64,000 nucleotides of DNA from an uncultured Nitrospiraceae bacterium (GTDB taxonomy: Bacteria > Nitrospirota > Thermodesulfovibrionia > Thermodesulfovibrionales > SM23-35), in contig CAVSHB010000001.1 of assembly GCA_963727775.1 (NCBI GenBank), positions 640,001-704,000 on the forward strand, read 5' to 3'. The translations under genes were made by a program, and so were the position numbers. The notes under the pieces are model-generated. The model worked only from the letters and a program-made list of their open reading frames with translations, ran no database searches and was not told the origin of the DNA. Within the stretch, counting starts at the first letter, position 1; each line of letters begins with the position of its first letter. Positions 1 through 64,000 of this stretch are shown piece by piece.

Positions 1-12
1 TTCAATGCTCTA

Positions 13-1281
13 ATGAAAAGCACTGATACATTATGGATTGCTACTCAGAACTCACCGGCTACTATGCAGCTCACCGGAACGTATTCAGCCGGCAGCAGCC
101 TACCGCATATCTGGTTCCAGCAGGATGTTTTCAGCAACAACACCGGCAATGGCACCAAAACCACGTTTGACGGAGGCGCTTACCGGGGCTTTATCGGCGG
201 AACAGAAATCAGCAATGCATCTGAAGCAGCATTTTTAGGCCTTTTCATAGACCCTTCAGGGAATACAGGATTTCTGAAAGGCAATGTGACCGGTACGACG
301 ACCGGCTCGTCTTTGTCAATGAATGGAGGTTTATATCCGGTCAGGATCGGGACGAGTACCATAAGCCCGGCAGACTTTTATAATGCCATCTCAACAAGCG
401 TGTTCTCTGTCAATGGTCCAAGCTTCACAAATGATGTCTTAAATATCAACGTTGTATCAGGGGCCGGCCAGACTATGAACATCAATGGCCAGAACGACTG
501 GGGAATTTCTCAGATACTGTTAAACGGAACATATACGGATAGCGTCAATGATTCCTGGTCTCTGTCCCTTAGCAACTCCTCTGACACGGGGCAATTCAAT
601 GCAGACCTTCAAGGGAATAAATGGTCGCAGAACAAGGTCAATGCAGCAGGCTCAGGATACTGGGTTGATGCAAGTACTGCTTCTCCCCTGACGGGGATAT
701 ATATCGGAGAGACCATCGGGACTTTCAATCCTGCAGACCATACGTGGCAGGCGGTTTCATCCGGTATATTGCTTGAGACGAACAGACTGCTTCAGATGGC
801 GTCTACCGCAAACGGCAGAAACAGTCTCCAGCAGCTGAACATCCCGGCCTTTGAGGTGGGCAGGACCAGCCTCTCGGGCTCTCTCATAGAAGGGCAGAGC
901 GGTTCTTTTGATCACGTAAGCGTATTTATGAACGACGTAGTATTTCTTGCCCCTTCCACAGGGCAGAAGCCCGGCATATGGGCAACAAATGCAGTGAGCG
1001 GGCAATATGATTTTACTCACGGGTTTATCACCCCGGCCAATATCACCGGTGCGGATAGTGTGATCGCAATCACGAACGGCGGCAATATCAGCGCAGACTT
1101 CCAGTTCAAAAACTGGAACACTGCCAATAACACGTGGACTGCGGGTGTCAATAACGGAACAGGCAATCTGAGCGGGGGTTCGTACAGCGGCCCGGTGAAT
1201 TTCAACGGCGTTGCGGCAGGTACGCGCACAGGCATAAACTCAGGCTCTTTCACAGGGACGGGAGCGGGGACTGTGAGATGA
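13..1281 (+). CDS. C-terminal part of a large Gly/Ser/Thr-rich beta-strand surface protein (TbpB/FecR-associated-like); 5' end probably outside the window
   Basis: Frame is open from the window edge; beta-rich composition ending GSFTGTGAGTVR; family assignment is by resemblance only. Confidence 0.6.
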   Translation: MKSTDTLWIATQNSPATMQLTGTYSAGSSLPHIWFQQDVFSNNTGNGTKTTFDGGAYRGFIGGTEISNASEAAFLGLFIDPSGNTGFLKGNVTGTTTGSSLSMNGGLYPVRIGTSTISPADFYNAISTSVFSVNGPSFTNDVLNINVVSGAGQTMNINGQNDWGISQILLNGTYTDSVNDSWSLSLSNSSDTGQFNADLQGNKWSQNKVNAAGSGYWVDASTASPLTGIYIGETIGTFNPADHTWQAVSSGILLETNRLLQMASTANGRNSLQQLNIPAFEVGRTSLSGSLIEGQSGSFDHVSVFMNDVVFLAPSTGQKPGIWATNAVSGQYDFTHGFITPANITGADSVIAITNGGNISADFQFKNWNTANNTWTAGVNNGTGNLSGGSYSGPVNFNGVAAGTRTGINSGSFTGTGAGTVR

Positions 1282-1304
1282 TTTCTTCTGAAAATACCTC
1301 CCCT

Positions 1305-1327
1305 TCCCCTCCTTGCAAAGGAGGGGA
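1305..1327. repeat. Perfect 10-bp-stem hairpin (REP-like or terminator) between the two surface-protein genes
   Basis: tcccctcctt-gca-aaggagggga. Confidence 0.6.
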
Positions 1328-1390
1328 TTAAAGAGGGTGGTACTGATAAAATATCCTTAATTTAGTCATCAGTCGTGGGGGGATCTGACT

Positions 1391-4300
1391 ATGAAAAAGC
1401 TTAATACCTTAATCTTTGCCATTATTATCTTTAACATCTTTCTTATCACAGGGATACTGATTCCACTTAATTCCGATGCAGCAACTCAAACCATGTATAC
1501 ACCAAACTGGGACACTAACACTATTAGCAAGGCAAATCTTGATGGCTCAGGCGGAGTCAGCCTCAACCTCGGGCTGTTAAATTACCCGTTTGGCATAGCA
1601 ATATCCGGCGAGAGGATGTATGTAGTCAATTATCAAAATAGCAAGGTTATCCGGGCAAATCTTGATGGCACTGGCGCACAAGATATCGGCAACCCCGGAA
1701 GCTTTCTCAGTAATCCGACGGGCATAGCGATATCCGGCGGAAAGATGTATATTGTTGCAATCGACGTGTCCCCTTACAAAGTTGTCCAGGCAAATCTTGA
1801 TGGCACTGGTGCACAAGATCTCGGCAACCTCAACGGTACGCTCAATGTGCCGAGAGGCATAGCAATAGACCCTTCAGGATACATATATGTAGCCAACGCT
1901 GGCGGCAACAACATCAGCAAAGCGGATATTAATGGTGGAGGTGGAGTGAGCCTTGATATCAGCGGACTATGCAACACGCCCGATGGCATAGCGATATCAG
2001 GCGGCAAGATATATGTTGCTTGCAATGGCAGTCAAAACATTGTCCGGTTAAATCTTGATGGCACTGGTGTGCAAAACCTCGGCAACCTGGGAGGGCTAAG
2101 CAAGCCGACGGGCATAGCGATAGACGCTTATGGCGGCAAGATGTATGTAGTGAGCAGTGATAACGGAAATGGCAATCAAAAAATTGTCCAGGCAAATCTT
2201 GACGGTACTGGTGGAACAAACCTAGGCAACTTAAGCGGCGTGCTACATTTTGGGCAGATGATTGCAATATTCACACAGCATAATCTTACGGTAACGAAGA
2301 CCGGCAACGGAACGATAATAAGCCTTCCTGCGGGTATTAATTGTGATACCGATTGCAACGAATTATATACCGAGGGAACTGTCGTTACCCTGAAGGCCAT
2401 TCCTGACGCAGGTTCGTACTTCAATGGATGGACGGGTGACTGCGTGAGTCAGGCATTGGAGTGTAAAGTGACGATGGATGCGGCGAAGAATGTTACCGCC
2501 AATTTCACAACTACTCCTCCATCCGTTCAAACCTGGGCAAAAACCTATGGCGGCACAGGTGGAGATTGGGCCAATTCCATCCAGCAGACCTCGGATGGCG
2601 GTTTCATTGTATCTGGTGCTACCGCGTCATTTGGTTCAGGCAGTAATGATGCATGGATATTGAAGCTTAATGCGGACGGAACAGTAGCATGGCAGAACAC
2701 CTATGGCGGAACGGGAGATGATGGTGCCGGTGCTATCCAGCAGACCTCGGATGGCGGTTACATTGTGGCTGGTAGTACCGCGTCATTTGGCGCAGGCAGT
2801 GCTGATGTATGGATATTGAAGCTTAATGCGGACGGAACAGTGGCATGGCAGAACACCTATGGTGGAACGGGAGATGATGGTGCCGGTGCCATCCAGCAGA
2901 CCTCGGATGGCGGGTACATTGTGGCTGGTAGTACCGCGTTATTTGGCGCAGGCAGTGCTGATGCATGGGTATTGAAGCTTAATGCGGACGGAACCGTAGC
3001 CTGGCAGAAAACCTATGGCGGAGCGGGCAATGATTATGCCAATTCCGTCCAGCAGACCTTAGATGGCGGGTACATTGTGGCTGGTTATACAGATTCATTT
3101 GGTGCAGGTTACGGCGATGCATGGATATTGAAGCTTAATGCGGATGGAACCGTAGCATGGCAAAACGCTTATGGTGGAGCGGGTGCTGATTATGCTGCTG
3201 CCGTCCAGCAGACCTCGGATGGCAGTTACATTGTGGCTGGTTATACCAATTCATTTGGTGCAGGTTCCGGCGATGCATGGATATTGAAGCTTAATGCGGA
3301 CGGAACCGTAGCCTGGCAGAAAACCTATGGCGGAGCGAGCGATGATTATGCCACTGCCGTCCAGCAGACCTCGGATGGCGGTTACATTGTGGCTGGTCGT
3401 GCAGATTCATTTGGTGCAGGTTACGGCGATGCATGGATATTGAAACTTAATGCGGATGGAACAGTGGCCTGGCAGAAAACCTATGGCGGGGCGGGAGATG
3501 ATTATGCCTACTCCGTCCAGCAGACCTCGGATGGCGGTTACATTGTGGTTGGTCGTACAGATTCATTTGGTGCAGGCGGTACGGATATATGGATATTGAA
3601 GCTTGATTCGGCTGGGAATATATCCGGATGCCCTTCAGGATTAATAGGGGTAACAAATGTATTAGGAAGTAGTGCAGGTGCGACTTTGACAGGTACGGCA
3701 GTGATAGCTGCAGGCACTGCTGTTAGCCCTCAGACAAGCATTGCAACTGTAACAGACACGAGCGTTTCAGGGGCGGTTATATGTACCGGTTTGCAGGAGT
3801 ACATGCTGACGGTTGCGAAGTCAGGCACAGGAGTCGGTTCTGTAACAAGCTCTCCCGCAGGTATCAATTGTGATACTTCGAATTTCGACTGTTCTGGGTT
3901 ATATCTTTCAGGCTCTGTCGTAACCCTTACTGCGTCAACGTATTCGGGCAATGCATTTACAGGCTGGTCAGGAGGCGGGTGCACCGGCACAGGAACCTGT
4001 GTTGTAACTGTAAACGCTCCCGTAACGGTAACCGCAAACTTTGATGCGGTGCCGACTTATCAAATGTCTGTTGTCCCATCAGGCACGGGTGCCGGCAGGG
4101 TAACAAGCACACCCGGCTATATCGACTGCAGTACAAATTGCGGTGACTGTTCTTGCGGGCAAAGTTACAATGAAGGCACAGCAGTCACACTTTCTGCAAC
4201 AGCTGATCCGGGGTCGGTATTTACCGGATGGACAGTCTCGGGCAATCCGACCGCTTGTCCCGGTACCGGAAACTGTCAGGTAACTATGAGCGCTGACCAG

Positions 4301-7300
4301 TCGGTGACTGCAGACTTCGAATTAGGTCCTACCATCAGGGTATTGCCGGCAAATTATAATTTCGGAGATACACCTGTCTCGACTCCATTGACACGTGAAG
4401 TGACAATCTCCAATATCGGCAGCGTAGGAAATCTAAACGTTACAAGTGACATGACCTTATCTGATTCTACTAACTATTCCCTGGATACGGGCAGTGGCTC
4501 AAGTCCCTGCGGCAGCACGACGCCGACAATTTCTCCCAGCAGCAATTGCACAGTTGTTATCACATTCACTCCTAAATCAACCGGTATTTTCAATACAACT
4601 CTGTCAATAATTTCAAATGATCCTGTTACACCGACGATAAATGTTCCGATGTCCGGTTCCTCCGGCGCTACAGGGATCAGCTGGGCAAAGACCTATGGCG
4701 GCACAGGTGTAGATAGGGCCAATACCATCCGGCAGACCACGGACGGTGGGTATATTGTAGCTGGATATACCGAGTCATTTGGCGCAGGCAATGGCTATGC
4801 ATGGGTAATGAAGCTTGGTTCAGGTGGTGCTGTGCAGTGGCAGAAGACCTATGGCGGTGGCGGTGTCAATGAAGTGTATTCTGTCCAGCAGACCACGGAC
4901 GGTGGGTATATTGTAGCTGGATATACCAATTCATCTGGTGCAGGCAGTGGCGATGTATGGATAATGAAGCTTGATAGTGATGGAAATGTTGGGTCAGATT
5001 ATTCGGGTACATGGCAGAAGACCTATGGCGGTGGCAATGTTGAGGTAGTGTATTCTATCCAGCAGACCACGGACGGTGGGTATATTGTAGCTGGATATAC
5101 CAGTTCATTTGGTGCAGGCAATGGCGATGCATGGATAATGAAGCTTGATAGTGATGGAAATGTTGGGTCAGATTATTCGGGTACATGGCAGAAGACCTAT
5201 GGCGGTGGCAATGTTGATGCAATGTATTCTATCCGGCAGACCACGGACGGTGGGTATATTGTAGCTGGATATACCGATTCATCTGGTGCAGGCGATAGCG
5301 ATGCATGGGTGATGAAACTCAACACAGACGGAAGCGTTGCATGGCAGAAGACCTATGGCGGTGCAGGTTCGGAGTATGCCTATCCCATTCAGCAGACTAC
5401 GGACGGTGGGTATATTGTGGCTGGAGGTACGTATTCATTTGGTGCAGGCAATGGCGATGCATGGATAATGAAGCTTGATAGTGATGGAAATGTTGGGTCA
5501 GGTTATCCCGGCACATGGCAGAAGACCTATGGCGGTGCAGACTATGACTTTGCCAATTCCATCCAGCAGACTACGGACGGTGGGTATATTGTAGCTGGAG
5601 GTACGTATTCATTTGGTGCAGGCAATGGCGATGTATGGATAATGAAGCTTGATAGTGATGGAAATGTTGGGTCAGGTTATCCAGGCACATGGCAGAAGAC
5701 CTATGGCGGTGCAGGCAATGATTATGCCAATTCTATCCAGCAGACTACGGACGGTGGGTATATTGTAGCTGGATATACTGAGTCATTTGGTGCAGGCAAT
5801 GGCGATGCATGGGTACTGAAGCTTGACTCGTATGGAAATATATCCGGCTGTGCGGCAAGTCTAATAGGTATCACAAATACAAATATATCAGGGATTGATA
5901 CGAATGCTACGGTAACTGATACCAGCGTGACAGGGATAGACACCTCCGTTACTCCACAACCGAGCAGCGCAACCGTAGCCGATACCGGCGTGACAGGTTT
6001 AGATATTTGTCCTCCATTAGGGTCTGTCCTCGATAATCCTTCCTTGACATGGACAACCGGCGGTGATGCACCCTGGTTCGGTGAGACGCTTTTCTCGATT
6101 GACGGGGATGCAGCGCAGAGCGGCGCTATTTCTAATGGGCAGAGTTCAACACTGCAGACGACTATCAATCCCTCTCAAGATGCTATTTTATCATTTTACT
6201 GGAAGGTCTCATCCGACCCTGCTCATGCTTTTTTGACTTTTTATATAGACGACATTGAACAATCAGGAGGACATATAAGCGGCGAGGTTGACTGGCAACT
6301 GAAACAGTATCCAATTTCAGCGGGTACCCATACCATCAAGTGGATTTATTCAAAAGATCCGTCAGCAAGCATCGTTAATTATGATGCGGGCTGGGTTGAT
6401 AAGGTGCAATTGGCAACATTATATAATCTGACAGTCAATAAAACAGGCAGCACAGGAGAGGGAACCGTAATAAGCCTGCCACCCGGCATCAACTGTGATC
6501 TATCGAATACTGACTGTTCTGAAATGTATGGAGATGGCTCTGTCGTTACCTTAAAAGCCGTTCCTGCTGCAGGTTTCTATTTTGCAGGCTGGTCAGGTGA
6601 CTGCGTCAGTCAAGCATTGGAGTGCAAGGTTGCGATAGATGCAGCGAAGACTGTTACCGCCAATTTTACGACTACACCTCCGATAGTGCAAACCTGGGTA
6701 AAGGTCATCGGAGACGCACAGGATGATGAGGCTAATTCTGTACAGCAGACATCGGATGGAGGGTATATTGTTGCGGGTACAAAAGACGGCGGCAGTGAAG
6801 GAACAGGTGATTTCTGGATAATGAAATTAACGGCTGCAGGTGATATCTCCTGGCAGAAGACTTATGGCAACGCAGATTCAGATTGGCCTTATTCTCTGGA
6901 GCAGACTGCGGACGGCGGCTTTATAGTGACCGGTATGACCGGTTATGGAGAATCCGGCAGCGGGCTTATCTGGATGTTAAAGCTCGATAAAGACGGAAAT
7001 ATAGAGTGGCAGAAAGAGTCTGATGGGTATAGTGAGCGCGGGAAGGCCATACACCAGACGTTTGATGGCGGGTATATAGTTATAGGCGAAACCAATTCAA
7101 GCGGCGCCGGATCGCAAGATATTCTGGTTTTAAAACTTGATAAAGACGGAAATATTCTGTGGAAAAAGACTTATGGCAGCGACGGGTATGAAGGAGCCAA
7201 TGATATAAAGCAGACTACAGATGGCGGGTACATTATTTCAGGCTATTCGGGGACCCTCGGCTCCGGAGCCTTTGATGCATGGATAATAAAACTTGATAGT

Positions 7301-10300
7301 AACGGAAATGTGGGGACAGGTTTTCCAGGTACGTGGCAAAAGACCTTTGGCGGAGGCGGCTCTACGAATGATTACCTGTCATCCATTCAGCAGACGTCTG
7401 ATGGCGGGTACATTGCTGCCGGAAATACCGAATCTTTTGGAGAAGGCAGTACCGATTTGTGGGTATTCAAGCTGCTTGCAAATGGTGATATTGACTGGCA
7501 AAAAACATTCGGAAGTACCGGCAATGAAGGGGCCAGTTCCGTACAGGAGGTCTATCAGGGAGGATATGTAATTGCAGGCAGCGGTTTTGACGGCAGCTGG
7601 ATATTGAGACTCGATCAATCCGGGAATAAGATATGGGAAAAGACCTACGGAAATTCAAGCAATGACAATGCCGCATCTGTCCGGCAAACATCGGATAACG
7701 GTTTTATTGTTGCAGGCTGGACTTCGTACCTCGGCAACAATCGTTTCCTGATTGCGAAGCTCGATGCTGATGGAGATGTTGGAGGCTGTTCGTTTATCAG
7801 TTCTGCTGCAAATTCCACAATGCATAATATAAATGCAGTTGTAGGGAACAGTTCAGGAACAATGGGAATCTCTTCAGATACACTCCAGTCAACTTTCGCT
7901 ACAGTCACACCTACAAGTGTAACAGAGGCGAATGTATGCAGCGGAACAGTTATTTTGTGGATCGGAGGAGACGGCAACTGGAGCGACCCTGCAAAATGGA
8001 GCTCCGGGTCTGTTCCGCTGGCAACTGACGATGCTCTGATAACCGTAGACGGCGATTATACGGTAACGGTGGCTTCGGACGCTGCAATACACAACCTGAC
8101 CCTCGGCGGCGCGTCCGGCACTCAGAAGCTTTCGATTAGCAACCCCTTTACATTTACAATAAACGGCGCAAGCACAATCAATAATCATGCCGGAATAGAC
8201 CTGAGCGGAACATTAAATGCAATCGGGGACATGACAATGAACGGCGTCCTGACCTGGAGCGGCGGGACGATCACCGGAGCCGGGGCTTTGATCATAAACA
8301 ACCAGGCGGTACTGAGCGGTACGGATATGACACTTGACGCAAAAACTGTAATCAATAATTCCTGGGTGTCATGGGTATACGGGAATGTTTATTTCAACAA
8401 TGGGGCGCAGTTCAATAATCAGGTCGGCGCGATATTAAGTATAGAGGCGGATTATAGTGCTTCCAGTAGCGCAGGCACCGGCGGTGCATTCAACAATAAC
8501 GGCGGCTTTATTACAAAAAACACAGGCACCGGGACGACGACTCTATCTAACATTGCATTCAATAATGACGGTACAGTGAGCATCGAGAGCGGTACGATTA
8601 AATTCGATAGCTCCATGTCATTTTCTAATACAGGGCCCAGTCGTTTGCAGGGTTATGGCACCCTTGATTTCTCGGGATATCCCTTCGGATCCAACAACGG
8701 CATCATCAGCCCCGGCACATCCATTGGTACCTTGTCCATTATCGGCAACCTCATACAGATGCCTTCGAGTGCTATAAATATCGAAATCGGAGGTACTGCT
8801 CAGTACGACCAGTTGAATATCAACGGCGCTGTTACTTTGGGCGGTACGCTGAATGTGAGTCTGACAGGAGGCTTTACTCCGAGTATAGGCGATACATTCA
8901 CCATCCTGAATTATATATCAAAAAGCGGAACCTTCAGCACTCAAAACCTGCCTTCACTGACGGGAAAGCAATGGAATGTAAACATTGGAGCGACCTCTGT
9001 TGTTTTAACCGTTACATCCAGTGATACCACCCCGCCAACTGTAAGTTCCACGAGCCCGGTTAACAGTGATACAAACGTCCCTATTACCTCGAATATCTCC
9101 GCGACCTTCAGTGAGGCGATGGATGCCTCGACGATCAACGGCTCGACATTCACTGTTAGTGGTGGCGTCACAGGCACTATCAATTATGATGCAATAACCC
9201 ATACCGCCACATTAACTCCGTCTGCGAATCTCGCCTACAGCACGATATACACGGCAACTATTACCGCAGGAGTAAAAGATGTAGCCGGGAATAATATGGC
9301 AGCAGCCTACACATGGACTTTCACTACAGCGGCAGCGCCTCCATGTACATACACATTTAATAATCCGGCAAGTGCGAACGTTCCGAATACGGGCGGAAAC
9401 AACCTCAGTTTCACAGTCACTGCTTCTTCACAGAGTTGTGTTTGGACAGCGAGCAGTAATAATCCCACATGGATCACCAGTGTATCAGGTGGCGCAACGG
9501 GTAATGGAACGGTGACCTATAACGTGTCCGTCAACACAGGGCTTGGCCGGTCCGGTTCGATATCGGTCGGCAGTCAGTCCTTCGTTGTTAATCAGGCGGC
9601 GGAAAACACCCCTCCAACCGTGACCGGTACGAACCCGGTTAACAATGCTACAAGTGTGCCAATTACCAGTGCTGTCTCTGCGACCTTCAGTGAGGCAATG
9701 GATGCGACAACAATAGCAGGGGCAACATTCACCTTAACCGGGGCAGCGGGTGGAGTGACGGGTACAGTTGCATATAATGCGGGGACAAACACTGCAACCT
9801 TTACGCCGTCTGCAAACCTTGCCTACAACACGACATATACGGCAACGATCACAACAGGAGTAAAAGACGTTGCAGGAAACAACATGGCGTCAAACTATAC
9901 ATGGAGTTTTACAACAGCGCCCCAGTATATGCTTAATGTGACTAAAACGGGTACGGGCAGTGGAACAGTAACAGGCAACACACCGCATACGGAGATCAAC
10001 TGCGGAAGCACTTGCAGCGCATCTTATGCCGCAGGAACAAATGTAACTCTTACCGCCGCACCGGCGGCAGGTTCAGGCTTTGCCGGATGGTCTGGGGCAT
10101 GTTCGGGAACCAACAGTTCATCAACCGTGACAATGGGTGGCCCCAGGACATGCACGGCAACATTCAGTGATATTGTTTATCCCACAGTCAGTTCTGCTGC
10201 TCCGAACAGTGGCGCCACAGGTGTTCCTGTGAATACATCCATCTCCGCGACCTTCAGTGAGGCGATGAACGCTTCAACAATAACAGGGGCGACCTTCACC

Positions 10301-13081
10301 TTAACCGGAGTAGCGGGCGCAGTTGCATATAATTCCGGCACAAACACTGCAACCTTTACCCCGTCTGCGAATCTCGCCTACAACACAACCTATACAGCTA
10401 CCGTCACAACAGGGGTTAAGGATATCTCAGGGAATAATATGGCGTCAAACTACATATGGAGCTTCACAACAGCGGCAGCGCCTCAGTACAACCTTAATGT
10501 AACCAAAACAGGAACTGGGACCGGTACTGTCAACAGTTCTGAGACGCCTTCTCCATTGATCAATTGCGGCAGCGCCTGCAGCGCAACATATAATTCCGGT
10601 ACCGTAGTCACGCTTACCGCCACAGCAGCGTCCGGCTCAGCCTTCACTGGCTGGTCAGGGGCCTGTTCAGGAGGGGCGCAGCAGTGTGCGGTAACCATGG
10701 ATGGTACTAAAACAGCTACAGCCAATTTTGACGTAGGCCAGGTCGCAACCCATGTCGTTACCCCATCCTCAGGAGGAAACGGCGATATTAGTCCTGCAAC
10801 ACAGCAGAACGTTCCGGACAATACGCCTGCTTCATTCGCCCTGAACCCTTCCACCGGCTACCACGTCTCCTCTGTGACCGGCACATGCGGAGGCACATTA
10901 AACGGTAATACGTTTACGACAAATCCTGTAAAAAGTAATTGTACTGTAACAGCCAATTTTGCGATCAACACTTACAAAATCACGCCTTCCGTAAATACAC
11001 AGGGAGGCACGCATGGCGTAATAACTCCGTCAGGACTTCAAACAGTCAATTACAATACACCTAAATCTTTTACCCTTACGCCTGTCACGGGGTATTATGT
11101 CGATACGGTTACGGGTGACTGCGGAGGCACATTAACCGGCAATGCTTTTAAAACGAATCCGGTGACCGCTGACTGTGCTGTAGTCGCCAACTTTGCGGCT
11201 AATACATACAGTGTTTCTACATCCATCGGCAGCGGCACAGGGGGAAGTATCAGCCCTACGGGTGTAACCGTAAACTACAGGGACAGGCCGCAATTCACAA
11301 TAACTCCCGATACGGGTTTTCATATCGGATCAGCAAGCGGCTGCGGCGGCTCTTTGAGCGGCAATACCTATACAACCGGCCAGATAACCTCAAACTGTAC
11401 GGTGGCCGCTTCATTTGCGATCAATACTTATACTATCTCAACTTCTGCCGGAACAGGCGGCGGGATCAGCCCCATGAGCGCCAAGCCAAATTATGGAGAC
11501 ACCCCGCAGTTTATGATAAACCCGAACGACGGTTACCATATCGTTTCTGTGAGCGGCTGCGGCGGTTCATTAAACGGCAATACTTATAAAACCGGCCAGA
11601 TTACAGGGAACTGCACGGTGACCGCAAGCTTTGCAATCAATACATATAATGTTTCCACATCTTCAGGCACAGGGGGTAACATAAGTCCTGTTAGCGCAAC
11701 AGTCGGTCAGGGGAACCCAACACAATTCATCCTAACGCCCGACGTCGGGTATCACATTGCATCAGTATCAGGTTGTGGGGGAACGCCGTTCCAGAGCTTA
11801 AATGTTATCACTTCAAAAAAGAAGCCAAAAAGAAATGCGCTCTTGAACAACACTTACACAACCGGTCCCATCACAGCGGATTGCACAGTCACAGCAGAAT
11901 TTGCAATCAACACTTATACCGTCACACCTTCTGCAGGAGCGCATGGAGGCATTAGTCCCTCATCTCCGCAGACAGTGGAAAACAATAACCCGATCTCATT
12001 CGGAATAAATCCTGATGCCGGTTATCATATCAATTCTGTGAGCGGCTGCGGCGGCGCATTATCCGGCGACATTTATAAAACAGGCCTGATCACAGGGGAT
12101 TGTACAGTCACAGCTTCTTTTGCGATCGATACCCACCTCGTTTCGACTTCAGCAGGTCAGGGCGGAGAAATCAACCCTGCAAGCGCGACGGTCAATGATG
12201 GTAGCACGACACAGTTCACTATAACTCCCGATGACGGATATTATCTCATCTCAGTATCAGGCTGTGGAGGAACACCTTTGCTGAGTTCAGGCGCAACGGC
12301 GAGAAAGCAGAAGAGTTCGCTCTCCGCTTACACATATAAGACCGGGCCGATAACAGCGGATTGTACAGTTATAGCGGAATATGCGGTAAGCATTTTTACT
12401 GTGACTCCTTCGGCGGTAGGGAACGGCAGCATTGATCCTTCAACTCCCCAAACAGCAAAATATAATGATAAGCTCACATTTACCATTAAGCCTGATTCGG
12501 GTTATCATATCACAACAGTGTCCGGCTGCGGCGGGTCTCTGTCCGGCAACATTTTTACCACCGGCAATATTACGGGGGATTGTATAGTCTCCGTATCTTT
12601 CGCAGTAAACACATATGTTGTTACAGCTTCTGCCGATCAGAACGGCAGCATTGTGCCTTCCGGGCGCCAGTACGCGGCCTATAATGAAATGCTGTCATTC
12701 ACCGTAACTCCGGACAACCATTACCACATCTCTTCTGTTACAGGCTGTGGTGGAACGCTCTCCGGCAACACATACACGACCGGGCCTATCACTCAAGACT
12801 GTAATGTCAATGCCGGATTTGCTATAGACGCCTATGAATTTGCAATCTCTATATCAGGCACAGGCAGCGGTACCATAACTGCGAATGGATTGTCCTGTAT
12901 AGGGAACGCCTGTTCAGAATTTCCGTATGGCATAAAGGTAGTCTTCAAGATACAGCCGGACCCCGGTTGCCGTGTAGCCGATATCAAGATTGACGGGGTC
13001 TCTATCGGCGCGGTTAATACCATAACCTTTAAGCAGATGACCAGTGATCATACTATTGAGGTTGTTTTTGAGACAATGTAA
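1391..13081 (+). CDS. Giant (3896 aa) secreted modular adhesin/surface protein: signal peptide, YWTD/NHL-like propeller, three WQKTYGG beta-propellers, InlB B-repeat-like domains, Big_5 Ig domains, BACON-like domain, passenger-like segment
   Basis: Hydrophobic N-terminus; PxGIAI/ANLDG repeats; QQTxDGGYIVAG repeats; FxGWSGxC repeats; ISATFSEAM repeats. Confidence 0.9.
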   Translation: MKKLNTLIFAIIIFNIFLITGILIPLNSDAATQTMYTPNWDTNTISKANLDGSGGVSLNLGLLNYPFGIAISGERMYVVNYQNSKVIRANLDGTGAQDIGNPGSFLSNPTGIAISGGKMYIVAIDVSPYKVVQANLDGTGAQDLGNLNGTLNVPRGIAIDPSGYIYVANAGGNNISKADINGGGGVSLDISGLCNTPDGIAISGGKIYVACNGSQNIVRLNLDGTGVQNLGNLGGLSKPTGIAIDAYGGKMYVVSSDNGNGNQKIVQANLDGTGGTNLGNLSGVLHFGQMIAIFTQHNLTVTKTGNGTIISLPAGINCDTDCNELYTEGTVVTLKAIPDAGSYFNGWTGDCVSQALECKVTMDAAKNVTANFTTTPPSVQTWAKTYGGTGGDWANSIQQTSDGGFIVSGATASFGSGSNDAWILKLNADGTVAWQNTYGGTGDDGAGAIQQTSDGGYIVAGSTASFGAGSADVWILKLNADGTVAWQNTYGGTGDDGAGAIQQTSDGGYIVAGSTALFGAGSADAWVLKLNADGTVAWQKTYGGAGNDYANSVQQTLDGGYIVAGYTDSFGAGYGDAWILKLNADGTVAWQNAYGGAGADYAAAVQQTSDGSYIVAGYTNSFGAGSGDAWILKLNADGTVAWQKTYGGASDDYATAVQQTSDGGYIVAGRADSFGAGYGDAWILKLNADGTVAWQKTYGGAGDDYAYSVQQTSDGGYIVVGRTDSFGAGGTDIWILKLDSAGNISGCPSGLIGVTNVLGSSAGATLTGTAVIAAGTAVSPQTSIATVTDTSVSGAVICTGLQEYMLTVAKSGTGVGSVTSSPAGINCDTSNFDCSGLYLSGSVVTLTASTYSGNAFTGWSGGGCTGTGTCVVTVNAPVTVTANFDAVPTYQMSVVPSGTGAGRVTSTPGYIDCSTNCGDCSCGQSYNEGTAVTLSATADPGSVFTGWTVSGNPTACPGTGNCQVTMSADQSVTADFELGPTIRVLPANYNFGDTPVSTPLTREVTISNIGSVGNLNVTSDMTLSDSTNYSLDTGSGSSPCGSTTPTISPSSNCTVVITFTPKSTGIFNTTLSIISNDPVTPTINVPMSGSSGATGISWAKTYGGTGVDRANTIRQTTDGGYIVAGYTESFGAGNGYAWVMKLGSGGAVQWQKTYGGGGVNEVYSVQQTTDGGYIVAGYTNSSGAGSGDVWIMKLDSDGNVGSDYSGTWQKTYGGGNVEVVYSIQQTTDGGYIVAGYTSSFGAGNGDAWIMKLDSDGNVGSDYSGTWQKTYGGGNVDAMYSIRQTTDGGYIVAGYTDSSGAGDSDAWVMKLNTDGSVAWQKTYGGAGSEYAYPIQQTTDGGYIVAGGTYSFGAGNGDAWIMKLDSDGNVGSGYPGTWQKTYGGADYDFANSIQQTTDGGYIVAGGTYSFGAGNGDVWIMKLDSDGNVGSGYPGTWQKTYGGAGNDYANSIQQTTDGGYIVAGYTESFGAGNGDAWVLKLDSYGNISGCAASLIGITNTNISGIDTNATVTDTSVTGIDTSVTPQPSSATVADTGVTGLDICPPLGSVLDNPSLTWTTGGDAPWFGETLFSIDGDAAQSGAISNGQSSTLQTTINPSQDAILSFYWKVSSDPAHAFLTFYIDDIEQSGGHISGEVDWQLKQYPISAGTHTIKWIYSKDPSASIVNYDAGWVDKVQLATLYNLTVNKTGSTGEGTVISLPPGINCDLSNTDCSEMYGDGSVVTLKAVPAAGFYFAGWSGDCVSQALECKVAIDAAKTVTANFTTTPPIVQTWVKVIGDAQDDEANSVQQTSDGGYIVAGTKDGGSEGTGDFWIMKLTAAGDISWQKTYGNADSDWPYSLEQTADGGFIVTGMTGYGESGSGLIWMLKLDKDGNIEWQKESDGYSERGKAIHQTFDGGYIVIGETNSSGAGSQDILVLKLDKDGNILWKKTYGSDGYEGANDIKQTTDGGYIISGYSGTLGSGAFDAWIIKLDSNGNVGTGFPGTWQKTFGGGGSTNDYLSSIQQTSDGGYIAAGNTESFGEGSTDLWVFKLLANGDIDWQKTFGSTGNEGASSVQEVYQGGYVIAGSGFDGSWILRLDQSGNKIWEKTYGNSSNDNAASVRQTSDNGFIVAGWTSYLGNNRFLIAKLDADGDVGGCSFISSAANSTMHNINAVVGNSSGTMGISSDTLQSTFATVTPTSVTEANVCSGTVILWIGGDGNWSDPAKWSSGSVPLATDDALITVDGDYTVTVASDAAIHNLTLGGASGTQKLSISNPFTFTINGASTINNHAGIDLSGTLNAIGDMTMNGVLTWSGGTITGAGALIINNQAVLSGTDMTLDAKTVINNSWVSWVYGNVYFNNGAQFNNQVGAILSIEADYSASSSAGTGGAFNNNGGFITKNTGTGTTTLSNIAFNNDGTVSIESGTIKFDSSMSFSNTGPSRLQGYGTLDFSGYPFGSNNGIISPGTSIGTLSIIGNLIQMPSSAINIEIGGTAQYDQLNINGAVTLGGTLNVSLTGGFTPSIGDTFTILNYISKSGTFSTQNLPSLTGKQWNVNIGATSVVLTVTSSDTTPPTVSSTSPVNSDTNVPITSNISATFSEAMDASTINGSTFTVSGGVTGTINYDAITHTATLTPSANLAYSTIYTATITAGVKDVAGNNMAAAYTWTFTTAAAPPCTYTFNNPASANVPNTGGNNLSFTVTASSQSCVWTASSNNPTWITSVSGGATGNGTVTYNVSVNTGLGRSGSISVGSQSFVVNQAAENTPPTVTGTNPVNNATSVPITSAVSATFSEAMDATTIAGATFTLTGAAGGVTGTVAYNAGTNTATFTPSANLAYNTTYTATITTGVKDVAGNNMASNYTWSFTTAPQYMLNVTKTGTGSGTVTGNTPHTEINCGSTCSASYAAGTNVTLTAAPAAGSGFAGWSGACSGTNSSSTVTMGGPRTCTATFSDIVYPTVSSAAPNSGATGVPVNTSISATFSEAMNASTITGATFTLTGVAGAVAYNSGTNTATFTPSANLAYNTTYTATVTTGVKDISGNNMASNYIWSFTTAAAPQYNLNVTKTGTGTGTVNSSETPSPLINCGSACSATYNSGTVVTLTATAASGSAFTGWSGACSGGAQQCAVTMDGTKTATANFDVGQVATHVVTPSSGGNGDISPATQQNVPDNTPASFALNPSTGYHVSSVTGTCGGTLNGNTFTTNPVKSNCTVTANFAINTYKITPSVNTQGGTHGVITPSGLQTVNYNTPKSFTLTPVTGYYVDTVTGDCGGTLTGNAFKTNPVTADCAVVANFAANTYSVSTSIGSGTGGSISPTGVTVNYRDRPQFTITPDTGFHIGSASGCGGSLSGNTYTTGQITSNCTVAASFAINTYTISTSAGTGGGISPMSAKPNYGDTPQFMINPNDGYHIVSVSGCGGSLNGNTYKTGQITGNCTVTASFAINTYNVSTSSGTGGNISPVSATVGQGNPTQFILTPDVGYHIASVSGCGGTPFQSLNVITSKKKPKRNALLNNTYTTGPITADCTVTAEFAINTYTVTPSAGAHGGISPSSPQTVENNNPISFGINPDAGYHINSVSGCGGALSGDIYKTGLITGDCTVTASFAIDTHLVSTSAGQGGEINPASATVNDGSTTQFTITPDDGYYLISVSGCGGTPLLSSGATARKQKSSLSAYTYKTGPITADCTVIAEYAVSIFTVTPSAVGNGSIDPSTPQTAKYNDKLTFTIKPDSGYHITTVSGCGGSLSGNIFTTGNITGDCIVSVSFAVNTYVVTASADQNGSIVPSGRQYAAYNEMLSFTVTPDNHYHISSVTGCGGTLSGNTYTTGPITQDCNVNAGFAIDAYEFAISISGTGSGTITANGLSCIGNACSEFPYGIKVVFKIQPDPGCRVADIKIDGVSIGAVNTITFKQMTSDHTIEVVFETM
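2530..3610 (+). repeat. Intragenic tandem repeat, 156-nt period, about 7 blades
   Basis: attgaagcttaatgcgg recurs at 2659, 2815, 2971, 3127. Confidence 0.9.
4680..5830 (+). repeat. Intragenic tandem repeat, 156/174-nt period, about 7 blades
   Basis: gaagacctatggcgg recurs (5017 and 5191 are 174 nt apart); longer blades carry NVGSDYSGT/NVGSGYPGT. Confidence 0.9.
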
Positions 13082-13089
13082 AAGTTAAT

Positions 13090-14391
13090 TCAGTGGGTTG
13101 CACAGCTGAGACAGGGATCGAATATCCTTACACACCGGCTGATGAGTTTCTCGCCTTCTCCGGATATCCTGTCTCCTTCTAAATGTTTTTCTGCCAGATG
13201 TCTAAGAAAAAAGTTGATGTAGGCGTTATTAAACTGTGTGGCAACCAGAAGACGCATGCGTTCAATCTTCCCCTGATTGACGAGGTAACTGTGCATAAGT
13301 ATCCCTCGCGGCGCCTCTAAGACACCTGTCCCCTGTCCGCTTGCCGTCAGATCAGCGTCGACGGTCATCTGTGCAAGGTCTATCTTCTCTGTCAGATGAA
13401 GTATTTTTTTTGCGGCCCAGAAGATCTCCAGAAGGCGGCAGGCGTCATACGACTCCAGTGTCAATGAACTGCGGTTGCGTAACAGATTAGTAAGGTCAAG
13501 ATTAAGCAAATCCGGGTCGTGCAATGGTCCATTCTCCTGGAAACTACGGGACAGAGGCCCAACGAGCATGATCCCGTCCGGAAACCCCAGTCTTGTTAAA
13601 AAAGGAAATTTGGCAAGAGTCCAATCAGTTCTTAATTCGGAAATGTTATCCATAAAATCGTTGCGTCCAAAACGGAATTCCTGTCCTCCTTTTTGATTGT
13701 ATACGCAGAATGCGTCTTCTCCATCATTGCCATCGTAAGCTACAAAGTTAATGCGTTGTTCCGAAGGGAAAGGGATACTTTTCGACGAAGAATGAATCTC
13801 CCCGAGTTGTTGAATGAGACTTAGTGTGCGCGCTTTGACATCCATAGTTATAGTGCGAATTTCTTCAATGTCGGCAGAAGATGGAGACGAAGAAAAGCGG
13901 CCTATCCCGATCGTTACAGGATGAGACGTGCGTTTCCCCAGGAGCCGGACAATGCGCAATCCTGCATTACGCAGAGCAAAGGCTTCCCTCGTTATATCGG
14001 GGTGACTTTTCATAAGTTCAAAAATTCCTGCAGATGCGCCCATAAAGTCAGGCATGGTCAGAAAAAAATAACTTAAAGCGTGGCTGTCGATCCATTCACC
14101 TAATACCATTATTTCGCGGAGGGCTTTTACAGAGGGGGTCGGCTGGATCGATAGCGCTTCTTCAATGGCGCTGATTGAAGCAACCTGATGGGAGGATGAA
14201 CACAGGCCGCAGATCCGTGAGACCATATGAGGAACATGCTCAACACGCAGCCCGCGGGTAAATCCTTCAAAACCGCGAAACTCATGTACCAAAAACCGCG
14301 CTGTCTTTATTTTGCCTTCTTCGACCTCGATCTGAATATTGGCGTTTCCCTCTATTCGCGTGGCCTTCTGAAAAAGAATTTTTTTGCTCAT
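13090..14391 (-). CDS. [NiFe]-hydrogenase large subunit, group 3-like, with no C-terminal extension
   Basis: TRIEG, L1 RICGLCSSSH, EAPRG, L2 DPCLSCATH immediately followed by stop. Confidence 0.92.
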   Translation of the reverse strand: MSKKILFQKATRIEGNANIQIEVEEGKIKTARFLVHEFRGFEGFTRGLRVEHVPHMVSRICGLCSSSHQVASISAIEEALSIQPTPSVKALREIMVLGEWIDSHALSYFFLTMPDFMGASAGIFELMKSHPDITREAFALRNAGLRIVRLLGKRTSHPVTIGIGRFSSSPSSADIEEIRTITMDVKARTLSLIQQLGEIHSSSKSIPFPSEQRINFVAYDGNDGEDAFCVYNQKGGQEFRFGRNDFMDNISELRTDWTLAKFPFLTRLGFPDGIMLVGPLSRSFQENGPLHDPDLLNLDLTNLLRNRSSLTLESYDACRLLEIFWAAKKILHLTEKIDLAQMTVDADLTASGQGTGVLEAPRGILMHSYLVNQGKIERMRLLVATQFNNAYINFFLRHLAEKHLEGDRISGEGEKLISRCVRIFDPCLSCATH

Positions 14392-16286
14392 CTGATCCTC
14401 GATCTGTCACTCGGGAAATAGCGGTTGAACTTGAGTGAGCTGTTCGCATGTTTGCGGTAGATCTTCATCACCGACTTGATCTGGTCTTCCAAATGCGGAT
14501 GGCGTCCAACGAGTGAACTTAGCATGACCTCTTCAAAACTGCTCCCTTCGTCCATTTTTTTGAAAGCAGTCTGCGAAGGTCCGCGACATCCCCAGCACGG
14601 AAGGCCACCCCGAGGACAGACAGCCCCGCAGCCGCCCTTTGTCATGAATCCCATACATATAGCGCCACGGGAAGTGAAACAATGGTCTTTTCCCCATTCA
14701 GGTCTTGGGGCGACCCAGAAATGCTCTGCCGGAATTTTCTGCGGTTTGCGGCTGCACTCAGCACATACAATGGGTTTTGTTTTTACAGATTGCGCTTCAC
14801 CTTTGAGTTCGTTAATGAGCCGGCTGAGAAGGCCGACGTTTGGCGGGCATCCCGGAAGGTAATAATCAACCCTGACGAAATCATCCAGTTTCCTTGCGCG
14901 TCTGAGCAGTTTTAATTCCTCTTCCTGGTCCTGGTAAGTTGCCCGGGCTATCCCGCGCGAGCCCGACATGTAATATGCGAGGGGGTCTTTTGCATGGCCG
15001 TAAGATTCTTCGATCAATTCCTCAAGTTCGTATTGGTTGGCATAAGCCGGTATACCTCCAAAAGCGGCGCATGTCCCCCATGCAATGAGATATTTGGCCT
15101 TATGGCGGGCTTCTATAAGCTTTTCCTCGTCTTCTTTAACCCTTACCGTGCCATCAACAATTGCGATTTCTACCTCTACGATTTCTTCGGCATCAATCAG
15201 CATAGGGCAATATGAGATATTTATCTTTTTGAGAAGGTTTGTCAGCATTGCTTGGTCTTCCAGCAATACCGCAGAACAACCGCCGCAGGTGGACAAAGAA
15301 ACAATAGCAGTGCTGGTCCGGTTTTTCTTTCTCAATGGAGGAGGCATGTTGCGCATAATTACGCCTATTGATTTTTCAGGAGCGTTCAACGTCATCAACA
15401 GCATCCGCAGGCGGATGATTAAGCCCTGCAATATATACAGACCCAGTTCGGGTTCTGCCTTAATCCTCTCGGTGAACTCGTCCAGCTTTACAGGAAACAA
15501 TAGGGTACGCCCGGCAGCAGAAGCGTGGGCTGTCCTGCTTTGGCCGGTGATTATGGATGTCTCCCCAAAAAATTCTCCAGGTCCTAAATGCGCTAAAACG
15601 TACCTGTCATTATCCGGTCCCTGGCTGATCTCAATCTTGCCCTCGACTACAATAAATAGCCTGTCGCCGGGATCACCCTGATGAAATATGTATTCTCCAT
15701 CCTCGAACCATACACATTCTTCCCGATTGACAGAGACATCAACTGAAGAGTGTAATGACTTCTCTCGTGTCGGTAAATCTTTCAGATCTTCAGATTCCTG
15801 ATATCCCGCAGCCTGTGTGGACCCTGATTTTACGATGACATCAATATCAGGCGGCTGCGGGGATTCTGTCTGCTCATTCCGTTTATTTTCAATCAGGGCG
15901 CGTAAATTTTCATCGCCTTCAACTACAGCCTGCACGAGACGGCTTGTTTTTGTAATCCGCAGGCATAAAGTCTTAAACAGATGCGTGATCACTCCGGGAT
16001 CATGACGTATACGATTCAGCAATGATATACGGGTCAGGGGTAAAAGACAACTGCGGCTGATTGCTGTGGCAGTGGCTGCCCTGGCGTGATGGTCAAACAG
16101 CGCCATTTCTCCAAAAAAGTCCCCACGTTCCAATAATGCGAGAACATTCTTCTGCTCGTCTTTATTCCGGCTGATCTCAACAGCCCCCGATTGAATAATG
16201 TACATGGTATTACCCTGGTCGCCCTCACGGAATATGATCGCGCCTTTCTCGTAGGTAATGCCGAAAAGCTCTTCGCCCTTGCTCAT
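14388..16286 (-). CDS. Fusion of two cNMP-binding domains with a [NiFe]-hydrogenase small subunit (HydD/MvhG-like)
   Basis: GDFFGEMALF..RAAT and GEFFGETSII..RTAH cassettes; then TCGGC, GTCAAFGGIP, PGCPP, CAEC, GCGAVCP..CWGCRG; ATGA overlap with the large subunit; start could be 16286 (ATG) or 16334 (TTG). Confidence 0.92.
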   Translation of the reverse strand: MSKGEELFGITYEKGAIIFREGDQGNTMYIIQSGAVEISRNKDEQKNVLALLERGDFFGEMALFDHHARAATATAISRSCLLPLTRISLLNRIRHDPGVITHLFKTLCLRITKTSRLVQAVVEGDENLRALIENKRNEQTESPQPPDIDVIVKSGSTQAAGYQESEDLKDLPTREKSLHSSVDVSVNREECVWFEDGEYIFHQGDPGDRLFIVVEGKIEISQGPDNDRYVLAHLGPGEFFGETSIITGQSRTAHASAAGRTLLFPVKLDEFTERIKAEPELGLYILQGLIIRLRMLLMTLNAPEKSIGVIMRNMPPPLRKKNRTSTAIVSLSTCGGCSAVLLEDQAMLTNLLKKINISYCPMLIDAEEIVEVEIAIVDGTVRVKEDEEKLIEARHKAKYLIAWGTCAAFGGIPAYANQYELEELIEESYGHAKDPLAYYMSGSRGIARATYQDQEEELKLLRRARKLDDFVRVDYYLPGCPPNVGLLSRLINELKGEAQSVKTKPIVCAECSRKPQKIPAEHFWVAPRPEWGKDHCFTSRGAICMGFMTKGGCGAVCPRGGLPCWGCRGPSQTAFKKMDEGSSFEEVMLSSLVGRHPHLEDQIKSVMKIYRKHANSSLKFNRYFPSDRSRIR

Positions 16287-16529
16287 GGAGATATGCTCTG
16301 CGCACTTTGAATAAGCACGCTGTTTCCTCCTCAATTCAGTTCGGTCCTGCCTGCTCCAGGCTGAAACAGTATAACATATGGATAATGCCGATAAGGAACA
16401 ACAATATATAACCCGGGAAAATTTTGGCGGGATATATGGTTTTCAGGCATGGTATCATATTACACGTCAAGTCGAAAGAAAAACCCCTCGTCCGGGAAGG
16501 ATGGTGCTTAGTGCTAAGGAACAGGTCTT

Positions 16530-18506
16530 ATGCTGGGAGATAGATCAAAAAAAGCTCAGGTCATTTTCCTCATAGGAATTTTCATTACGGGGTTACTGGC
16601 ATTTTTAATGGTCATAAAATTTCGTCCCCTTGAAAGTCTCGAAGGCATGATGTACGACCTGAGATTCAGACTTATGGGGAATACGCCGCCTCCTGAAAAT
16701 ATTGTTATCGCTGCGATAGACGATAAAAGCATCGAAAGACTCGGGAGATGGCCGTGGAGCAGAGATAAGATTGCCCGGCTTATCACAAAGCTGACTGAAG
16801 CAGGGGCAGAGTTGATTGTATTTGATGTATTCATGACCGAAAAAGAAGAACACGATCCGGTCTTCGTTAAGACCGTGAGAGATGCGGGAAACGTTTTGCT
16901 TCCCCTTGTCTTTTACTTTGACAGGAGGACGGATACCAAAGAGAGCGAGCCTTTGTTGAACGCTGCGTTTCATTCAATTAAGGACGCCGAGAAGTTTAAC
17001 AGATATGCTCCCCTGAGTGTTAAGGGTGTTCTTGCCCCTTTGCCGGAACTCATCCGGGAATCTATGTCGCTCGGACATATCAATATGGTCCCGGACAGAG
17101 ACGGAATTCTCCGGTGGGAAATGATGGCCCTTGAATATCATGGATACCTGTATCCATCCCTGGACGCCCAGACAGCAGCAGTTTATCTTGCAATACCACA
17201 TGAGAAAGTAAGTGTTCATGCCACTGAAGGGATACAATTAGGGTCTAAACGATATATCCCGACTGATGAATATGGCAGGAGCCTGATTTTCTATTATGGA
17301 CCGTCAGGTACATTCAGGCAATTTTCAATTGCCGATATAATGGAAGACAAAATACCGTCCGGATTCCTGCAGGGTAAAATCGTGCTTATCGGTGCAACGG
17401 CGCTGGGGATTTATGATCTCAGGGTGACGCCTTTTTCCGAGGTCATGGCCGGAGTCGAAAAGCATGCAAATGTTATTGCTTCCGTCATCGAAAACAGGTT
17501 CCTCAGGAAAGCTCCCTTCTATGTAAACCTCATTATACTTCTGCTCTCCGGGTTTATTCTCTCTATTACAGTAGGAAGATTTAAGTCCGGCATTTCGTTC
17601 ATCATCTCCTTTATTATGACTTTATTTCTAATAACGCTTAGTTACTGGTTGTTTGCCGGAAAGGGTATTTGGATAAATGTCGGATATCCGGTCATTACCG
17701 TGTTGCTTGTATTTGTAAACGGGACAGCCTATAGCTATGCTGCCGAGGAGACATATGCAAGGAAAATACGTACCATGTTTTCAAGCTATGTAACAGAGAG
17801 GGTCGTTGATGAACTAATCAAGAACCCGGGTATGGCAAAACTCGGAGGCGAGAGAACAGAGGTGACCATTCTTTTCTCGGATGTGAGGGGGTTTACAGCT
17901 TTTTCTGAAAACCATTCGCCTGAAGAAGTCGTTACAATCCTCAATGAGTATCTCGGGGCCATGACAGAGATCATATTTAAGTGGGAGGGCACACTCGACA
18001 AGTTTATAGGGGACGCTATCCTGGCCTTTTGGGGTGCTCCAATGAAGCAGGATAACCATGCTGATCTCGCTGTAAAATGTGCGCTGAACATGGTAAAAAA
18101 ACTCGATGAACTGCAGCAGAAGTGGATTTCTGAGGGGAAGCCTGCCCTTAATGCCGGGATAGGAATAAATACCGGCGAAGTGATCGTGGGCAATATCGGG
18201 GTAGAAGGTAAGAAAATGGACTATACGATTATCGGAGACCATGTGAACCTTGCGTCAAGAGTTGAGTCGTTGACGAAAAAGTACAATGCCGCTCTTCTAT
18301 TAACGGAATTTACTTTAAATAAAATAAAGGGGGCCATAGTTGGGGGAAGAATAAGCCATGTAGAGGCGACAGGACTGGAGAGGGTCATCGTAAAAGGCAA
18401 GGAAAAAGCGGTTGCTATTTATGAAGCCAAGTCGCTCGAACACGGCGGTCAAAGCAGGATTGTTGAATGTGAGGAAGGGAAAATAGTGCGCCACAAAGAA
18501 AAATAG
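16530..18506 (+). CDS. CHASE2-domain class III adenylate cyclase
   Basis: GRWPWSR and GVEKHAN CHASE2 motifs, 3 TM helices, LFSDVRGFT, DKFIGDA, DYTIIGDHVNLASR. Confidence 0.95.
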   Translation: MLGDRSKKAQVIFLIGIFITGLLAFLMVIKFRPLESLEGMMYDLRFRLMGNTPPPENIVIAAIDDKSIERLGRWPWSRDKIARLITKLTEAGAELIVFDVFMTEKEEHDPVFVKTVRDAGNVLLPLVFYFDRRTDTKESEPLLNAAFHSIKDAEKFNRYAPLSVKGVLAPLPELIRESMSLGHINMVPDRDGILRWEMMALEYHGYLYPSLDAQTAAVYLAIPHEKVSVHATEGIQLGSKRYIPTDEYGRSLIFYYGPSGTFRQFSIADIMEDKIPSGFLQGKIVLIGATALGIYDLRVTPFSEVMAGVEKHANVIASVIENRFLRKAPFYVNLIILLLSGFILSITVGRFKSGISFIISFIMTLFLITLSYWLFAGKGIWINVGYPVITVLLVFVNGTAYSYAAEETYARKIRTMFSSYVTERVVDELIKNPGMAKLGGERTEVTILFSDVRGFTAFSENHSPEEVVTILNEYLGAMTEIIFKWEGTLDKFIGDAILAFWGAPMKQDNHADLAVKCALNMVKKLDELQQKWISEGKPALNAGIGINTGEVIVGNIGVEGKKMDYTIIGDHVNLASRVESLTKKYNAALLLTEFTLNKIKGAIVGGRISHVEATGLERVIVKGKEKAVAIYEAKSLEHGGQSRIVECEEGKIVRHKEK

Positions 18507-18556
18507 TGGGCCCGGAAAATCCGGTTGACGGTTATGTCACCGGTTCTATGAGTTAA

Positions 18557-18714
18557 CCCACTTAATTCATAAAATATACGGGTGCCGACAAATACAGTAT
18601 TTACGCTCATTCTCGGCCCGGTACAAATCGGGCCTCCGAGGCAAATTCTTTCTTCGAAAGAATTTAAAACCGCTTAAATACTGCATCTGTCGGCAATCTT
18701 ATGAATAGTGCGGG
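18557..18714 (+). mobile_element. 158-bp MITE-like structured repeat, copy 1
   Basis: Near-identical to 27052-27209 (reverse) and 31989-31997+32601-32749; imperfect terminal IRs; TTAA on both sides. Confidence 0.85.
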
Positions 18715-18728
18715 TTAAAATAGCAGGC

Positions 18729-19226
18729 ATGAGAATACGACTCGCATTCGGGTTCATCGTTTATTTTATCGGAACCTGTTTGCACGAACTAACGCATTAT
18801 GTTGCAGCCCTCCTATTGGGGAAGGCTGAAGGTTTTTCGGTAATCCCCAGGACGGAAGGGAACCGATTTGTACTCGGCAGTGTAAGGTATAGGGTCAGAT
18901 ATAAGTTCCTGTCATCTTTTATAGCCGTAGCCCCTCTCGCCTGGTGGGCAATCCTGTTCCTGATATTGCTTTATCTCCATATCATCCGGCTGCGCAATGG
19001 CATACCAATAATCGGTTATGAACTGATCGCGAAAAAGCTCAGGTCCTTTTCCTTTTCAGATGCTTTTTACCTGTGGGTATTTATGCAAATGGTGTGGGCT
19101 GGGCACCTCTCCGTGCAAGATACAAAAAATGTTTTTAGAGGAATATTCTCTGTCTCGGGACTGGTTTTTCTGTCAGTAGTGATAATCCTGTTCTATCTGT
19201 TTCGGTACTTTATCTTGAATTTTTAA
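18729..19226 (+). CDS. Membrane protein with HExxH motif (putative zinc metalloprotease)
   Basis: LHELTHY, AVAPL, several TM segments; the upstream GTG at 18708 lies inside the MITE. Confidence 0.7.
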   Translation: MRIRLAFGFIVYFIGTCLHELTHYVAALLLGKAEGFSVIPRTEGNRFVLGSVRYRVRYKFLSSFIAVAPLAWWAILFLILLYLHIIRLRNGIPIIGYELIAKKLRSFSFSDAFYLWVFMQMVWAGHLSVQDTKNVFRGIFSVSGLVFLSVVIILFYLFRYFILNF

Positions 19227-19557
19227 AGCAATAATGACAGTGTGTCAGGGTCATGGTTCCATTAGATCGGGCATCTTGCCTTGTTTGCTAAGCTCCCTGT
19301 TGCCGAGGTTTTCATTAATTTCAATAAGTTATATCTTGGTATTCTTCTTGCTCTTAAAAATGCCGGAGGGGGTGAAAAACGGGCAAAAATATTACGTTGT
19401 ACTGACATGGGAGTTAGATGCGATTAGGTCGGTCGCAAAGGAGCGCTTGCTGCAGCAGTAAAAAAGGTTTGGTTTTGAGAAAACTTTGAGTGGATCTAAA
19501 TTCAAACATTTTGTGTCTTGTAAACAACTTAAATTATTAAGTCAAAGGAGATTCAGC

Positions 19558-20133
19558 ATGAAAAAAGCATTTTTGTTGATTACGATTACCATATTGCCGG
19601 CGCTCATGCTGCCCGGACTTATCGCCGGCGGTATCGTCTTATTAGGTTGCATAGGAAAGTCGGATGGGTCCCACAGCTTATCGGCGCCGGTCCCGATTAA
19701 GGTCTATTCCGTTGAAAAAGGGGGCTACATCATGAGTGAAACTGTTAATAAGAGCAATGAAGAGTGGAAAAAACAGCTGACACCCGAACAGTATCACATC
19801 CTGCGGGAAAAAGGGACTGAACGGGCGTTTTCCGGAAAATACGCCGACTTTCACGAACATGGTATTTACCAGTGCGCGGCCTGCGGGCTTGACCTGTTCA
19901 GGTCGGAAGACAAATACGAGTCCGGCACCGGATGGCCGAGCTTCACGGCGCCGATAGCCGCGGAAAACATCATCACCAAACCGGACAAGAGCTTATTCAC
20001 CAGTCGCACAGAAGTTCTCTGCCGCCGTTGCGGCGGCCATCTCGGCCATGTTTTTGACGATGGTCCCAAACCGACAGGGCTGCGCTACTGTATGAATTCG
20101 GCTGCCCTGCAATTCGCGGCAACAAAGAAATGA
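19558..20133 (+). CDS. msrB: Peptide-methionine (R)-S-oxide reductase with N-terminal export signal
   Basis: [31 protein letters not shown]. Confidence 0.95.
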
Positions 20134-20157
20134 GCGGATTGTCAGAGAGGAGGCATA

Positions 20158-20766
20158 ATGAAAATGTTTATTACTGCGATGTTGGGACTTTCAGTCTTCC
20201 TCATCGTAAACACCACTGTCATGGCTGCACCTAATCTTGAAAAGGCGACCTTTGCGGGAGGCTGCTTCTGGTGTATGGAGCACCCCTTCGATGAGATTCC
20301 CGGCGTAGTTTCGGTAACATCCGGATACACCGGCGGGTGGAAAAAGAATCCTACGTACGAAGAGGTCTCAGCCGGAGGAACGGGGCATGCCGAGTCAGTC
20401 CAGGTCATTTATGATCCGGCAAGAGTCACGTACGAAAAGCTCCTGAACGTCTTTTGGCATAACATCGACCCGACCGCTAAGGACCGGCAGTTCTGTGATT
20501 CCGGGCATCAGTATCGAAGTGCAATTTTTTATCATAATGAGGGACAGCACCGGCTGGCGCTGCAGTCGAAGACACTATTGGAAAAGAACAAGACCATCAA
20601 AGAACCTATCGTAACCGAGATTGTGCAGGCCACTGAGTTCTACCCGGCAGAGGATTACCACCAGCACTATTACAAGAAGAACCCGATCCGTTACAAATAC
20701 TACCGTTTTAGATGCGGTCGTGACCAAAGGCTTAAGGAACTGTGGGGCAATGCGGCGGGTCATTGA
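20158..20766 (+). CDS. msrA: Peptide-methionine (S)-S-oxide reductase with signal peptide
   Basis: GGCFWC, AEDYHQHYY. Confidence 0.96.
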   Translation: MKMFITAMLGLSVFLIVNTTVMAAPNLEKATFAGGCFWCMEHPFDEIPGVVSVTSGYTGGWKKNPTYEEVSAGGTGHAESVQVIYDPARVTYEKLLNVFWHNIDPTAKDRQFCDSGHQYRSAIFYHNEGQHRLALQSKTLLEKNKTIKEPIVTEIVQATEFYPAEDYHQHYYKKNPIRYKYYRFRCGRDQRLKELWGNAAGH

Positions 20767-20800
20767 CAGAGGGTGATTAGATTCAACTCTTAGTACGATA

Positions 20801-20860
20801 ATCCCGGACAAGCCGGAATGACATCTTTGATACCTCGCAGCTCTGTTAGGGGCTTGTTCA
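20801..20860 (+). repeat. REP-like half repeat plus decayed IS200 right-end-like sequence
   Basis: gatacctcgcagctctgttaggggcttgttca resembles gataccccgccgtctctgcggcggggcggttca at 32568-32600. Confidence 0.5.
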
Positions 20861-20870
20861 ATCCGTTGTT

Positions 20871-21230
20871 TTACATGCCCGGTTTCGACTGCCAGAGTCC
20901 AGAAGCCGCACCGGTCGGATCGACAATCACACTGAACCACCCCATGTCCGGAACCTCGGTGACATCCTTGGCAATGGCAGCTCCGAGCGACTTCGTTTTC
21001 TTTGTTGATGCCGCGACATCGTTTACCAGGATGTATGGAAGCCAGTTGTCGGGACCGCCCGGCATCGGGTTCTTCATAATCCCTCCGCCCGTGCCTTCTC
21101 CGACATTGATTATCGTGTACTCCATTCCCGGAAGTTCTTCCATCTTCCAGTCGAACATGCCTGCGTAGAACTTCTTTGACTTGTCCACGTCTTGTGTATG
21201 CAATTCAATGTGAACAAATGGATTTGCCAT
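20871..21230 (-). CDS. VOC/glyoxalase family protein
   Basis: PFVHIEL, WLPYILVNDV, DPTGA; SD aggagg upstream. Confidence 0.9.
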   Translation of the reverse strand: MANPFVHIELHTQDVDKSKKFYAGMFDWKMEELPGMEYTIINVGEGTGGGIMKNPMPGGPDNWLPYILVNDVAASTKKTKSLGAAIAKDVTEVPDMGWFSVIVDPTGAASGLWQSKPGM

Positions 21231-21291
21231 GTTGCACCTCCTCAAGTATTTATATTTCTGAGTATAGCAGGTACATGCCGCCCATCAAGTG

Positions 21292-21321
21292 GGTAGGGGC
21301 ACGTTGCAACGTGCCCCTACC
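21292..21321. repeat. Perfect 30-bp palindrome, GTAG-type REP
   Basis: ggtaggggcacgttgcaacgtgcccctacc. Confidence 0.8.
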
Positions 21322-21377
21322 TATCTTGATTGATTTGTCTTCTTGAGAATTTCTTTTGCACATGATATTCTTCGCTT

Positions 21378-22286
21378 ATGCTGAAGAAACAGATTCCTTC
21401 CACTAATCTGCAATTCATAAAAAAGATCAGCGCATTGTTTCTGATCGTGGTTGCTGCTGCATCGCTCACCGGCTGCATCACCTTTCTGACCGAAATCAAA
21501 GTCCGGGGTGACGGCAGCGGGACGATGGTGCAGACGATAACCCTGAACCCGGAGCAGATGAAGGAATCGATGGCAGGCATTGCGAAACAGATGGGCGCGC
21601 CAGTCGAATCAAAAACAAAAGATTTGAAAAATGACTCGCCGAAGGTATCAAAGGAGAGACCGTTCAAGGAAGCTGACCTCAAGGGCAAGGCCGCAGATAT
21701 GGGCCCGGGGGTAACATTTGTGTCCGCGGAAACGATTGACACGAAGACGGTAGCCGGAGTCCGTGTGACCTACGCCTTTAAGGACATCAATCAATTAGCT
21801 GTCAACCCAAAGCCGGCTGCGGCGATGGGGACGGTTGCCGCCGGAGCTTCTGCACAGGAAGCCGTGAAGTTCCGGTTCAACCGCCTGCCGAACGGCAACG
21901 CAGTTCTCACAATCATCCTTGCCCAGGCCAAGCCGGAGACCAAGGAACAAGCCGCCACACCGCCGCCTCCGGCTTCTCCGGAAGAATCGGCCCAGCAGAC
22001 GGCACTAATAAGGCAGATGTTCAGAGGTCTCCACATGGGACTGTCTGTTGATGTGGAGGGCAAAGTTGTTAAGACGAACAGCCCGTATGTCGAAGGATCG
22101 AAGGTCACGCTGATGGACATCGACTTCGACCCGCTTTTCTCCGAGGAGGAGGGTTTCAAGGCGTTGAGCGCGAAGCTGGAGAAAGTGACGGGAGACGATC
22201 GGAAGACGATGGAGATTCTCAAGGGAGTTAAGGGCCTTAAGATCGTGACGGACCCGGAAGTCTCGATCGAGTTCACCCCGAAATAG
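21378..22286 (+). CDS. Lipoprotein of unknown function
   Basis: Lipobox LTGC after a hydrophobic stretch; DGSGT motif. Confidence 0.8.
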   Translation: MLKKQIPSTNLQFIKKISALFLIVVAAASLTGCITFLTEIKVRGDGSGTMVQTITLNPEQMKESMAGIAKQMGAPVESKTKDLKNDSPKVSKERPFKEADLKGKAADMGPGVTFVSAETIDTKTVAGVRVTYAFKDINQLAVNPKPAAAMGTVAAGASAQEAVKFRFNRLPNGNAVLTIILAQAKPETKEQAATPPPPASPEESAQQTALIRQMFRGLHMGLSVDVEGKVVKTNSPYVEGSKVTLMDIDFDPLFSEEEGFKALSAKLEKVTGDDRKTMEILKGVKGLKIVTDPEVSIEFTPK

Positions 22287-22423
22287 AGTTCACCGTAATA
22301 CCTGACCCCGTTGACGTCTTTTGAATACATAGTCCTCAAGCCGTAGAGCATTGGTGAGCCCCCATGCCTTGAAAGATGCCTTGAAAGATGTCATTCTATA
22401 GACAGAAGGAAACTGTGTAAGGA

Positions 22424-23332
22424 ATGATACTCAACCATGGCCCTAATATCAACATATTATTAATCGAGGATAACCCGGCTGACGCAAGGCTCATCAAAGA
22501 AATGCTTGAAGATGATGGGGGCTGCAGTTTCACGATTGAAAACGTGAAACTGCTCTCAAACGGCTTGAAATGTCTTAAAGAGAAAAAATTTGATGTGCTT
22601 CTTCTGGATCTTGGATTGCCGGACAGTACAGGAAATGAGACAATCGGAAGTGTTCTAAATCTTAAATCCGGAGTGCCTATCGTAGTGTTAACGGGTTATG
22701 CAGATGAAACGTTGGGGATTGAAGCAGTGAAAGAGGGTGCACAGGATTACCTTGTAAAAGGCCGCGTTGACCGCCAACTTCTTATGCGGTCGATTCATTA
22801 TGCTATTGAACGTCAAAAGCTTTTATTAGAACTGCATAACCAGTCACTGACAGATTTTCTCACCGGCCTGAATAACAGGCGAGGCTTCTTTTCGCTGGCT
22901 GAGCAGCAGGCCAAGGTGGCGAAAAGAGAAAAAAAAGGGCTGTTGCTCATTATGATTGATATTGATGACTTTAAAAAAATCAACGATACCTTCGGCCACG
23001 GAACAGGCGATCATGTATTGGTTGAGACAGCGCGGCTATTGAGGGAGACTTTCCGTGATTCTGATATTATAGGCCGAATCGGCGGTGATGAATTTGCAAT
23101 CTGCGTGTTGGAAGATGACACTGTCAATGAAGACATTCTTACGGCAAGGCTGCAGGAAAACCTTAAGGAACTTAACAGTAAAAAAACGCTCCCCTGCGGT
23201 CTTTCTTTCAGCGCGGGTTTCGCCAGATGTTCTGTAGAAGCGCCTCGTTCTCTTGAAGAATTGGTATCGGCGGCAGACAAATCAATGTATGAACGGAAAA
23301 AGAACTACAAGAGTCAACTAAGCAATTATTGA
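22424..23332 (+). CDS. Response regulator diguanylate cyclase (REC-GGDEF)
   Basis: LLIEDN, LLDLGLPD, GAQDYLVK; RDSD I-site; GGDEF. Confidence 0.95.
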   Translation: MILNHGPNINILLIEDNPADARLIKEMLEDDGGCSFTIENVKLLSNGLKCLKEKKFDVLLLDLGLPDSTGNETIGSVLNLKSGVPIVVLTGYADETLGIEAVKEGAQDYLVKGRVDRQLLMRSIHYAIERQKLLLELHNQSLTDFLTGLNNRRGFFSLAEQQAKVAKREKKGLLLIMIDIDDFKKINDTFGHGTGDHVLVETARLLRETFRDSDIIGRIGGDEFAICVLEDDTVNEDILTARLQENLKELNSKKTLPCGLSFSAGFARCSVEAPRSLEELVSAADKSMYERKKNYKSQLSNY

Positions 23333-23404
23333 GTTTCGCATTCTTCATGTTCTTTCCTTGCAGTATATTCCCTGTGTATCTTCTTTATATCGGAAGTAGT
23401 CCGC

Positions 23405-23821
23405 TTACTCTCCGATAATCTTGATAAGTACTCTCTTTTTCCTGCGACCGTCAAATTCTCCGTAAAAAATCTGTTCCCAGGGACCAAAATCAAGCTTTCC
23501 GTTGGTGACGGCAACAACGACCTCTCTTCCCATGATCTGTCTCTTCAGGTGGGCATCGGCATTGTCTTCACCCACATTATGGCGGTACTGCTTCACCGGC
23601 TCATGGGGAGCCAGTTTTTCAAGCCAGACATCAAAGTCGTGATGGAGTCCCGGCTCGTCGTCATTGATGAAAACAGACGCCGTTATGTGCATGGCGTTGC
23701 AAAGCACAAGGCCTTCTTTGACACCGCTCTCCTTAAGACATTCCTCTATTTGAGACGTGATATTAATAAATGCTCTGCGGGTTGGGACACTAAACCAAAG
23801 CTCTTTCCTATAGGTTTTCAT
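23405..23821 (-). CDS. yjbQ: YjbQ family protein (UPF0047)
   Basis: [23 protein letters not shown]. Confidence 0.92.
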
Positions 23822-24001
23822 CTATATAACCTCCTGAATATTGGATTTCTCACGGCTTTACGGAAAAAGTTATCCTAATCAATAGTATTAACATAATAGC
23901 ATGGAAGTCGCGACGGCGCACCCATCCGGATCGGAGTCCGGAAGATATTGCTTTTCAGTGTGCTGAACAGCTCGTGAGCAATTCAGGCCAAGAGCCCCAG
24001 A

Positions 24002-24051
24002 ATCGTGACGGATCCGGAAGTCTCGAACGAGTTCGCTCCGAAATAGAGTTC
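24002..24051 (+). repeat. Orphan copy of the 3' end of the lipoprotein gene (22242-22291)
   Basis: 46/50 nt identical, including the stop codon. Confidence 0.9.
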
Positions 24052-24239
24052 CCCCCCCAAAAGGTATTTGCCTTGACCCGTAACGAGATTATGAACCTAT
24101 CACAAATTGTGACAGGATCCCACATATGAAGCATGGCCTGCGCAATTTTTGCACTGAGCATATCTCAAAGGCTTTTTCTATATCGCCGGCTCAAATATGC
24201 ATCCTTGCGGCATGACTACGAAAAAGCATAAAATAGCCA

Positions 24240-24974
24240 ATGGAACCGATCATAAAAAATCTTGACGAGAGGGTGGCGAAGGCGGTTTCTCATTACTGGT
24301 TGACCCGTGAAAATCAAGCCAGAAAACAAGAAGGCTCGGGACGTGCGGATCAGGGGCTGAGAAGTGCTGTTACAGGCGGCGCACAGATGGATGGCTTCAT
24401 TGGCTTGTTGACTGAAATAATAGTTGATGCAGGGATAGATAAGCAGCATGTTTTTCATAATAAAAATCTTGAACTCCCCGGCTTTTTCAGACCCACAAAA
24501 GAATGGGACCTCCTGGTAATCAAAGATGGTCAGTTGCTCGTCGCTCTCGAAGCAAAATCACAGGTAGGCCCTTCTTTCGGCAACAATTTCAATAACAGAA
24601 CAGAGGAAGCCATGGGCAGTGCACTGGACCTCTGGACAGCATACAGAGAGGGCGCTTTTAATAAAACAATACGACCCTGGCTCGGGTATATCTTCCTGCT
24701 CGAAGACTGCAAACAATCGCAAAACGCGGTAAGAGTGAAAGAACCCCATTTCAGTGTCTTTGAGGAATTCAGGGGCGCATCATATGCGAAAAGATATGAG
24801 CTTTTCTGCAGGAAGCTTGTAAGGGAACGACACTACAATGCCTCGGCCTTTCTTCTCAGCGACAGGAAAGCCGGTCAAGAGGGCGCTTTCAGAGAACCTG
24901 CTGAAGACCTCACAATCGAGCTTTACATGCGGTCACTCGTGGCGCACGTTGCTGCATTTGGCAAAGGCCGTTGA
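24240..24974 (+). CDS. PaeR7I/XhoI-family type II restriction endonuclease
   Basis: LPGFFRPTKEWD, EAKSQVGPSFGNNFNNRTEEA. Confidence 0.9.
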   Translation: MEPIIKNLDERVAKAVSHYWLTRENQARKQEGSGRADQGLRSAVTGGAQMDGFIGLLTEIIVDAGIDKQHVFHNKNLELPGFFRPTKEWDLLVIKDGQLLVALEAKSQVGPSFGNNFNNRTEEAMGSALDLWTAYREGAFNKTIRPWLGYIFLLEDCKQSQNAVRVKEPHFSVFEEFRGASYAKRYELFCRKLVRERHYNASAFLLSDRKAGQEGAFREPAEDLTIELYMRSLVAHVAAFGKGR

Positions 24975-25936
24975 TGCTCACCGAGCTAAAAAATGAGAAT
25001 CAAACCACATCGCATCGCCTTATCCATGGCGATAACCGCACCCTGTCCTTTATTGCTGATGAATCCGTACACCTTGTTGTCACTTCTCCGCCTTACTGGT
25101 CACTGAAGAGATACAATGAACACCCCGACCAGCTTGGGCACATCGCTGATTATGAGATTTTCCTCTCGGAACTGTCGAAAGTCTGGAAAGAAGCCTATCG
25201 CGTCCTTGTCCCCGGCGGCAGGCTTGTCTGTGTTGTGGGGGACGTCTGCTTGTCCCGAAGGGAGTACGGAAGGCATCTCGTAATGCCGCTCCACTCGGAT
25301 ATATCTGTCATATGCCGTAAACTCGGTTTCGACAATCTCAATCCGATCATCTGGCACAAGATTTCGAATGCGTCGTTCGAGGCAAACGACGGCACAAAGT
25401 TCTTGGGGAAGCCGTATGAACCCAACGCAATCATAAAGAACGATATAGAATTCCTCCTGATGCAACGGAAGCCTGGGGGCTACAGAAAGCCGACGCAGGA
25501 GCAGCGCAGGTTAAGCATGATCGGCAAGGAAGACTATAACGAGTGGTTCAGACAGTTTTGGAACATTACCGGCGCGTCCACAAAAAATCATCCGGCCCCC
25601 TTTCCCTTTGAGCTTGCATACCGGCTTGTGAGGATGTTTTCCTTCTGGGGTGATACCGTGCTCGACCCTTTTTGCGGAACCGGAACAACCATGCTCGCCG
25701 CCTTAAAGTGTGGAAGAAATAGCATTGGTGTGGAGATCGACGGCGAATATTGCCGCATGGCGCTCCACCGCCTCAGGACCGAAGGTCACGATTTGCTTCG
25801 TGAAGCCGAAATTGAATTTTCGACGATGGGCGACAACGGAGGCAACCTGTTTGTTCAGAAAGAGTCTGTAGTTTATGGGGGAACAAAGAGGAAGAAGACA
25901 GCAAGGATGAAGGGCGGCAGTCGCAAGGGACGTTGA
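24971..25936 (+). CDS. Beta-class N4/N6 DNA methyltransferase
   Basis: TSPPY precedes HPAPFP and DPFCGTGTT; overlaps the REase stop. Confidence 0.92.
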   Translation: MMLTELKNENQTTSHRLIHGDNRTLSFIADESVHLVVTSPPYWSLKRYNEHPDQLGHIADYEIFLSELSKVWKEAYRVLVPGGRLVCVVGDVCLSRREYGRHLVMPLHSDISVICRKLGFDNLNPIIWHKISNASFEANDGTKFLGKPYEPNAIIKNDIEFLLMQRKPGGYRKPTQEQRRLSMIGKEDYNEWFRQFWNITGASTKNHPAPFPFELAYRLVRMFSFWGDTVLDPFCGTGTTMLAALKCGRNSIGVEIDGEYCRMALHRLRTEGHDLLREAEIEFSTMGDNGGNLFVQKESVVYGGTKRKKTARMKGGSRKGR

Positions 25937-25963
25937 TGAATCAGTCAACTTGACACCTATTAC

Positions 25964-26080
25964 ATCGAGGACATGGAGAATAAATATGACCATCAGTCCA
26001 AGATCATCTTTGCTGCGATAAAGCAGTTGCTGGTGCCTCCAGCGGAGGCGATAGGATTTCGATGGGGAAAGGATGTGTAG
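25964..26080 (+). pseudogene. 3' fragment of an ORF6N-type DNA-binding protein gene
   Basis: Translates MENKYDHQSKIIFAAIKQLLVPP..IGFR, resembling the typical ORF6N C-terminus. Confidence 0.6.
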
Positions 26081-26212
26081 CAAATCCGCCTGTATTCGGG
26101 CAGTCTTCAGCCTGTACCATAATGGCTGGGGGGAAAAAGCAATTCACGCAGGACGCACATGGGGTCTGGCTTGACTATTGACTTATAACGATTGCAGTTA
26201 GATCACATCACC

Positions 26213-26452
26213 ATGAAGAAAAAGGCTATCAAGGCTAAGGAAATTGAAAAGAAATTTGATGAAGGCGAGGACATTTCCAAGTATCTCGATCTGTCAAAAG
26301 CAAGGAGACCCGAGCAAGAACAGAAAAGAGTAAATGTGGATTTCCCTTTGTGGATGATCCATTTATTGGATAAAGAGACAAGACGCTTGGGCGTACCTCG
26401 ACAATCCATCATCAAAGTCTGGGTGGCAGAGCGTCTTGAAAAGGCATCTTGA
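26213..26452 (+). CDS. brnA: BrnA/CopG-like antitoxin, orphan
   Basis: KKFDEGEDI, KRVNVDFPLWM, RQSIIKVW; no BrnT gene adjacent. Confidence 0.8.
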   Translation: MKKKAIKAKEIEKKFDEGEDISKYLDLSKARRPEQEQKRVNVDFPLWMIHLLDKETRRLGVPRQSIIKVWVAERLEKAS

Positions 26453-26498
26453 AACGGATAGCGAGCGAATATGAAAAACAACCCCCTGTCCTTGCGTC

Positions 26499-27002
26499 CT
26501 ATAACTCCTTAATCAAAACGTCGGCAATCTTCTTGCGCTGAGAAGTTCTGCTTCCGGCACGCGGGTGGCCGATAGCGACAACGGCCATAAGTTCCATTTC
26601 CGGAGGCAATTCGAGAAGCGCCCGAACGTTCTCTGCATTTTTCAGTATCTCTCCCAGCCAGACGGCCCCAAGCCCAAGGGCGTGCGCTGCAAGCAGCATG
26701 TTCTGAATGCACGCCCCCATCGCCTGATGATCTTTGATATCATTGTACATCGCCCCTCTGTCAATGAATACGGCAATACACGCCGGGGCGGACTCAATGA
26801 TCGTCCGGTATTTTGTGAACTCAGCCAGTTTTACACGGGTCTCCCTCTCTATCACAATAACAAAACGCCACGGCTGATTATTCATGCCGGATGGCGCCCA
26901 TGCCCCGGCCTTAATGATCTCCATAAGTTGCTCTCGCTCAACCGGCTGTTCGGTATATTGCCTAACGCTCCGCCGGGTATAAATTCCTTCAAGCAGGTCC
27001 AT
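26499..27002 (-). CDS. Nitroreductase family protein
   Basis: RRSVR, APSGMNNQPW, QNMLLAAHALGLG. Confidence 0.95.
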   Translation of the reverse strand: MDLLEGIYTRRSVRQYTEQPVEREQLMEIIKAGAWAPSGMNNQPWRFVIVIERETRVKLAEFTKYRTIIESAPACIAVFIDRGAMYNDIKDHQAMGACIQNMLLAAHALGLGAVWLGEILKNAENVRALLELPPEMELMAVVAIGHPRAGSRTSQRKKIADVLIKEL

Positions 27003-27051
27003 TTTTTTGCCTCCTATCGAACACAGTGAGCTTTTAAAAAAATTTATTTAG

Positions 27052-27209
27052 CCCAAACTATTCATAAGATTGCCGACAGATACAGTATTTAAGCGGCCTT
27101 AAATTCTTTCAAAGAAAGAATTTGCCTCGGAGGCCCGATTTGTACCGGGTCGAGAATGAGCGCAAATACTGTATTTGTCGGCACCCGCTTATTTTATGAA
27201 TTTAGCAGG
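27052..27209 (-). mobile_element. 158-bp MITE-like structured repeat, copy 2 (inverted)
   Basis: Reverse complement aligns to 18557-18714 with the same length. Confidence 0.85.
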
Positions 27210-27435
27210 TCAGTTTGTTGTCACCGCATTAATGATAATACGTTCTTCTCAAGCATGACAAGAGACTATTCTTACAGGAAGGCGAAACCTTCCATTCACT
27301 CCATCTTCCGTCCCCATAAGAGTTGAAATCTTTAGCGGCTACAACACATAATGTGTTTTACGAGTGTTCGTCTTGTTTTGTAAAAACTGCTTGAGAATTT
27401 TATTTGCAGACTTATTGGATCGCACAAAGGGGGAG

Positions 27436-28974
27436 ATGAAGAGAACCGGAAGAGCGATCTTGTGCGCAGCAGGGGTCATTGTATGGCTGGGTTTCGGAAC
27501 TGTGGCAGGCGAAGAACACCGCCATGACGTGCTTATAGTCGGCGCCGGGATCTCCGGACTTTCGGCTGCCCTGGAGTTGGCGCGCAGCGGCATCGACGTT
27601 GCTGTGATCGAGATGTCGCCCCATTATGGCGGCGCGGCAGTGGTGAGTGATGGACGCATTTGCATCGTTGGCACCCCTGAACAGGAGCAAGCTGGCGTGC
27701 ACGACTCGCCGCAGACCGCCTTTGAGGACTTCATGGAGTTCGGCCGTGACGAGCGCGGTTCCGGTCCCAACGCCGGGTGGGTGCGCTATTATGTGACAGA
27801 GTCTCGCCATGAGATTTACGATTGGCTCACCGGTCTCGGAGTGCGATTCGAGAAGAACGTAGTGCTGATGCCCGGAAATCGTGTTCCGCGCTGGCATAAA
27901 GTCATCGGCGGGGGACTTGGATTCGTGGAGCCTATCTATCACGAATGTGTAAAAACCGGCAATGTAACTTTTTCCTGGGACACCAAGGGTATTTCATTGC
28001 TCCGGGACGGCGACCGCATCATAGGTGTTAGGGCCAAACGACTGCGTGACGGTACGGAAACAGACTATCTTGCCCGGGTCGTGATACTGGCAACCGGCGG
28101 ATTCCAGAACAACATGGAGATGGTCCGTGAGTATTGGCCAAAGGACCTGCCGTTTCCTGAGCGGCTCCTGTTCGGTGGCGGTCCGAATGCGGTCGGATTT
28201 GGCCATGGGATGGCGAAGGCAGCCGGCGCACAACTGCGGAATATGAGTTATCAATGGAACTATTCGAACGGCCTGCCGGATCCGCATGATCTATCAGGCC
28301 GGCGTGGCCTGAACGCCTTTAGCCTGCAGTCGATCTGGGTCAATAAGACAGGCCGGCGTTTCGTAAATGAGTCACAGGACACGAAGACCACTTTCCCTGT
28401 GGTACTCAGGCAACCCGGAAGCATGTATTGGGCCATCTTTGATAGTGCGGCCCGCGGGACCTTTTACGTCTCCGGGTGGAACCACGAGAAGATCGAGAGC
28501 AAGATCTTCGGCAATCCGATCATGAAACCGTTTGTTAAATCGGCACTAACGGTACATGAGCTCGCTACCGCAGCGGGACTTCCTCCGGATGTGATGGAGG
28601 CCACTGTACGCAACTGGAACAAGATGGTAACGGACGGCCGCGATGCTGACTTTGGGCGTATCGGCAGCAGCAAGTCACCCTGGGCACATCCTCAACGGAT
28701 CGAACGGCCACCTTTCTACGTTGTGCAGTTCTTTCCACTAACGCGCAAGAGCATGGGTGGTGTAGCTATTGATCAGTCATGCCGCGTCATCGATATCTTA
28801 GATCGCCCAATTCAGGGCCTGTATGCGGTCGGCGAGCTGACCGGCCTGGCGGGAATCAATGGCAAGGCCTCTCTTGAAGGGACCTTCCTCGGTTCATCCA
28901 TCATCACCGGCCGTGTCGCGGGACGTGCCGTTGCAGCGGAGCTGGCTGCCCGGCCTATCCCACAATCAAAATAG
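27436..28974 (+). CDS. Exported FAD-dependent oxidoreductase (flavocytochrome c/fumarate reductase flavoprotein fold)
   Basis: GAGISG, LATGGF, GRRFVNE, SMGG, GLYAVGE; N-terminal signal. Confidence 0.88.
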   Translation: MKRTGRAILCAAGVIVWLGFGTVAGEEHRHDVLIVGAGISGLSAALELARSGIDVAVIEMSPHYGGAAVVSDGRICIVGTPEQEQAGVHDSPQTAFEDFMEFGRDERGSGPNAGWVRYYVTESRHEIYDWLTGLGVRFEKNVVLMPGNRVPRWHKVIGGGLGFVEPIYHECVKTGNVTFSWDTKGISLLRDGDRIIGVRAKRLRDGTETDYLARVVILATGGFQNNMEMVREYWPKDLPFPERLLFGGGPNAVGFGHGMAKAAGAQLRNMSYQWNYSNGLPDPHDLSGRRGLNAFSLQSIWVNKTGRRFVNESQDTKTTFPVVLRQPGSMYWAIFDSAARGTFYVSGWNHEKIESKIFGNPIMKPFVKSALTVHELATAAGLPPDVMEATVRNWNKMVTDGRDADFGRIGSSKSPWAHPQRIERPPFYVVQFFPLTRKSMGGVAIDQSCRVIDILDRPIQGLYAVGELTGLAGINGKASLEGTFLGSSIITGRVAGRAVAAELAARPIPQSK

Positions 28975-28977
28975 GAA

Positions 28978-29742
28978 TTAAATCTCCACTACATCCAGGT
29001 CATCGATTGAAGTTATCACTGGCTTTTCGAGATCCAGAACTGCAATAGTTCGATTGATTGTATAGGCATAAGAGGTCATCAGCGTCAGACAACGCCTGTC
29101 AAAGATCACATCTCTCATACGGGGCTGGTGAGACCTTACGCAAACGTTTGCGCCGAGTTGCTTCATCACGCGTGTGAAATAATCCCTGCCGTACCTCGGA
29201 CGCTCATCAGGCCCGCTGAGTAATTCTCCGGCCTCTTCGCTGAAATCACCCCAGGTCAGCTGCAACCAGGTCTCACTGCACAACTCGACGTCCTCAACCC
29301 TTCCAAGATCCATTACGTCGGGAGGGACCCCGTGCAGAGCTATCAGACCGTTAGCGGTGACAGCCGCAAATGGGAGAACCTTGCATATCTCCGAATAGTA
29401 ATCGAGTTCACCTTGAGAGAGGCTCTCCCAAAAGTCGGCAGGACCAAATGGAACAGAGCAGAATGCCTCGTGATTGCCCGCAAGCAGATAGACCTGTTTT
29501 GGTGCCTCAACCTTTTTTCTGAGAAGAAACTCGATATTTTCCCGTGATTCGGGGCCACGGTCTACATAATCTCCGAGAAACACGAGAACATATCCGGGGG
29601 TGAAGTAGGTGTCGAAGACTGTCTTTGTGGCATCGAAATCTCCATGCGTATCACCCACAAATACGGCCTTGCCCTCTGATGGAAGCCGGATGAGTCTTCC
29701 ATCATTCGAGATAGCCTGCTTTACTTTTTCAAGAGCGATCAT
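28978..29742 (-). CDS. PPP-family Ser/Thr protein phosphatase (metallophosphoesterase)
   Basis: GDTHG, GDYVDRG, GNHE, HG, RSHQ. Confidence 0.9.
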   Translation of the reverse strand: MIALEKVKQAISNDGRLIRLPSEGKAVFVGDTHGDFDATKTVFDTYFTPGYVLVFLGDYVDRGPESRENIEFLLRKKVEAPKQVYLLAGNHEAFCSVPFGPADFWESLSQGELDYYSEICKVLPFAAVTANGLIALHGVPPDVMDLGRVEDVELCSETWLQLTWGDFSEEAGELLSGPDERPRYGRDYFTRVMKQLGANVCVRSHQPRMRDVIFDRRCLTLMTSYAYTINRTIAVLDLEKPVITSIDDLDVVEI

Positions 29743-31290
29743 CTAATCTTCAAAACGGGTTATCTTAAGAACAGCTCCGGTTTCATTGACCTGTCTGCCG
29801 AATTCCTCGATATATTTTTTCAGTTCAAGTTGCTGTTCTTCCTGAAAAACGAGGAACATACCTATCATGCGATTTTCCCTGCAGAAACAAGGACGCTCAA
29901 TTCCGAGACGTTTGGCGAGTGGGGCGAGCTCCTTCAAAGCCTCTGCAACATTTGCATACCTTGCCGACGGATCTCTCCTGATTGTTCTCATAAAGAAATT
30001 GTGTATTTCAACCGGCAGATTTTCGATAGTTGAACGCGTATCATGAATATCTTCTTCCACATGCCATTTAAGGATATCCCGACCCTCTGTCTGCTGAAAA
30101 GGCTTTTGACCGGTCACCATCTCATACACTGTGATGCCCATAGAATAAATATCGGTGCGCTCGTCAACAGGGGCTCCCCTGATCTGTTCGGGAGATATAT
30201 AGTGCAATGAGCCCGGAAAAAGAAAATTTGTATCAACACTTCCTTTGCGACAGGCAAGACCGAAATCAATTATCTTTACTCTGCCATCGGACTGAACAAA
30301 TATGTTCCTCGGATTTATGTCCTGGTGAATTATGCCCATACTGTGGGCATATTCAAGACCGCTGCATACCTGGAGCGTAATATCCACGATGCGCTGCAGT
30401 GACATTGTGGTCACGTTCTCGATAATATTGTCCAGCGTTGCACCTTCAAGGTATTCCATAATAATGAATACTGTCTTGTAGGCATTTTCGATGTCATAAA
30501 CCTTAACAATGTTCGGATGGTTCATCTTTGCGATTGTCATAGCCTCATTACGGAATAGCTCAATAAAGTCGGGATCCATAGACATCTCATGTGTGAGCAT
30601 TTTTATCACAACCGGCATTTTGAGAATACCGTGCATCCCCGTGAAAACTATGCCCGCTCCGCCGTGGCCGATATTCTCGGTCACGGTATACTTGCCGATC
30701 ATCTTTTCATCGGCCAATTTCGATGTGCTGAGGATATGAGCTACCACCGATGACATGAAACTCTTCAATTCCGGAAAATCCGCAGCCATTTTTTCGAACT
30801 GCTCCCTGCTCATACTCAGCACATCGACATCCGTCTCAGCATGAACATGAGCAGCCGCCGGGCTGCCATCAAACAATGCCGCCGAACCCACAATATCACC
30901 GGTGCTCAGCATTTCCACATCATAAAGGATATCCTCCCTTGCGACATTAACGCCGCAGATTCCCTGAAGGATAAGATGGAAATGATTGAGTGGCTCTCCC
31001 TGCGTGACGATCCTGTCACCCTTAAAGAATCGCCTGTGAGTCATCTTCTTCAGAAATTCATAAGCGATTTCCTGGGGGAGGGAATCAAGCAACCTCGAAC
31101 AGAATTTATATTGCGAAGTCTGCTCCGTCTTTCCTTGAGGCGTCTTAATATCAAGCAGGTAGCAAAAAACTTCCGTATGGGAAAGAATTACATTTTTTAT
31201 GGCTCCGTCATCCGACATTTCTGTATACCTCGTTAATATCTTAATACCAAAATTATTGCAGAATCGGCGAGAAAAAGGAACAGCCTTCAT
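29743..31290 (-). CDS. cNMP-binding-domain Hanks-type Ser/Thr protein kinase (start may be 31218)
   Basis: IVTQGE cNMP fold; GHGGAG, VIK, HQDINPRN, DFG, SPE. Confidence 0.9.
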   Translation of the reverse strand: MKAVPFSRRFCNNFGIKILTRYTEMSDDGAIKNVILSHTEVFCYLLDIKTPQGKTEQTSQYKFCSRLLDSLPQEIAYEFLKKMTHRRFFKGDRIVTQGEPLNHFHLILQGICGVNVAREDILYDVEMLSTGDIVGSAALFDGSPAAAHVHAETDVDVLSMSREQFEKMAADFPELKSFMSSVVAHILSTSKLADEKMIGKYTVTENIGHGGAGIVFTGMHGILKMPVVIKMLTHEMSMDPDFIELFRNEAMTIAKMNHPNIVKVYDIENAYKTVFIIMEYLEGATLDNIIENVTTMSLQRIVDITLQVCSGLEYAHSMGIIHQDINPRNIFVQSDGRVKIIDFGLACRKGSVDTNFLFPGSLHYISPEQIRGAPVDERTDIYSMGITVYEMVTGQKPFQQTEGRDILKWHVEEDIHDTRSTIENLPVEIHNFFMRTIRRDPSARYANVAEALKELAPLAKRLGIERPCFCRENRMIGMFLVFQEEQQLELKKYIEEFGRQVNETGAVLKITRFED

Positions 31291-31435
31291 CTTCTCGCAA
31301 GTACAGATTCGGCTTGAAATTCCATAGATAAGAATATTGTTTTACTAATCGCCCAGGTAATCTGCGTTCTCTGTTTGTTTATCATGTTCCTTTTTTGTTA
31401 TGCTTTTAAAATATTTCGTTTAGAGGGAGAGTTTT

Positions 31436-31975
31436 ATGAAATCAAAAATTGTTGCTTTATTTGTCCTTACAGTCATGCTTTCCGTTATTTCTGTTTGTTA
31501 CGCAACGGATATGTGCTATGAATATATCGAGAAGAAGAAATACGATGATGCTATCAGAGAATGTACACGGCAAATAAACGCGGAGACTGAAGTAGATGAT
31601 ATAGGTATTTCTTATACAAATAGAGGTATCGCCTATGCGGGGAAAGGACAATATGAGCAGGCCATTGATGATTACAATAAAGCTGTAAAGGCAAAACCGA
31701 AATATGAGAAGGCGTACTTCAACCGCGGGAATGCCTATTATACAAAAGGACAATATGAGCAGGCCATTGATGATTATAAAAAAGTCATTGAGCTGAACCC
31801 CAAAAACCCCAATACATATTACAATATGGCTTGTATATATTCCGTTGAAGCCTGCAAATGGTTAAAGAAAAGTGTGGAGAATGGGTTCAAAAATTGGGAC
31901 GGCATTAAGAAAGATAAAGACCTCGACAATATTCGCAATTCTTCCTGCTACAAAGAAATAATAAAGGAAAAGTAA
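31436..31975 (+). CDS. Exported TPR protein
   Basis: Signal peptide; GQYEQAIDDY repeated nearly identically at DNA level. Confidence 0.9.
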   Translation: MKSKIVALFVLTVMLSVISVCYATDMCYEYIEKKKYDDAIRECTRQINAETEVDDIGISYTNRGIAYAGKGQYEQAIDDYNKAVKAKPKYEKAYFNRGNAYYTKGQYEQAIDDYKKVIELNPKNPNTYYNMACIYSVEACKWLKKSVENGFKNWDGIKKDKDLDNIRNSSCYKEIIKEK

Positions 31976-31997
31976 TAAAAAGAGCTCTCCCGCTTAA

Positions 31998-32600
31998 TTA
32001 AATTATATACCCCGCTGTCTCTGCGGGGGGGAAACCGTGAACCCCCTTTTGAAAAGGGGGTTTGGGGGATTATAATGCTGTTACAATGGAACTGGGAAAG
32101 AGGCCTCATGCGGTCTATAAGATTCGATACCATTTGGTGACTGCTGTAAAGTACCGTAAGGTTTTGTTGAATGAGGAAGTTGAGAAATGTATCAGAGAGA
32201 CAATGAGGGGAATTACTGAACGGTACAATATTGTAATCGATGAAATTGGATTTGATGAGGATCATATACATATCTTCTGCGGTGCTCAACCGCAATATAG
32301 CCCGAGTCAGGTGCTGAACGTAATTAAGTCGATAACGGCGAAACGAGTATTCGAAGAATTTCCGAAGATGAAGAAAGTAGAATTGTGGGGTGGAGAATTC
32401 TGGAGTGACGGCAAGGACATAGGAACGGTCGGGGATGCAACAAATGAAGAAGTGATTAAGCGATACATAAGGAATCAGACTTTGGATAAGTCTGAAATAG
32501 AGCGGCGCACAGGTCAGCTAAAACTGTTCAAAATTTAAAGATGCCATCGCTGGTGAGAGTTTTCCGAGATACCCCGCCGTCTCTGCGGCGGGGCGGTTCA
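31998..32600 (+). mobile_element. IS200/IS605-family element, tnpA only
   Basis: Subterminal hairpins ccccgc-tgtctct-gcgggg and ccccgccg-tctctg-cggcgggg; ends TTCA; removal restores a 158-bp MITE (boundary ambiguous by 2 nt). Confidence 0.9.
32086..32538 (+). CDS. tnpA: IS200 HUH transposase
   Basis: YHLV..KYRK, DHIHI (HUH), FWSDG, RYIRNQ. Confidence 0.95.
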   Translation: MELGKRPHAVYKIRYHLVTAVKYRKVLLNEEVEKCIRETMRGITERYNIVIDEIGFDEDHIHIFCGAQPQYSPSQVLNVIKSITAKRVFEEFPKMKKVELWGGEFWSDGKDIGTVGDATNEEVIKRYIRNQTLDKSEIERRTGQLKLFKI

Positions 32601-32749
32601 TTCATAAAACTTCTGGGTGCCGACAAATACAGTATTTGCGCTCATTCTCGGCCCGGTAAAAATCGGGCCTCCGAGGTAAATTCTTTCTTCAAAAGAATTT
32701 AAAACCGCTTAAATACTGCATCTGTCGGTAGTTTTGTGAATAGTGCAGG
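32601..32749 (+). mobile_element. 158-bp MITE copy 3, major part; first 9 bp lie at 31989-31997
   Basis: 9 + 149 = 158 bp; abuts the cfa stop codon. Confidence 0.85.
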
Positions 32750-33868
32750 TTAACGAATCGGGGTATATCCTCCGGGGACGCCGCTTTTGGAAAGTACGAT
32801 CTGCCAAACCTGCTGACACCGGGACCTGAATGAACCGGCGCAGCTTAACAGATAATACTTCCACATCCGGTAAAATCGTTGATCATAAGATTTTGTTAAT
32901 CTGGCCCAATTGGAATTAAAGTTCTTGAACCATGACATTGTAGTGGCGTCATAATCAAAGCCGATGTTGTGGATATCTTCTGCAACGAACAACCCTTCGA
33001 TGGCCGTGACGATCTGTTTCATCGATGGGACAAATGAATTCGGGAAGATATACTTATCGAGCCAGGGGTCGAAATTGATATTTGTGACGTCGTTTACTAT
33101 GGTATGCAGCAGGAACAGGCCGTCATTCTTCAGACAATTATGGACCTTCTCCATATAGGTTCTATAATTCTTATGTCCCACATGCTCAAACATACCGATG
33201 GACACTATATGATCGAATTTTTCGTCCAGGTCCCTGTAATCCTGAAGCCTGATTTCCACAGGCAGCCCCCTGCAAAGCTCCCTGCCGAGGGACGCCTGTT
33301 CTTTCGAGACCGTTATCCCGGTGACTTCAACCTTGCAGTTTTCAGCGGCATATTTTGCAAGGCTCCCCCAACCGCAGCCGATGTCCAGTATCCTGTCGCC
33401 CGGCTTGAGGCCCAATTTCCTGCAGATCAGTGCCAGCTTGGCTTCTTGCGCGTCATCCAGGTTTCCGGAATCCTTCCAGTAAGCGCAACTGTAGACCATC
33501 CTTTTATCGAGCATGGCCTTAAAGAGTTCGTTCCCTTTATCGTAATGTTTTTCTCCTATCTGGAAGGCCTTCGATTTTCTGCCCGGGTTGAGGATTACTT
33601 CACCGAGGACCCGAAAAAGGATGCGCCAGTTCTTTTTGATCTTGTCTTCAGGGCGGGTCGGCAGGATCTTCGCGAAAAAATCATCGAGACGCTCGCATTC
33701 CCACCATCCGTCCATATATGCTTCTCCAAGCCCTAAACTGCCTTCTCTAAGTACCCGCTTATAAAACCGCTCGTCCGTTATCCGTATATCCCAGGGCTTG
33801 TCTCCGTTGATGTTAATGCCTGCCGGGGACAGTATCCCCTGCATGATATCTTTTAATCTGGCTGCCAT
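32750..33868 (-). CDS. cfa: Cyclopropane-fatty-acyl-phospholipid synthase
   Basis: HYDKGN, YSCAYW, LDIGCGWG, GMFEHVG, FYRMWKYYL. Confidence 0.95.
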   Translation of the reverse strand: MAARLKDIMQGILSPAGININGDKPWDIRITDERFYKRVLREGSLGLGEAYMDGWWECERLDDFFAKILPTRPEDKIKKNWRILFRVLGEVILNPGRKSKAFQIGEKHYDKGNELFKAMLDKRMVYSCAYWKDSGNLDDAQEAKLALICRKLGLKPGDRILDIGCGWGSLAKYAAENCKVEVTGITVSKEQASLGRELCRGLPVEIRLQDYRDLDEKFDHIVSIGMFEHVGHKNYRTYMEKVHNCLKNDGLFLLHTIVNDVTNINFDPWLDKYIFPNSFVPSMKQIVTAIEGLFVAEDIHNIGFDYDATTMSWFKNFNSNWARLTKSYDQRFYRMWKYYLLSCAGSFRSRCQQVWQIVLSKSGVPGGYTPIR

Positions 33869-34055
33869 TTTGCCTCAAACATCTTAAATACTGCTCTTTT
33901 TCGATTTTACCACTTTTGGATAAATTTTCAAGGCTGAATGGTTTTACGATTGATTTGTTTTGGTGTTTAAGCGCGGGACAGGACTGATCTATCGTTTAGC
34001 GGTGGGGCTACAATAACTCCATTTGCGAAGGAAAAACAAAAAAGATAATGAACGA

Positions 34056-35609
34056 TTACCGGTCTTTTCTGTTGTACCCGAATCTTTCTTCAAAGACAGG
34101 GGCAATGAGATTGTCGACCGGCGCGTAATCATCGCGGAGAACTACGGAGTATGTTTTCTTCATGAAGTCATTTACCATATTGTCCGGCACTACGGCGGAG
34201 GTAGCCGCACTTTCAAACTTCTCCTTAATGAAGTTCTTAAAATCCATGATGTTCATATCATCCCCGCCGGTGAAAACGATAAAAGTGCTCGTGCCCGTCT
34301 TTTCAAACCAGGGGCTTATTGAGATCAGATGAACATTATTTTCGCCGAAGACCTCTCTCAATGTCCTGATATAGGACGGCAGGAAAGTCCCCTTTTGAAA
34401 ATTGTCGATTATATTTGTCAGCAGTATACCGTGCGGGTTGAGGATATTCCTGATCTGTACTGCAAATTCTTTTGTGGTCAGATGATATGGTATCGAGAGG
34501 TCGTTGTAGGCGTCTATAAAGACGACGTCGTATTTCTCCTTGCAGTTCATCACAAACCAGCGGCCATCGGTGTTGAAAGTGCGTATCTTCGAATTCCGGG
34601 GCAGTCCGAGATATGCATAAGCGATCTTCGTTATCTCAGGGTCTATCTCAACAACATCGAGTTGCGCTTTGGGATAAAAGACCTCCATATACCTCGGGAA
34701 GGTGTATCCTCCTCCCCCGATTGTCAGGCTCCTGAAAGACGCGTCTTTTTCGAACCTCCACTTCAGCAACTCGGAATAGATTTTCTCGTATTGATATTCA
34801 ATATGCAGGGGGTTTTCCAAAGCCACGTAAGAGTGCACCAGGTTGTCCAGTATCATGGCCTCCAGCCGGGTCTTGCCGTCTTTGCTCATGGCCTTCTTCA
34901 GTTTTATCGTGTAATAGTCACTCTCCTTGTAATAATAAGTATCGGAGGTCAACTGTGGTTTAAAGGCCAGACTGTAAGTGCTTGCGATCAAAAGGGAAGG
35001 CAACAGCAGGAGCCCGAAGACAGGCTTTTTTGATCTGAAAAGCGAACCCCATATTATGGCTGTCAAGATCAAAATGCTCCCCATGACCAGAATGATATGT
35101 CTTGTCCCCATCCAGGAGATAAGGAAAAACCCCGCGGCAAAAGTCCCGAGGATTGAACCGAGCGTTGAAACCGCGTATATCTTGCCGACAACATTACCCA
35201 CCCTATCGAGATTCTTAATCGCAAGCTTTACGACAACAGGAGAGATCATCCCGAGAATACAGCTTGGAATAAAAAAAGTAATCGCCGTCATAATCAGGAT
35301 GCGGAGCATGAGGGATGTAGGGAAATGGTATCCAGCAACAATATTCGTCATCGGCGAGATCAATAGAGTGGCAGCACCTGAAACGAGCAAAAGCCATCCA
35401 AGGGTCTTTTTACCGGGGAACCTGTCCGCCAGCTTACCGCCTGAAAATGCGCCGATGCTGATCCCCGCAAGGACAACTCCGATTATACTCGTCCAAGTAT
35501 ACAAAGATACGCCGACAAACGGCGCGAGGATGCGTCCGGCAACGATCTCGATCACCAGGATGCAGAAACTCGCTATAAATGTAATGATATAAGCTGTAAT
35601 AATATTCAT
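34056..35609 (-). CDS. Fused membrane/spermidine-synthase-like protein
   Basis: TM N-terminal region; IGGGG, VVEID, DGR, IDAY, DDYAPVD. Confidence 0.9.
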   Translation of the reverse strand: MNIITAYIITFIASFCILVIEIVAGRILAPFVGVSLYTWTSIIGVVLAGISIGAFSGGKLADRFPGKKTLGWLLLVSGAATLLISPMTNIVAGYHFPTSLMLRILIMTAITFFIPSCILGMISPVVVKLAIKNLDRVGNVVGKIYAVSTLGSILGTFAAGFFLISWMGTRHIILVMGSILILTAIIWGSLFRSKKPVFGLLLLPSLLIASTYSLAFKPQLTSDTYYYKESDYYTIKLKKAMSKDGKTRLEAMILDNLVHSYVALENPLHIEYQYEKIYSELLKWRFEKDASFRSLTIGGGGYTFPRYMEVFYPKAQLDVVEIDPEITKIAYAYLGLPRNSKIRTFNTDGRWFVMNCKEKYDVVFIDAYNDLSIPYHLTTKEFAVQIRNILNPHGILLTNIIDNFQKGTFLPSYIRTLREVFGENNVHLISISPWFEKTGTSTFIVFTGGDDMNIMDFKNFIKEKFESAATSAVVPDNMVNDFMKKTYSVVLRDDYAPVDNLIAPVFEERFGYNRKDR

Positions 35610-35679
35610 GCCCGGTCACCTCAGAAAGAGATCTTTATCGGTACATTGTATCACGATGATTTCGGAAAAATTCAAGTCC

Positions 35680-36123
35680 CGGTTCCCGATTTTTGTTTCA
35701 GTTCTTTTACTCCTTAAACCATATCTGTCCCATGTTATAGGTTCGGCTGCGGGATGGGGAAGGACTGTTGTGCTTTTGCTGACCGGGGTATTTTCAGGAT
35801 TTCTTTCCGGTATGATGGGCGTGGGAGGGGGCACTATTATGGTCCCCGCTATGGTGCTTCTGGCGGGCTTCGGCCAGCATACCGCACAGGGGAGCTCTTT
35901 GCTCGCCATGGTCCCTGCCGGCGCAGTCGGCGCCTTGACCCATAGGCGGCTCGGAAATGTTGATACAAGCCTCCTCACCGGACTTATTCCGGGCATCCTG
36001 ATAGGGACATATCTGGGAGGGAGTCTTGCTCACGAACTTCCGGAGGGAACATTGCGCATAATATTCGCTGCTGTTCTGGTCTGGACCGGGGTCCGTTATC
36101 TTAGGACCAAATCTCCAAAATAA
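35680..36123 (+). pseudogene. C-terminal half of a TauE/SafE (TSUP) transporter
   Basis: SGMMGVGGGTIMVP, QHTAQGSSL; only one of the two usual repeats, no credible start. Confidence 0.7.
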
Positions 36124-36296
36124 AGTACTAACTGGCAGACAATTGCAACTCCTAACACTAACAATTTCGTCTTTTTAAATTACAAATCATAATGCAAGAG
36201 TGCAACTGGAAATTGATGATAATGATAATGTACGATATTATATTGCAACTTTGTTAGCAATAATTATAGTCACCGATTAAACGAAAAGGAGAAAAA

Positions 36297-36704
36297 ATGA
36301 AATTTGCAAACTTAAAATTAGAAGAGATTATGACAAGACGGGCTTTTTCCGCGAGGAAAGATATGCCGGTAAAAGACATAGCTTTTGAAATATTTTATGG
36401 GTTTTTCAGTGGAATGCCGGTAACTGACGATGATGGCAGAGTTATAGGTGTTGTGACTGAGATTGACTTGTTAAAACAGATTCGTCAGGGTAAGGATCTT
36501 GAAAAACTTAAAGCAGATGAAATAATGACGAAGGAGCCGATAACCATTGATATAAATACTCCGTTAGATGAAGTCTTAAATATCATGATCGAGAAAAACA
36601 TAATAAGAATACCGGTAACAGAGAAAGGCCATCTGGTTGGTGTCATTGCGAGGCGTGATATTTTGAGATATTACCTGCAACCGGAATTTTTTGTGCACTC
36701 ATAG
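36297..36704 (+). CDS. CBS-domain pair protein
   Basis: SGMPVTD..GVVTEIDL, RIPVTE..GVIARRD. Confidence 0.92.
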   Translation: MKFANLKLEEIMTRRAFSARKDMPVKDIAFEIFYGFFSGMPVTDDDGRVIGVVTEIDLLKQIRQGKDLEKLKADEIMTKEPITIDINTPLDEVLNIMIEKNIIRIPVTEKGHLVGVIARRDILRYYLQPEFFVHS

Positions 36705-37290
36705 TCTGTAAAGTGATTTTATCTTTGGAAGCACTTTAGGAAATAACAGCTAATATGTCTGAAAACAGTCAGGGGTGACTTATTGATCCCCTTGCCATTG
36801 CAAATTTAACCCGCCTATCTTCGGTATTTCTGCCAGCTCTAAGCTGAAGAAAGGTAACTCAGAAAGGCTATGTTTAGTCCAGGGTGAGATATTTAGCCAT
36901 AAATGCTCTGCGACATCCTTCCTGAAACAGAGATTTTCACCACAACTCTTCCGGTAGCAGAGTACCTGATAACCCTCACCGCGGAGATATGTTCAGGAAT
37001 GAAGGGTTCTGATAATAAAATTATTGTCGGAGGGTAGTTTGTCATTATGGATAGCATAAGTAAAGCCCAGACTCCGCACAACCCTCTGGAAAGGCACTCG
37101 AACTGCTCAAAATGTATAATAGAGAAGATACGGTGAATCTCTTTGATATCGCTGAAATCATTTGTGAGCGGTCAAGAGCGCAGCCCGGCATCGAGGAGTT
37201 CATATCAATACCGTCACACGCCATGAGAGGACTATATCCGATCAGATAGGCACAGCCCGTTACCTTCAGAAGCTGTGCGGGCAGTCGCTG

Positions 37291-37752
37291 ATGCAAGACA
37301 GAGAGGTTTGCGCGCTCTTGGGTGGGCTCGATCTGCACATTGAGGCAACGCAGAATGCTATGGTCAAGGCCGGAATAGTGAAGGAGTGCGCCGACTGCGC
37401 GGTGGGCGGTGAAGGGACGTGTTGCGGAGTTCGCACTGGATATAAGTGCAACAGCGTTCTTCTCTTGATCAATCTGTTGCTGGGAAGAACCCTTCCTCCT
37501 GCACCAGCCGATACACACCTCTGTCACTTTCTGACAAAGCAGGGATGTGCCCTGAGGGCGCGGCACGTGATCTGTGTGAATTTCATCTGTCAAAGACTGA
37601 GGGATGTTCTTCCGCACAACTCATTGTACAGTGTGCAGGATATCGCAGGCGGCGAGATCGACACTCTGTTTGTCCTTGAGGAGTGCATAAAAAAGAAAAT
37701 AGGCGTCGCCATGTTGCTTAGGTCTCAGAAGCAATGGGATGAGAAAATGTAG
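37291..37752 (+). CDS. Cys-rich hypothetical protein (possible Zn/Fe-S binding); start uncertain
   Basis: CxxC..CC, CHFL..GC.L, CVNFIC. Confidence 0.65.
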   Translation: MQDREVCALLGGLDLHIEATQNAMVKAGIVKECADCAVGGEGTCCGVRTGYKCNSVLLLINLLLGRTLPPAPADTHLCHFLTKQGCALRARHVICVNFICQRLRDVLPHNSLYSVQDIAGGEIDTLFVLEECIKKKIGVAMLLRSQKQWDEKM

Positions 37753-37837
37753 TTGAAGGCCTCCCTCGATAACTTCCTGAAACACGCAAGGGCGATTCTT
37801 GCTATAATATTAGAAGTTTCATGTAGTAATTAACAAA

Positions 37838-39667
37838 ATGACAAGAGATCATAATCTTCGCGGAGAAACCAAACCTCCCGACAATTTAGAAAAGCTCGTT
37901 CAAGAACGCGCTGAAGAACTGAGTAAACTCAATGAATTATTGCAATCTGAAGTCACCCAGCATAAAAAAGTACAGGCTAAAATACTTCAACTTGCTTCTT
38001 TTCCCGAACTTAACCCCAATCCTATTATTGAGGTGGATATGGGATACATTGTCGATTATCTCAATCCAACAGCCAAAACTTTATTCCCCGGTATCGAAAA
38101 GACCGGAGTAAAACATCCCTTCTTGCAGGGATTGGATTCTGAATTTGCCATGCTTGTAACCAAAGAGAAGAAATCCCATGTCCGTGAAGTTACAGTTGAT
38201 AATGTTTGGTACGAGCAGTTTATTCACTATGTCTTGGAATTCAATCACATACGAATCTATGGTCGGGATATTAGTGCGCGCAAGCGGGCAGAAGAGAAGC
38301 TACGCAAAGCCCATGATGAATTGGAAACGCAGGTTCAGGAGCGAACCGCAGAGATAAGAAGAGCTAACCGCGCCTTAAGAATGCTCTATGAATGTAACCA
38401 GATTATTGTTCATGCGACAAATGAAATGGATCTTTTGCATGACATTTGCAGAACTGTTGTGGAAACTGGAGGCTATCGTATGTCATGGGTCGGTTATGCA
38501 GAACATGACAATGAGAAAAGAGTTCATCCTGTGGCACAGGCCGGTTATGAGGACGGATACCTTGAAACTTTGGATATCACTTGGGCCGATAGTGAACGAG
38601 GCCGTGGTCCGACAGGCACCGCTATCCGGACGGGAGACCCCTCGATCGGGAGAAACTTCCTGACCGATCCTAATTTTGAGCCATGGCGTGCCGAAGCGCT
38701 GAAACGCGGCTATGCATCATCCATCTGTCTTCCCCTGATTGCCGATGGTCAAATCTTTGGCGCACTTACTATGTATGCCGTTGAACCTGACGCCTTTGAT
38801 ATCAAGGAAGTCAAACTGCTGAAAGAATTGGCGGATGACATCGCCTATTCCATCTCGGCTCTCCGGTTACGATCCGAACATTCGCGTACAGATGAAGAAT
38901 TGAGAAAATATCGTGAACACCTTGAAGAAATGGTAGAACAGCGTACAGAGCAATTGAAAAAAATATCAGATGACTTAGCACGTTCCAATATCGACCTCCA
39001 ACAGTTTGCCCATGCAGTCTCACATGACCTGCAGGAACCTTTGCGAACTGTTGCAGGTTTCGTAAAGTTGTTGGAGAGACGATACAAGGGGAAACTCGAT
39101 GCAAAGGCTGATGAGTTCATCGAATATACTGTTGATGGGGCCGAAAGGATGCAGGTACTCATTAAAGATCTTTTAGAATATTCGCAAGTGGGGACAAAGG
39201 ACAAGACATTCAAACCTACAAATTGCTCGGTAGCCCTGGAGCAAGCTATATATAATCTTCATGTGAGTATAGAAGAAAGCGGTACAGAACTGACCTATGA
39301 TCTCCTGCCTACCATAATGGCTAATGCCTCACAATTAAGTAGATTATTCCAGAACTTAATCAGTAATGCTATAAAGTTCCGGAGTAAAAAGCCCCTAAAG
39401 ATTCATATTTCTGCTGAACATAGGGGAAATGAGTGGGTGTTTTCTGTTAGAGATAATGGTATAGGAATAGATCCAAAGTTTGCAAATAGGATATTTGATG
39501 TTTTCCAGCGTCTCCATACAAGAAAGGAATATCCAGGTACAGGTATTGGTCTTACAAATTGCAAGCGGATTGTGGAACATCATGGCGGCAAGATCTGGGT
39601 TGAATCAGAGCTTGGAAAAGGCTCTACATTTTACTTTACAATCCCTGATAGAGAAGCAGCTGTATAA
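37838..39667 (+). CDS. PAS/GAF sensor histidine kinase, cytoplasmic
   Basis: GAF (GRGPTG), [28 protein letters not shown]. Confidence 0.95.
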
Positions 39668-39849
39668 ACTTTCTTATGCTATATTTCTTCCAGTAATAAA
39701 TAATTTTTCTAAACTATAAAATTCTCTCTTTGTAGGTGGAGTCGAGAAAAAAGACATGCCGAGGGGTAAAAGACGCTCGACGACATTTATAGTCTATTCC
39801 CCCAACTGATTCCCGAACAGACTTGTCACTTAAGGGCAGGTCAACGGAT

Positions 39850-40085
39850 GTGAGCAGCCTTGTCAAGCACCTCTGAGCCCATTGGTTTAGACTTTTTCCT
39901 GAAGCTTTGGCTATAGTAAGAACCTTGGCGTGGATTTCAGGAGAAACACGGAGCATGAGCTTGCCGGAAGCCGCCTTAAATGGCTTGCGTCCTGTTGCTG
40001 CACAGTCAGCGATATAATGGTTAATAGCAGCCTCAAAATCAACCCTGAGTTCCTTCGTTGTTGTCCCATGAAAAGTGATACCGCT
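39850..40085 (-). pseudogene. hicB: 5'-truncated HicB-family antitoxin
   Basis: ITFHG..FEAAINHY..SGKLMLRVSPEIH..GKSLNQW; no N-terminus, no hicA. Confidence 0.75.
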
Positions 40086-40146
40086 GAATCCTGTCCGGTT
40101 GTGATAAAATAAACAATAAAGTGGAGCATGACAAAAAGGAGAAAAA

Positions 40147-40842
40147 ATGATGGTGCTTGGAAATAGGAATATCCTTGGACGTTTTTTATTCTGCCTGTTT
40201 TTAGCTATGGTAATGATTGCGCCGGGCAGCATTTTCGCGGAAGATTCCCTCGACAAAATAAAGGCAGACCTCCATAGCAGCGACTGGCAAGTACGGCGGG
40301 CTGCCATTGAAAAACTGGACAACCGCAGCGACGAAAAGGCCTTGAATATTTTGCTTGACGTTGCGGGCACACGGAGTGAATATTGGCCGGTCAAGATTAA
40401 GGCGATTCAATTGCTTGGAGAGGCGCGATATGTAAAGGCAGTGGAACTCTTACTGTCAATCTTTAATGATCCCTTTCTTAACTGGGAATGCCCGTCAATA
40501 AAATCTTACACGGCCATTGCACTCGGGAACTTCAAAGGCAATAAAAAGGTAGTCGAGACGCTTATTACCGGCGTGGACGACCGTGAACTTCTTATCAGAG
40601 AGGCTTCAATTCAGGCATTAGGGAAAATCGGCGATCCAAAAGCGGTACCGTATCTGGTCAGACTTCTGGGGGACCGGAGCACTGCCATCAGACTCAGTGT
40701 TATAAGAGCGCTCGAAGGGATTGGCGACCCTCAGGCGATCCCCGATATCCAACGCGTCCTGGAAAGTGAGAGTGATTCAGTAGTCAAGAGTCAGGCAGTG
40801 GCGGCATTGAACAGTTTTCATGGACAAAGCAGTAATAATTAG
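40147..40842 (+). CDS. Exported HEAT/PBS-repeat protein
   Basis: Repeated ALGxIGDPxA units. Confidence 0.9.
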   Translation: MMVLGNRNILGRFLFCLFLAMVMIAPGSIFAEDSLDKIKADLHSSDWQVRRAAIEKLDNRSDEKALNILLDVAGTRSEYWPVKIKAIQLLGEARYVKAVELLLSIFNDPFLNWECPSIKSYTAIALGNFKGNKKVVETLITGVDDRELLIREASIQALGKIGDPKAVPYLVRLLGDRSTAIRLSVIRALEGIGDPQAIPDIQRVLESESDSVVKSQAVAALNSFHGQSSNN

Positions 40843-42465
40843 AGTCTGTCCATAAACTACCGTTTCCTAATTTACGAACAGAAAACTGTCCCGGCAGTGC
40901 CGGCACCTGTTCGGATTGTGGTCCTTATACTTCAAAAAGCATGCTGTCGTCATATTTTTCATGATTTCGGACGTGGATATCCCTTTATGCTCCTTTTGTG
41001 ATCTGCCTTTCGCCTGTCTTCATTGCATCTGCGTTTGCATCTTCGCAAGGAGCGCTCCTGTCATCACACGAATGTTGTAAACAATCACGTTCCAGTACAC
41101 CTTGGCATCAAATCGCGCCCTTGTCTTCCATTCGCACCGGTACAACTCAAAACCCCTTTTCAGATTCGAGATAACTGCTTCAATGCCGCTGCGCCATTTC
41201 TTCAGCCGCGTTTCCATGTTCGCGCTTCTGACGATGTTCTTAAGCGACCCTTTTATCTTATTGAAGACGATGTTGACGATCCCTTTCCCATGCGCTATCC
41301 TCGCATTGTCCTTTGAGGCATAGCCGCCGTCAGTCACCATATCACGGGGGATTATCTTATAGTTATCCTTGAGACGATCTATCACTGCCCCATAAAGTGT
41401 TGTGTCGGCAGGGTTGCCCTCCAGCACCTTGCAATCAAGTATCAGATTGCTACGGCCTGTCGCAAGGTTTATCTTATGTCCAAATTCTACTTCTCTCCTC
41501 CCCTTCACTATGATGTCCGTATGGTCTTCATAGATCGAAAATATCTTCTCTTCGTTCGGCACAGCCTCCCCAAGGATCTCATGTCGCCGGGAGATGTCAT
41601 ATACTTTCTCCGCCTTCGGCAACACGTCTTTCAGTTCTTTCCTTGCCGCCTCTGCAATTATCCAGCCTTCTATCGTTTTGGGCAGTTCTGCTGTTAATGC
41701 CCTCTCTGCCTGGTTGATGCTGCTGCGAAGCAGCTTCAGTTGTTTCTTGAATTCCTCTTCCCGTGCCTCTTTAGCTTTGGTGTTATTGATCTTGTAATGG
41801 TTCTTCTTAGCCTGTTTCTTGTAGCTCCGTACCTTGATCTCCACTCCACTGGCCTTCAGTTTTTTCAATAGTCGATCTATGGTTTTGATGCAGTCCCATA
41901 TCAATGAGTTGTTTGTCGGATAATGTATATTTGTCTCTATTACGGTCCCGTCGGTCCGTATGCTTTTGCCGTCTTCAAGCCCTTCGCCTATTGCGGTTTT
42001 ATTGATCGCTACCATCACCTTATCCAGCGCTTCTCCGCTTATCCGGGATATGTATTTCTGATACGCCTCAAAGGAAAACGGCTTCCGGTCGTCAAGTTTG
42101 ATAAATACCGCGCACATCCTGGAATCATGTTGCGCATGCTCAAGCTCACGATAGGTCAGGTTTTTCATCTCTTTGTATATCGCCGCCCTCACTATCTGTT
42201 CCACTGTCGGCATGTCCTGCCTGCCGAGACTGCTGCTTTCTTTGCCCTTGGTTATGTCATCCTTCACTATTTCGTATATCTCAGGATGCTGGTTCAGTAT
42301 CGTGTCCATTACAGCCAGTTCCGGATTCAAGGCCCACAGCTCTTTTTCAAATTGCAGTTTCAGTTCCTTCAACAGTTTCAAGGCTTCCTCCACGTTTCTT
42401 ATTTCCTCTGCAATTTTACCATTTCTCTTTTTGTTTCCTATAGTTATAATTTATGGACAGACTCT
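40841..42465 (-). mobile_element. ISNCY/IS5-like insertion sequence, 1625 bp
   Basis: 16-bp perfect TIR agagtctgtccataaa / tttatggacagactct; AATT on both flanks. Confidence 0.92.
41020..42393 (-). CDS. DDE transposase (ISNCY-like); start may be TTG at 42381
   Basis: RTDGTVIETNIHYPT, TDGGY, WRSGIEAVISNLKR. Confidence 0.92.
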   Translation of the reverse strand: MEEALKLLKELKLQFEKELWALNPELAVMDTILNQHPEIYEIVKDDITKGKESSSLGRQDMPTVEQIVRAAIYKEMKNLTYRELEHAQHDSRMCAVFIKLDDRKPFSFEAYQKYISRISGEALDKVMVAINKTAIGEGLEDGKSIRTDGTVIETNIHYPTNNSLIWDCIKTIDRLLKKLKASGVEIKVRSYKKQAKKNHYKINNTKAKEAREEEFKKQLKLLRSSINQAERALTAELPKTIEGWIIAEAARKELKDVLPKAEKVYDISRRHEILGEAVPNEEKIFSIYEDHTDIIVKGRREVEFGHKINLATGRSNLILDCKVLEGNPADTTLYGAVIDRLKDNYKIIPRDMVTDGGYASKDNARIAHGKGIVNIVFNKIKGSLKNIVRSANMETRLKKWRSGIEAVISNLKRGFELYRCEWKTRARFDAKVYWNVIVYNIRVMTGALLAKMQTQMQ

Positions 42466-42546
42466 AATTAGAGTCCGTTTATCGGGATGCTTTGACGGGC
42501 ATCAGCTCGATGTTCTTTGTCCATATTGTATGGCTGCTGAATAACG

Positions 42547-42777
42547 CTATTCAACTGCCAGAAATGTTTCGGTCCTTGTGAGCCCTTTTATTTTCCTGAC
42601 TTCCTTGAGAATCTTGTTGAAGATGTCATTCGAGTCCTTTGCCTCAAGGATTACAGCGAGATCATAGGCGCCTGTGATGATATCCGCTTGGGCCACACCT
42701 TTGGTACCGCGCAGCGTATCTCTTATATATCGTTCTTTCCCCGGCAAAACATTGGCCAGCATATATACCCTTGCCAT
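42547..42777 (-). CDS. Stand-alone Lrp/AsnC ligand-binding domain protein
   Basis: ITGAYDL, IKGLTRTET; SD aggag. Confidence 0.85.
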   Translation of the reverse strand: MARVYMLANVLPGKERYIRDTLRGTKGVAQADIITGAYDLAVILEAKDSNDIFNKILKEVRKIKGLTRTETFLAVE

Positions 42778-42877
42778 AAATCTCCTCCTTTATCTTTTTG
42801 AAATCGACAAACTTTACAATGTCCATACATGCAAGTTTTTATGGGAACCCTTGCCCATGATTCAATTTTAGTCCATT

Positions 42878-42906
42878 TTGACAGGTTGTCAATATGACGA
42901 TACAAT
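42878..42906 (+). promoter_or_regulatory. Near-consensus sigma70 promoter; predicted +1 falls on the ATG at 42913
   Basis: TTGACA-17 nt-TACAAT. Confidence 0.75.
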
Positions 42907-42912
42907 ATTTAC

Positions 42913-43001
42913 ATGAGAATTCTGCTTATAGAAGACGAGAAGGGGGTCGCAGGCTTTATAAAAAAGGCCTTGAGGAAGAGCTTTACTTGGTAGAGGTAGA
43001 C
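42913..43001 (+). pseudogene. Frameshifted N-terminal fragment of an OmpR/CusR-like response regulator
   Basis: MRILLIEDEKGVAGFIKK, then in a shifted frame GLEEELYLVEV; rest absent. Confidence 0.8.
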
Positions 43002-43005
43002 CCAT

Positions 43006-43671
43006 TCATTTGAATATCTCTCCGGTTTCTTTATACCACCAAAGGAGGTCAAGGTGAGACATCGGAATACCTATTTGTCGTGAAAACTCAAGCATCTTTT
43101 TCTCTATCTGCAGATATTTTGCCTTTCCCAGGGAATGCGGGATTTCATCGATTACTCTGAACTGACTCAGGTTCCTGAGAATATGCCTGTCAAGGATTGC
43201 AAGCTTCTCTCCTAACCCCATGTTCCGTAAGAAATGGCCCGCTTCTTTATAGCCGAGACCTTTTATATTCATGACAAGCCATTCCCTGCATTCATAAGTA
43301 TCGGTAAATTTGTCGAGGAGGGGCTTGATGGAAATCCTGCCATTGGTTAAAAACAATTTTCTTGCAGCTACGATATACTCGGCTTTTTTGTTATGGAATC
43401 TCACACAGCGGAGACTTTTTCTGATCCGGTCAACAGGACCCTTTACCAGCAGTTGTTCTTCCTTCATCGTCACAATCGCGTCCCAGCAGGATTTTGCCCT
43501 GGATTGGGGAGTAAGCAGGCAGAAGGCCAACTCCCCGAAGATTTCCTCATCGCTTTTCTGAAGCCTGTTTTGTTCAAATTCCTTAAGACGGGATATGATC
43601 TCTTCCTTCTTGAGGAGGTAAATTTTTTTTAGATGAGCAAGTTTTTCTTTATTATTTATGATTATGGACAT
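43006..43671 (-). CDS. ogg: 8-oxoguanine DNA glycosylase/AP lyase
   Basis: ELAFCLLT, GLGYKEAGHFLRN, LDRH, LDLLWW. Confidence 0.92.
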   Translation of the reverse strand: MSIIINNKEKLAHLKKIYLLKKEEIISRLKEFEQNRLQKSDEEIFGELAFCLLTPQSRAKSCWDAIVTMKEEQLLVKGPVDRIRKSLRCVRFHNKKAEYIVAARKLFLTNGRISIKPLLDKFTDTYECREWLVMNIKGLGYKEAGHFLRNMGLGEKLAILDRHILRNLSQFRVIDEIPHSLGKAKYLQIEKKMLEFSRQIGIPMSHLDLLWWYKETGEIFK

Positions 43672-43746
43672 AGAAACATAACCGGCTTGCTGCAGGATTA
43701 TAGCCGATAGTTTAACACAAAGGCGGGATAGAGTATACTAAATGCT

Positions 43747-44847
43747 ATGACTGAGAACCTATGTGATATCAATAGCCCGTTCGAACACGGCGGGGACATC
43801 CATCTGGTTGCGGAAGAACTCGGGATACCCGACAGAAAAGTGATAGATTTCAGCGTATCGGTGAACCCGCTCGGCGTGTCAAAAAAAATTAAGGCGGAGA
43901 TCAGGAAACATCTGAAATATCTTCAAAATTATCCGGACCCGGATGCGCGGAGGTTGAGACAAAGGATCGCGCAGCTTAACGGTATAGAACCTGAATCGGT
44001 CCTATGCGGGAATGGAAGCACGGAACTTATTTATCTGACGGCTAAGACAGTAAGGCCTAAAAAAATACTTATAACGGCGCCTACATTCTCGGAATATGAA
44101 AATGCCTGCAGAAAAAATAGTGAGGCGGGTTTTACGTTTTATGAGCTGAACAAAGAAAACAATTTTGAGATCAGCCCTGATGAATTTATCCGGGCAATGT
44201 CAGTAGAGACGTCCTGTGATACGGCATTCCTTTGCAATCCCAATAATCCGACAGGGAGACTGCTGAAAAAGGAGGATGTCATAAAGATCGCGGCTGCTGC
44301 GCGGGAACGCGGCTGTTATCTCATTGTTGATGAGGCTTTTATCGATTTTACCCCTGAAGATTCAGTAATAGATCAGGTGAAGGGAAACCCCTATCTCATC
44401 GTGCTGAGAACAATGTCAAACTTCTACGCTCTGCCCGGCCTAAGAATTGGGTACGGCATCTTCCCACAGGATCTTATCGGCAGGTTAAAAGAATATAAAG
44501 AACCATGGACTGTAAACAGCCTTGCCCAGAGGGCAGCCGTGGCGGCATTGAACGACAAGGTATATAAAAATGAGACATTCAGGCTGCTGAGGGAAGAGCA
44601 AAGGTTTCTTGAGAGATCTTTCAGGAAAATGGGAATAGAGTTCTTCCGCCCGGATACTAATTTCTATCTGCTGAAAATGGACAATGCCCGTGAGCTATGC
44701 GGACATCTGAGGACGAAGGGCATTCTCATTAGAGACTGTTCGAATTTCAGAGGGCTTGACACTACATATCTAAGGGTGGCTGTGAAAGGTCATAAGGAAA
44801 ATGCGGTCCTGATAAAAATGCTTGGTTTGCTGAAAAATCGGGGTTAG
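43747..44847 (+). CDS. cobD: Threonine-phosphate decarboxylase-like PLP-fold enzyme
   Basis: HGG, YPDP, CNPNNPTG, DEAF, PGLRIG; expected PLP Lys position reads N (RTMSNFY). Confidence 0.8.
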   Translation: MTENLCDINSPFEHGGDIHLVAEELGIPDRKVIDFSVSVNPLGVSKKIKAEIRKHLKYLQNYPDPDARRLRQRIAQLNGIEPESVLCGNGSTELIYLTAKTVRPKKILITAPTFSEYENACRKNSEAGFTFYELNKENNFEISPDEFIRAMSVETSCDTAFLCNPNNPTGRLLKKEDVIKIAAAARERGCYLIVDEAFIDFTPEDSVIDQVKGNPYLIVLRTMSNFYALPGLRIGYGIFPQDLIGRLKEYKEPWTVNSLAQRAAVAALNDKVYKNETFRLLREEQRFLERSFRKMGIEFFRPDTNFYLLKMDNARELCGHLRTKGILIRDCSNFRGLDTTYLRVAVKGHKENAVLIKMLGLLKNRG

Positions 44848-44853
44848 AATACC

Positions 44854-45552
44854 ATGCTGTTCAGAGAATGGTTGAGAAGCGCTAATTTTGCAATAGAGGG
44901 CATCCTTCACGCCGCAAAGACCCAACGGCATTTAAGGTATCATTTTTTCACCGCGGCTACCGTCCTTTTTTTCAGTTATGCCCTCGGTGTCTCGCGAACC
45001 GAATTTCTTATCATCGCGCTGTCTGTGATAGCCGTGCTTTTGGCCGAAATGTTCAATACCGCTGTGGAATCGATAGTCGATATCATATCTCCGGAACATA
45101 GCGAGAAGGCGCGTATAGCAAAGGACGTGGCAGCTGGGTCGGTATTTATCACGGCTTTCGGGGTCGCGGTCATAGGCTATATAATCCTGTTCCCCTACCT
45201 GCGCGATGTGTTCTATAAGGGGCTCCATATTACAAAACACTCAAATGAGGAAATTGCCCTCATAGCGTTCATAATAGTTCTCATTCTTGTTGTTATAACC
45301 AAGGCATATTTCGGGAGAGGCCTTCCATTGCGCGGGGGCATGCCGAGCGGACACGCTGCTCTCGCATTTTCAGCCTGGGTTGCGGCAACGTTTATAACGG
45401 AAAATTTCGTTGTTTCATTACTGACTTTCATAATTGCCGTAGTCATCGCCCAAAGCAGGATAGCAATAATGGCGCACACCGTTTGGGAGGTTGTACTCGG
45501 GAGCCTCATGGGCGCATCGGTAACATTCCTGCTGTTCAGGTTATTTTCGTAG
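44854..45552 (+). CDS. dgkA: Diacylglycerol/undecaprenol kinase fused to a PAP2 domain
   Basis: EMFNTAVE, AKDVAAG; MPSGHA, SR...H...V..G. Confidence 0.88.
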   Translation: MLFREWLRSANFAIEGILHAAKTQRHLRYHFFTAATVLFFSYALGVSRTEFLIIALSVIAVLLAEMFNTAVESIVDIISPEHSEKARIAKDVAAGSVFITAFGVAVIGYIILFPYLRDVFYKGLHITKHSNEEIALIAFIIVLILVVITKAYFGRGLPLRGGMPSGHAALAFSAWVAATFITENFVVSLLTFIIAVVIAQSRIAIMAHTVWEVVLGSLMGASVTFLLFRLFS

Positions 45553-45592
45553 CGTATTGCTTTCCTTTGATTACTCGATTGTGAAATAATAC

Positions 45593-46453
45593 ATGATGCA
45601 TGCGCTTTGTGACTCGATAGTAGAACTTTTCCGGAAGGCCGCGACATTATTGCCGCCGGATGTTGAGTCTGCGTTAAGGCGCGCGCACAGGAGAGAAAAA
45701 GAAGGGTCTAACGCAAAGGCGGCGCTATCAACTGTGCTGAAAAATATAAAGGCCGCAAGCGAGATGTCCCGTCCTTTGTGCCAGGACACCGGTGTGCCTA
45801 TTTTTTTCATAAGGGTTCCGGCCGGTATCAGCCATCTTAAATTAAAGGAAACAATAATAAAAGCAACGCGAATTGCGACAAAGGCGGTCCCTTTAAGGCC
45901 GAATGCGGTCGACATAGTCACGGATAAAAACTCGGGGGACAATACGGGCATCGGCTTCCCTGTCATGTATATTGAAGAAACCGCGAATAAAAGGCTTACA
46001 ATCGATCTTATGCTGAAGGGTGCGGGAAGCGAGAACATCGGACAACTTTACAAATTGCCTATCGAAGGACTGAAGGCCGAGAGAAACCTGGACGGGGTCA
46101 GGAAATGCGCGCTTGACGCCGTAAACAAGGCACAGGGGAAAGGATGTCCCCCGTATATTATAGGGATCGGGATAGGCGCTTCAAAAGACCAGGTGACGAG
46201 ACTTTCCAAAGAACAGCTTATGAGGAATCTTCAAGATGTGAATGAAGATGAAATCCTGCCAAGGTTTGAAAACAGAATTATGGATGATATTAACCGGCTC
46301 GGGATAGGTCCTCTCGGATTAAGTGGAAGGACGACTGCTATGGGGGTCAAGATCGGAGTGAATCACCGGCACCCCGCGTCTTATTTCGTGGATATCTCCA
46401 TATCCTGCTGGGCATGCAGAAGGGCAAGGCTGGTATGGCAGACCAAAAGGTGA
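45593..46453 (+). CDS. Fe-S fumarate hydratase alpha subunit
   Basis: CQDTG, KGAGSE, GCPP, HPAS, CWACR. Confidence 0.93.
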   Translation: MMHALCDSIVELFRKAATLLPPDVESALRRAHRREKEGSNAKAALSTVLKNIKAASEMSRPLCQDTGVPIFFIRVPAGISHLKLKETIIKATRIATKAVPLRPNAVDIVTDKNSGDNTGIGFPVMYIEETANKRLTIDLMLKGAGSENIGQLYKLPIEGLKAERNLDGVRKCALDAVNKAQGKGCPPYIIGIGIGASKDQVTRLSKEQLMRNLQDVNEDEILPRFENRIMDDINRLGIGPLGLSGRTTAMGVKIGVNHRHPASYFVDISISCWACRRARLVWQTKR

Positions 46454-47073
46454 AAGTCCGAAGCTCAAAGAATAAGGCTGCCAAGGCAAAGATAATAACC
46501 CTGCCGCTGACAAAGGCAGATGTTCTCAAATTAAGCGTCGGAGACATGGTCCTTATTAATGGGCGCATTATAACAGGCAGGGACAAGGCGCACAGGTTTT
46601 TGTTTAACGAGAAGTCGCCTAAAGCAGAGATACCGTTTGATCTCGAAGGTTCGATTATCTATCACTGCGGACCCATTATCAAGAATATTCCGGGAGGGTA
46701 TGAGGTTGTGGCGAGCGGTCCTACAACAAGCATGCGTGTTGAAATGTATGAAGCCGGGATAATCTCGGAATACGGGCTTGCGGGCGTTATGGGAAAAGGC
46801 GGTATGGGTGTGCAGACCATGAGCGCGCTCAAGAAATATGGTTGTGTTTACCTGAACACCATCGGCGGCGCCGCCGTCTATCTTGCCGAAAGGGTGCGAA
46901 GGGTCGTCGACGTCTGGAAGCTTGAGGAATTCGGTATGACGGAAGCGATGTGGGTATTGGAGGTAGAGAATTTCCCTGCAATAGTGACAATGGACGCGCA
47001 CGGCGAAAGTCTTCACAAAGATATAGAAGCTAAATCGGATAAAGAATTCAGAAAGCTTATTGGGGTTAAGTGA
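46435..47073 (+). CDS. Fe-S fumarate hydratase beta subunit
   Basis: GRDKAH, YHCGP, GPTTSMR, GKGG. Confidence 0.93.
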   Translation: MADQKVKVRSSKNKAAKAKIITLPLTKADVLKLSVGDMVLINGRIITGRDKAHRFLFNEKSPKAEIPFDLEGSIIYHCGPIIKNIPGGYEVVASGPTTSMRVEMYEAGIISEYGLAGVMGKGGMGVQTMSALKKYGCVYLNTIGGAAVYLAERVRRVVDVWKLEEFGMTEAMWVLEVENFPAIVTMDAHGESLHKDIEAKSDKEFRKLIGVK

Positions 47074-47084
47074 AGAATGCGGTT

Positions 47085-47239
47085 GACGACAGGTATACAG
47101 GCAGTAAAACCTTTACAAATCGCAATTGGGAAAATTAGAGAACTCTGTGTTATTAACGATAATGTGAAGCTTATCGGATAAGCAGTTGTCTTACAAAGGT
47201 GGCGACGTAAAGATTTTCCTGCCCATATACCTGTCAGTC
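47085..47239. repeat. About 32-bp imperfect inverted repeat enclosing about 90 nt
   Basis: gacgacaggtatacaggcagtaaaacctttac pairs with gtaaagattttcctgcccatatacctgtcagtc; inner gcttatc-g-gataagc. Confidence 0.7.
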
Positions 47240-47288
47240 ATTATTTCCAAATGTCTTGTGAATAGTTCCGGGTAGAAGGAGAATAAAC

Positions 47289-47332
47289 GCTATATATTAT
47301 TTCCGAAACTGATATATGTTCTTACCCGCGTC
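47289..47332 (-). repeat. Orphan copy of the btuD 3' end (51423-51465)
   Basis: 31/32 identity over the first 32 nt, including the stop codon. Confidence 0.9.
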
Positions 47333-47557
47333 TACCAAAAGCGGTTTGCCCTTGATCGTCAGGCCTTCATTGATAACGAGAAAGGTCTCCTTAAGCGGCA
47401 GGCTATTTCCCTCAATGGCGTTTGAATTGTATGTCATCTCTATCCCAAATTGCTCCCTCAGTTTCCGGACAGCTGTCTCCGGGAGGGGGCGATAGGAATT
47501 TAACAGGGTCAATTTCCCGTCCGGACGTTCCTGCATATCCTTAGTCAAGTATTTCAT
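47297..47557 (-). pseudogene. 3'-truncated Fic-family protein
   Basis: TYNSNAIEGNSL..ET..EGLTIKGKPL, then runs into the btuD remnant; no HPF motif. Confidence 0.85.
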
Positions 47558-47644
47558 ATTTTAAGCTTCCTCTTAATATGGTTTATAGCATTTTATTAGT
47601 TATACCATATTAAGCTGTTAGAAATGAATCATCACCAATCATCA

Positions 47645-47815
47645 TCATCCCGCCACTGCCTTCCAGCCCCATGCGACTAATGTTATCCCCATATAACAAG
47701 CAAGGGGCCAGTAGGCGTTACCGATGAGGACGCTTGACATAAAAATTGTCAAGTCCGTTTTGTTCATACCATTGAATTTTCAGTGGCGGGGGTAAGCAGT
47801 GGTTGAGTAAAGGGT
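47645..47815 (-). pseudogene. 3' remnant homologous to the membrane protein gene at 48438-48974
   Basis: GNAYWPLACYMGITLVAWGWKAVAG* versus GNAYWTLACYMGITLVEWGQQAVAG*. Confidence 0.9.
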
Positions 47816-47817
47816 AA

Positions 47818-48199
47818 TCAGCCGGAAATGCTCTGAACTTTTATCAAAACCCCTGCTTTTTTTATGACATCTTTATCGAGACTCAAAAGAATAGAGTTCG
47901 TAAGTTTTGCAGTAGCAATGACGACACTGTCGCCGAGTTTTGTTTTGCATTTTCTGCGAATCTCTGCCGCCATCCGTGCAAGTTGAGTATCAAGCGGGAT
48001 AATGGTAAATTCCTGAAGGAAGCGCTTTATTTGGGTAATTTCTTCGCCGGTCAAAAGCGCAAATGACAAAAGCTCAACCTCGGTTATCACTGATATAAAA
48101 AAAATGCTTACCGGCTTCCCTCCATACAAGAAGTTGATCCACAACTTTTTTGTCATCATTGAGGTAACCGATAAGGATATTGGTATCTAAGGTGAACAC
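47818..48199 (-). pseudogene. vapC: VapC/PIN toxin frameshifted at an A8 run
   Basis: GTG start MFTLDTNILI...; A8 at 48097-48104 would be in frame as A7, giving FISVITEVE..LGDSVVIATA..SLD. Confidence 0.85.
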
Positions 48200-48207
48200 A
48201 GGCCGTA

Positions 48208-48393
48208 TTACCTGTCCCACTCCTCACGAAGCTTCTTCTGACAGGCAACGGCGCTGATCTTCCTGTGTTTCAACAGACCTTTGGCTTGCACCCATGGATC
48301 AGAGACGTTTTGCATTAATTTTGACAGCTCTTTTGGGGAGATTTTCTTGTCCCTGACTAATTCTTCCAGATGCTCTCTCAATAAAATGCCCAT
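48208..48393 (-). CDS. Putative cognate antitoxin
   Basis: 61 aa directly upstream of the PIN gene, ends QKKLREEWDR. Confidence 0.7.
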   Translation of the reverse strand: MGILLREHLEELVRDKKISPKELSKLMQNVSDPWVQAKGLLKHRKISAVACQKKLREEWDR

Positions 48394-48437
48394 AGATTAA
48401 TTATATCAGAAACAAACCCAAATGAGAAAAATCATTA

Positions 48438-48974
48438 TCACCCCGCAACCGCCTGCTGTCCCCATTCGACCAGCGTGATTCCCATATAACAGGCAAGGGT
48501 CCAGTAAGCGTTGCCGAGGATAAGACTTCCTGCAAAAATTGACCAGTCCCTTTTTGACATACCGTTATATTTCCCTTGCCGCATGAAGGCGGTGGTGACG
48601 AATGGGTCAAACTTGACGGATAAGAAAAAGAATACGATGGGTTTGCTTTTTTTCAGGACCCACGCAGTCACATGCCCTATTTTTTTAGTGCCCTTATAGG
48701 TTTTTATTTCTTTTATCGCTTCTATCCCTATCCAATCACGCTTTGACCAGTCATAGAATTTCATTATCAGAATGCACGCAACGAATGACAAGAAAGTCAT
48801 AATGGCCCCGCCTCGGAAAAATCCGAAATTGTAGATAACGAAGGGATAAAAGAAATAATCGAAAATCCAAACAGTCAAACGACTTGCAATAAGTCCAATG
48901 GACAGTTCAGCAAATCTACTGTTATAAAATAGCGGGCTTTTGAAAGAGCTGTTTTTGGTATTTTCTGCTTTCAT
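48438..48974 (-). CDS. Membrane protein of unknown function
   Basis: 3-4 TM segments; a conserved homologous remnant lies nearby. Confidence 0.75.
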   Translation of the reverse strand: MKAENTKNSSFKSPLFYNSRFAELSIGLIASRLTVWIFDYFFYPFVIYNFGFFRGGAIMTFLSFVACILIMKFYDWSKRDWIGIEAIKEIKTYKGTKKIGHVTAWVLKKSKPIVFFFLSVKFDPFVTTAFMRQGKYNGMSKRDWSIFAGSLILGNAYWTLACYMGITLVEWGQQAVAG

Positions 48975-48981
48975 TCCTATC

Positions 48982-49533
48982 TTATTTCGGTATGCATATC
49001 TCAACATACTCAAAAGGAAGATAGTCATGTATTGCTAAAGATACATTTCTCCGCGTTATCAGGAATTTGCCAAATTTTCTTATTATTATCTTGTGGAGTC
49101 CATTACCAGATACGATATGTGCCGATATTTTGTGACAGTCTCTCTCTTGGGCTTCTTTGATTAAGGCATCCCCTAATCTAAGAAAAGTAAGCCCTTCTCG
49201 ATCTTCAGGCAGTACTACGACTTTATCAATATAATACATGCCGTCATCAGGCCTCATTTCAATGTCTTCATCTTTTAGTTCTGCATAGGCACTGTTCTGA
49301 GGTATTCCTAAAATCCATCCTGCAATACTTTTTCCTTTCTTAAGAAAAATATTAATGTTGGTGGGTGTAGTCAGATTTTCTACAATTTTTTCGCGCGTGT
49401 CTTGTATTTTAATTGGAAACAAAGAATCAAGCATCAAAACTGTTTTCAGATATTCATCTTTAAAATCCCTAATAACCTCAGTTTGAAAGTCCCTTCCCGA
49501 AATCGGCATAGTGTTTGTTTGGATGCTTTTCAT
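48982..49533 (-). CDS. GNAT-fold-like hypothetical protein, AT-rich
   Basis: YYIDKVVVLPEDREG...LIKEAQ pattern; overlaps the speD-like stop. Confidence 0.6.
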   Translation of the reverse strand: MKSIQTNTMPISGRDFQTEVIRDFKDEYLKTVLMLDSLFPIKIQDTREKIVENLTTPTNINIFLKKGKSIAGWILGIPQNSAYAELKDEDIEMRPDDGMYYIDKVVVLPEDREGLTFLRLGDALIKEAQERDCHKISAHIVSGNGLHKIIIRKFGKFLITRRNVSLAIHDYLPFEYVEICIPK

Positions 49534-49919
49534 TTTTTAGAAAAAATCCTGAACCCCCTTTTCAATCTTCTTCTTCTCATCTTCTTATGACAGACGGTTG
49601 CACCGATATATTTCACAATTCCCTTTGCCTCATTATCGCCCCCGCAACTGAAAACGTCGCATGTGACGTATGCATACTCAGGCCAGGTGTGAATCGATAT
49701 GTGCGACGCGGAAAGAAGGAGATAGCCGGTGATCCCATGAGGAGAGAACCTATAGAAATGCTTATTCAGTACTGTGATGCCGGAATCAACAATTGCCTTT
49801 GAAAGTAGCTTTCGCCAAAAGGGAAGAGAGTCCACCTGCTCTTTTGCACAGCCGAAGAACTCAAGCAGGTAGTGAACGCCATCCGGCGGACTGTTATGAA
49901 TGGCTCTTTCTTGAGCCAC
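49530..49919 (-). CDS. speD: S-adenosylmethionine decarboxylase proenzyme homolog
   Basis: FSPHGITG, SASHISIHTWPE, DVFSCG. Confidence 0.85.
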   Translation of the reverse strand: MAQERAIHNSPPDGVHYLLEFFGCAKEQVDSLPFWRKLLSKAIVDSGITVLNKHFYRFSPHGITGYLLLSASHISIHTWPEYAYVTCDVFSCGGDNEAKGIVKYIGATVCHKKMRRRRLKRGFRIFSKK

Positions 49920-50176
49920 AGCTAAAACTCCCTATTGTAGTAGTGCGTTCTTAAAGAAAGTGTTTCGCTGTCATTCGGCAAAATCCCCCCTGTCGTTTGA
50001 CCCTCTTTGCCTGTCTTCAAAACATATGTAATCAGCGCTTGTCTTGTCATAAATAACCAATAGTTATCAAATGCAATATAAATACAACATATTGGTGCTA
50101 AGAGTCAATCAATTAAGCACATTTACTGGGTTTAAAGAGGCGCTTTGACAACATATAATTCCTAAGGAGAAATGGA

Positions 50177-50491
50177 ATGAATAACGCTATACGGAAGAAA
50201 TTGGGCGATAAAATCAGACAATTGAGGAAATTGCGAGAACTGACGCAAGAGCAATTAGGTGAAAAAGCAGGGATCAGTTATAAGTTCATCGGAGAGGTCG
50301 AAAGAGGCATCGTCAATCCAAGTTTGGATTCCTTAATAGGGATAGCGCGAGCCCTGAATGTCAACGTCAAAGAATTGTTCCCAAGTGAAAGTGATCTGAT
50401 CACCGAGTTTTCTTCCGAAGAACTGCAAACCATCAAGAGGGCTGTGAAGTTACTGAATAGCCGATTAAACGTAAAGAGCGTAAAATCATAG
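50177..50491 (+). CDS. XRE-family HTH regulator
   Basis: LTQEQLGEKAGIS..ERG..NPSL. Confidence 0.92.
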   Translation: MNNAIRKKLGDKIRQLRKLRELTQEQLGEKAGISYKFIGEVERGIVNPSLDSLIGIARALNVNVKELFPSESDLITEFSSEELQTIKRAVKLLNSRLNVKSVKS

Positions 50492-50517
50492 AATCGGTAG
50501 CAAGCCTGTCGGCCTTG

Positions 50518-50612
50518 AATATCTCTTCTTCTCCACGACCTTCCCTACGACTCTGTATTTATTTCCCTTTTTCAGCTCGATATCCGGGGATTTCGGATTC
50601 AAGGGATGAGAA
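50518..50612 (-). pseudogene. 3' fragment of an S24 peptidase (LexA/CI-like) gene
   Basis: HPLNPKSPDIELKKGNKYRVVGKVVEKKRY. Confidence 0.7.
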
Positions 50613-50619
50613 CCAAGCG

Positions 50620-51039
50620 TCAACCTTCAGTTACAAAACTTTCTCTTATGAGGAACTCCTTTGCTTTTGCTATCTGTATGTTCTGGAAACTGCCCACTTC
50701 AAGCAGATGTCTATCTCCTGAAATGATATAGTCGGCATGACCATCTGCGGCACAATCAAGAAAGATATTATCTGTCGGGTCGGAAGTGATCAGAGAGACC
50801 CGGCTTTTGATTTCGACAAGCTCTGCGTTCCCCCTGATATTCATAACAATGGGCCTGATCTCATTCGGCAAGAGCCCGAACTTTGTATACCCAAGCACCC
50901 TGATCAGTTCTGCCTCCATGTCTTTGCTGAGCAGCATGGAAAGCTTTCTTTCACGAATCAAATCATAGACGTCTCTCGGATATCCTTTCCAGAAGAGCGC
51001 CGCGATCGTCACATTTGTGTCAAGGACAACTCTTTTCAA
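50620..51039 (-). CDS. PIN-domain toxin (PIN_3-like)
   Basis: VVLDTNV, DPTDNIFLDCA, ISGDRHLL. Confidence 0.92.
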   Translation of the reverse strand: MKRVVLDTNVTIAALFWKGYPRDVYDLIRERKLSMLLSKDMEAELIRVLGYTKFGLLPNEIRPIVMNIRGNAELVEIKSRVSLITSDPTDNIFLDCAADGHADYIISGDRHLLEVGSFQNIQIAKAKEFLIRESFVTEG

Positions 51040-51266
51040 TGAACTCCCCGCGATTCATGAATGATTCGTTCTATGTCCTGCTCAGTAAGGTCTGCAAACC
51101 CTTTCTCCTTTGCAATCATCGCAGCATAGCCGTAAATGTCCGGCTCTTCCACTGGCATCAGTAATACTTCAAACACGCTTCCGACCTCCTTTGCCGCATC
51201 TTCCGGCAATGAAAGGTGGCCGTCAGGCAAGACCTTGCCTATAAATCGTCTGGCGCTTGTTTTCAT
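51036..51266 (-). CDS. Putative antitoxin
   Basis: DGHLSLP AbrB-like N-terminus; overlaps the PIN start. Confidence 0.75.
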   Translation of the reverse strand: MKTSARRFIGKVLPDGHLSLPEDAAKEVGSVFEVLLMPVEEPDIYGYAAMIAKEKGFADLTEQDIERIIHESRGVH

Positions 51267-51306
51267 TGAAATACCTCCTTCAACATCTTACCACTTTTGA
51301 GTAATT

Positions 51307-51365
51307 CTAATCCCTTTTCATCTTTTCCACAACCTTCCCAGCGGCTCTAAGCTCACCTTTATTCG
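51307..51365 (-). pseudogene. Second S24-like 3' remnant
   Basis: ELRAAGKVVEKMKRD*; 21/26 nt match between 51323-51348 and 50529-50554. Confidence 0.55.
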
Positions 51366-51423
51366 AGACTGAGATAAGAGACTTCCTCGATTAATATCAT
51401 GGGAGATCGGATAATGAAGAAAG

Positions 51424-52194
51424 CTATATATTATTCCCGAAACTGATATATGTTTTACCTGAGTCCTGTTTTTGTATTTCTATATTCACGTCGAACGCCT
51501 CTTTCAATAAATCCTTTGTCAATACTGTTTCCGGGCTGCCGATGTCGAGGATCCTTCCATCCTTAATCAGTATGACCTTCTCAAACTGCAAGGCAATGTT
51601 GATATCGTGGAGCGCCATGATGATCGAGATATTTTTTTTCTCTTTCAGTCCGCTGAGCAGTCGCTGTATCTCAAACTGATATTTTATGTCGAGGTTCGCC
51701 AAAGGCTCGTCGAGGAGCAGGAGCCCCGCTCCCTGGATCAGCGTCATCGCTATAAAGGCCCTTCTCCTTTCCCCGCCGCTCAGCGTTGTTATGTATGATT
51801 GTGCCTTTGGCAGAAGGCCGACCATCTCCAATGCCTCATCAGCAGTTAATTCAGGAGGTATATCGTACGGATAAAGTCCCATGGATACAAGTTCGCGGAC
51901 TCTGAAAGGCAGGTTCATATCAAGGAGCTGAGGCAGGTAACATAGTAGCTTTGCCCTGTCCTTATGCTTGTATGAATGCAACGGTTTCCCCCAGAGTTTT
52001 ATCCCGCCGGCTGTTTGCCTTAAAATACCGCCGGCTATTTTAAGGATAGTAGATTTGCCTGAACCGTTCGGTCCGAGAAGTCCGATGAATTCTCCGTCCC
52101 CGGCAGAGAATGTGAGATCATTAATGAGTTTTTTGTTCCTGTCATATTGGAACCCAACGTTGTCGAGTTCAAGAATGGTATGGGTTTCCTTCAT
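51424..52194 (-). CDS. btuD: ABC transporter ATPase, cobalamin/Fe-siderophore type
   Basis: GPNGSGKS, LSGGE, LDEP, LHD. Confidence 0.85.
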   Translation of the reverse strand: MKETHTILELDNVGFQYDRNKKLINDLTFSAGDGEFIGLLGPNGSGKSTILKIAGGILRQTAGGIKLWGKPLHSYKHKDRAKLLCYLPQLLDMNLPFRVRELVSMGLYPYDIPPELTADEALEMVGLLPKAQSYITTLSGGERRRAFIAMTLIQGAGLLLLDEPLANLDIKYQFEIQRLLSGLKEKKNISIIMALHDINIALQFEKVILIKDGRILDIGSPETVLTKDLLKEAFDVNIEIQKQDSGKTYISFGNNI

Positions 52195-53156
52195 ATGCTC
52201 AAGACATCTCTTTTTCTTAACAGGTAAAGGAAATAGGGTGAGCCGATAATTGCCGTGATGATCCCTGACGGGATCTCCATCGGAGGCATAATGGACCTAC
52301 CGATCAGGTCGGCTATACATAAAAATGCCCCGCCGCAGACAGCGGATACCGGTATCAAAACCCTGTTGTCCGCGCCGACGAAGAACCGCACTATGTGGGG
52401 TATCAGCAGGCCTATGAAACCTATAGTGCCGCCGAGGGAGACGGACGCCGCAGTCATGAGCGCAACAGAGACGAACAGAAGCATCCGCTCCTTGTGTACT
52501 GAAAAACCGAGGCTGTGGGCGAGTTCATCCCCGAGCATCAATGCGTTCAAGGCCTTTGACCTGAATATGGAAATAGATAAGCCCGCGATGATCAGTACAA
52601 AACCATACGGTACCGATGACCAGTCTGCAATCGAGAGGTCGCCGAATATCCATAGGACAGCCCTCCTGATACCTTCATATGAAGAGACGCTAATGAGGAG
52701 CATAAGGAGCGCATAAAACAGGAAACTCAGGCCGACTCCTGCAAGCAGAAGCCGGTCGGGCAACAATTTGCCACGTTTCCAGCCAAAGGCCCCGACTATC
52801 AGACTCACAACAGACGCGCCGAAAAAGGCGGTCAAAGGTATCGTAAATTTACCGAAGAGATAGAATCCAGACAAGAGTGCAAATGCCGCAGCGAGCGCTG
52901 ATCCGCTTGAGATGCCGAGTATATAAGGGTCGGCCAATGGGTTTTTTAATATGCCCTGAAGGACAGCCCCTGAAGCGCCGAGCGCCATCCCCATAAGAAC
53001 CGCGACCATGACCCTCGGGAGTCTTATTGAAAGCAGTATTTCTTTGTCGATATCAGTCATAAGAAAAGGATTTATTACCCTGGGTCCGACTAAGAGCGCG
53101 GCCAGAAAGATGAGGACCGAGATTATGATGAGAATTGATATTTTTACCTGAGACAC
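52191..53156 (-). CDS. btuC: FecCD/BtuC permease
   Basis: RLPR, NPLADPYILG, GFIGLLIPH. Confidence 0.85.
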   Translation of the reverse strand: MSQVKISILIIISVLIFLAALLVGPRVINPFLMTDIDKEILLSIRLPRVMVAVLMGMALGASGAVLQGILKNPLADPYILGISSGSALAAAFALLSGFYLFGKFTIPLTAFFGASVVSLIVGAFGWKRGKLLPDRLLLAGVGLSFLFYALLMLLISVSSYEGIRRAVLWIFGDLSIADWSSVPYGFVLIIAGLSISIFRSKALNALMLGDELAHSLGFSVHKERMLLFVSVALMTAASVSLGGTIGFIGLLIPHIVRFFVGADNRVLIPVSAVCGGAFLCIADLIGRSIMPPMEIPSGIITAIIGSPYFLYLLRKRDVLSI

Positions 53157-53983
53157 CCGGACATCTCCTCAATGCCTTTGACGACCCTCGGCCCGAGTCT
53201 GTAAAGGTTGTCGCTTAAAAAAAAGACTTTACCGTTCCTGACCGCCGGGATTCTCGCTATTTTTTTCAGGAGTACCTCCGACATTTCCTTTATATCCTCG
53301 TGCCCCCTACCGATGAAAATCACGTCAGGTGACTGCCGAATTATTTCCTCTATGGAATATTTCGGATAGCGCGCCCTGGCCTTTGATGCGGTATTCTCAA
53401 CACCGAGGAGATTGATTGCGTCATCTATCTCCGTGCCCGGCCCCGCAACTATCAGAGGTTCGGGCCAGATGATGAATAAGACCCTTTTTTTCAATGACTG
53501 ATTAAGCCTGGACCGTGTAGCTTTATTAACCGCGGTCTCTATCTCTCCCGCAAGGATTTCGGCTTTCTTTGTGACGCCGAGCGCTGTTCCCATTTCCCTG
53601 ATGCCCTGCGGGAGTTCTGAAAGCTTCCTCGCCCTGAATACATATGTCCTTATGTGTAATGAACGCAATCTTTCTTCAAACTCCTTCGGATTACCGTCGG
53701 TAGTCATCATAACGATATCGGGTTTCATCGATACCACGGTTTCTAAGGACGGGTTGGACATCCCGCCGACCTTTGGCTTCAGCTTTGCCTCCCGGGGGTA
53801 GTCACAAAAAGTTGTGACGCCGGTAATCTTGTCGCCGAGTCCCAGGGCAAAAAGGATTTCCGTCATATTCGGGGCTAAGGATATGATACGCTTCGGCGTC
53901 TCTGAAGAATAGACCGATGCAAATGGTAAAAAAAGGCCTGCAATTATTATAAATACCAAAAAAAACAGTCGTGATGTTTTCAT
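53144..53983 (-). CDS. btuF: Cobalamin-binding-type periplasmic protein
   Basis: RIISLAPNMTE, CDYP, RLGPR. Confidence 0.85.
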   Translation of the reverse strand: MKTSRLFFLVFIIIAGLFLPFASVYSSETPKRIISLAPNMTEILFALGLGDKITGVTTFCDYPREAKLKPKVGGMSNPSLETVVSMKPDIVMMTTDGNPKEFEERLRSLHIRTYVFRARKLSELPQGIREMGTALGVTKKAEILAGEIETAVNKATRSRLNQSLKKRVLFIIWPEPLIVAGPGTEIDDAINLLGVENTASKARARYPKYSIEEIIRQSPDVIFIGRGHEDIKEMSEVLLKKIARIPAVRNGKVFFLSDNLYRLGPRVVKGIEEMSGCLR

Positions 53984-54098
53984 TGTGAAATTTTACCTGT
54001 TTAAGCCAAAAATTGCATAAAAAACGTTCGAGTTAATAGATAAGATGTAATGTTATATAATTGTTAAGTATTATGGCTAAAGAAAATTAGGAATATAT

Positions 54099-56315
54099 AT
54101 GCGCTATTACGATGAATTGGTCAATGAACTTTCAGAGCTTTGCGGTATAGCCTCGGAGTATTGGGATATCTTCGGCAAAAGGCATGTAGCTTCTTTGGAT
54201 ACAAAAAAGGCGATACTCAGAGCAATGAGAATCAATATCGGTTCGGCTGAAGATATAGCCGGAGAGATCCATGAGCGGAAATGGAAAACCTGGAAAAGCT
54301 TCATTGATCCGGTGCATGTCATATCGGTAAGTCAGCCGTTGAGGATCCCTGTTTATATCCACGTACGGGGATCCAAACAGCCGGAACTTAAGATCTCATG
54401 GTCTGTTGTCAGCGAGAACGGGAGAAAAGATGAATACAGGCTCACCGGGGATTCCATAACCGTGTCAGAACAACAATGGATAGACGGCATAAGGTATATA
54501 AAGGTATATCTGACGGATGAGGCGCACAGGGACATAGGGTATCATGTGCTCTCTGTTGAGTGCACACACCCTGAGAGAAAGGATAAGCTCAAAAAAAAAT
54601 CAAAGATCATCGTATGCCCGGACGCCTGTTATATCCCCGCTTCATTGCAGGAACACAGGACGTGGGGGCTGTCTGTTAACCTTTATTCAATACGCTCAAG
54701 ACGGAATTGGGGGATAGGCGATTTTACCGATCTTAATAAGATTGTCAAGCTGATTGGTGAATCGAAGGGCGGTTTTGTCGGGATCAATCCATTGCACGCG
54801 GGCCCCAATACAAAACCTTTTGGCATAAGCCCCTATTCACCGATAAGCAGGCTCTATAAAAACTTCATTTATCTTGATCTGGAAAAAATACCCGAAGTGA
54901 AAGAGTCAAGCGTGATTCGTAAAATCATATCTTTCCGGAAGTTTAAAAAAGAATTGGATGAACTGAAGTCTTTGGACCTAATTGATTACGAAAAGACAGC
55001 ATCTGTAAAAGAAAAAATAGTGAGACAGGCTTTCGGGCATTTTTATAAGAAACACTATATACAGGACACGCGTAGGGCGAGGGAATTTAAGAAATATGTA
55101 TCGGCAGAAGGCGCAGACCTTGAATCTTTTGCTGTCTTCATGGCCTTAAGGGAACATATGATAGAAAAAGCCGGCTTATATTCATGGCAGGAATGGCCGG
55201 AAGAATATCAGGATATATCAGGGAAGGCGGTAGAGGCGTTCAAAAAAGCAAATGCCGGAGAGATACTTTACTACCAATATGTTCAGTGGCTTATCGACAC
55301 GCAACTGAATGAGATTTCTATGACTGCTAAAAATAAAGGGATGGACCTTGGACTTTACTTTGACCTTGCGATCGGGTCTATCGGAGGCGGAAGCGACGCC
55401 TGGAATTACAGGGACGTAATCGCAGACGGACCGGATGTCGGCGCGCCTCCTGATGATTTCAGTCCCGAGGGCCAGAAATGGGGTTTCCCGCCGCTCATTC
55501 CCGATGGCCTGAAAGAAAAAGGATATGAATTATTTATACTAACGATAAGAAAGAATATGAAATACGCGGGCGCTTTGAGAATAGACCATGCTCTCGGCAT
55601 GTTCAGGATTTTCTGGATCCCGGAGGGCATGTCTCCAAAAGACGGTGCTTATGTCCTTTATCCGTCGGAGGACCTGCTGAGAATCATCGCCCTGGAGAGT
55701 ATGCGTAACCGGACGCTGGTGATCGCAGAGGACCTTGGAACGATAGGAGAAAATGTCAGGGAGACGCTTAAGAGGTTCAGAATGCTTTCTTACAGGCTCT
55801 TTTATTTTGAGAGGAACTATCCCGACCCTTCGTTCCTTTTGCCGGAGAGATACCCTGACACGGCCTTATGCGCTGTGACGACCCACGACCTTCCGACCAT
55901 ATACGGCTATTGGAGCGGCGCCGATCTTGAGGCAAGGAGAAAGCTGGGCAAATTTCCTGACGATGTTTCGTGGATAAAACAGGTCAATGAAAGAGAAAAG
56001 GACAAGAGGCTTATCCTTACTGTCCTCAAGTCCCGGAATATTGTACCGGATGGTTTTCCTTCCGAGCCGGAGATGGTCCCGGAAATGACCCCGGAACTTT
56101 GCCTTGCAATATACCGCTATCTTGCTTTGACTCCGTGCAAACTGCTGCTTGTGAGCCTCGATGATATTATCGGTGTCATGAATCAGCAGAACATGCCGGG
56201 CACGGTTGATGTCTATCCAAACTGGATGCAGAAGACGCCGCTGACCCTGGAGGAGATCATGAAAGACAAAAGGGTTGCCGGTCTTGCAAAGGAGTTAAAG
56301 AAATATTTCAGCTAA
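54099..56315 (+). CDS. malQ: 4-alpha-glucanotransferase (GH77)
   Basis: SPYSP, DLAIG, RIDH, EDLG, THD, NMPGT. Confidence 0.96.
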   Translation: MRYYDELVNELSELCGIASEYWDIFGKRHVASLDTKKAILRAMRINIGSAEDIAGEIHERKWKTWKSFIDPVHVISVSQPLRIPVYIHVRGSKQPELKISWSVVSENGRKDEYRLTGDSITVSEQQWIDGIRYIKVYLTDEAHRDIGYHVLSVECTHPERKDKLKKKSKIIVCPDACYIPASLQEHRTWGLSVNLYSIRSRRNWGIGDFTDLNKIVKLIGESKGGFVGINPLHAGPNTKPFGISPYSPISRLYKNFIYLDLEKIPEVKESSVIRKIISFRKFKKELDELKSLDLIDYEKTASVKEKIVRQAFGHFYKKHYIQDTRRAREFKKYVSAEGADLESFAVFMALREHMIEKAGLYSWQEWPEEYQDISGKAVEAFKKANAGEILYYQYVQWLIDTQLNEISMTAKNKGMDLGLYFDLAIGSIGGGSDAWNYRDVIADGPDVGAPPDDFSPEGQKWGFPPLIPDGLKEKGYELFILTIRKNMKYAGALRIDHALGMFRIFWIPEGMSPKDGAYVLYPSEDLLRIIALESMRNRTLVIAEDLGTIGENVRETLKRFRMLSYRLFYFERNYPDPSFLLPERYPDTALCAVTTHDLPTIYGYWSGADLEARRKLGKFPDDVSWIKQVNEREKDKRLILTVLKSRNIVPDGFPSEPEMVPEMTPELCLAIYRYLALTPCKLLLVSLDDIIGVMNQQNMPGTVDVYPNWMQKTPLTLEEIMKDKRVAGLAKELKKYFS

Positions 56316-56391
56316 TAAGAAACATGCTGCTATTTTATTTTCTCAGGGTATCGTTTAAAATCTTAGTAAATCAAATCTTCATGGAGGCATA

Positions 56392-57618
56392 ATGTCACAC
56401 CCTAAGGTTCTTGCGTTTGTCCTTGCGGGAGGCAAGGGCGAGAGACTTTTTCCTTTAACTGCATTTCGCTCAAAACCATCCGTACCTTTCGGGGGAAGGT
56501 ACAGAATAGCTGATTTTGTCCTGAGTAATCTTGTTAATTCTCATATTTATTCCATATACCTTCTTGTCCAGTACAAATCACAGTCCTTAATCGAGCATCT
56601 GAGAATGCACTGGAATCTTTCTTCCGTGGTGAAGGACCATTTTGTGACTGTCGTCCCTCCGCAGATGCATATGGGGACTGAATGGTTCCAAGGTACGGCT
56701 GACGCTGTTTTCCAGAACGTCAGCCTTATCCAGCAGCACAATCCGAAACTCGTTATTATCTTCGGGGCCGATCACATTTACAGAATGGATATCCGGCAGA
56801 TGATCGATTTCCATATCGAAAATGAAGCCTTTGTTACTGTAGCAGCAAGACCTGTGCCGGTTGAACAGGCTTCTTCTTTCGGAATTATCATGAGTGACAG
56901 TGAAAAGCGGATCGTCGGGTTCCAGGAAAAACCGAAGAAGCCCATCCCGATGCCCGATGATCCCAGCCGGGCATATGTCTCCATGGGAAATTACATATTC
57001 AACAAAGACGTTCTGATGGAGGCTCTGGGAAGGGCGCAGAAGAAGAAGCAGCACGACTTCGGGGCACATGTTATACCCGACCTGGTCGGAACGGGAAAGG
57101 TCTTTGCTTATGACTTCGGAACTAATGTCATCCCCGGGACTAAGCCGTATGAAGAGGAAGGTTACTGGAGGGATGTCGGTTCAATATCCGCTTTTTTTGA
57201 TGCACACATGGACATGCTCGGCGAATCGCCTCTCTTCGAGCTTGATAACGGTCTCTGGCCGATCCATCCATCCGGCTATGAAGGGCCTGCCACAAAAATT
57301 CTCAGGGGCGATATAAGGAACAGCATGATTGCCGAGGGGTGCCTCATCGGTAGGGCGAAGATACGAAATTCTATTATCCGGAGCGGTGTGACAATTGAGA
57401 ACGATGTCAGTGTGGAAGATTGTATAATTATGGATACTGTAAACCTTAAAAAGGGGTGCAGGCTCAAAAAGGTCATAGTGGACAAGTTTAATGTCATAAA
57501 CGAAGGGGAGGAAATCGGCTTCAGTACGGAAAAAGACAGGTTTCGCTGTCACGTGGACTCATCGGGCATTGCTATTGTCCCGCGAGGCGGCAAACTGATA
57601 AGGGCTTCGAAGAAATAG
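56392..57618 (+). CDS. glgC: Glucose-1-phosphate adenylyltransferase
   Basis: LAGGKGERL, KPSVPFGG, GTADAV, EKP, YWRDVG. Confidence 0.96.
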   Translation: MSHPKVLAFVLAGGKGERLFPLTAFRSKPSVPFGGRYRIADFVLSNLVNSHIYSIYLLVQYKSQSLIEHLRMHWNLSSVVKDHFVTVVPPQMHMGTEWFQGTADAVFQNVSLIQQHNPKLVIIFGADHIYRMDIRQMIDFHIENEAFVTVAARPVPVEQASSFGIIMSDSEKRIVGFQEKPKKPIPMPDDPSRAYVSMGNYIFNKDVLMEALGRAQKKKQHDFGAHVIPDLVGTGKVFAYDFGTNVIPGTKPYEEEGYWRDVGSISAFFDAHMDMLGESPLFELDNGLWPIHPSGYEGPATKILRGDIRNSMIAEGCLIGRAKIRNSIIRSGVTIENDVSVEDCIIMDTVNLKKGCRLKKVIVDKFNVINEGEEIGFSTEKDRFRCHVDSSGIAIVPRGGKLIRASKK

Positions 57619-57681
57619 GCAATGTTGTTCCCGTGTCGGTAATCTGGTAGACTTGTAAAAATCATTTGAAGAGGAGGGAAT

Positions 57682-57999
57682 ATGGAATTTTGGGAAAAGG
57701 TGAAAAGGGACATTCAGAAGGGAATAAAAGAAGGTGTCGACATTATTAAAGCGAAAGCAGAGGAACTTACCGAGGAGGGGAAGAAAAGGCTCAAACTATT
57801 TGAGCTGAAGACAAAGGTCCAGGGAGAGATATCAAACCTCGGGGGGAAGGTCTATGACCTTAGTTCAACAGCCAAGAACCCGCTGCTTGACGGTAAGGTG
57901 AAAGCAATAGTGGGAAAAATCAAAAAACTTGAGGCGCAGATAGCAAAGATTGAGGGAAAGAAGAAAGCTTCGCGCAAGACAACAAAAAGGCGGACTTAG
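57682..57999 (+). CDS. Small coiled-coil hypothetical protein
   Basis: SD gaggag, Lys/Glu-rich helical ORF. Confidence 0.8.
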   Translation: MEFWEKVKRDIQKGIKEGVDIIKAKAEELTEEGKKRLKLFELKTKVQGEISNLGGKVYDLSSTAKNPLLDGKVKAIVGKIKKLEAQIAKIEGKKKASRKTTKRRT

Positions 58000-58035
58000 C
58001 GGATTAAGACCTCCTGACGCCGAAGTTTGGCCGGA

Positions 58036-58665
58036 TTATTTTTTCTTGGCGGCAAGCAACAGTTCCTTTTCAATTGCCCCTTCCCTCAGTATCTTTATTT
58101 CGTCACCTTCCACATCTACGATTGTTGAGGGAAGGCCGCCGGGTGTGGTGCCTTCGTCAATAATAAGATCAAGTTCATCATCAAAATATCTTCTGATAGT
58201 TTCCATGTCCTGAGCAGGCCCGGCACCCGATGGATTAGCGCTTGTAGCAGTAATGGGAAATCCGGCATATTCAGCGAGGCGCAGGGCGAATGAATTACCC
58301 GGCATTCTGACAGCAACCTTGCGCGTTTTAGCTGTTATAAATTCAGAGAGATTTTCTTTTGCCGGAAAGATGACGGTGAGAGGGGCGGGCCAGAACCTTT
58401 CTGTAAGTGATATCGCTGTGTTATCCATTGACGCCGCGATGACCGAAAGCAGATCCCTGTTCCCTATGATCAAAGGTATGGCCATTTTTAGAGGTCTTTG
58501 TTTTATTTTATAAAGCCTTTTTAATGAGTCTTCCATGTCAAATTTGACGCCAAGACCATAGAATGTCTCCGTCGGGTACGCGATGATCCCACCACCCTTA
58601 AGAATATCAACTGCTTTATGCAATATTTGCTTTATGTTTCGATCGGTGACCTTCATCAGTAACAT
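58036..58665 (-). CDS. tsaC: L-threonylcarbamoyladenylate synthase (YrdC/Sua5)
   Basis: PTETFYGL, KQR, TSAN, STIVD, LREG. Confidence 0.95.
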   Translation of the reverse strand: MLLMKVTDRNIKQILHKAVDILKGGGIIAYPTETFYGLGVKFDMEDSLKRLYKIKQRPLKMAIPLIIGNRDLLSVIAASMDNTAISLTERFWPAPLTVIFPAKENLSEFITAKTRKVAVRMPGNSFALRLAEYAGFPITATSANPSGAGPAQDMETIRRYFDDELDLIIDEGTTPGGLPSTIVDVEGDEIKILREGAIEKELLLAAKKK

Positions 58666-58827
58666 CGCAAAATACTACCACAGACGCAGGGCTTTTTTCA
58701 GTCCCGCGTTGCCGAAATATATAAAAAATAAAATTTTGTCATCAAAATCAATTAATTTATTGACATTTAATAGATTTTACTTTAAGATTTACGGTAATTA
58801 TGAATTAAGTAAGAGAGGAGGTGTAAA

Positions 58828-59229
58828 ATGAAGAAAATAGCTTTATTAGTCCTTTCTTTATCTTTATTTCTTGTCTTCGGCTGCGCGTCAAAAGACTATG
58901 TGAAACAGCAGATTGACCCATTGATAGACAGAATCAGCAGGCTCGAAGCGAGGGTTTCAGCCATTGAGTCCAAGGTCAATGCGCTTGAAGGAAAAGTCGG
59001 CGAAATCGATGTCGCCAAGAAAGACGCACGCGAAGCTAAAGCGCTTGCTGATGATGCGATGAAGACGGCGAAGGAATGCTGCAATAAGGCGGACGCTGCC
59101 GCGAAACGTGCTGAAGACGCCGCGAAACGCGCTGAAGTTGCCGCAGCAAAAGCAGAAGCTGCCGCTGAAGCGGCTGAAAATGCTGCAAAGAAAAGCGGAA
59201 AGGCCTTCGAGTTACAGCAGAAGAAATAG
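58828..59229 (+). CDS. Lpp/OprI-like alanine-zipper lipoprotein
   Basis: Lipobox VFGC, Ala-rich coiled coil, C-terminal KK. Confidence 0.85.
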   Translation: MKKIALLVLSLSLFLVFGCASKDYVKQQIDPLIDRISRLEARVSAIESKVNALEGKVGEIDVAKKDAREAKALADDAMKTAKECCNKADAAAKRAEDAAKRAEVAAAKAEAAAEAAENAAKKSGKAFELQQKK

Positions 59230-59249
59230 TCGGAATATTTTTTTGTTAT

Positions 59250-59291
59250 AGGGGCTGAAGGATGCGATATTCTTTAGCCCCTTTATTTTTT
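59250..59291 (+). terminator. Intrinsic terminator
   Basis: aggggctgaagga..ttctttagcccct followed by a T-rich tail. Confidence 0.8.
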
Positions 59292-59311
59292 CTTAATTTT
59301 TTCCCGAACGC

Positions 59312-60490
59312 TCACTCTTTCGCAGGCAGAGTGAAGTAAACAATGGAGCCTTTTCCCGGCTCCGACTTAACCCAAATCCTTCCGCCGTGACGCTCAACAA
59401 TTTTTTTGCAAGCCGCAAGGCCTATGCCCGTACCAGGGTATTCCTCCCTGCTATGGAGACGCCTGAAACTGATGAATATCTGATCTGCAAACTTCGGCTC
59501 AATACCTATCCCATTATCTTCAATAGAAAAGACCCACTCATTTTTCATTCGTTCGGCTGAAATGTGAATCCTTGGCGTATCCTTTCCATGAAACTTAATA
59601 GCATTGCCGACCAGATTCTGAAATAATCTTATCAATTGCGAGGAGTCTGCCGTGACAATCGGCAGATTGTCATGGCTAATTACTGCGCCGTTTTCTTTGA
59701 TAGCTGCCTGAAGATTGAAAATTGCCCTGTCCAAGGCCGATAAACATTCGGTAGGTTCGAAACTTTTGCGTTTTGTCCCTATTTGTGAGTAGTCCAACAA
59801 ATCTTTAATGAGAGCCTGCATCCGTTTCGTGCCCTCAATAGCATATTCGATGAATTCATAGGCCTTTTCATCGAGTTTTCCTTTGTAGCGCTTTGCCAGG
59901 AGTTTGACAAAACCTGCGACTACCCGTAAAGGTTCCTGTAAGTCGTGTGCTGCAGAGTAAGCAAACTGCTCCAGGTCTGCATTGGAACGGAATAGCTCAT
60001 CGGACAATTCCTTCAATTTCTCTTCTGCCAGCTTTCGTTCACTGATGTCCGTGAACGTTACGACCGCACCGACGATTTTTTCGTCTTCCATAATCGGGGT
60101 GCTGGTATATTCAACATGGAAAGATGTCCCGTCCTTTCTCCAGAAAACTTCGTCGGACCCACGGTGGACCGTGCCATCCTTATACGCAGCGTAAATAGGG
60201 CATTCTTCCACAGGATAGGGGCTTCCATCCGCCTTTTTATAATGCCATGTTGAGTGGCTGTGTTTACCAATAAGCTCGTCGACTGTATAACCAAGCATTT
60301 GGGCCGCAGCCGGATTAACAAATGTGTGAGTCCCCTGAGTGTTCAAGCCGAAAATACCTTCGCCGGCTGCATTCAGAACGAGTTCATATTGATGATGCAG
60401 CTTTTTGATTAACCTCTGATTCTGCTTGCATGCAGCTTCCTTTGATTCCAGCTCCGCGACCTTCCGACGCAATTCTAACAATTCATCCAT
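59312..60490 (-). CDS. PAS sensor histidine kinase
   Basis: PAS (FVNPAA, WRKDGT), AHDLQEPL, DNGIG, GTGIGL. Confidence 0.95.
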   Translation of the reverse strand: MDELLELRRKVAELESKEAACKQNQRLIKKLHHQYELVLNAAGEGIFGLNTQGTHTFVNPAAAQMLGYTVDELIGKHSHSTWHYKKADGSPYPVEECPIYAAYKDGTVHRGSDEVFWRKDGTSFHVEYTSTPIMEDEKIVGAVVTFTDISERKLAEEKLKELSDELFRSNADLEQFAYSAAHDLQEPLRVVAGFVKLLAKRYKGKLDEKAYEFIEYAIEGTKRMQALIKDLLDYSQIGTKRKSFEPTECLSALDRAIFNLQAAIKENGAVISHDNLPIVTADSSQLIRLFQNLVGNAIKFHGKDTPRIHISAERMKNEWVFSIEDNGIGIEPKFADQIFISFRRLHSREEYPGTGIGLAACKKIVERHGGRIWVKSEPGKGSIVYFTLPAKE

Positions 60491-60729
60491 CAGCTCGCTT
60501 TTTTGAAGTAGGGACAGCCACTCATATGAAGTTCCTCCTTGATTAATTCACAGGCAAAATATGCCATATACTTCCAACTTGGTTCACTCATGTGTCATAT
60601 GATAACGCGAGTTCCATATTGAGTTTATTCGAAGCAAGACAGGTGCCAGACTGTAACTTGTTAATTTATAGGGATTTAGAAAAAAGGTGCTGGAAATCCC
60701 TCCGGCAGATTTCCATATCGCTCCGGCAA

Positions 60730-60859
60730 AATGTCGTGTTTGGAGCCAGCTCAAAATAGGGTGGGTCGCTTTTTCCAGTCCCAGAGCATGTATTATTGCT
60801 CCGGGGACATCCGGTCTTGGCGGTAATTTATCCCTGGAATATACTTTGATCTCACTCAT
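60730..60859 (-). pseudogene. Frameshifted 5' fragment of a cupin-like gene
   Basis: MSEIKVYSRDKLP..GLEKA, then in a shifted frame YFELAPNTTF. Confidence 0.5.
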
Positions 60860-61604
60860 GTTTGCTCTCCTTCTCTTTCCTGCCGCCGTACATCGTAAAT
60901 ATTCCATATTTATAGAAGCAGTCTACGTCCTTAAAGCCGGTTGCCTTTAATGCGTTCAATTGATATTCAAGCGTGTCAGGCTTATTGTCCTTGTTGTCTT
61001 TATATCTGATGACAATGTCATCGTAATGGACACCTTCGACGCCCAAAGCACTCTTCCTTTCGGCTATCCATTCTTTCCATACCGACATATACCACCTGTC
61101 TAAAACATCTGTCGGGGACAGTACAACATCGATATTCACAAAACAGCCGCCGGGCTTGAGATGAGAATAAATCTTTTCGAAGAGCGATCTTTTTTCATTC
61201 GTTTCCAGGTGATGTATAGCCAGTGAAGAGACCGCAAAATCGAAACTCTGGTTCAAAATATCCTTTTCCAGAAAATCCTGGAAGCTTGCGCGGACGTATA
61301 GTATATTCTCAAACTTCTTCAGCCTTTCCCTTGCATTGTTCAACATGTCTTCCGAGCCGTCGAGCAATGTGGCCGATACCGTACCGTCAACTTCGAGGAT
61401 CTGCTGCGTGATAATGCCGTCCCCGCAACCGAGGTCAAGCATTGTTCTCCGGCCCCCGTCTTTCATGAAATGATTGTAGAATGACTGAAGAATAGTGAAC
61501 AGTCTTCTCCGCTCTATAACATAAATTTCGGCGCTGTCCCTATACTCTCTGGTAAAATCGGGCTTGGCCCAGTTGGAGTCATCGAATGTGGTCATGATTT
61601 TCAC
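60852..61604 (-). CDS. Class I SAM-dependent methyltransferase
   Basis: LDLGCGDG, SSLAIHHL, LKPGG. Confidence 0.92.
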   Translation of the reverse strand: MKIMTTFDDSNWAKPDFTREYRDSAEIYVIERRRLFTILQSFYNHFMKDGGRRTMLDLGCGDGIITQQILEVDGTVSATLLDGSEDMLNNARERLKKFENILYVRASFQDFLEKDILNQSFDFAVSSLAIHHLETNEKRSLFEKIYSHLKPGGCFVNIDVVLSPTDVLDRWYMSVWKEWIAERKSALGVEGVHYDDIVIRYKDNKDNKPDTLEYQLNALKATGFKDVDCFYKYGIFTMYGGRKEKESKHE

Positions 61605-61707
61605 CTCCGGTTAGAATTTGTAATGATGTCGAGTATCTCATCAGTCGCTTTCACGTTGGCAATGGAGATAAGCTCTCTATGGCTATTTTTGCGGGGACAA
61701 ATATTTC

Positions 61708-62463
61708 TTAAACCACCTGTCCCCTGATCCCGATCTTTGTTTTCTTCACCGGTATATTTTTGCCCGACACTTTCACCGCCTCTTCGACCAGCCTTACCAG
61801 TCCGCCGCAGCAGGGGACTTCCATATAAGCGATTGTCACGGATTTGATATCATTTTCTCCTAATATGGCTGAGAGCTTTTCCACGTAAGCGCCAGTGTTA
61901 TCGAGCTTGGGACAGCCGATTGCCACTGTGTGGCCTTTTATAAAATCGTTATGGAACCCAGCGTACGCATAAGCGCAGCAATCTGCTGCCACGAGCAGAT
62001 CAGCTCCCTGGTAATAAATCGCCTTTACCGGCAGAAGGTGTATCTGGACAGGCCAATTCCTTAACTGGGGCTCCGATGGTTCATGTTTGAAGGCCATAAC
62101 AGATGGAGTCCTGCTGATCGATTGGGCCATACTTCCGGGACAACCGCACGCCAAAGATTTGTGCTCTTTCCCCTCATGTTTCTTTTGCGCTTCTTCCATC
62201 TTCAAGACAGCTTCCTTGCCTTGTGTTTTTAATAAATATGTCTTTGTCGCATCAATATCAAAGGGCTTCGATTCCCTTTCTTCAATCTTTAAAGCGCCTG
62301 TGGGACATTTGCCCATGCAGTCGCCGAAACCGTCACAGAAATCTTCTTTGACAAGCTTCGCCTTACCGTCCACTATCTGCAAGGCTCCCTCCGAGCAGGC
62401 GCTCGCGCAATTGCCGCAGCCATCACAGAGTTCCTCATTTATTGTTATGATTTTCCTTTTCAT
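61708..62463 (-). CDS. 2x[4Fe-4S] ferredoxin-domain protein with Cys-rich C-terminal domain
   Basis: CDGCGNC..C, CDGFGDC..CP, NWPVQ, GCPKLD, MEVPCC. Confidence 0.92.
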   Translation of the reverse strand: MKRKIITINEELCDGCGNCASACSEGALQIVDGKAKLVKEDFCDGFGDCMGKCPTGALKIEERESKPFDIDATKTYLLKTQGKEAVLKMEEAQKKHEGKEHKSLACGCPGSMAQSISRTPSVMAFKHEPSEPQLRNWPVQIHLLPVKAIYYQGADLLVAADCCAYAYAGFHNDFIKGHTVAIGCPKLDNTGAYVEKLSAILGENDIKSVTIAYMEVPCCGGLVRLVEEAVKVSGKNIPVKKTKIGIRGQVV

Positions 62464-62494
62464 TTTAATGCCCTCCTTTCGTGTTCTTGCTTTT

Positions 62495-62536
62495 AGGATA
62501 CATCGGATTCCGACAGGAGTCTTTGATTTAAGTCAA
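62495..62536 (-). promoter_or_regulatory. FNR/Dnr/HcpR-type class II promoter
   Basis: TTGAT-ttaa-GTCAA at 62523-62536, centred at -41.5 relative to the +1 implied by a TATCCT -10 at 62500-62495. Confidence 0.7.
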
Positions 62537-62712
62537 GAGGCTGAAAAATATTTCTCCCCATCAACAACTCACAGAAATTGTTGTTTGAAAGGTGAGGTCA
62601 TCCCCTGAGAGTTTCGAATGGTTATTGATAGTGGTGTTTTGAAAACTTCACCTCCTACAAACATTGTTTTTTGAGTGGAGGAGAAAACTATCGATTTACC
62701 GCAGAAATACGC

Positions 62713-62779
62713 AGTTAAGGCGGAGGCTCATGGTAAGTGCCTATGCAGTTTCGCGATCCCATAAAGCGTGTGGTTATGT
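62713..62779 (-). other. Degenerate attC-like integron recombination site
   Basis: ACATAAC-5-GCTTTATG...CATGAGC-6-CTTAACT; stop codon of the upstream ORF lies inside R''. Confidence 0.55.
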
Positions 62780-63466
62780 TTCGGATAATATTTCATCTTT
62801 CATCAAGATAATGCAAATAAGTATCGAAAACACTACTATCAACAAAACTAATATGCCGAAAAACCCCATTATAAATAAATCTACAAAAGGTACAAAAGCG
62901 TAATCGTAATTTCCCGTGACTTTTAAGCGAGGATTCAACATTGATAGCTTCATATCGGGATGCATTACTTGTAAATGAATAAATACATTCTCTCTAGGAT
63001 AAGCCAAAATACCAGCAAGACCATATTCGAATGCATAATGATCCCCACTACTCCACAGTTTTGAACCAGCTTCCCTGAAAGGTTCATCGGTAGTAAAGTA
63101 CCAGTTTCTTATTAGTCTATCCATACGAGTTCCGTTTTTCTTCAAAGAGTAGACTTCGATCTTCAGCTTCAAAGGTCTTTTTACACGATCCAATTCTTCG
63201 CCTCTCATTTGTGTATCTCTGTCAACAACTAAGGAAACACGGCCTTCACCTTTTCGAGAATTCCAGGTGCCGTTTGGTACTTTCCATGTATAATTTCCTT
63301 CTTTATCAATTTTTATGTTCTCAATAATGATTGGATGCGCGACCATTGCTTTAATGTGTATAAATTCTTCTAGCCGATAAGCAACAACGGCGATAACAGC
63401 CAACACTATGAGAATCAGAGAAGATAAGATGGGACTGGCTTCAAATATTTTTGTTATTTTGTTCAT
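62774..63466 (-). CDS. AT-rich hypothetical membrane protein, possible gene cassette
   Basis: N- and C-terminal TM helices; ends in the attC-like site. Confidence 0.75.
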   Translation of the reverse strand: MNKITKIFEASPILSSLILIVLAVIAVVAYRLEEFIHIKAMVAHPIIIENIKIDKEGNYTWKVPNGTWNSRKGEGRVSLVVDRDTQMRGEELDRVKRPLKLKIEVYSLKKNGTRMDRLIRNWYFTTDEPFREAGSKLWSSGDHYAFEYGLAGILAYPRENVFIHLQVMHPDMKLSMLNPRLKVTGNYDYAFVPFVDLFIMGFFGILVLLIVVFSILICIILMKDEILSET

Positions 63467-63548
63467 ATTGAACTGAACATTCCTCTATGAAGATATTTTT
63501 TATCGAATGAAGCAATGCGGCTTTTAATACTGATATGTATTGCATGCA

Positions 63549-63947
63549 CTATAGTTCCGCAAGCCCCCGACCTAAACTTCCAGAGAAAATCAAATAAAGA
63601 AAAAAAATAAGAACGGGGAGAGCAACCAATAATGCCACAACAATCACAAAATGCCACATATACAATTCTTTCTTTTCTTCTGATTCCCCCCAAAACAAAA
63701 CATGAGCCACACGCTTTGGGAAGAGCGAAATACTAAATAGGGGCAACAAGATCAAGGCCCCAACTAATAAAAATCCAATGCTGGCCGCCATTTCATTAAA
63801 TCCAAGAAGAGCAATCAAAATGACAAGCAAAACAAGAGGGATTGTGCCCAAAAATATTATAAAGCGCAACACATTGAAAAGGCTCTTATCTGTCACTCCA
63901 TACCATCCTTTCCCCTGCTTATCTATTATCAGTTGTACCACGCACAA
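63549..63947 (-). CDS. AT-rich hypothetical membrane protein (start may be GTG at 63896)
   Basis: Three hydrophobic segments. Confidence 0.65.
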   Translation of the reverse strand: MCVVQLIIDKQGKGWYGVTDKSLFNVLRFIIFLGTIPLVLLVILIALLGFNEMAASIGFLLVGALILLPLFSISLFPKRVAHVLFWGESEEKKELYMWHFVIVVALLVALPVLIFFLYLIFSGSLGRGLAEL

Positions 63948-64000
63948 TTATATCAGGTTTCGATCTTGCGGACTTCAGGACGCAGTGTTGCACAGATAAA

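Follow-up and report, generated by a model that had tools for sequence, protein, structure and literature searches.

What does a [NiFe]-hydrogenase gain from two cyclic nucleotide-binding (cNMP) domains built into its own small subunit, and does the membrane cyclase encoded beside it take part in the control of H2 turnover? The genes concerned (Table 1) lie in a stretch of 64,000 nucleotides from an uncultured Nitrospiraceae bacterium, here called the window. From the sequences we read the product as a group 3-derived cytoplasmic [NiFe]-hydrogenase and give about an even chance to the proposal that its H2 turnover is switched by cAMP.

Table 1. Coordinates, strands and main characteristics of the features at the hydrogenase locus
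Feature	Position	Strand	Characteristics
Ig-like/β-propeller surface protein	1391..13081	+	3896 aa; convergent with the large subunit; context only
Large subunit	13090..14391	-	433 aa; group 3-type [NiFe]-hydrogenase
Fusion gene	14388..16286	-	632 aa; cNMP1 - linker - cNMP2 - MvhG-like three-cluster [NiFe]-hydrogenase small subunit
Small-subunit domain	14388..15317	-	aa 324-632
cNMP domain 2	15384..15719	-	aa about 190-301; cassette FFGETSIITGQSRTA (G241-E242...R251)
Linker	15741..15866	-	aa 141-182; variable, predicted disordered
cNMP domain 1	15918..16256	-	aa about 11-123; cassette FFGEMALFDHHARAA (G59-E60...R69); long C-helix with R110, T114-S115
Divergent intergenic region	16287..16529		243 bp
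Nucleotide cyclase	16530..18506	+	658 aa; membrane CHASE2 class III

The sequence-only reading, that one open reading frame joins two cNMP domains with intact phosphate-binding cassettes to a small subunit with typical Fe-S cysteine motifs, holds in all its parts. Pfam assigns cNMP_binding to two stretches of the protein (E 1.5e-46) and Oxidored_q6 to residues 334-490, and neither a Tat motif nor a membrane helix is predicted. The frame begins at the ATG at 16286; a longer frame from a TTG at 16334 was dropped because the MSxGEELFG position is where the deposited protein, P0001, begins, as do most homologues. Twelve of the 13 conserved cysteines of the small-subunit domain are patterned as three 4Fe-4S clusters (C334, C337, C406, C480; C508, C511, C536, C544; C553, C557, C564, C567), and the domain also has an extra C360 and an invariant terminal R632. 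The C-helix of cNMP2 passes into a short helix, a Pro-rich joint and the first small-subunit strand. An assembly chimera, which had been raised as a possibility, was ruled out, since the homologues listed carry both families and independent contigs span the joints: one from run X4 covers 14518-15658, crossing from cNMP2 into the small subunit without a gap (86 differences), and one from run X1 spans the overlap of the two subunits. None of the contigs listed from the four runs joins the hydrogenase to the cyclase.

The database search that had been suggested for the cNMP-cNMP-Oxidored_q6 architecture showed it to be real and conserved: all 120 homologues listed carry the cNMP and small-subunit families, at 45-68% identity (self excepted). 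Both binding cassettes are kept in 107 of the 110 full-length homologues. In cNMP1 the G-E...R cassette is present in 112/112 sequences, in cNMP2 the G and E in 120/120 and the R in 117/120, and the C-helix arginines R110 and R292 are found in 115/116 and 120/120, respectively. cNMP1 is conserved to the same degree as the hydrogenase domain (scores of 0.72 vs. 0.73), the modules vary together in their pairwise identities (rho about 0.7), and all 13 small-subunit cysteines occur in 119 or more of the 120 sequences. The inter-domain linker ranges from 35 to 81 residues across the family. Shorter homologues were searched for as well, and most of the 87 proteins obtained appear by eye to be fragments that start within the gene. 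Judged in the same way, P0298 resembles a variant with a single cNMP domain, and P0262 and P0281 are perhaps unfused or cut short. Clearly unfused homologues (29-40% identity) branch outside the clade.

As expected from the initial reading, the large subunit carries both Ni-binding CxxC motifs, RICGLC and DPCLSCATH-stop, and its start shares an ATGA (14388-14391) with the small-subunit stop. Its homologues, at 57-79% identity, keep all Ni ligands; across the 120 large subunits listed the four cysteines of the NiFe site are invariant, and E14, E42, D115, R362, D425 and H433 are kept in at least 97%. We take these six to be the catalytic Glu, the canopy Arg and Asp, the Mg-binding Glu and the terminal His. 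A family-specific N16 replaces a conserved His, and there is an extra invariant C318. HypD was found in the genome of the window and in all five other carriers tested, at locus L001 hypF, hypD and hypE precede the hydrogenase genes, and in genomes G390 and G640 hyp genes and a NiFeSe hydrogenase adjoin the family hydrogenase.

A feature absent from the earlier reading is the missing C-terminal maturation tail. The large subunit terminates at H433 without a cleavable extension, and the tail is lacking from all 120 large subunits listed, which end 3 residues past the last CxxC.

The family is rare. Carriers make up 9 of 56 genomes of the same bacterial family, no carrier occurs among 333 genomes from elsewhere in the class, and in a phylum-wide sample of 401 genomes the only carrier is the central genome itself. 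In two alignment-based scans of sequence collections the generic cNMP motif crowded out most other matches, so that they give no census; family members account for 4 of 80 and 11 of 77 loci among their listed matches. Copies are interrupted in three of the nine relatives within the bacterial family, and also in G640. Such patchiness and interruption, together with the exchange of His for Asn at position 16 and the extra invariant Cys, would suit a module that has stopped turning over H2 and is now either a relic, decaying or put to another use, or a redox sensor that responds to some other gas or to the redox state of the cell. We regard this as very unlikely in view of the retained Ni ligands and active-site residues at such identities and of the maturation genes and second hydrogenase that adjoin it in G390 and G640.

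To which hydrogenases is the enzyme related? The comparison with the sensory groups 2b and 2c made in the sequence-only reading was not borne out: at full length only group 3 enzymes match, and by its sequence the enzyme has its origin in group 3 and not among the 2b/2c sensors. The small-subunit domain matches MvhG/VhuG best (E 3.2e-46) and the large subunit matches MvhA (E 4e-52), while all NCBIfam subgroup models score far below their cut-offs (169 of 450; 173 of 800). In a quick large-subunit tree with long branches, built without 3a rows and without an outgroup, the family forms a separate clade (stem 1.69, SH-aLRT 100) outside two 3c-like rows. The phylogeny that had been proposed for classification tentatively places the family outside the sampled groups 3b, 3c and 3d, as a separate clade with a long stem in both subunit trees, that of the small subunit being read without row 3d_Lich, a wrongly picked 107-aa ORF. 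The closest known enzyme, MvhAG/VhuAG of group 3c (PDB-code: 5odc), shares the three-cluster cysteine pattern and is the best small-subunit match by sequence and by fold (Z 18.1, rmsd 5.0, 268 residues aligned). It differs from the family, which has a tail-less large subunit, two fused cNMP domains, a separate clade and no mvhD/hdr at the locus: such genes were recognised neither in the window nor at the 26 family loci, whose neighbours were Pfam-scanned in part. They do, by reading, accompany the separate 3c enzyme of the same genome. All family loci seen hold a two-gene unit with no diaphorase subunits (hyhBG, hoxEFU), which the controls do have, and with no electron-partner genes.

These properties bring in a second reading, in which an H2 sensor evolved separately out of group 3: reduction of the clusters by H2 would alter the conformation of the cNMP pair or its affinity for cAMP, and the pair would in turn act on a cyclase, phosphodiesterase or kinase, so that H2 and cAMP would be detected together. 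The absence of redox partners and the long stems in both trees agree with it, as do the frequent signalling neighbours, and the lost tail recalls H2-sensing hydrogenases as described in the available part of PMC7294309. Groups 2b (HoxBC-HoxJ) and 2c are likewise two-subunit and tail-less with signalling genes nearby, according to excerpts of PMC7294309 and PMC5037454, but the family has a group 3 sequence, no constant kinase or cyclase, and its signalling module inside the enzyme. No constantly linked histidine kinase or diguanylate cyclase was seen among the family loci, where neighbours vary and where, among those Pfam-scanned, a GGDEF domain adjoins the hydrogenase at L001 only; 8 of 19 loci offer no cyclic-nucleotide output gene within 5 kb. 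Tail loss was dropped as proof of H2 sensing, since a 3b-like clade (12 loci) is also tail-less and its inspected member L101 has hyhB- and hyhG-like redox partners. N-terminal cNMP domains, moreover, are usually inputs, which counts against a sensor. We consider a sensor rather unlikely overall; the lost tail, the His-to-Asn exchange at position 16 and the other NiFe hydrogenases in 10 of 10 carriers tested nevertheless fit it as well as they fit a gated enzyme.

In the predicted structure of the fusion protein (pTM 0.71; 97 low-confidence residues), the C-helices comprise residues 98-123 and 279-301. cNMP1 superposes on CRP proteins, C-helix included, with a Z of 14.9 and 2.3-2.6 Å over 114-118 residues, compared to 8-16 Å for the tandem domains of PKA. 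In the model the cNMP domains therefore look CRP-like rather than PKA-like, and the analogy to the PKA regulatory subunit drawn earlier is not favoured, given the long CRP-type C-helices and this poor fit. The pTM and the single-domain targets that align across model residues 5-314 are no more than hints of C-helix pairing. The barrel plus long C-helix (Z about 15) is shared with CRP and with the cNMP-EAL protein Bd1971; compared to such CRP-type effectors, the family has two domains per chain, no DNA-binding domain and a metalloenzyme as effector. The polar C-helix pair of cNMP1 is absent from cNMP2.

The cyclase starts 243 bp from the fusion ATG on the opposite strand, at the distance the first reading had put at about 240 bp. 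Pfam recognises CHASE2 (E 1.8e-63) and Guanylate_cyc (E 1.3e-26), four membrane helices are predicted, and D451, K491, D495, T566, N573 and R577 are present. K491 and T566, the Lys and Thr of adenylate type named before, presumably confer ATP specificity, and we take D451 and D495 to be the metal-binding aspartates and N573 and R577 to have their usual roles. On these sequence grounds, the protein is likely a local source of cAMP. It is one of two class III cyclases of the genome, the one that adjoins the hydrogenase, and the only class II phosphodiesterase lies 18 kb from the hydrogenase; that gene and a cNMP-kinase fragment, both upstream of the window, are separated from the hydrogenase by the surface protein. 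No consensus promoter or CRP box was called in the intergenic region, scans for promoters, terminators and CRP boxes stayed at chance, with 9 calls where 8.8 would be expected and 35 where 26.5 would be (13 of 100 shuffles gave as many as 35), and Rfam gave no match in 12800-19600.

A cyclic-nucleotide gene lies within 5 kb at 11 of the 19 family loci that have 1.5 kb or more of flank; the corresponding figures are 3/24 for control group 3 loci and 3.6% for random positions in the genome of the window. For a cyclase or class II phosphodiesterase they are 7/26, 0/29 and 0.9%. The contrast between family and control loci is inflated by kinship (a single bacterial family supplies 10 of the 26 loci) and was drawn with neighbour profiles seeded with family neighbours and with controls that are by-catch of other taxa. 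Of the expected cyclase linkage, the enrichment for cyclic-nucleotide genes stands, whereas a divergent CHASE2 cyclase directly upstream recurs at none of the 26 other loci: the linkage is to cAMP systems in general, not to this cyclase. The neighbours are of varied kinds, many of them cNMP-effector fusions (kinase, GNAT, MMPL-GGDEF, SulP-STAS). In G023, a genome in a single contig, the one class III cyclase match is 9.5 kb away from the hydrogenase and is without the specificity Lys. Because relatives so often adjoin genes for the synthesis, breakdown or binding of cyclic nucleotides, direct switching by cAMP appears likely; the 8 of 19 loci with no such gene within 5 kb and the interrupted copies count against it.

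Alternatively, the ligand of the cNMP domains could be something other than cAMP, such as cGMP, a further cyclic nucleotide or, as reported for HoxI, a pyridine nucleotide, or the domains could serve mainly as a docking scaffold; the cAMP genes nearby would then mark a variable genomic island shared with the hydrogenase. In most sequences Ser or Thr follows the cassette Arg, which does not discriminate cAMP from cGMP, some neighbouring cyclases are degenerate, and in the bacterial family of the window the hydrogenase genes often occupy a single site after hisC, where the neighbours change. The nearest precedent, HoxI of Cupriavidus necator HoxFUYHI2 (group 3d), is also a cNMP-fold pair that is built into, and modulates, a group 3 hydrogenase, according to its annotation and to the parts available of PMC3702609 and PMC12319191; it is a separate homodimer on the diaphorase and is described as an NADPH activation site. 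Orthology was ruled out by its separate subunit, its degenerate pocket, in which the cassette Arg is a His, and 23% identity, whereas the family has an intact cassette, is fused to the Fe-S subunit and lacks a diaphorase. Group 3b operons hold a stand-alone cNMP gene (Frankia Francci3_4499; Paraburkholderia plasmid pOLGA1, in the available extract of PMC11879354), which is unfused, lies between diaphorase genes, is 24% identical and has a degenerate cassette in the one copy examined. As the family keeps the Arg that both proteins have lost, the cyclase of the window has the adenylate-type Lys and Thr, and the linkage recurs in the delta-proteobacterial loci L001, L002 and L185, we judge another ligand or a scaffold unlikely. 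PtdE (ptdABCDEFG), outlined in part of a preprint (bioRxiv 10.1101/2023.11.21.568154) as a cNMP and 4Fe-4S protein of a putative electron-transfer chain, resembles the family in its described domain content but is not a hydrogenase.

How might cAMP gate the enzyme? Hyp machinery encoded elsewhere would load the NiFe site without a protease step. A signal at the CHASE2 domain would raise cAMP, which the class II phosphodiesterase would clear. The two CRP-type domains may pair via their C-helices, like a CRP dimer, and cAMP would shift the C-helix of cNMP2, which is tied about 30 residues ahead of the first proximal-cluster Cys. This shift could open or close electron flow through the three clusters to a generic carrier in trans, e.g. 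ferredoxin. Against such gating stands that none of the loci seen encodes an electron partner, which leaves its output without an explanation. An unnamed subgroup that couples H2 and cAMP both ways, in which the single-chain CRP-like pair gates the enzyme and the redox state of the clusters, set by H2, influences in return both cAMP binding and the cyclase, phosphodiesterase or kinase nearby, is a tentative extension that we hold to be rather unlikely.

Hydrogenases are controlled mainly via transcription, maturation and redox state. In the literature searched we found no description of this family or of a hydrogenase with its own second-messenger receptor. The earlier reading was aware of no characterised cNMP-gated hydrogenase; cNMP-fold proteins on hydrogenases are already known, however, from HoxI and the 3b cNMP gene. 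If cAMP gates the enzyme, envelope signals would be tied to H2 flux within seconds, and the family would be a new subgroup that automatic annotation masks as 'F420-non-reducing hydrogenase'. It would also provide a hydrogenase of two genes, independent of a protease and switchable by a ligand, that can readily be tested and is of interest for enzyme design. Were it a sensor instead, H2 sensing would have been invented independently out of group 3. If the two-way coupling of H2 and cAMP is true, this would be the first hydrogenase gated by a second messenger, and H2 sensing would have arisen independently a third time.

The gene arrangement of the locus agrees with the sequence-only reading: the gene for the fusion of two cNMP domains with a hydrogenase small subunit overlaps the large-subunit gene by ATGA, and a 658-aa CHASE2 class III cyclase starts 243 bp from the fusion gene on the opposite strand. 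This cyclase has four predicted membrane helices and contains all six catalytic residues of an adenylate-type enzyme. At its N-terminus the fusion protein has the same eight residues as jellyfish GFP; according to the family consensus, this start is natural and the match coincidental. The short frame upstream of the fusion is possibly a leader for translational coupling and possibly a product of chance. The repeat behind the cyclase has a predicted fold that is a long hairpin with branches (z -7.9), is without a match in Rfam and resembles a MITE or an element of REP type; a similar element directly follows the large-subunit gene in X4, an independent run.

Features of the hydrogenase locus and of related regions on contigs C1 and C2 of the same genome (G000)
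Feature	Position	Strand	Description
Surface protein, 3896 aa	1391-13081	+	Big_5, Flg_new_2, DUF5122 and NHL-like repeats; 8 bp separate its end from the stop of the large-subunit gene
Large-subunit gene, 433 aa	13090-14391	-	Pfam: NiFeSe_Hases
Fusion gene, 632 aa	14388-16286	-	Pfam: two cNMP-binding stretches and Oxidored_q6
GFP-like start	16263-16286	-	First eight residues of the fusion
Short frame	16283-16321	-	Strong ribosome-binding-like GAGGAGG, then 12 codons with GTG start; stop overlaps the fusion's ATG as ATGA
Repeat, ~170 bp	~18550-18720		Directly after the cyclase; ~60 matches across the genome
Two overlapping ORFs	24240-25936	+	By inspection, look like type II restriction enzyme and DNA methyltransferase
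cNMP and Ser/Thr-kinase-like protein, 515 aa	29743-31290	-	Resembles those flanking the hydrogenase at loci L083, L170 and L177
cNMP protein, 288 aa	G000:C1:45043-45909		cNMP domain more like cNMP1 than any other in the genome (38%), then a GAF-like part by inspection
Putative signalling island	G000:C1:634221-641281 (end = window 1281)		Class II phosphodiesterase, cNMP-kinase fragment, IS element, TPR protein and FecR-like protein (last four by inspection), then the surface protein
Maturation cluster	G000:C2:880885-890479		hypF-like gene split in two ORFs, hypB-like gene seemingly truncated; labels by inspection, except HypD (scanned)

Two intact cNMP phosphate-binding cassettes joined to a small subunit, as that reading had described, are conserved among the homologues. 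A database search showed PF00027 together with PF01058 in 120/120 listed proteins, which are the window's own and 119 others of 45-68% identity and represent the best 120 of at least 496 homologues; a 53-member ESM Atlas cluster has the identical two families. The cassette residues G59, E60 and R69 of cNMP1 are present in all 112 sequences covering this domain, and in cNMP2 G241 and E242 are found in 120/120 and R251 in 117/120 proteins. Of 110 full-length proteins, 107 retain the two cassettes intact, and the inter-domain linker is variable and predicted to be disordered. An assembly chimera is ruled out by this conserved architecture and by a contig from an independent run, which spans the cNMP2/small-subunit junction without a gap at ~92% identity. 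The fusion is genuine, conserved and rare. In one fragment, P0298, the small subunit seems to be joined to just one cNMP domain of hybrid type, the product to be expected of recombination between the two.

According to their source names, the close homologues belong to Nitrospirota (Thermodesulfovibrionales) and the more distant ones to Deltaproteobacteria and Chloroflexi. With no more than three candidates scored in each genome, a search at E 1e-60 detected the fusion in 9 of 56 other members of the same bacterial family and in 0/333 genomes from the remainder of the class. The large subunit occurs in 4/251 genomes of one delta-proteobacterial class sample, 1/301 of an Anaerolineae sample and 1/401 of a phylum sample (centre genome included in each). 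The copies are interrupted in three of the nine relatives and in genome G640, in one case by an IS110 element; assembly errors may account for some of the interruptions. One or more further NiFe hydrogenases are present in 10/10 carriers tested, and HypD in G000 (3.43 Mb, 4 contigs, completeness 96.8%) and 5/5 other carriers tested. In genomes G390 and G640 the hydrogenase genes follow hypF, hypD and hypE, with a NiFeSe-type hydrogenase ~12 kb off. The damaged hypF-like and hypB-like genes of G000 may be assembly indels.

The small-subunit domain resembles MvhG and provides 12 Cys as ligands of three clusters. The large subunit, which shares about 27-32% identity with group 3 enzymes and scores far under every NCBIfam cut-off, has both of the reported CxxC motifs with all four Ni ligands and retains E14, E42, D115, R362, D425 and H433. 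N16 of the family corresponds to His in 5/6 group 3 controls, and the invariant C318 sets the large subunit apart from all six. In quick trees, each subunit forms one clade with full SH-aLRT support on a long stem (large subunit 1.69, small subunit 1.02). The large-subunit tree (17 family and 18 other rows, no group 3a, no outgroup), a phylogeny that had been suggested as a check, shows a distinct lineage rather than the origin of that lineage. Since no membrane helix is predicted in the window's fusion protein or large subunit and a Tat motif occurs in 0/120 small-subunit proteins, the enzyme is likely to be cytoplasmic. None of mvhD, hdr, hyhBG and hoxEFU was recognised beside any family locus, and by the features tested the enzyme falls outside groups 3b, 3c, 3d and 2b/2c. 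It represents a real group 3 [NiFe]-hydrogenase variant with built-in putative cNMP receptors.

HoxI of the Cupriavidus necator soluble hydrogenase (group 3d), a homodimer with the cNMP fold that is bound to the diaphorase, is described as a site of activation by NADPH (PMC12319191, PMC3702609), and group 3b operons have a stand-alone cNMP gene (PMC11879354). Unlike the fusion, to which they are 23-24% identical, the two copies examined, HoxI and one 3b protein, have lost the cassette Arg. Sensors linked to histidine kinases or diguanylate cyclases are listed in group 2 by HydDB (PMC5037454). A search of full-text literature, with subscription journals mostly outside its coverage, found no description of the fusion, and the hydrogenase is apparently undescribed so far.

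The proposed linkage to a cyclase did not hold in its exact form, as the divergent CHASE2 arrangement was seen in 0/26 other family loci, but a broader link to cyclic-nucleotide genes did. Using profiles built for this analysis, we found a cNMP, cyclase, CHASE2 or class II phosphodiesterase gene within 5 kb at 11 of the 19 family loci whose flanks measure 1.5 kb or more (absent in 8), compared to 3/24 other group 3 loci and 3.6% of random G000 positions. Seven family loci with shorter flanks were left out, in two of which a phosphodiesterase adjoins the hydrogenase; the control count omits 5 short loci, and its three positives are HoxI, a 3b cNMP gene and a CRP-like regulator. Cyclases or phosphodiesterases alone are found at 7/26 family loci versus 0/29 controls and 0.9% of random positions; the seven include L085, whose CHASE2 protein is truncated by the contig end (Pfam: CHASE2 only). 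The neighbours are of varied kinds and comprise class II phosphodiesterases (L172-L176), cyclases (L081, L172), cNMP-kinases (L083, L170, L177) and GNAT-cNMP (L174), MMPL-cNMP-GGDEF (L001) and SulP-STAS-cNMP (L002) proteins. We consider the enrichment genuine, its figures not being a measured probability: 10/26 loci come from one family, the profile seeds are family neighbours and the controls come from other taxa. The sole class II phosphodiesterase of G000 lies 18 kb from the large subunit, in a region that, with the surface protein, is likely a cell-surface cAMP signalling island. The single cyclase match of genome G023 is a CHASE2 protein 9.5 kb from the hydrogenase, without the specificity Lys.

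Could the protein be an H2 sensor? Loss of the tail, the cleavable C-terminal maturation extension, is typical of such sensors according to a passage of PMC7294309, which does not name group 3 among the tail-less enzymes. The large subunit ends three residues past the last CxxC in 120/120 listed proteins, compared with tails of 25 and 11 residues in the 3c and 3b enzymes of G000 itself. This loss does not decide between sensor and enzyme, because a 3b-like clade is also tail-less and its one inspected member, L101, has diaphorase-like partners, the products of hyhB- and hyhG-like genes. These 3b-like large subunits end at the terminal His (L092, L094, L098, L099, L101, L103, L104, L106, L107, L113, L114 and L116), and those included in the tree, eight in number, group as a single clade. 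We rank the sensor below a cAMP-switched enzyme because the cNMP proteins around the hydrogenase are mostly effectors and the family loci have no constant output gene.

In the AlphaFold model of the fusion (mean pLDDT 75.3, pTM 0.71), two cNMP barrels carry long C-helices (98-123 and 279-301). Superposition of cNMP1 on the CRP proteins of Thermus and Mycobacterium gives 2.3-2.6 Å over 114-118 residues, whereas the PKA tandem domains fit only at 8-16 Å. cNMP1 has T114 and S115 (in the family mostly Thr, then Asn or Asp) at the positions of the adenine-reading pair of CRP; the equivalent positions of cNMP2 are hydrophobic. The simplest reading would be a single-chain CRP-like pair of cNMP domains, a pairing at which the model only hints. 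In this reading a short helix and then a Pro-rich joint connect the cNMP2 helix to the strand immediately ahead of the proximal-cluster Cys334, and electron transfer would thereby respond to cAMP; we infer this lever action, and likewise which way it works and which carrier takes part. The most likely reading of the hydrogenase is that of a cAMP-switched enzyme of the CRP-domain effector type.
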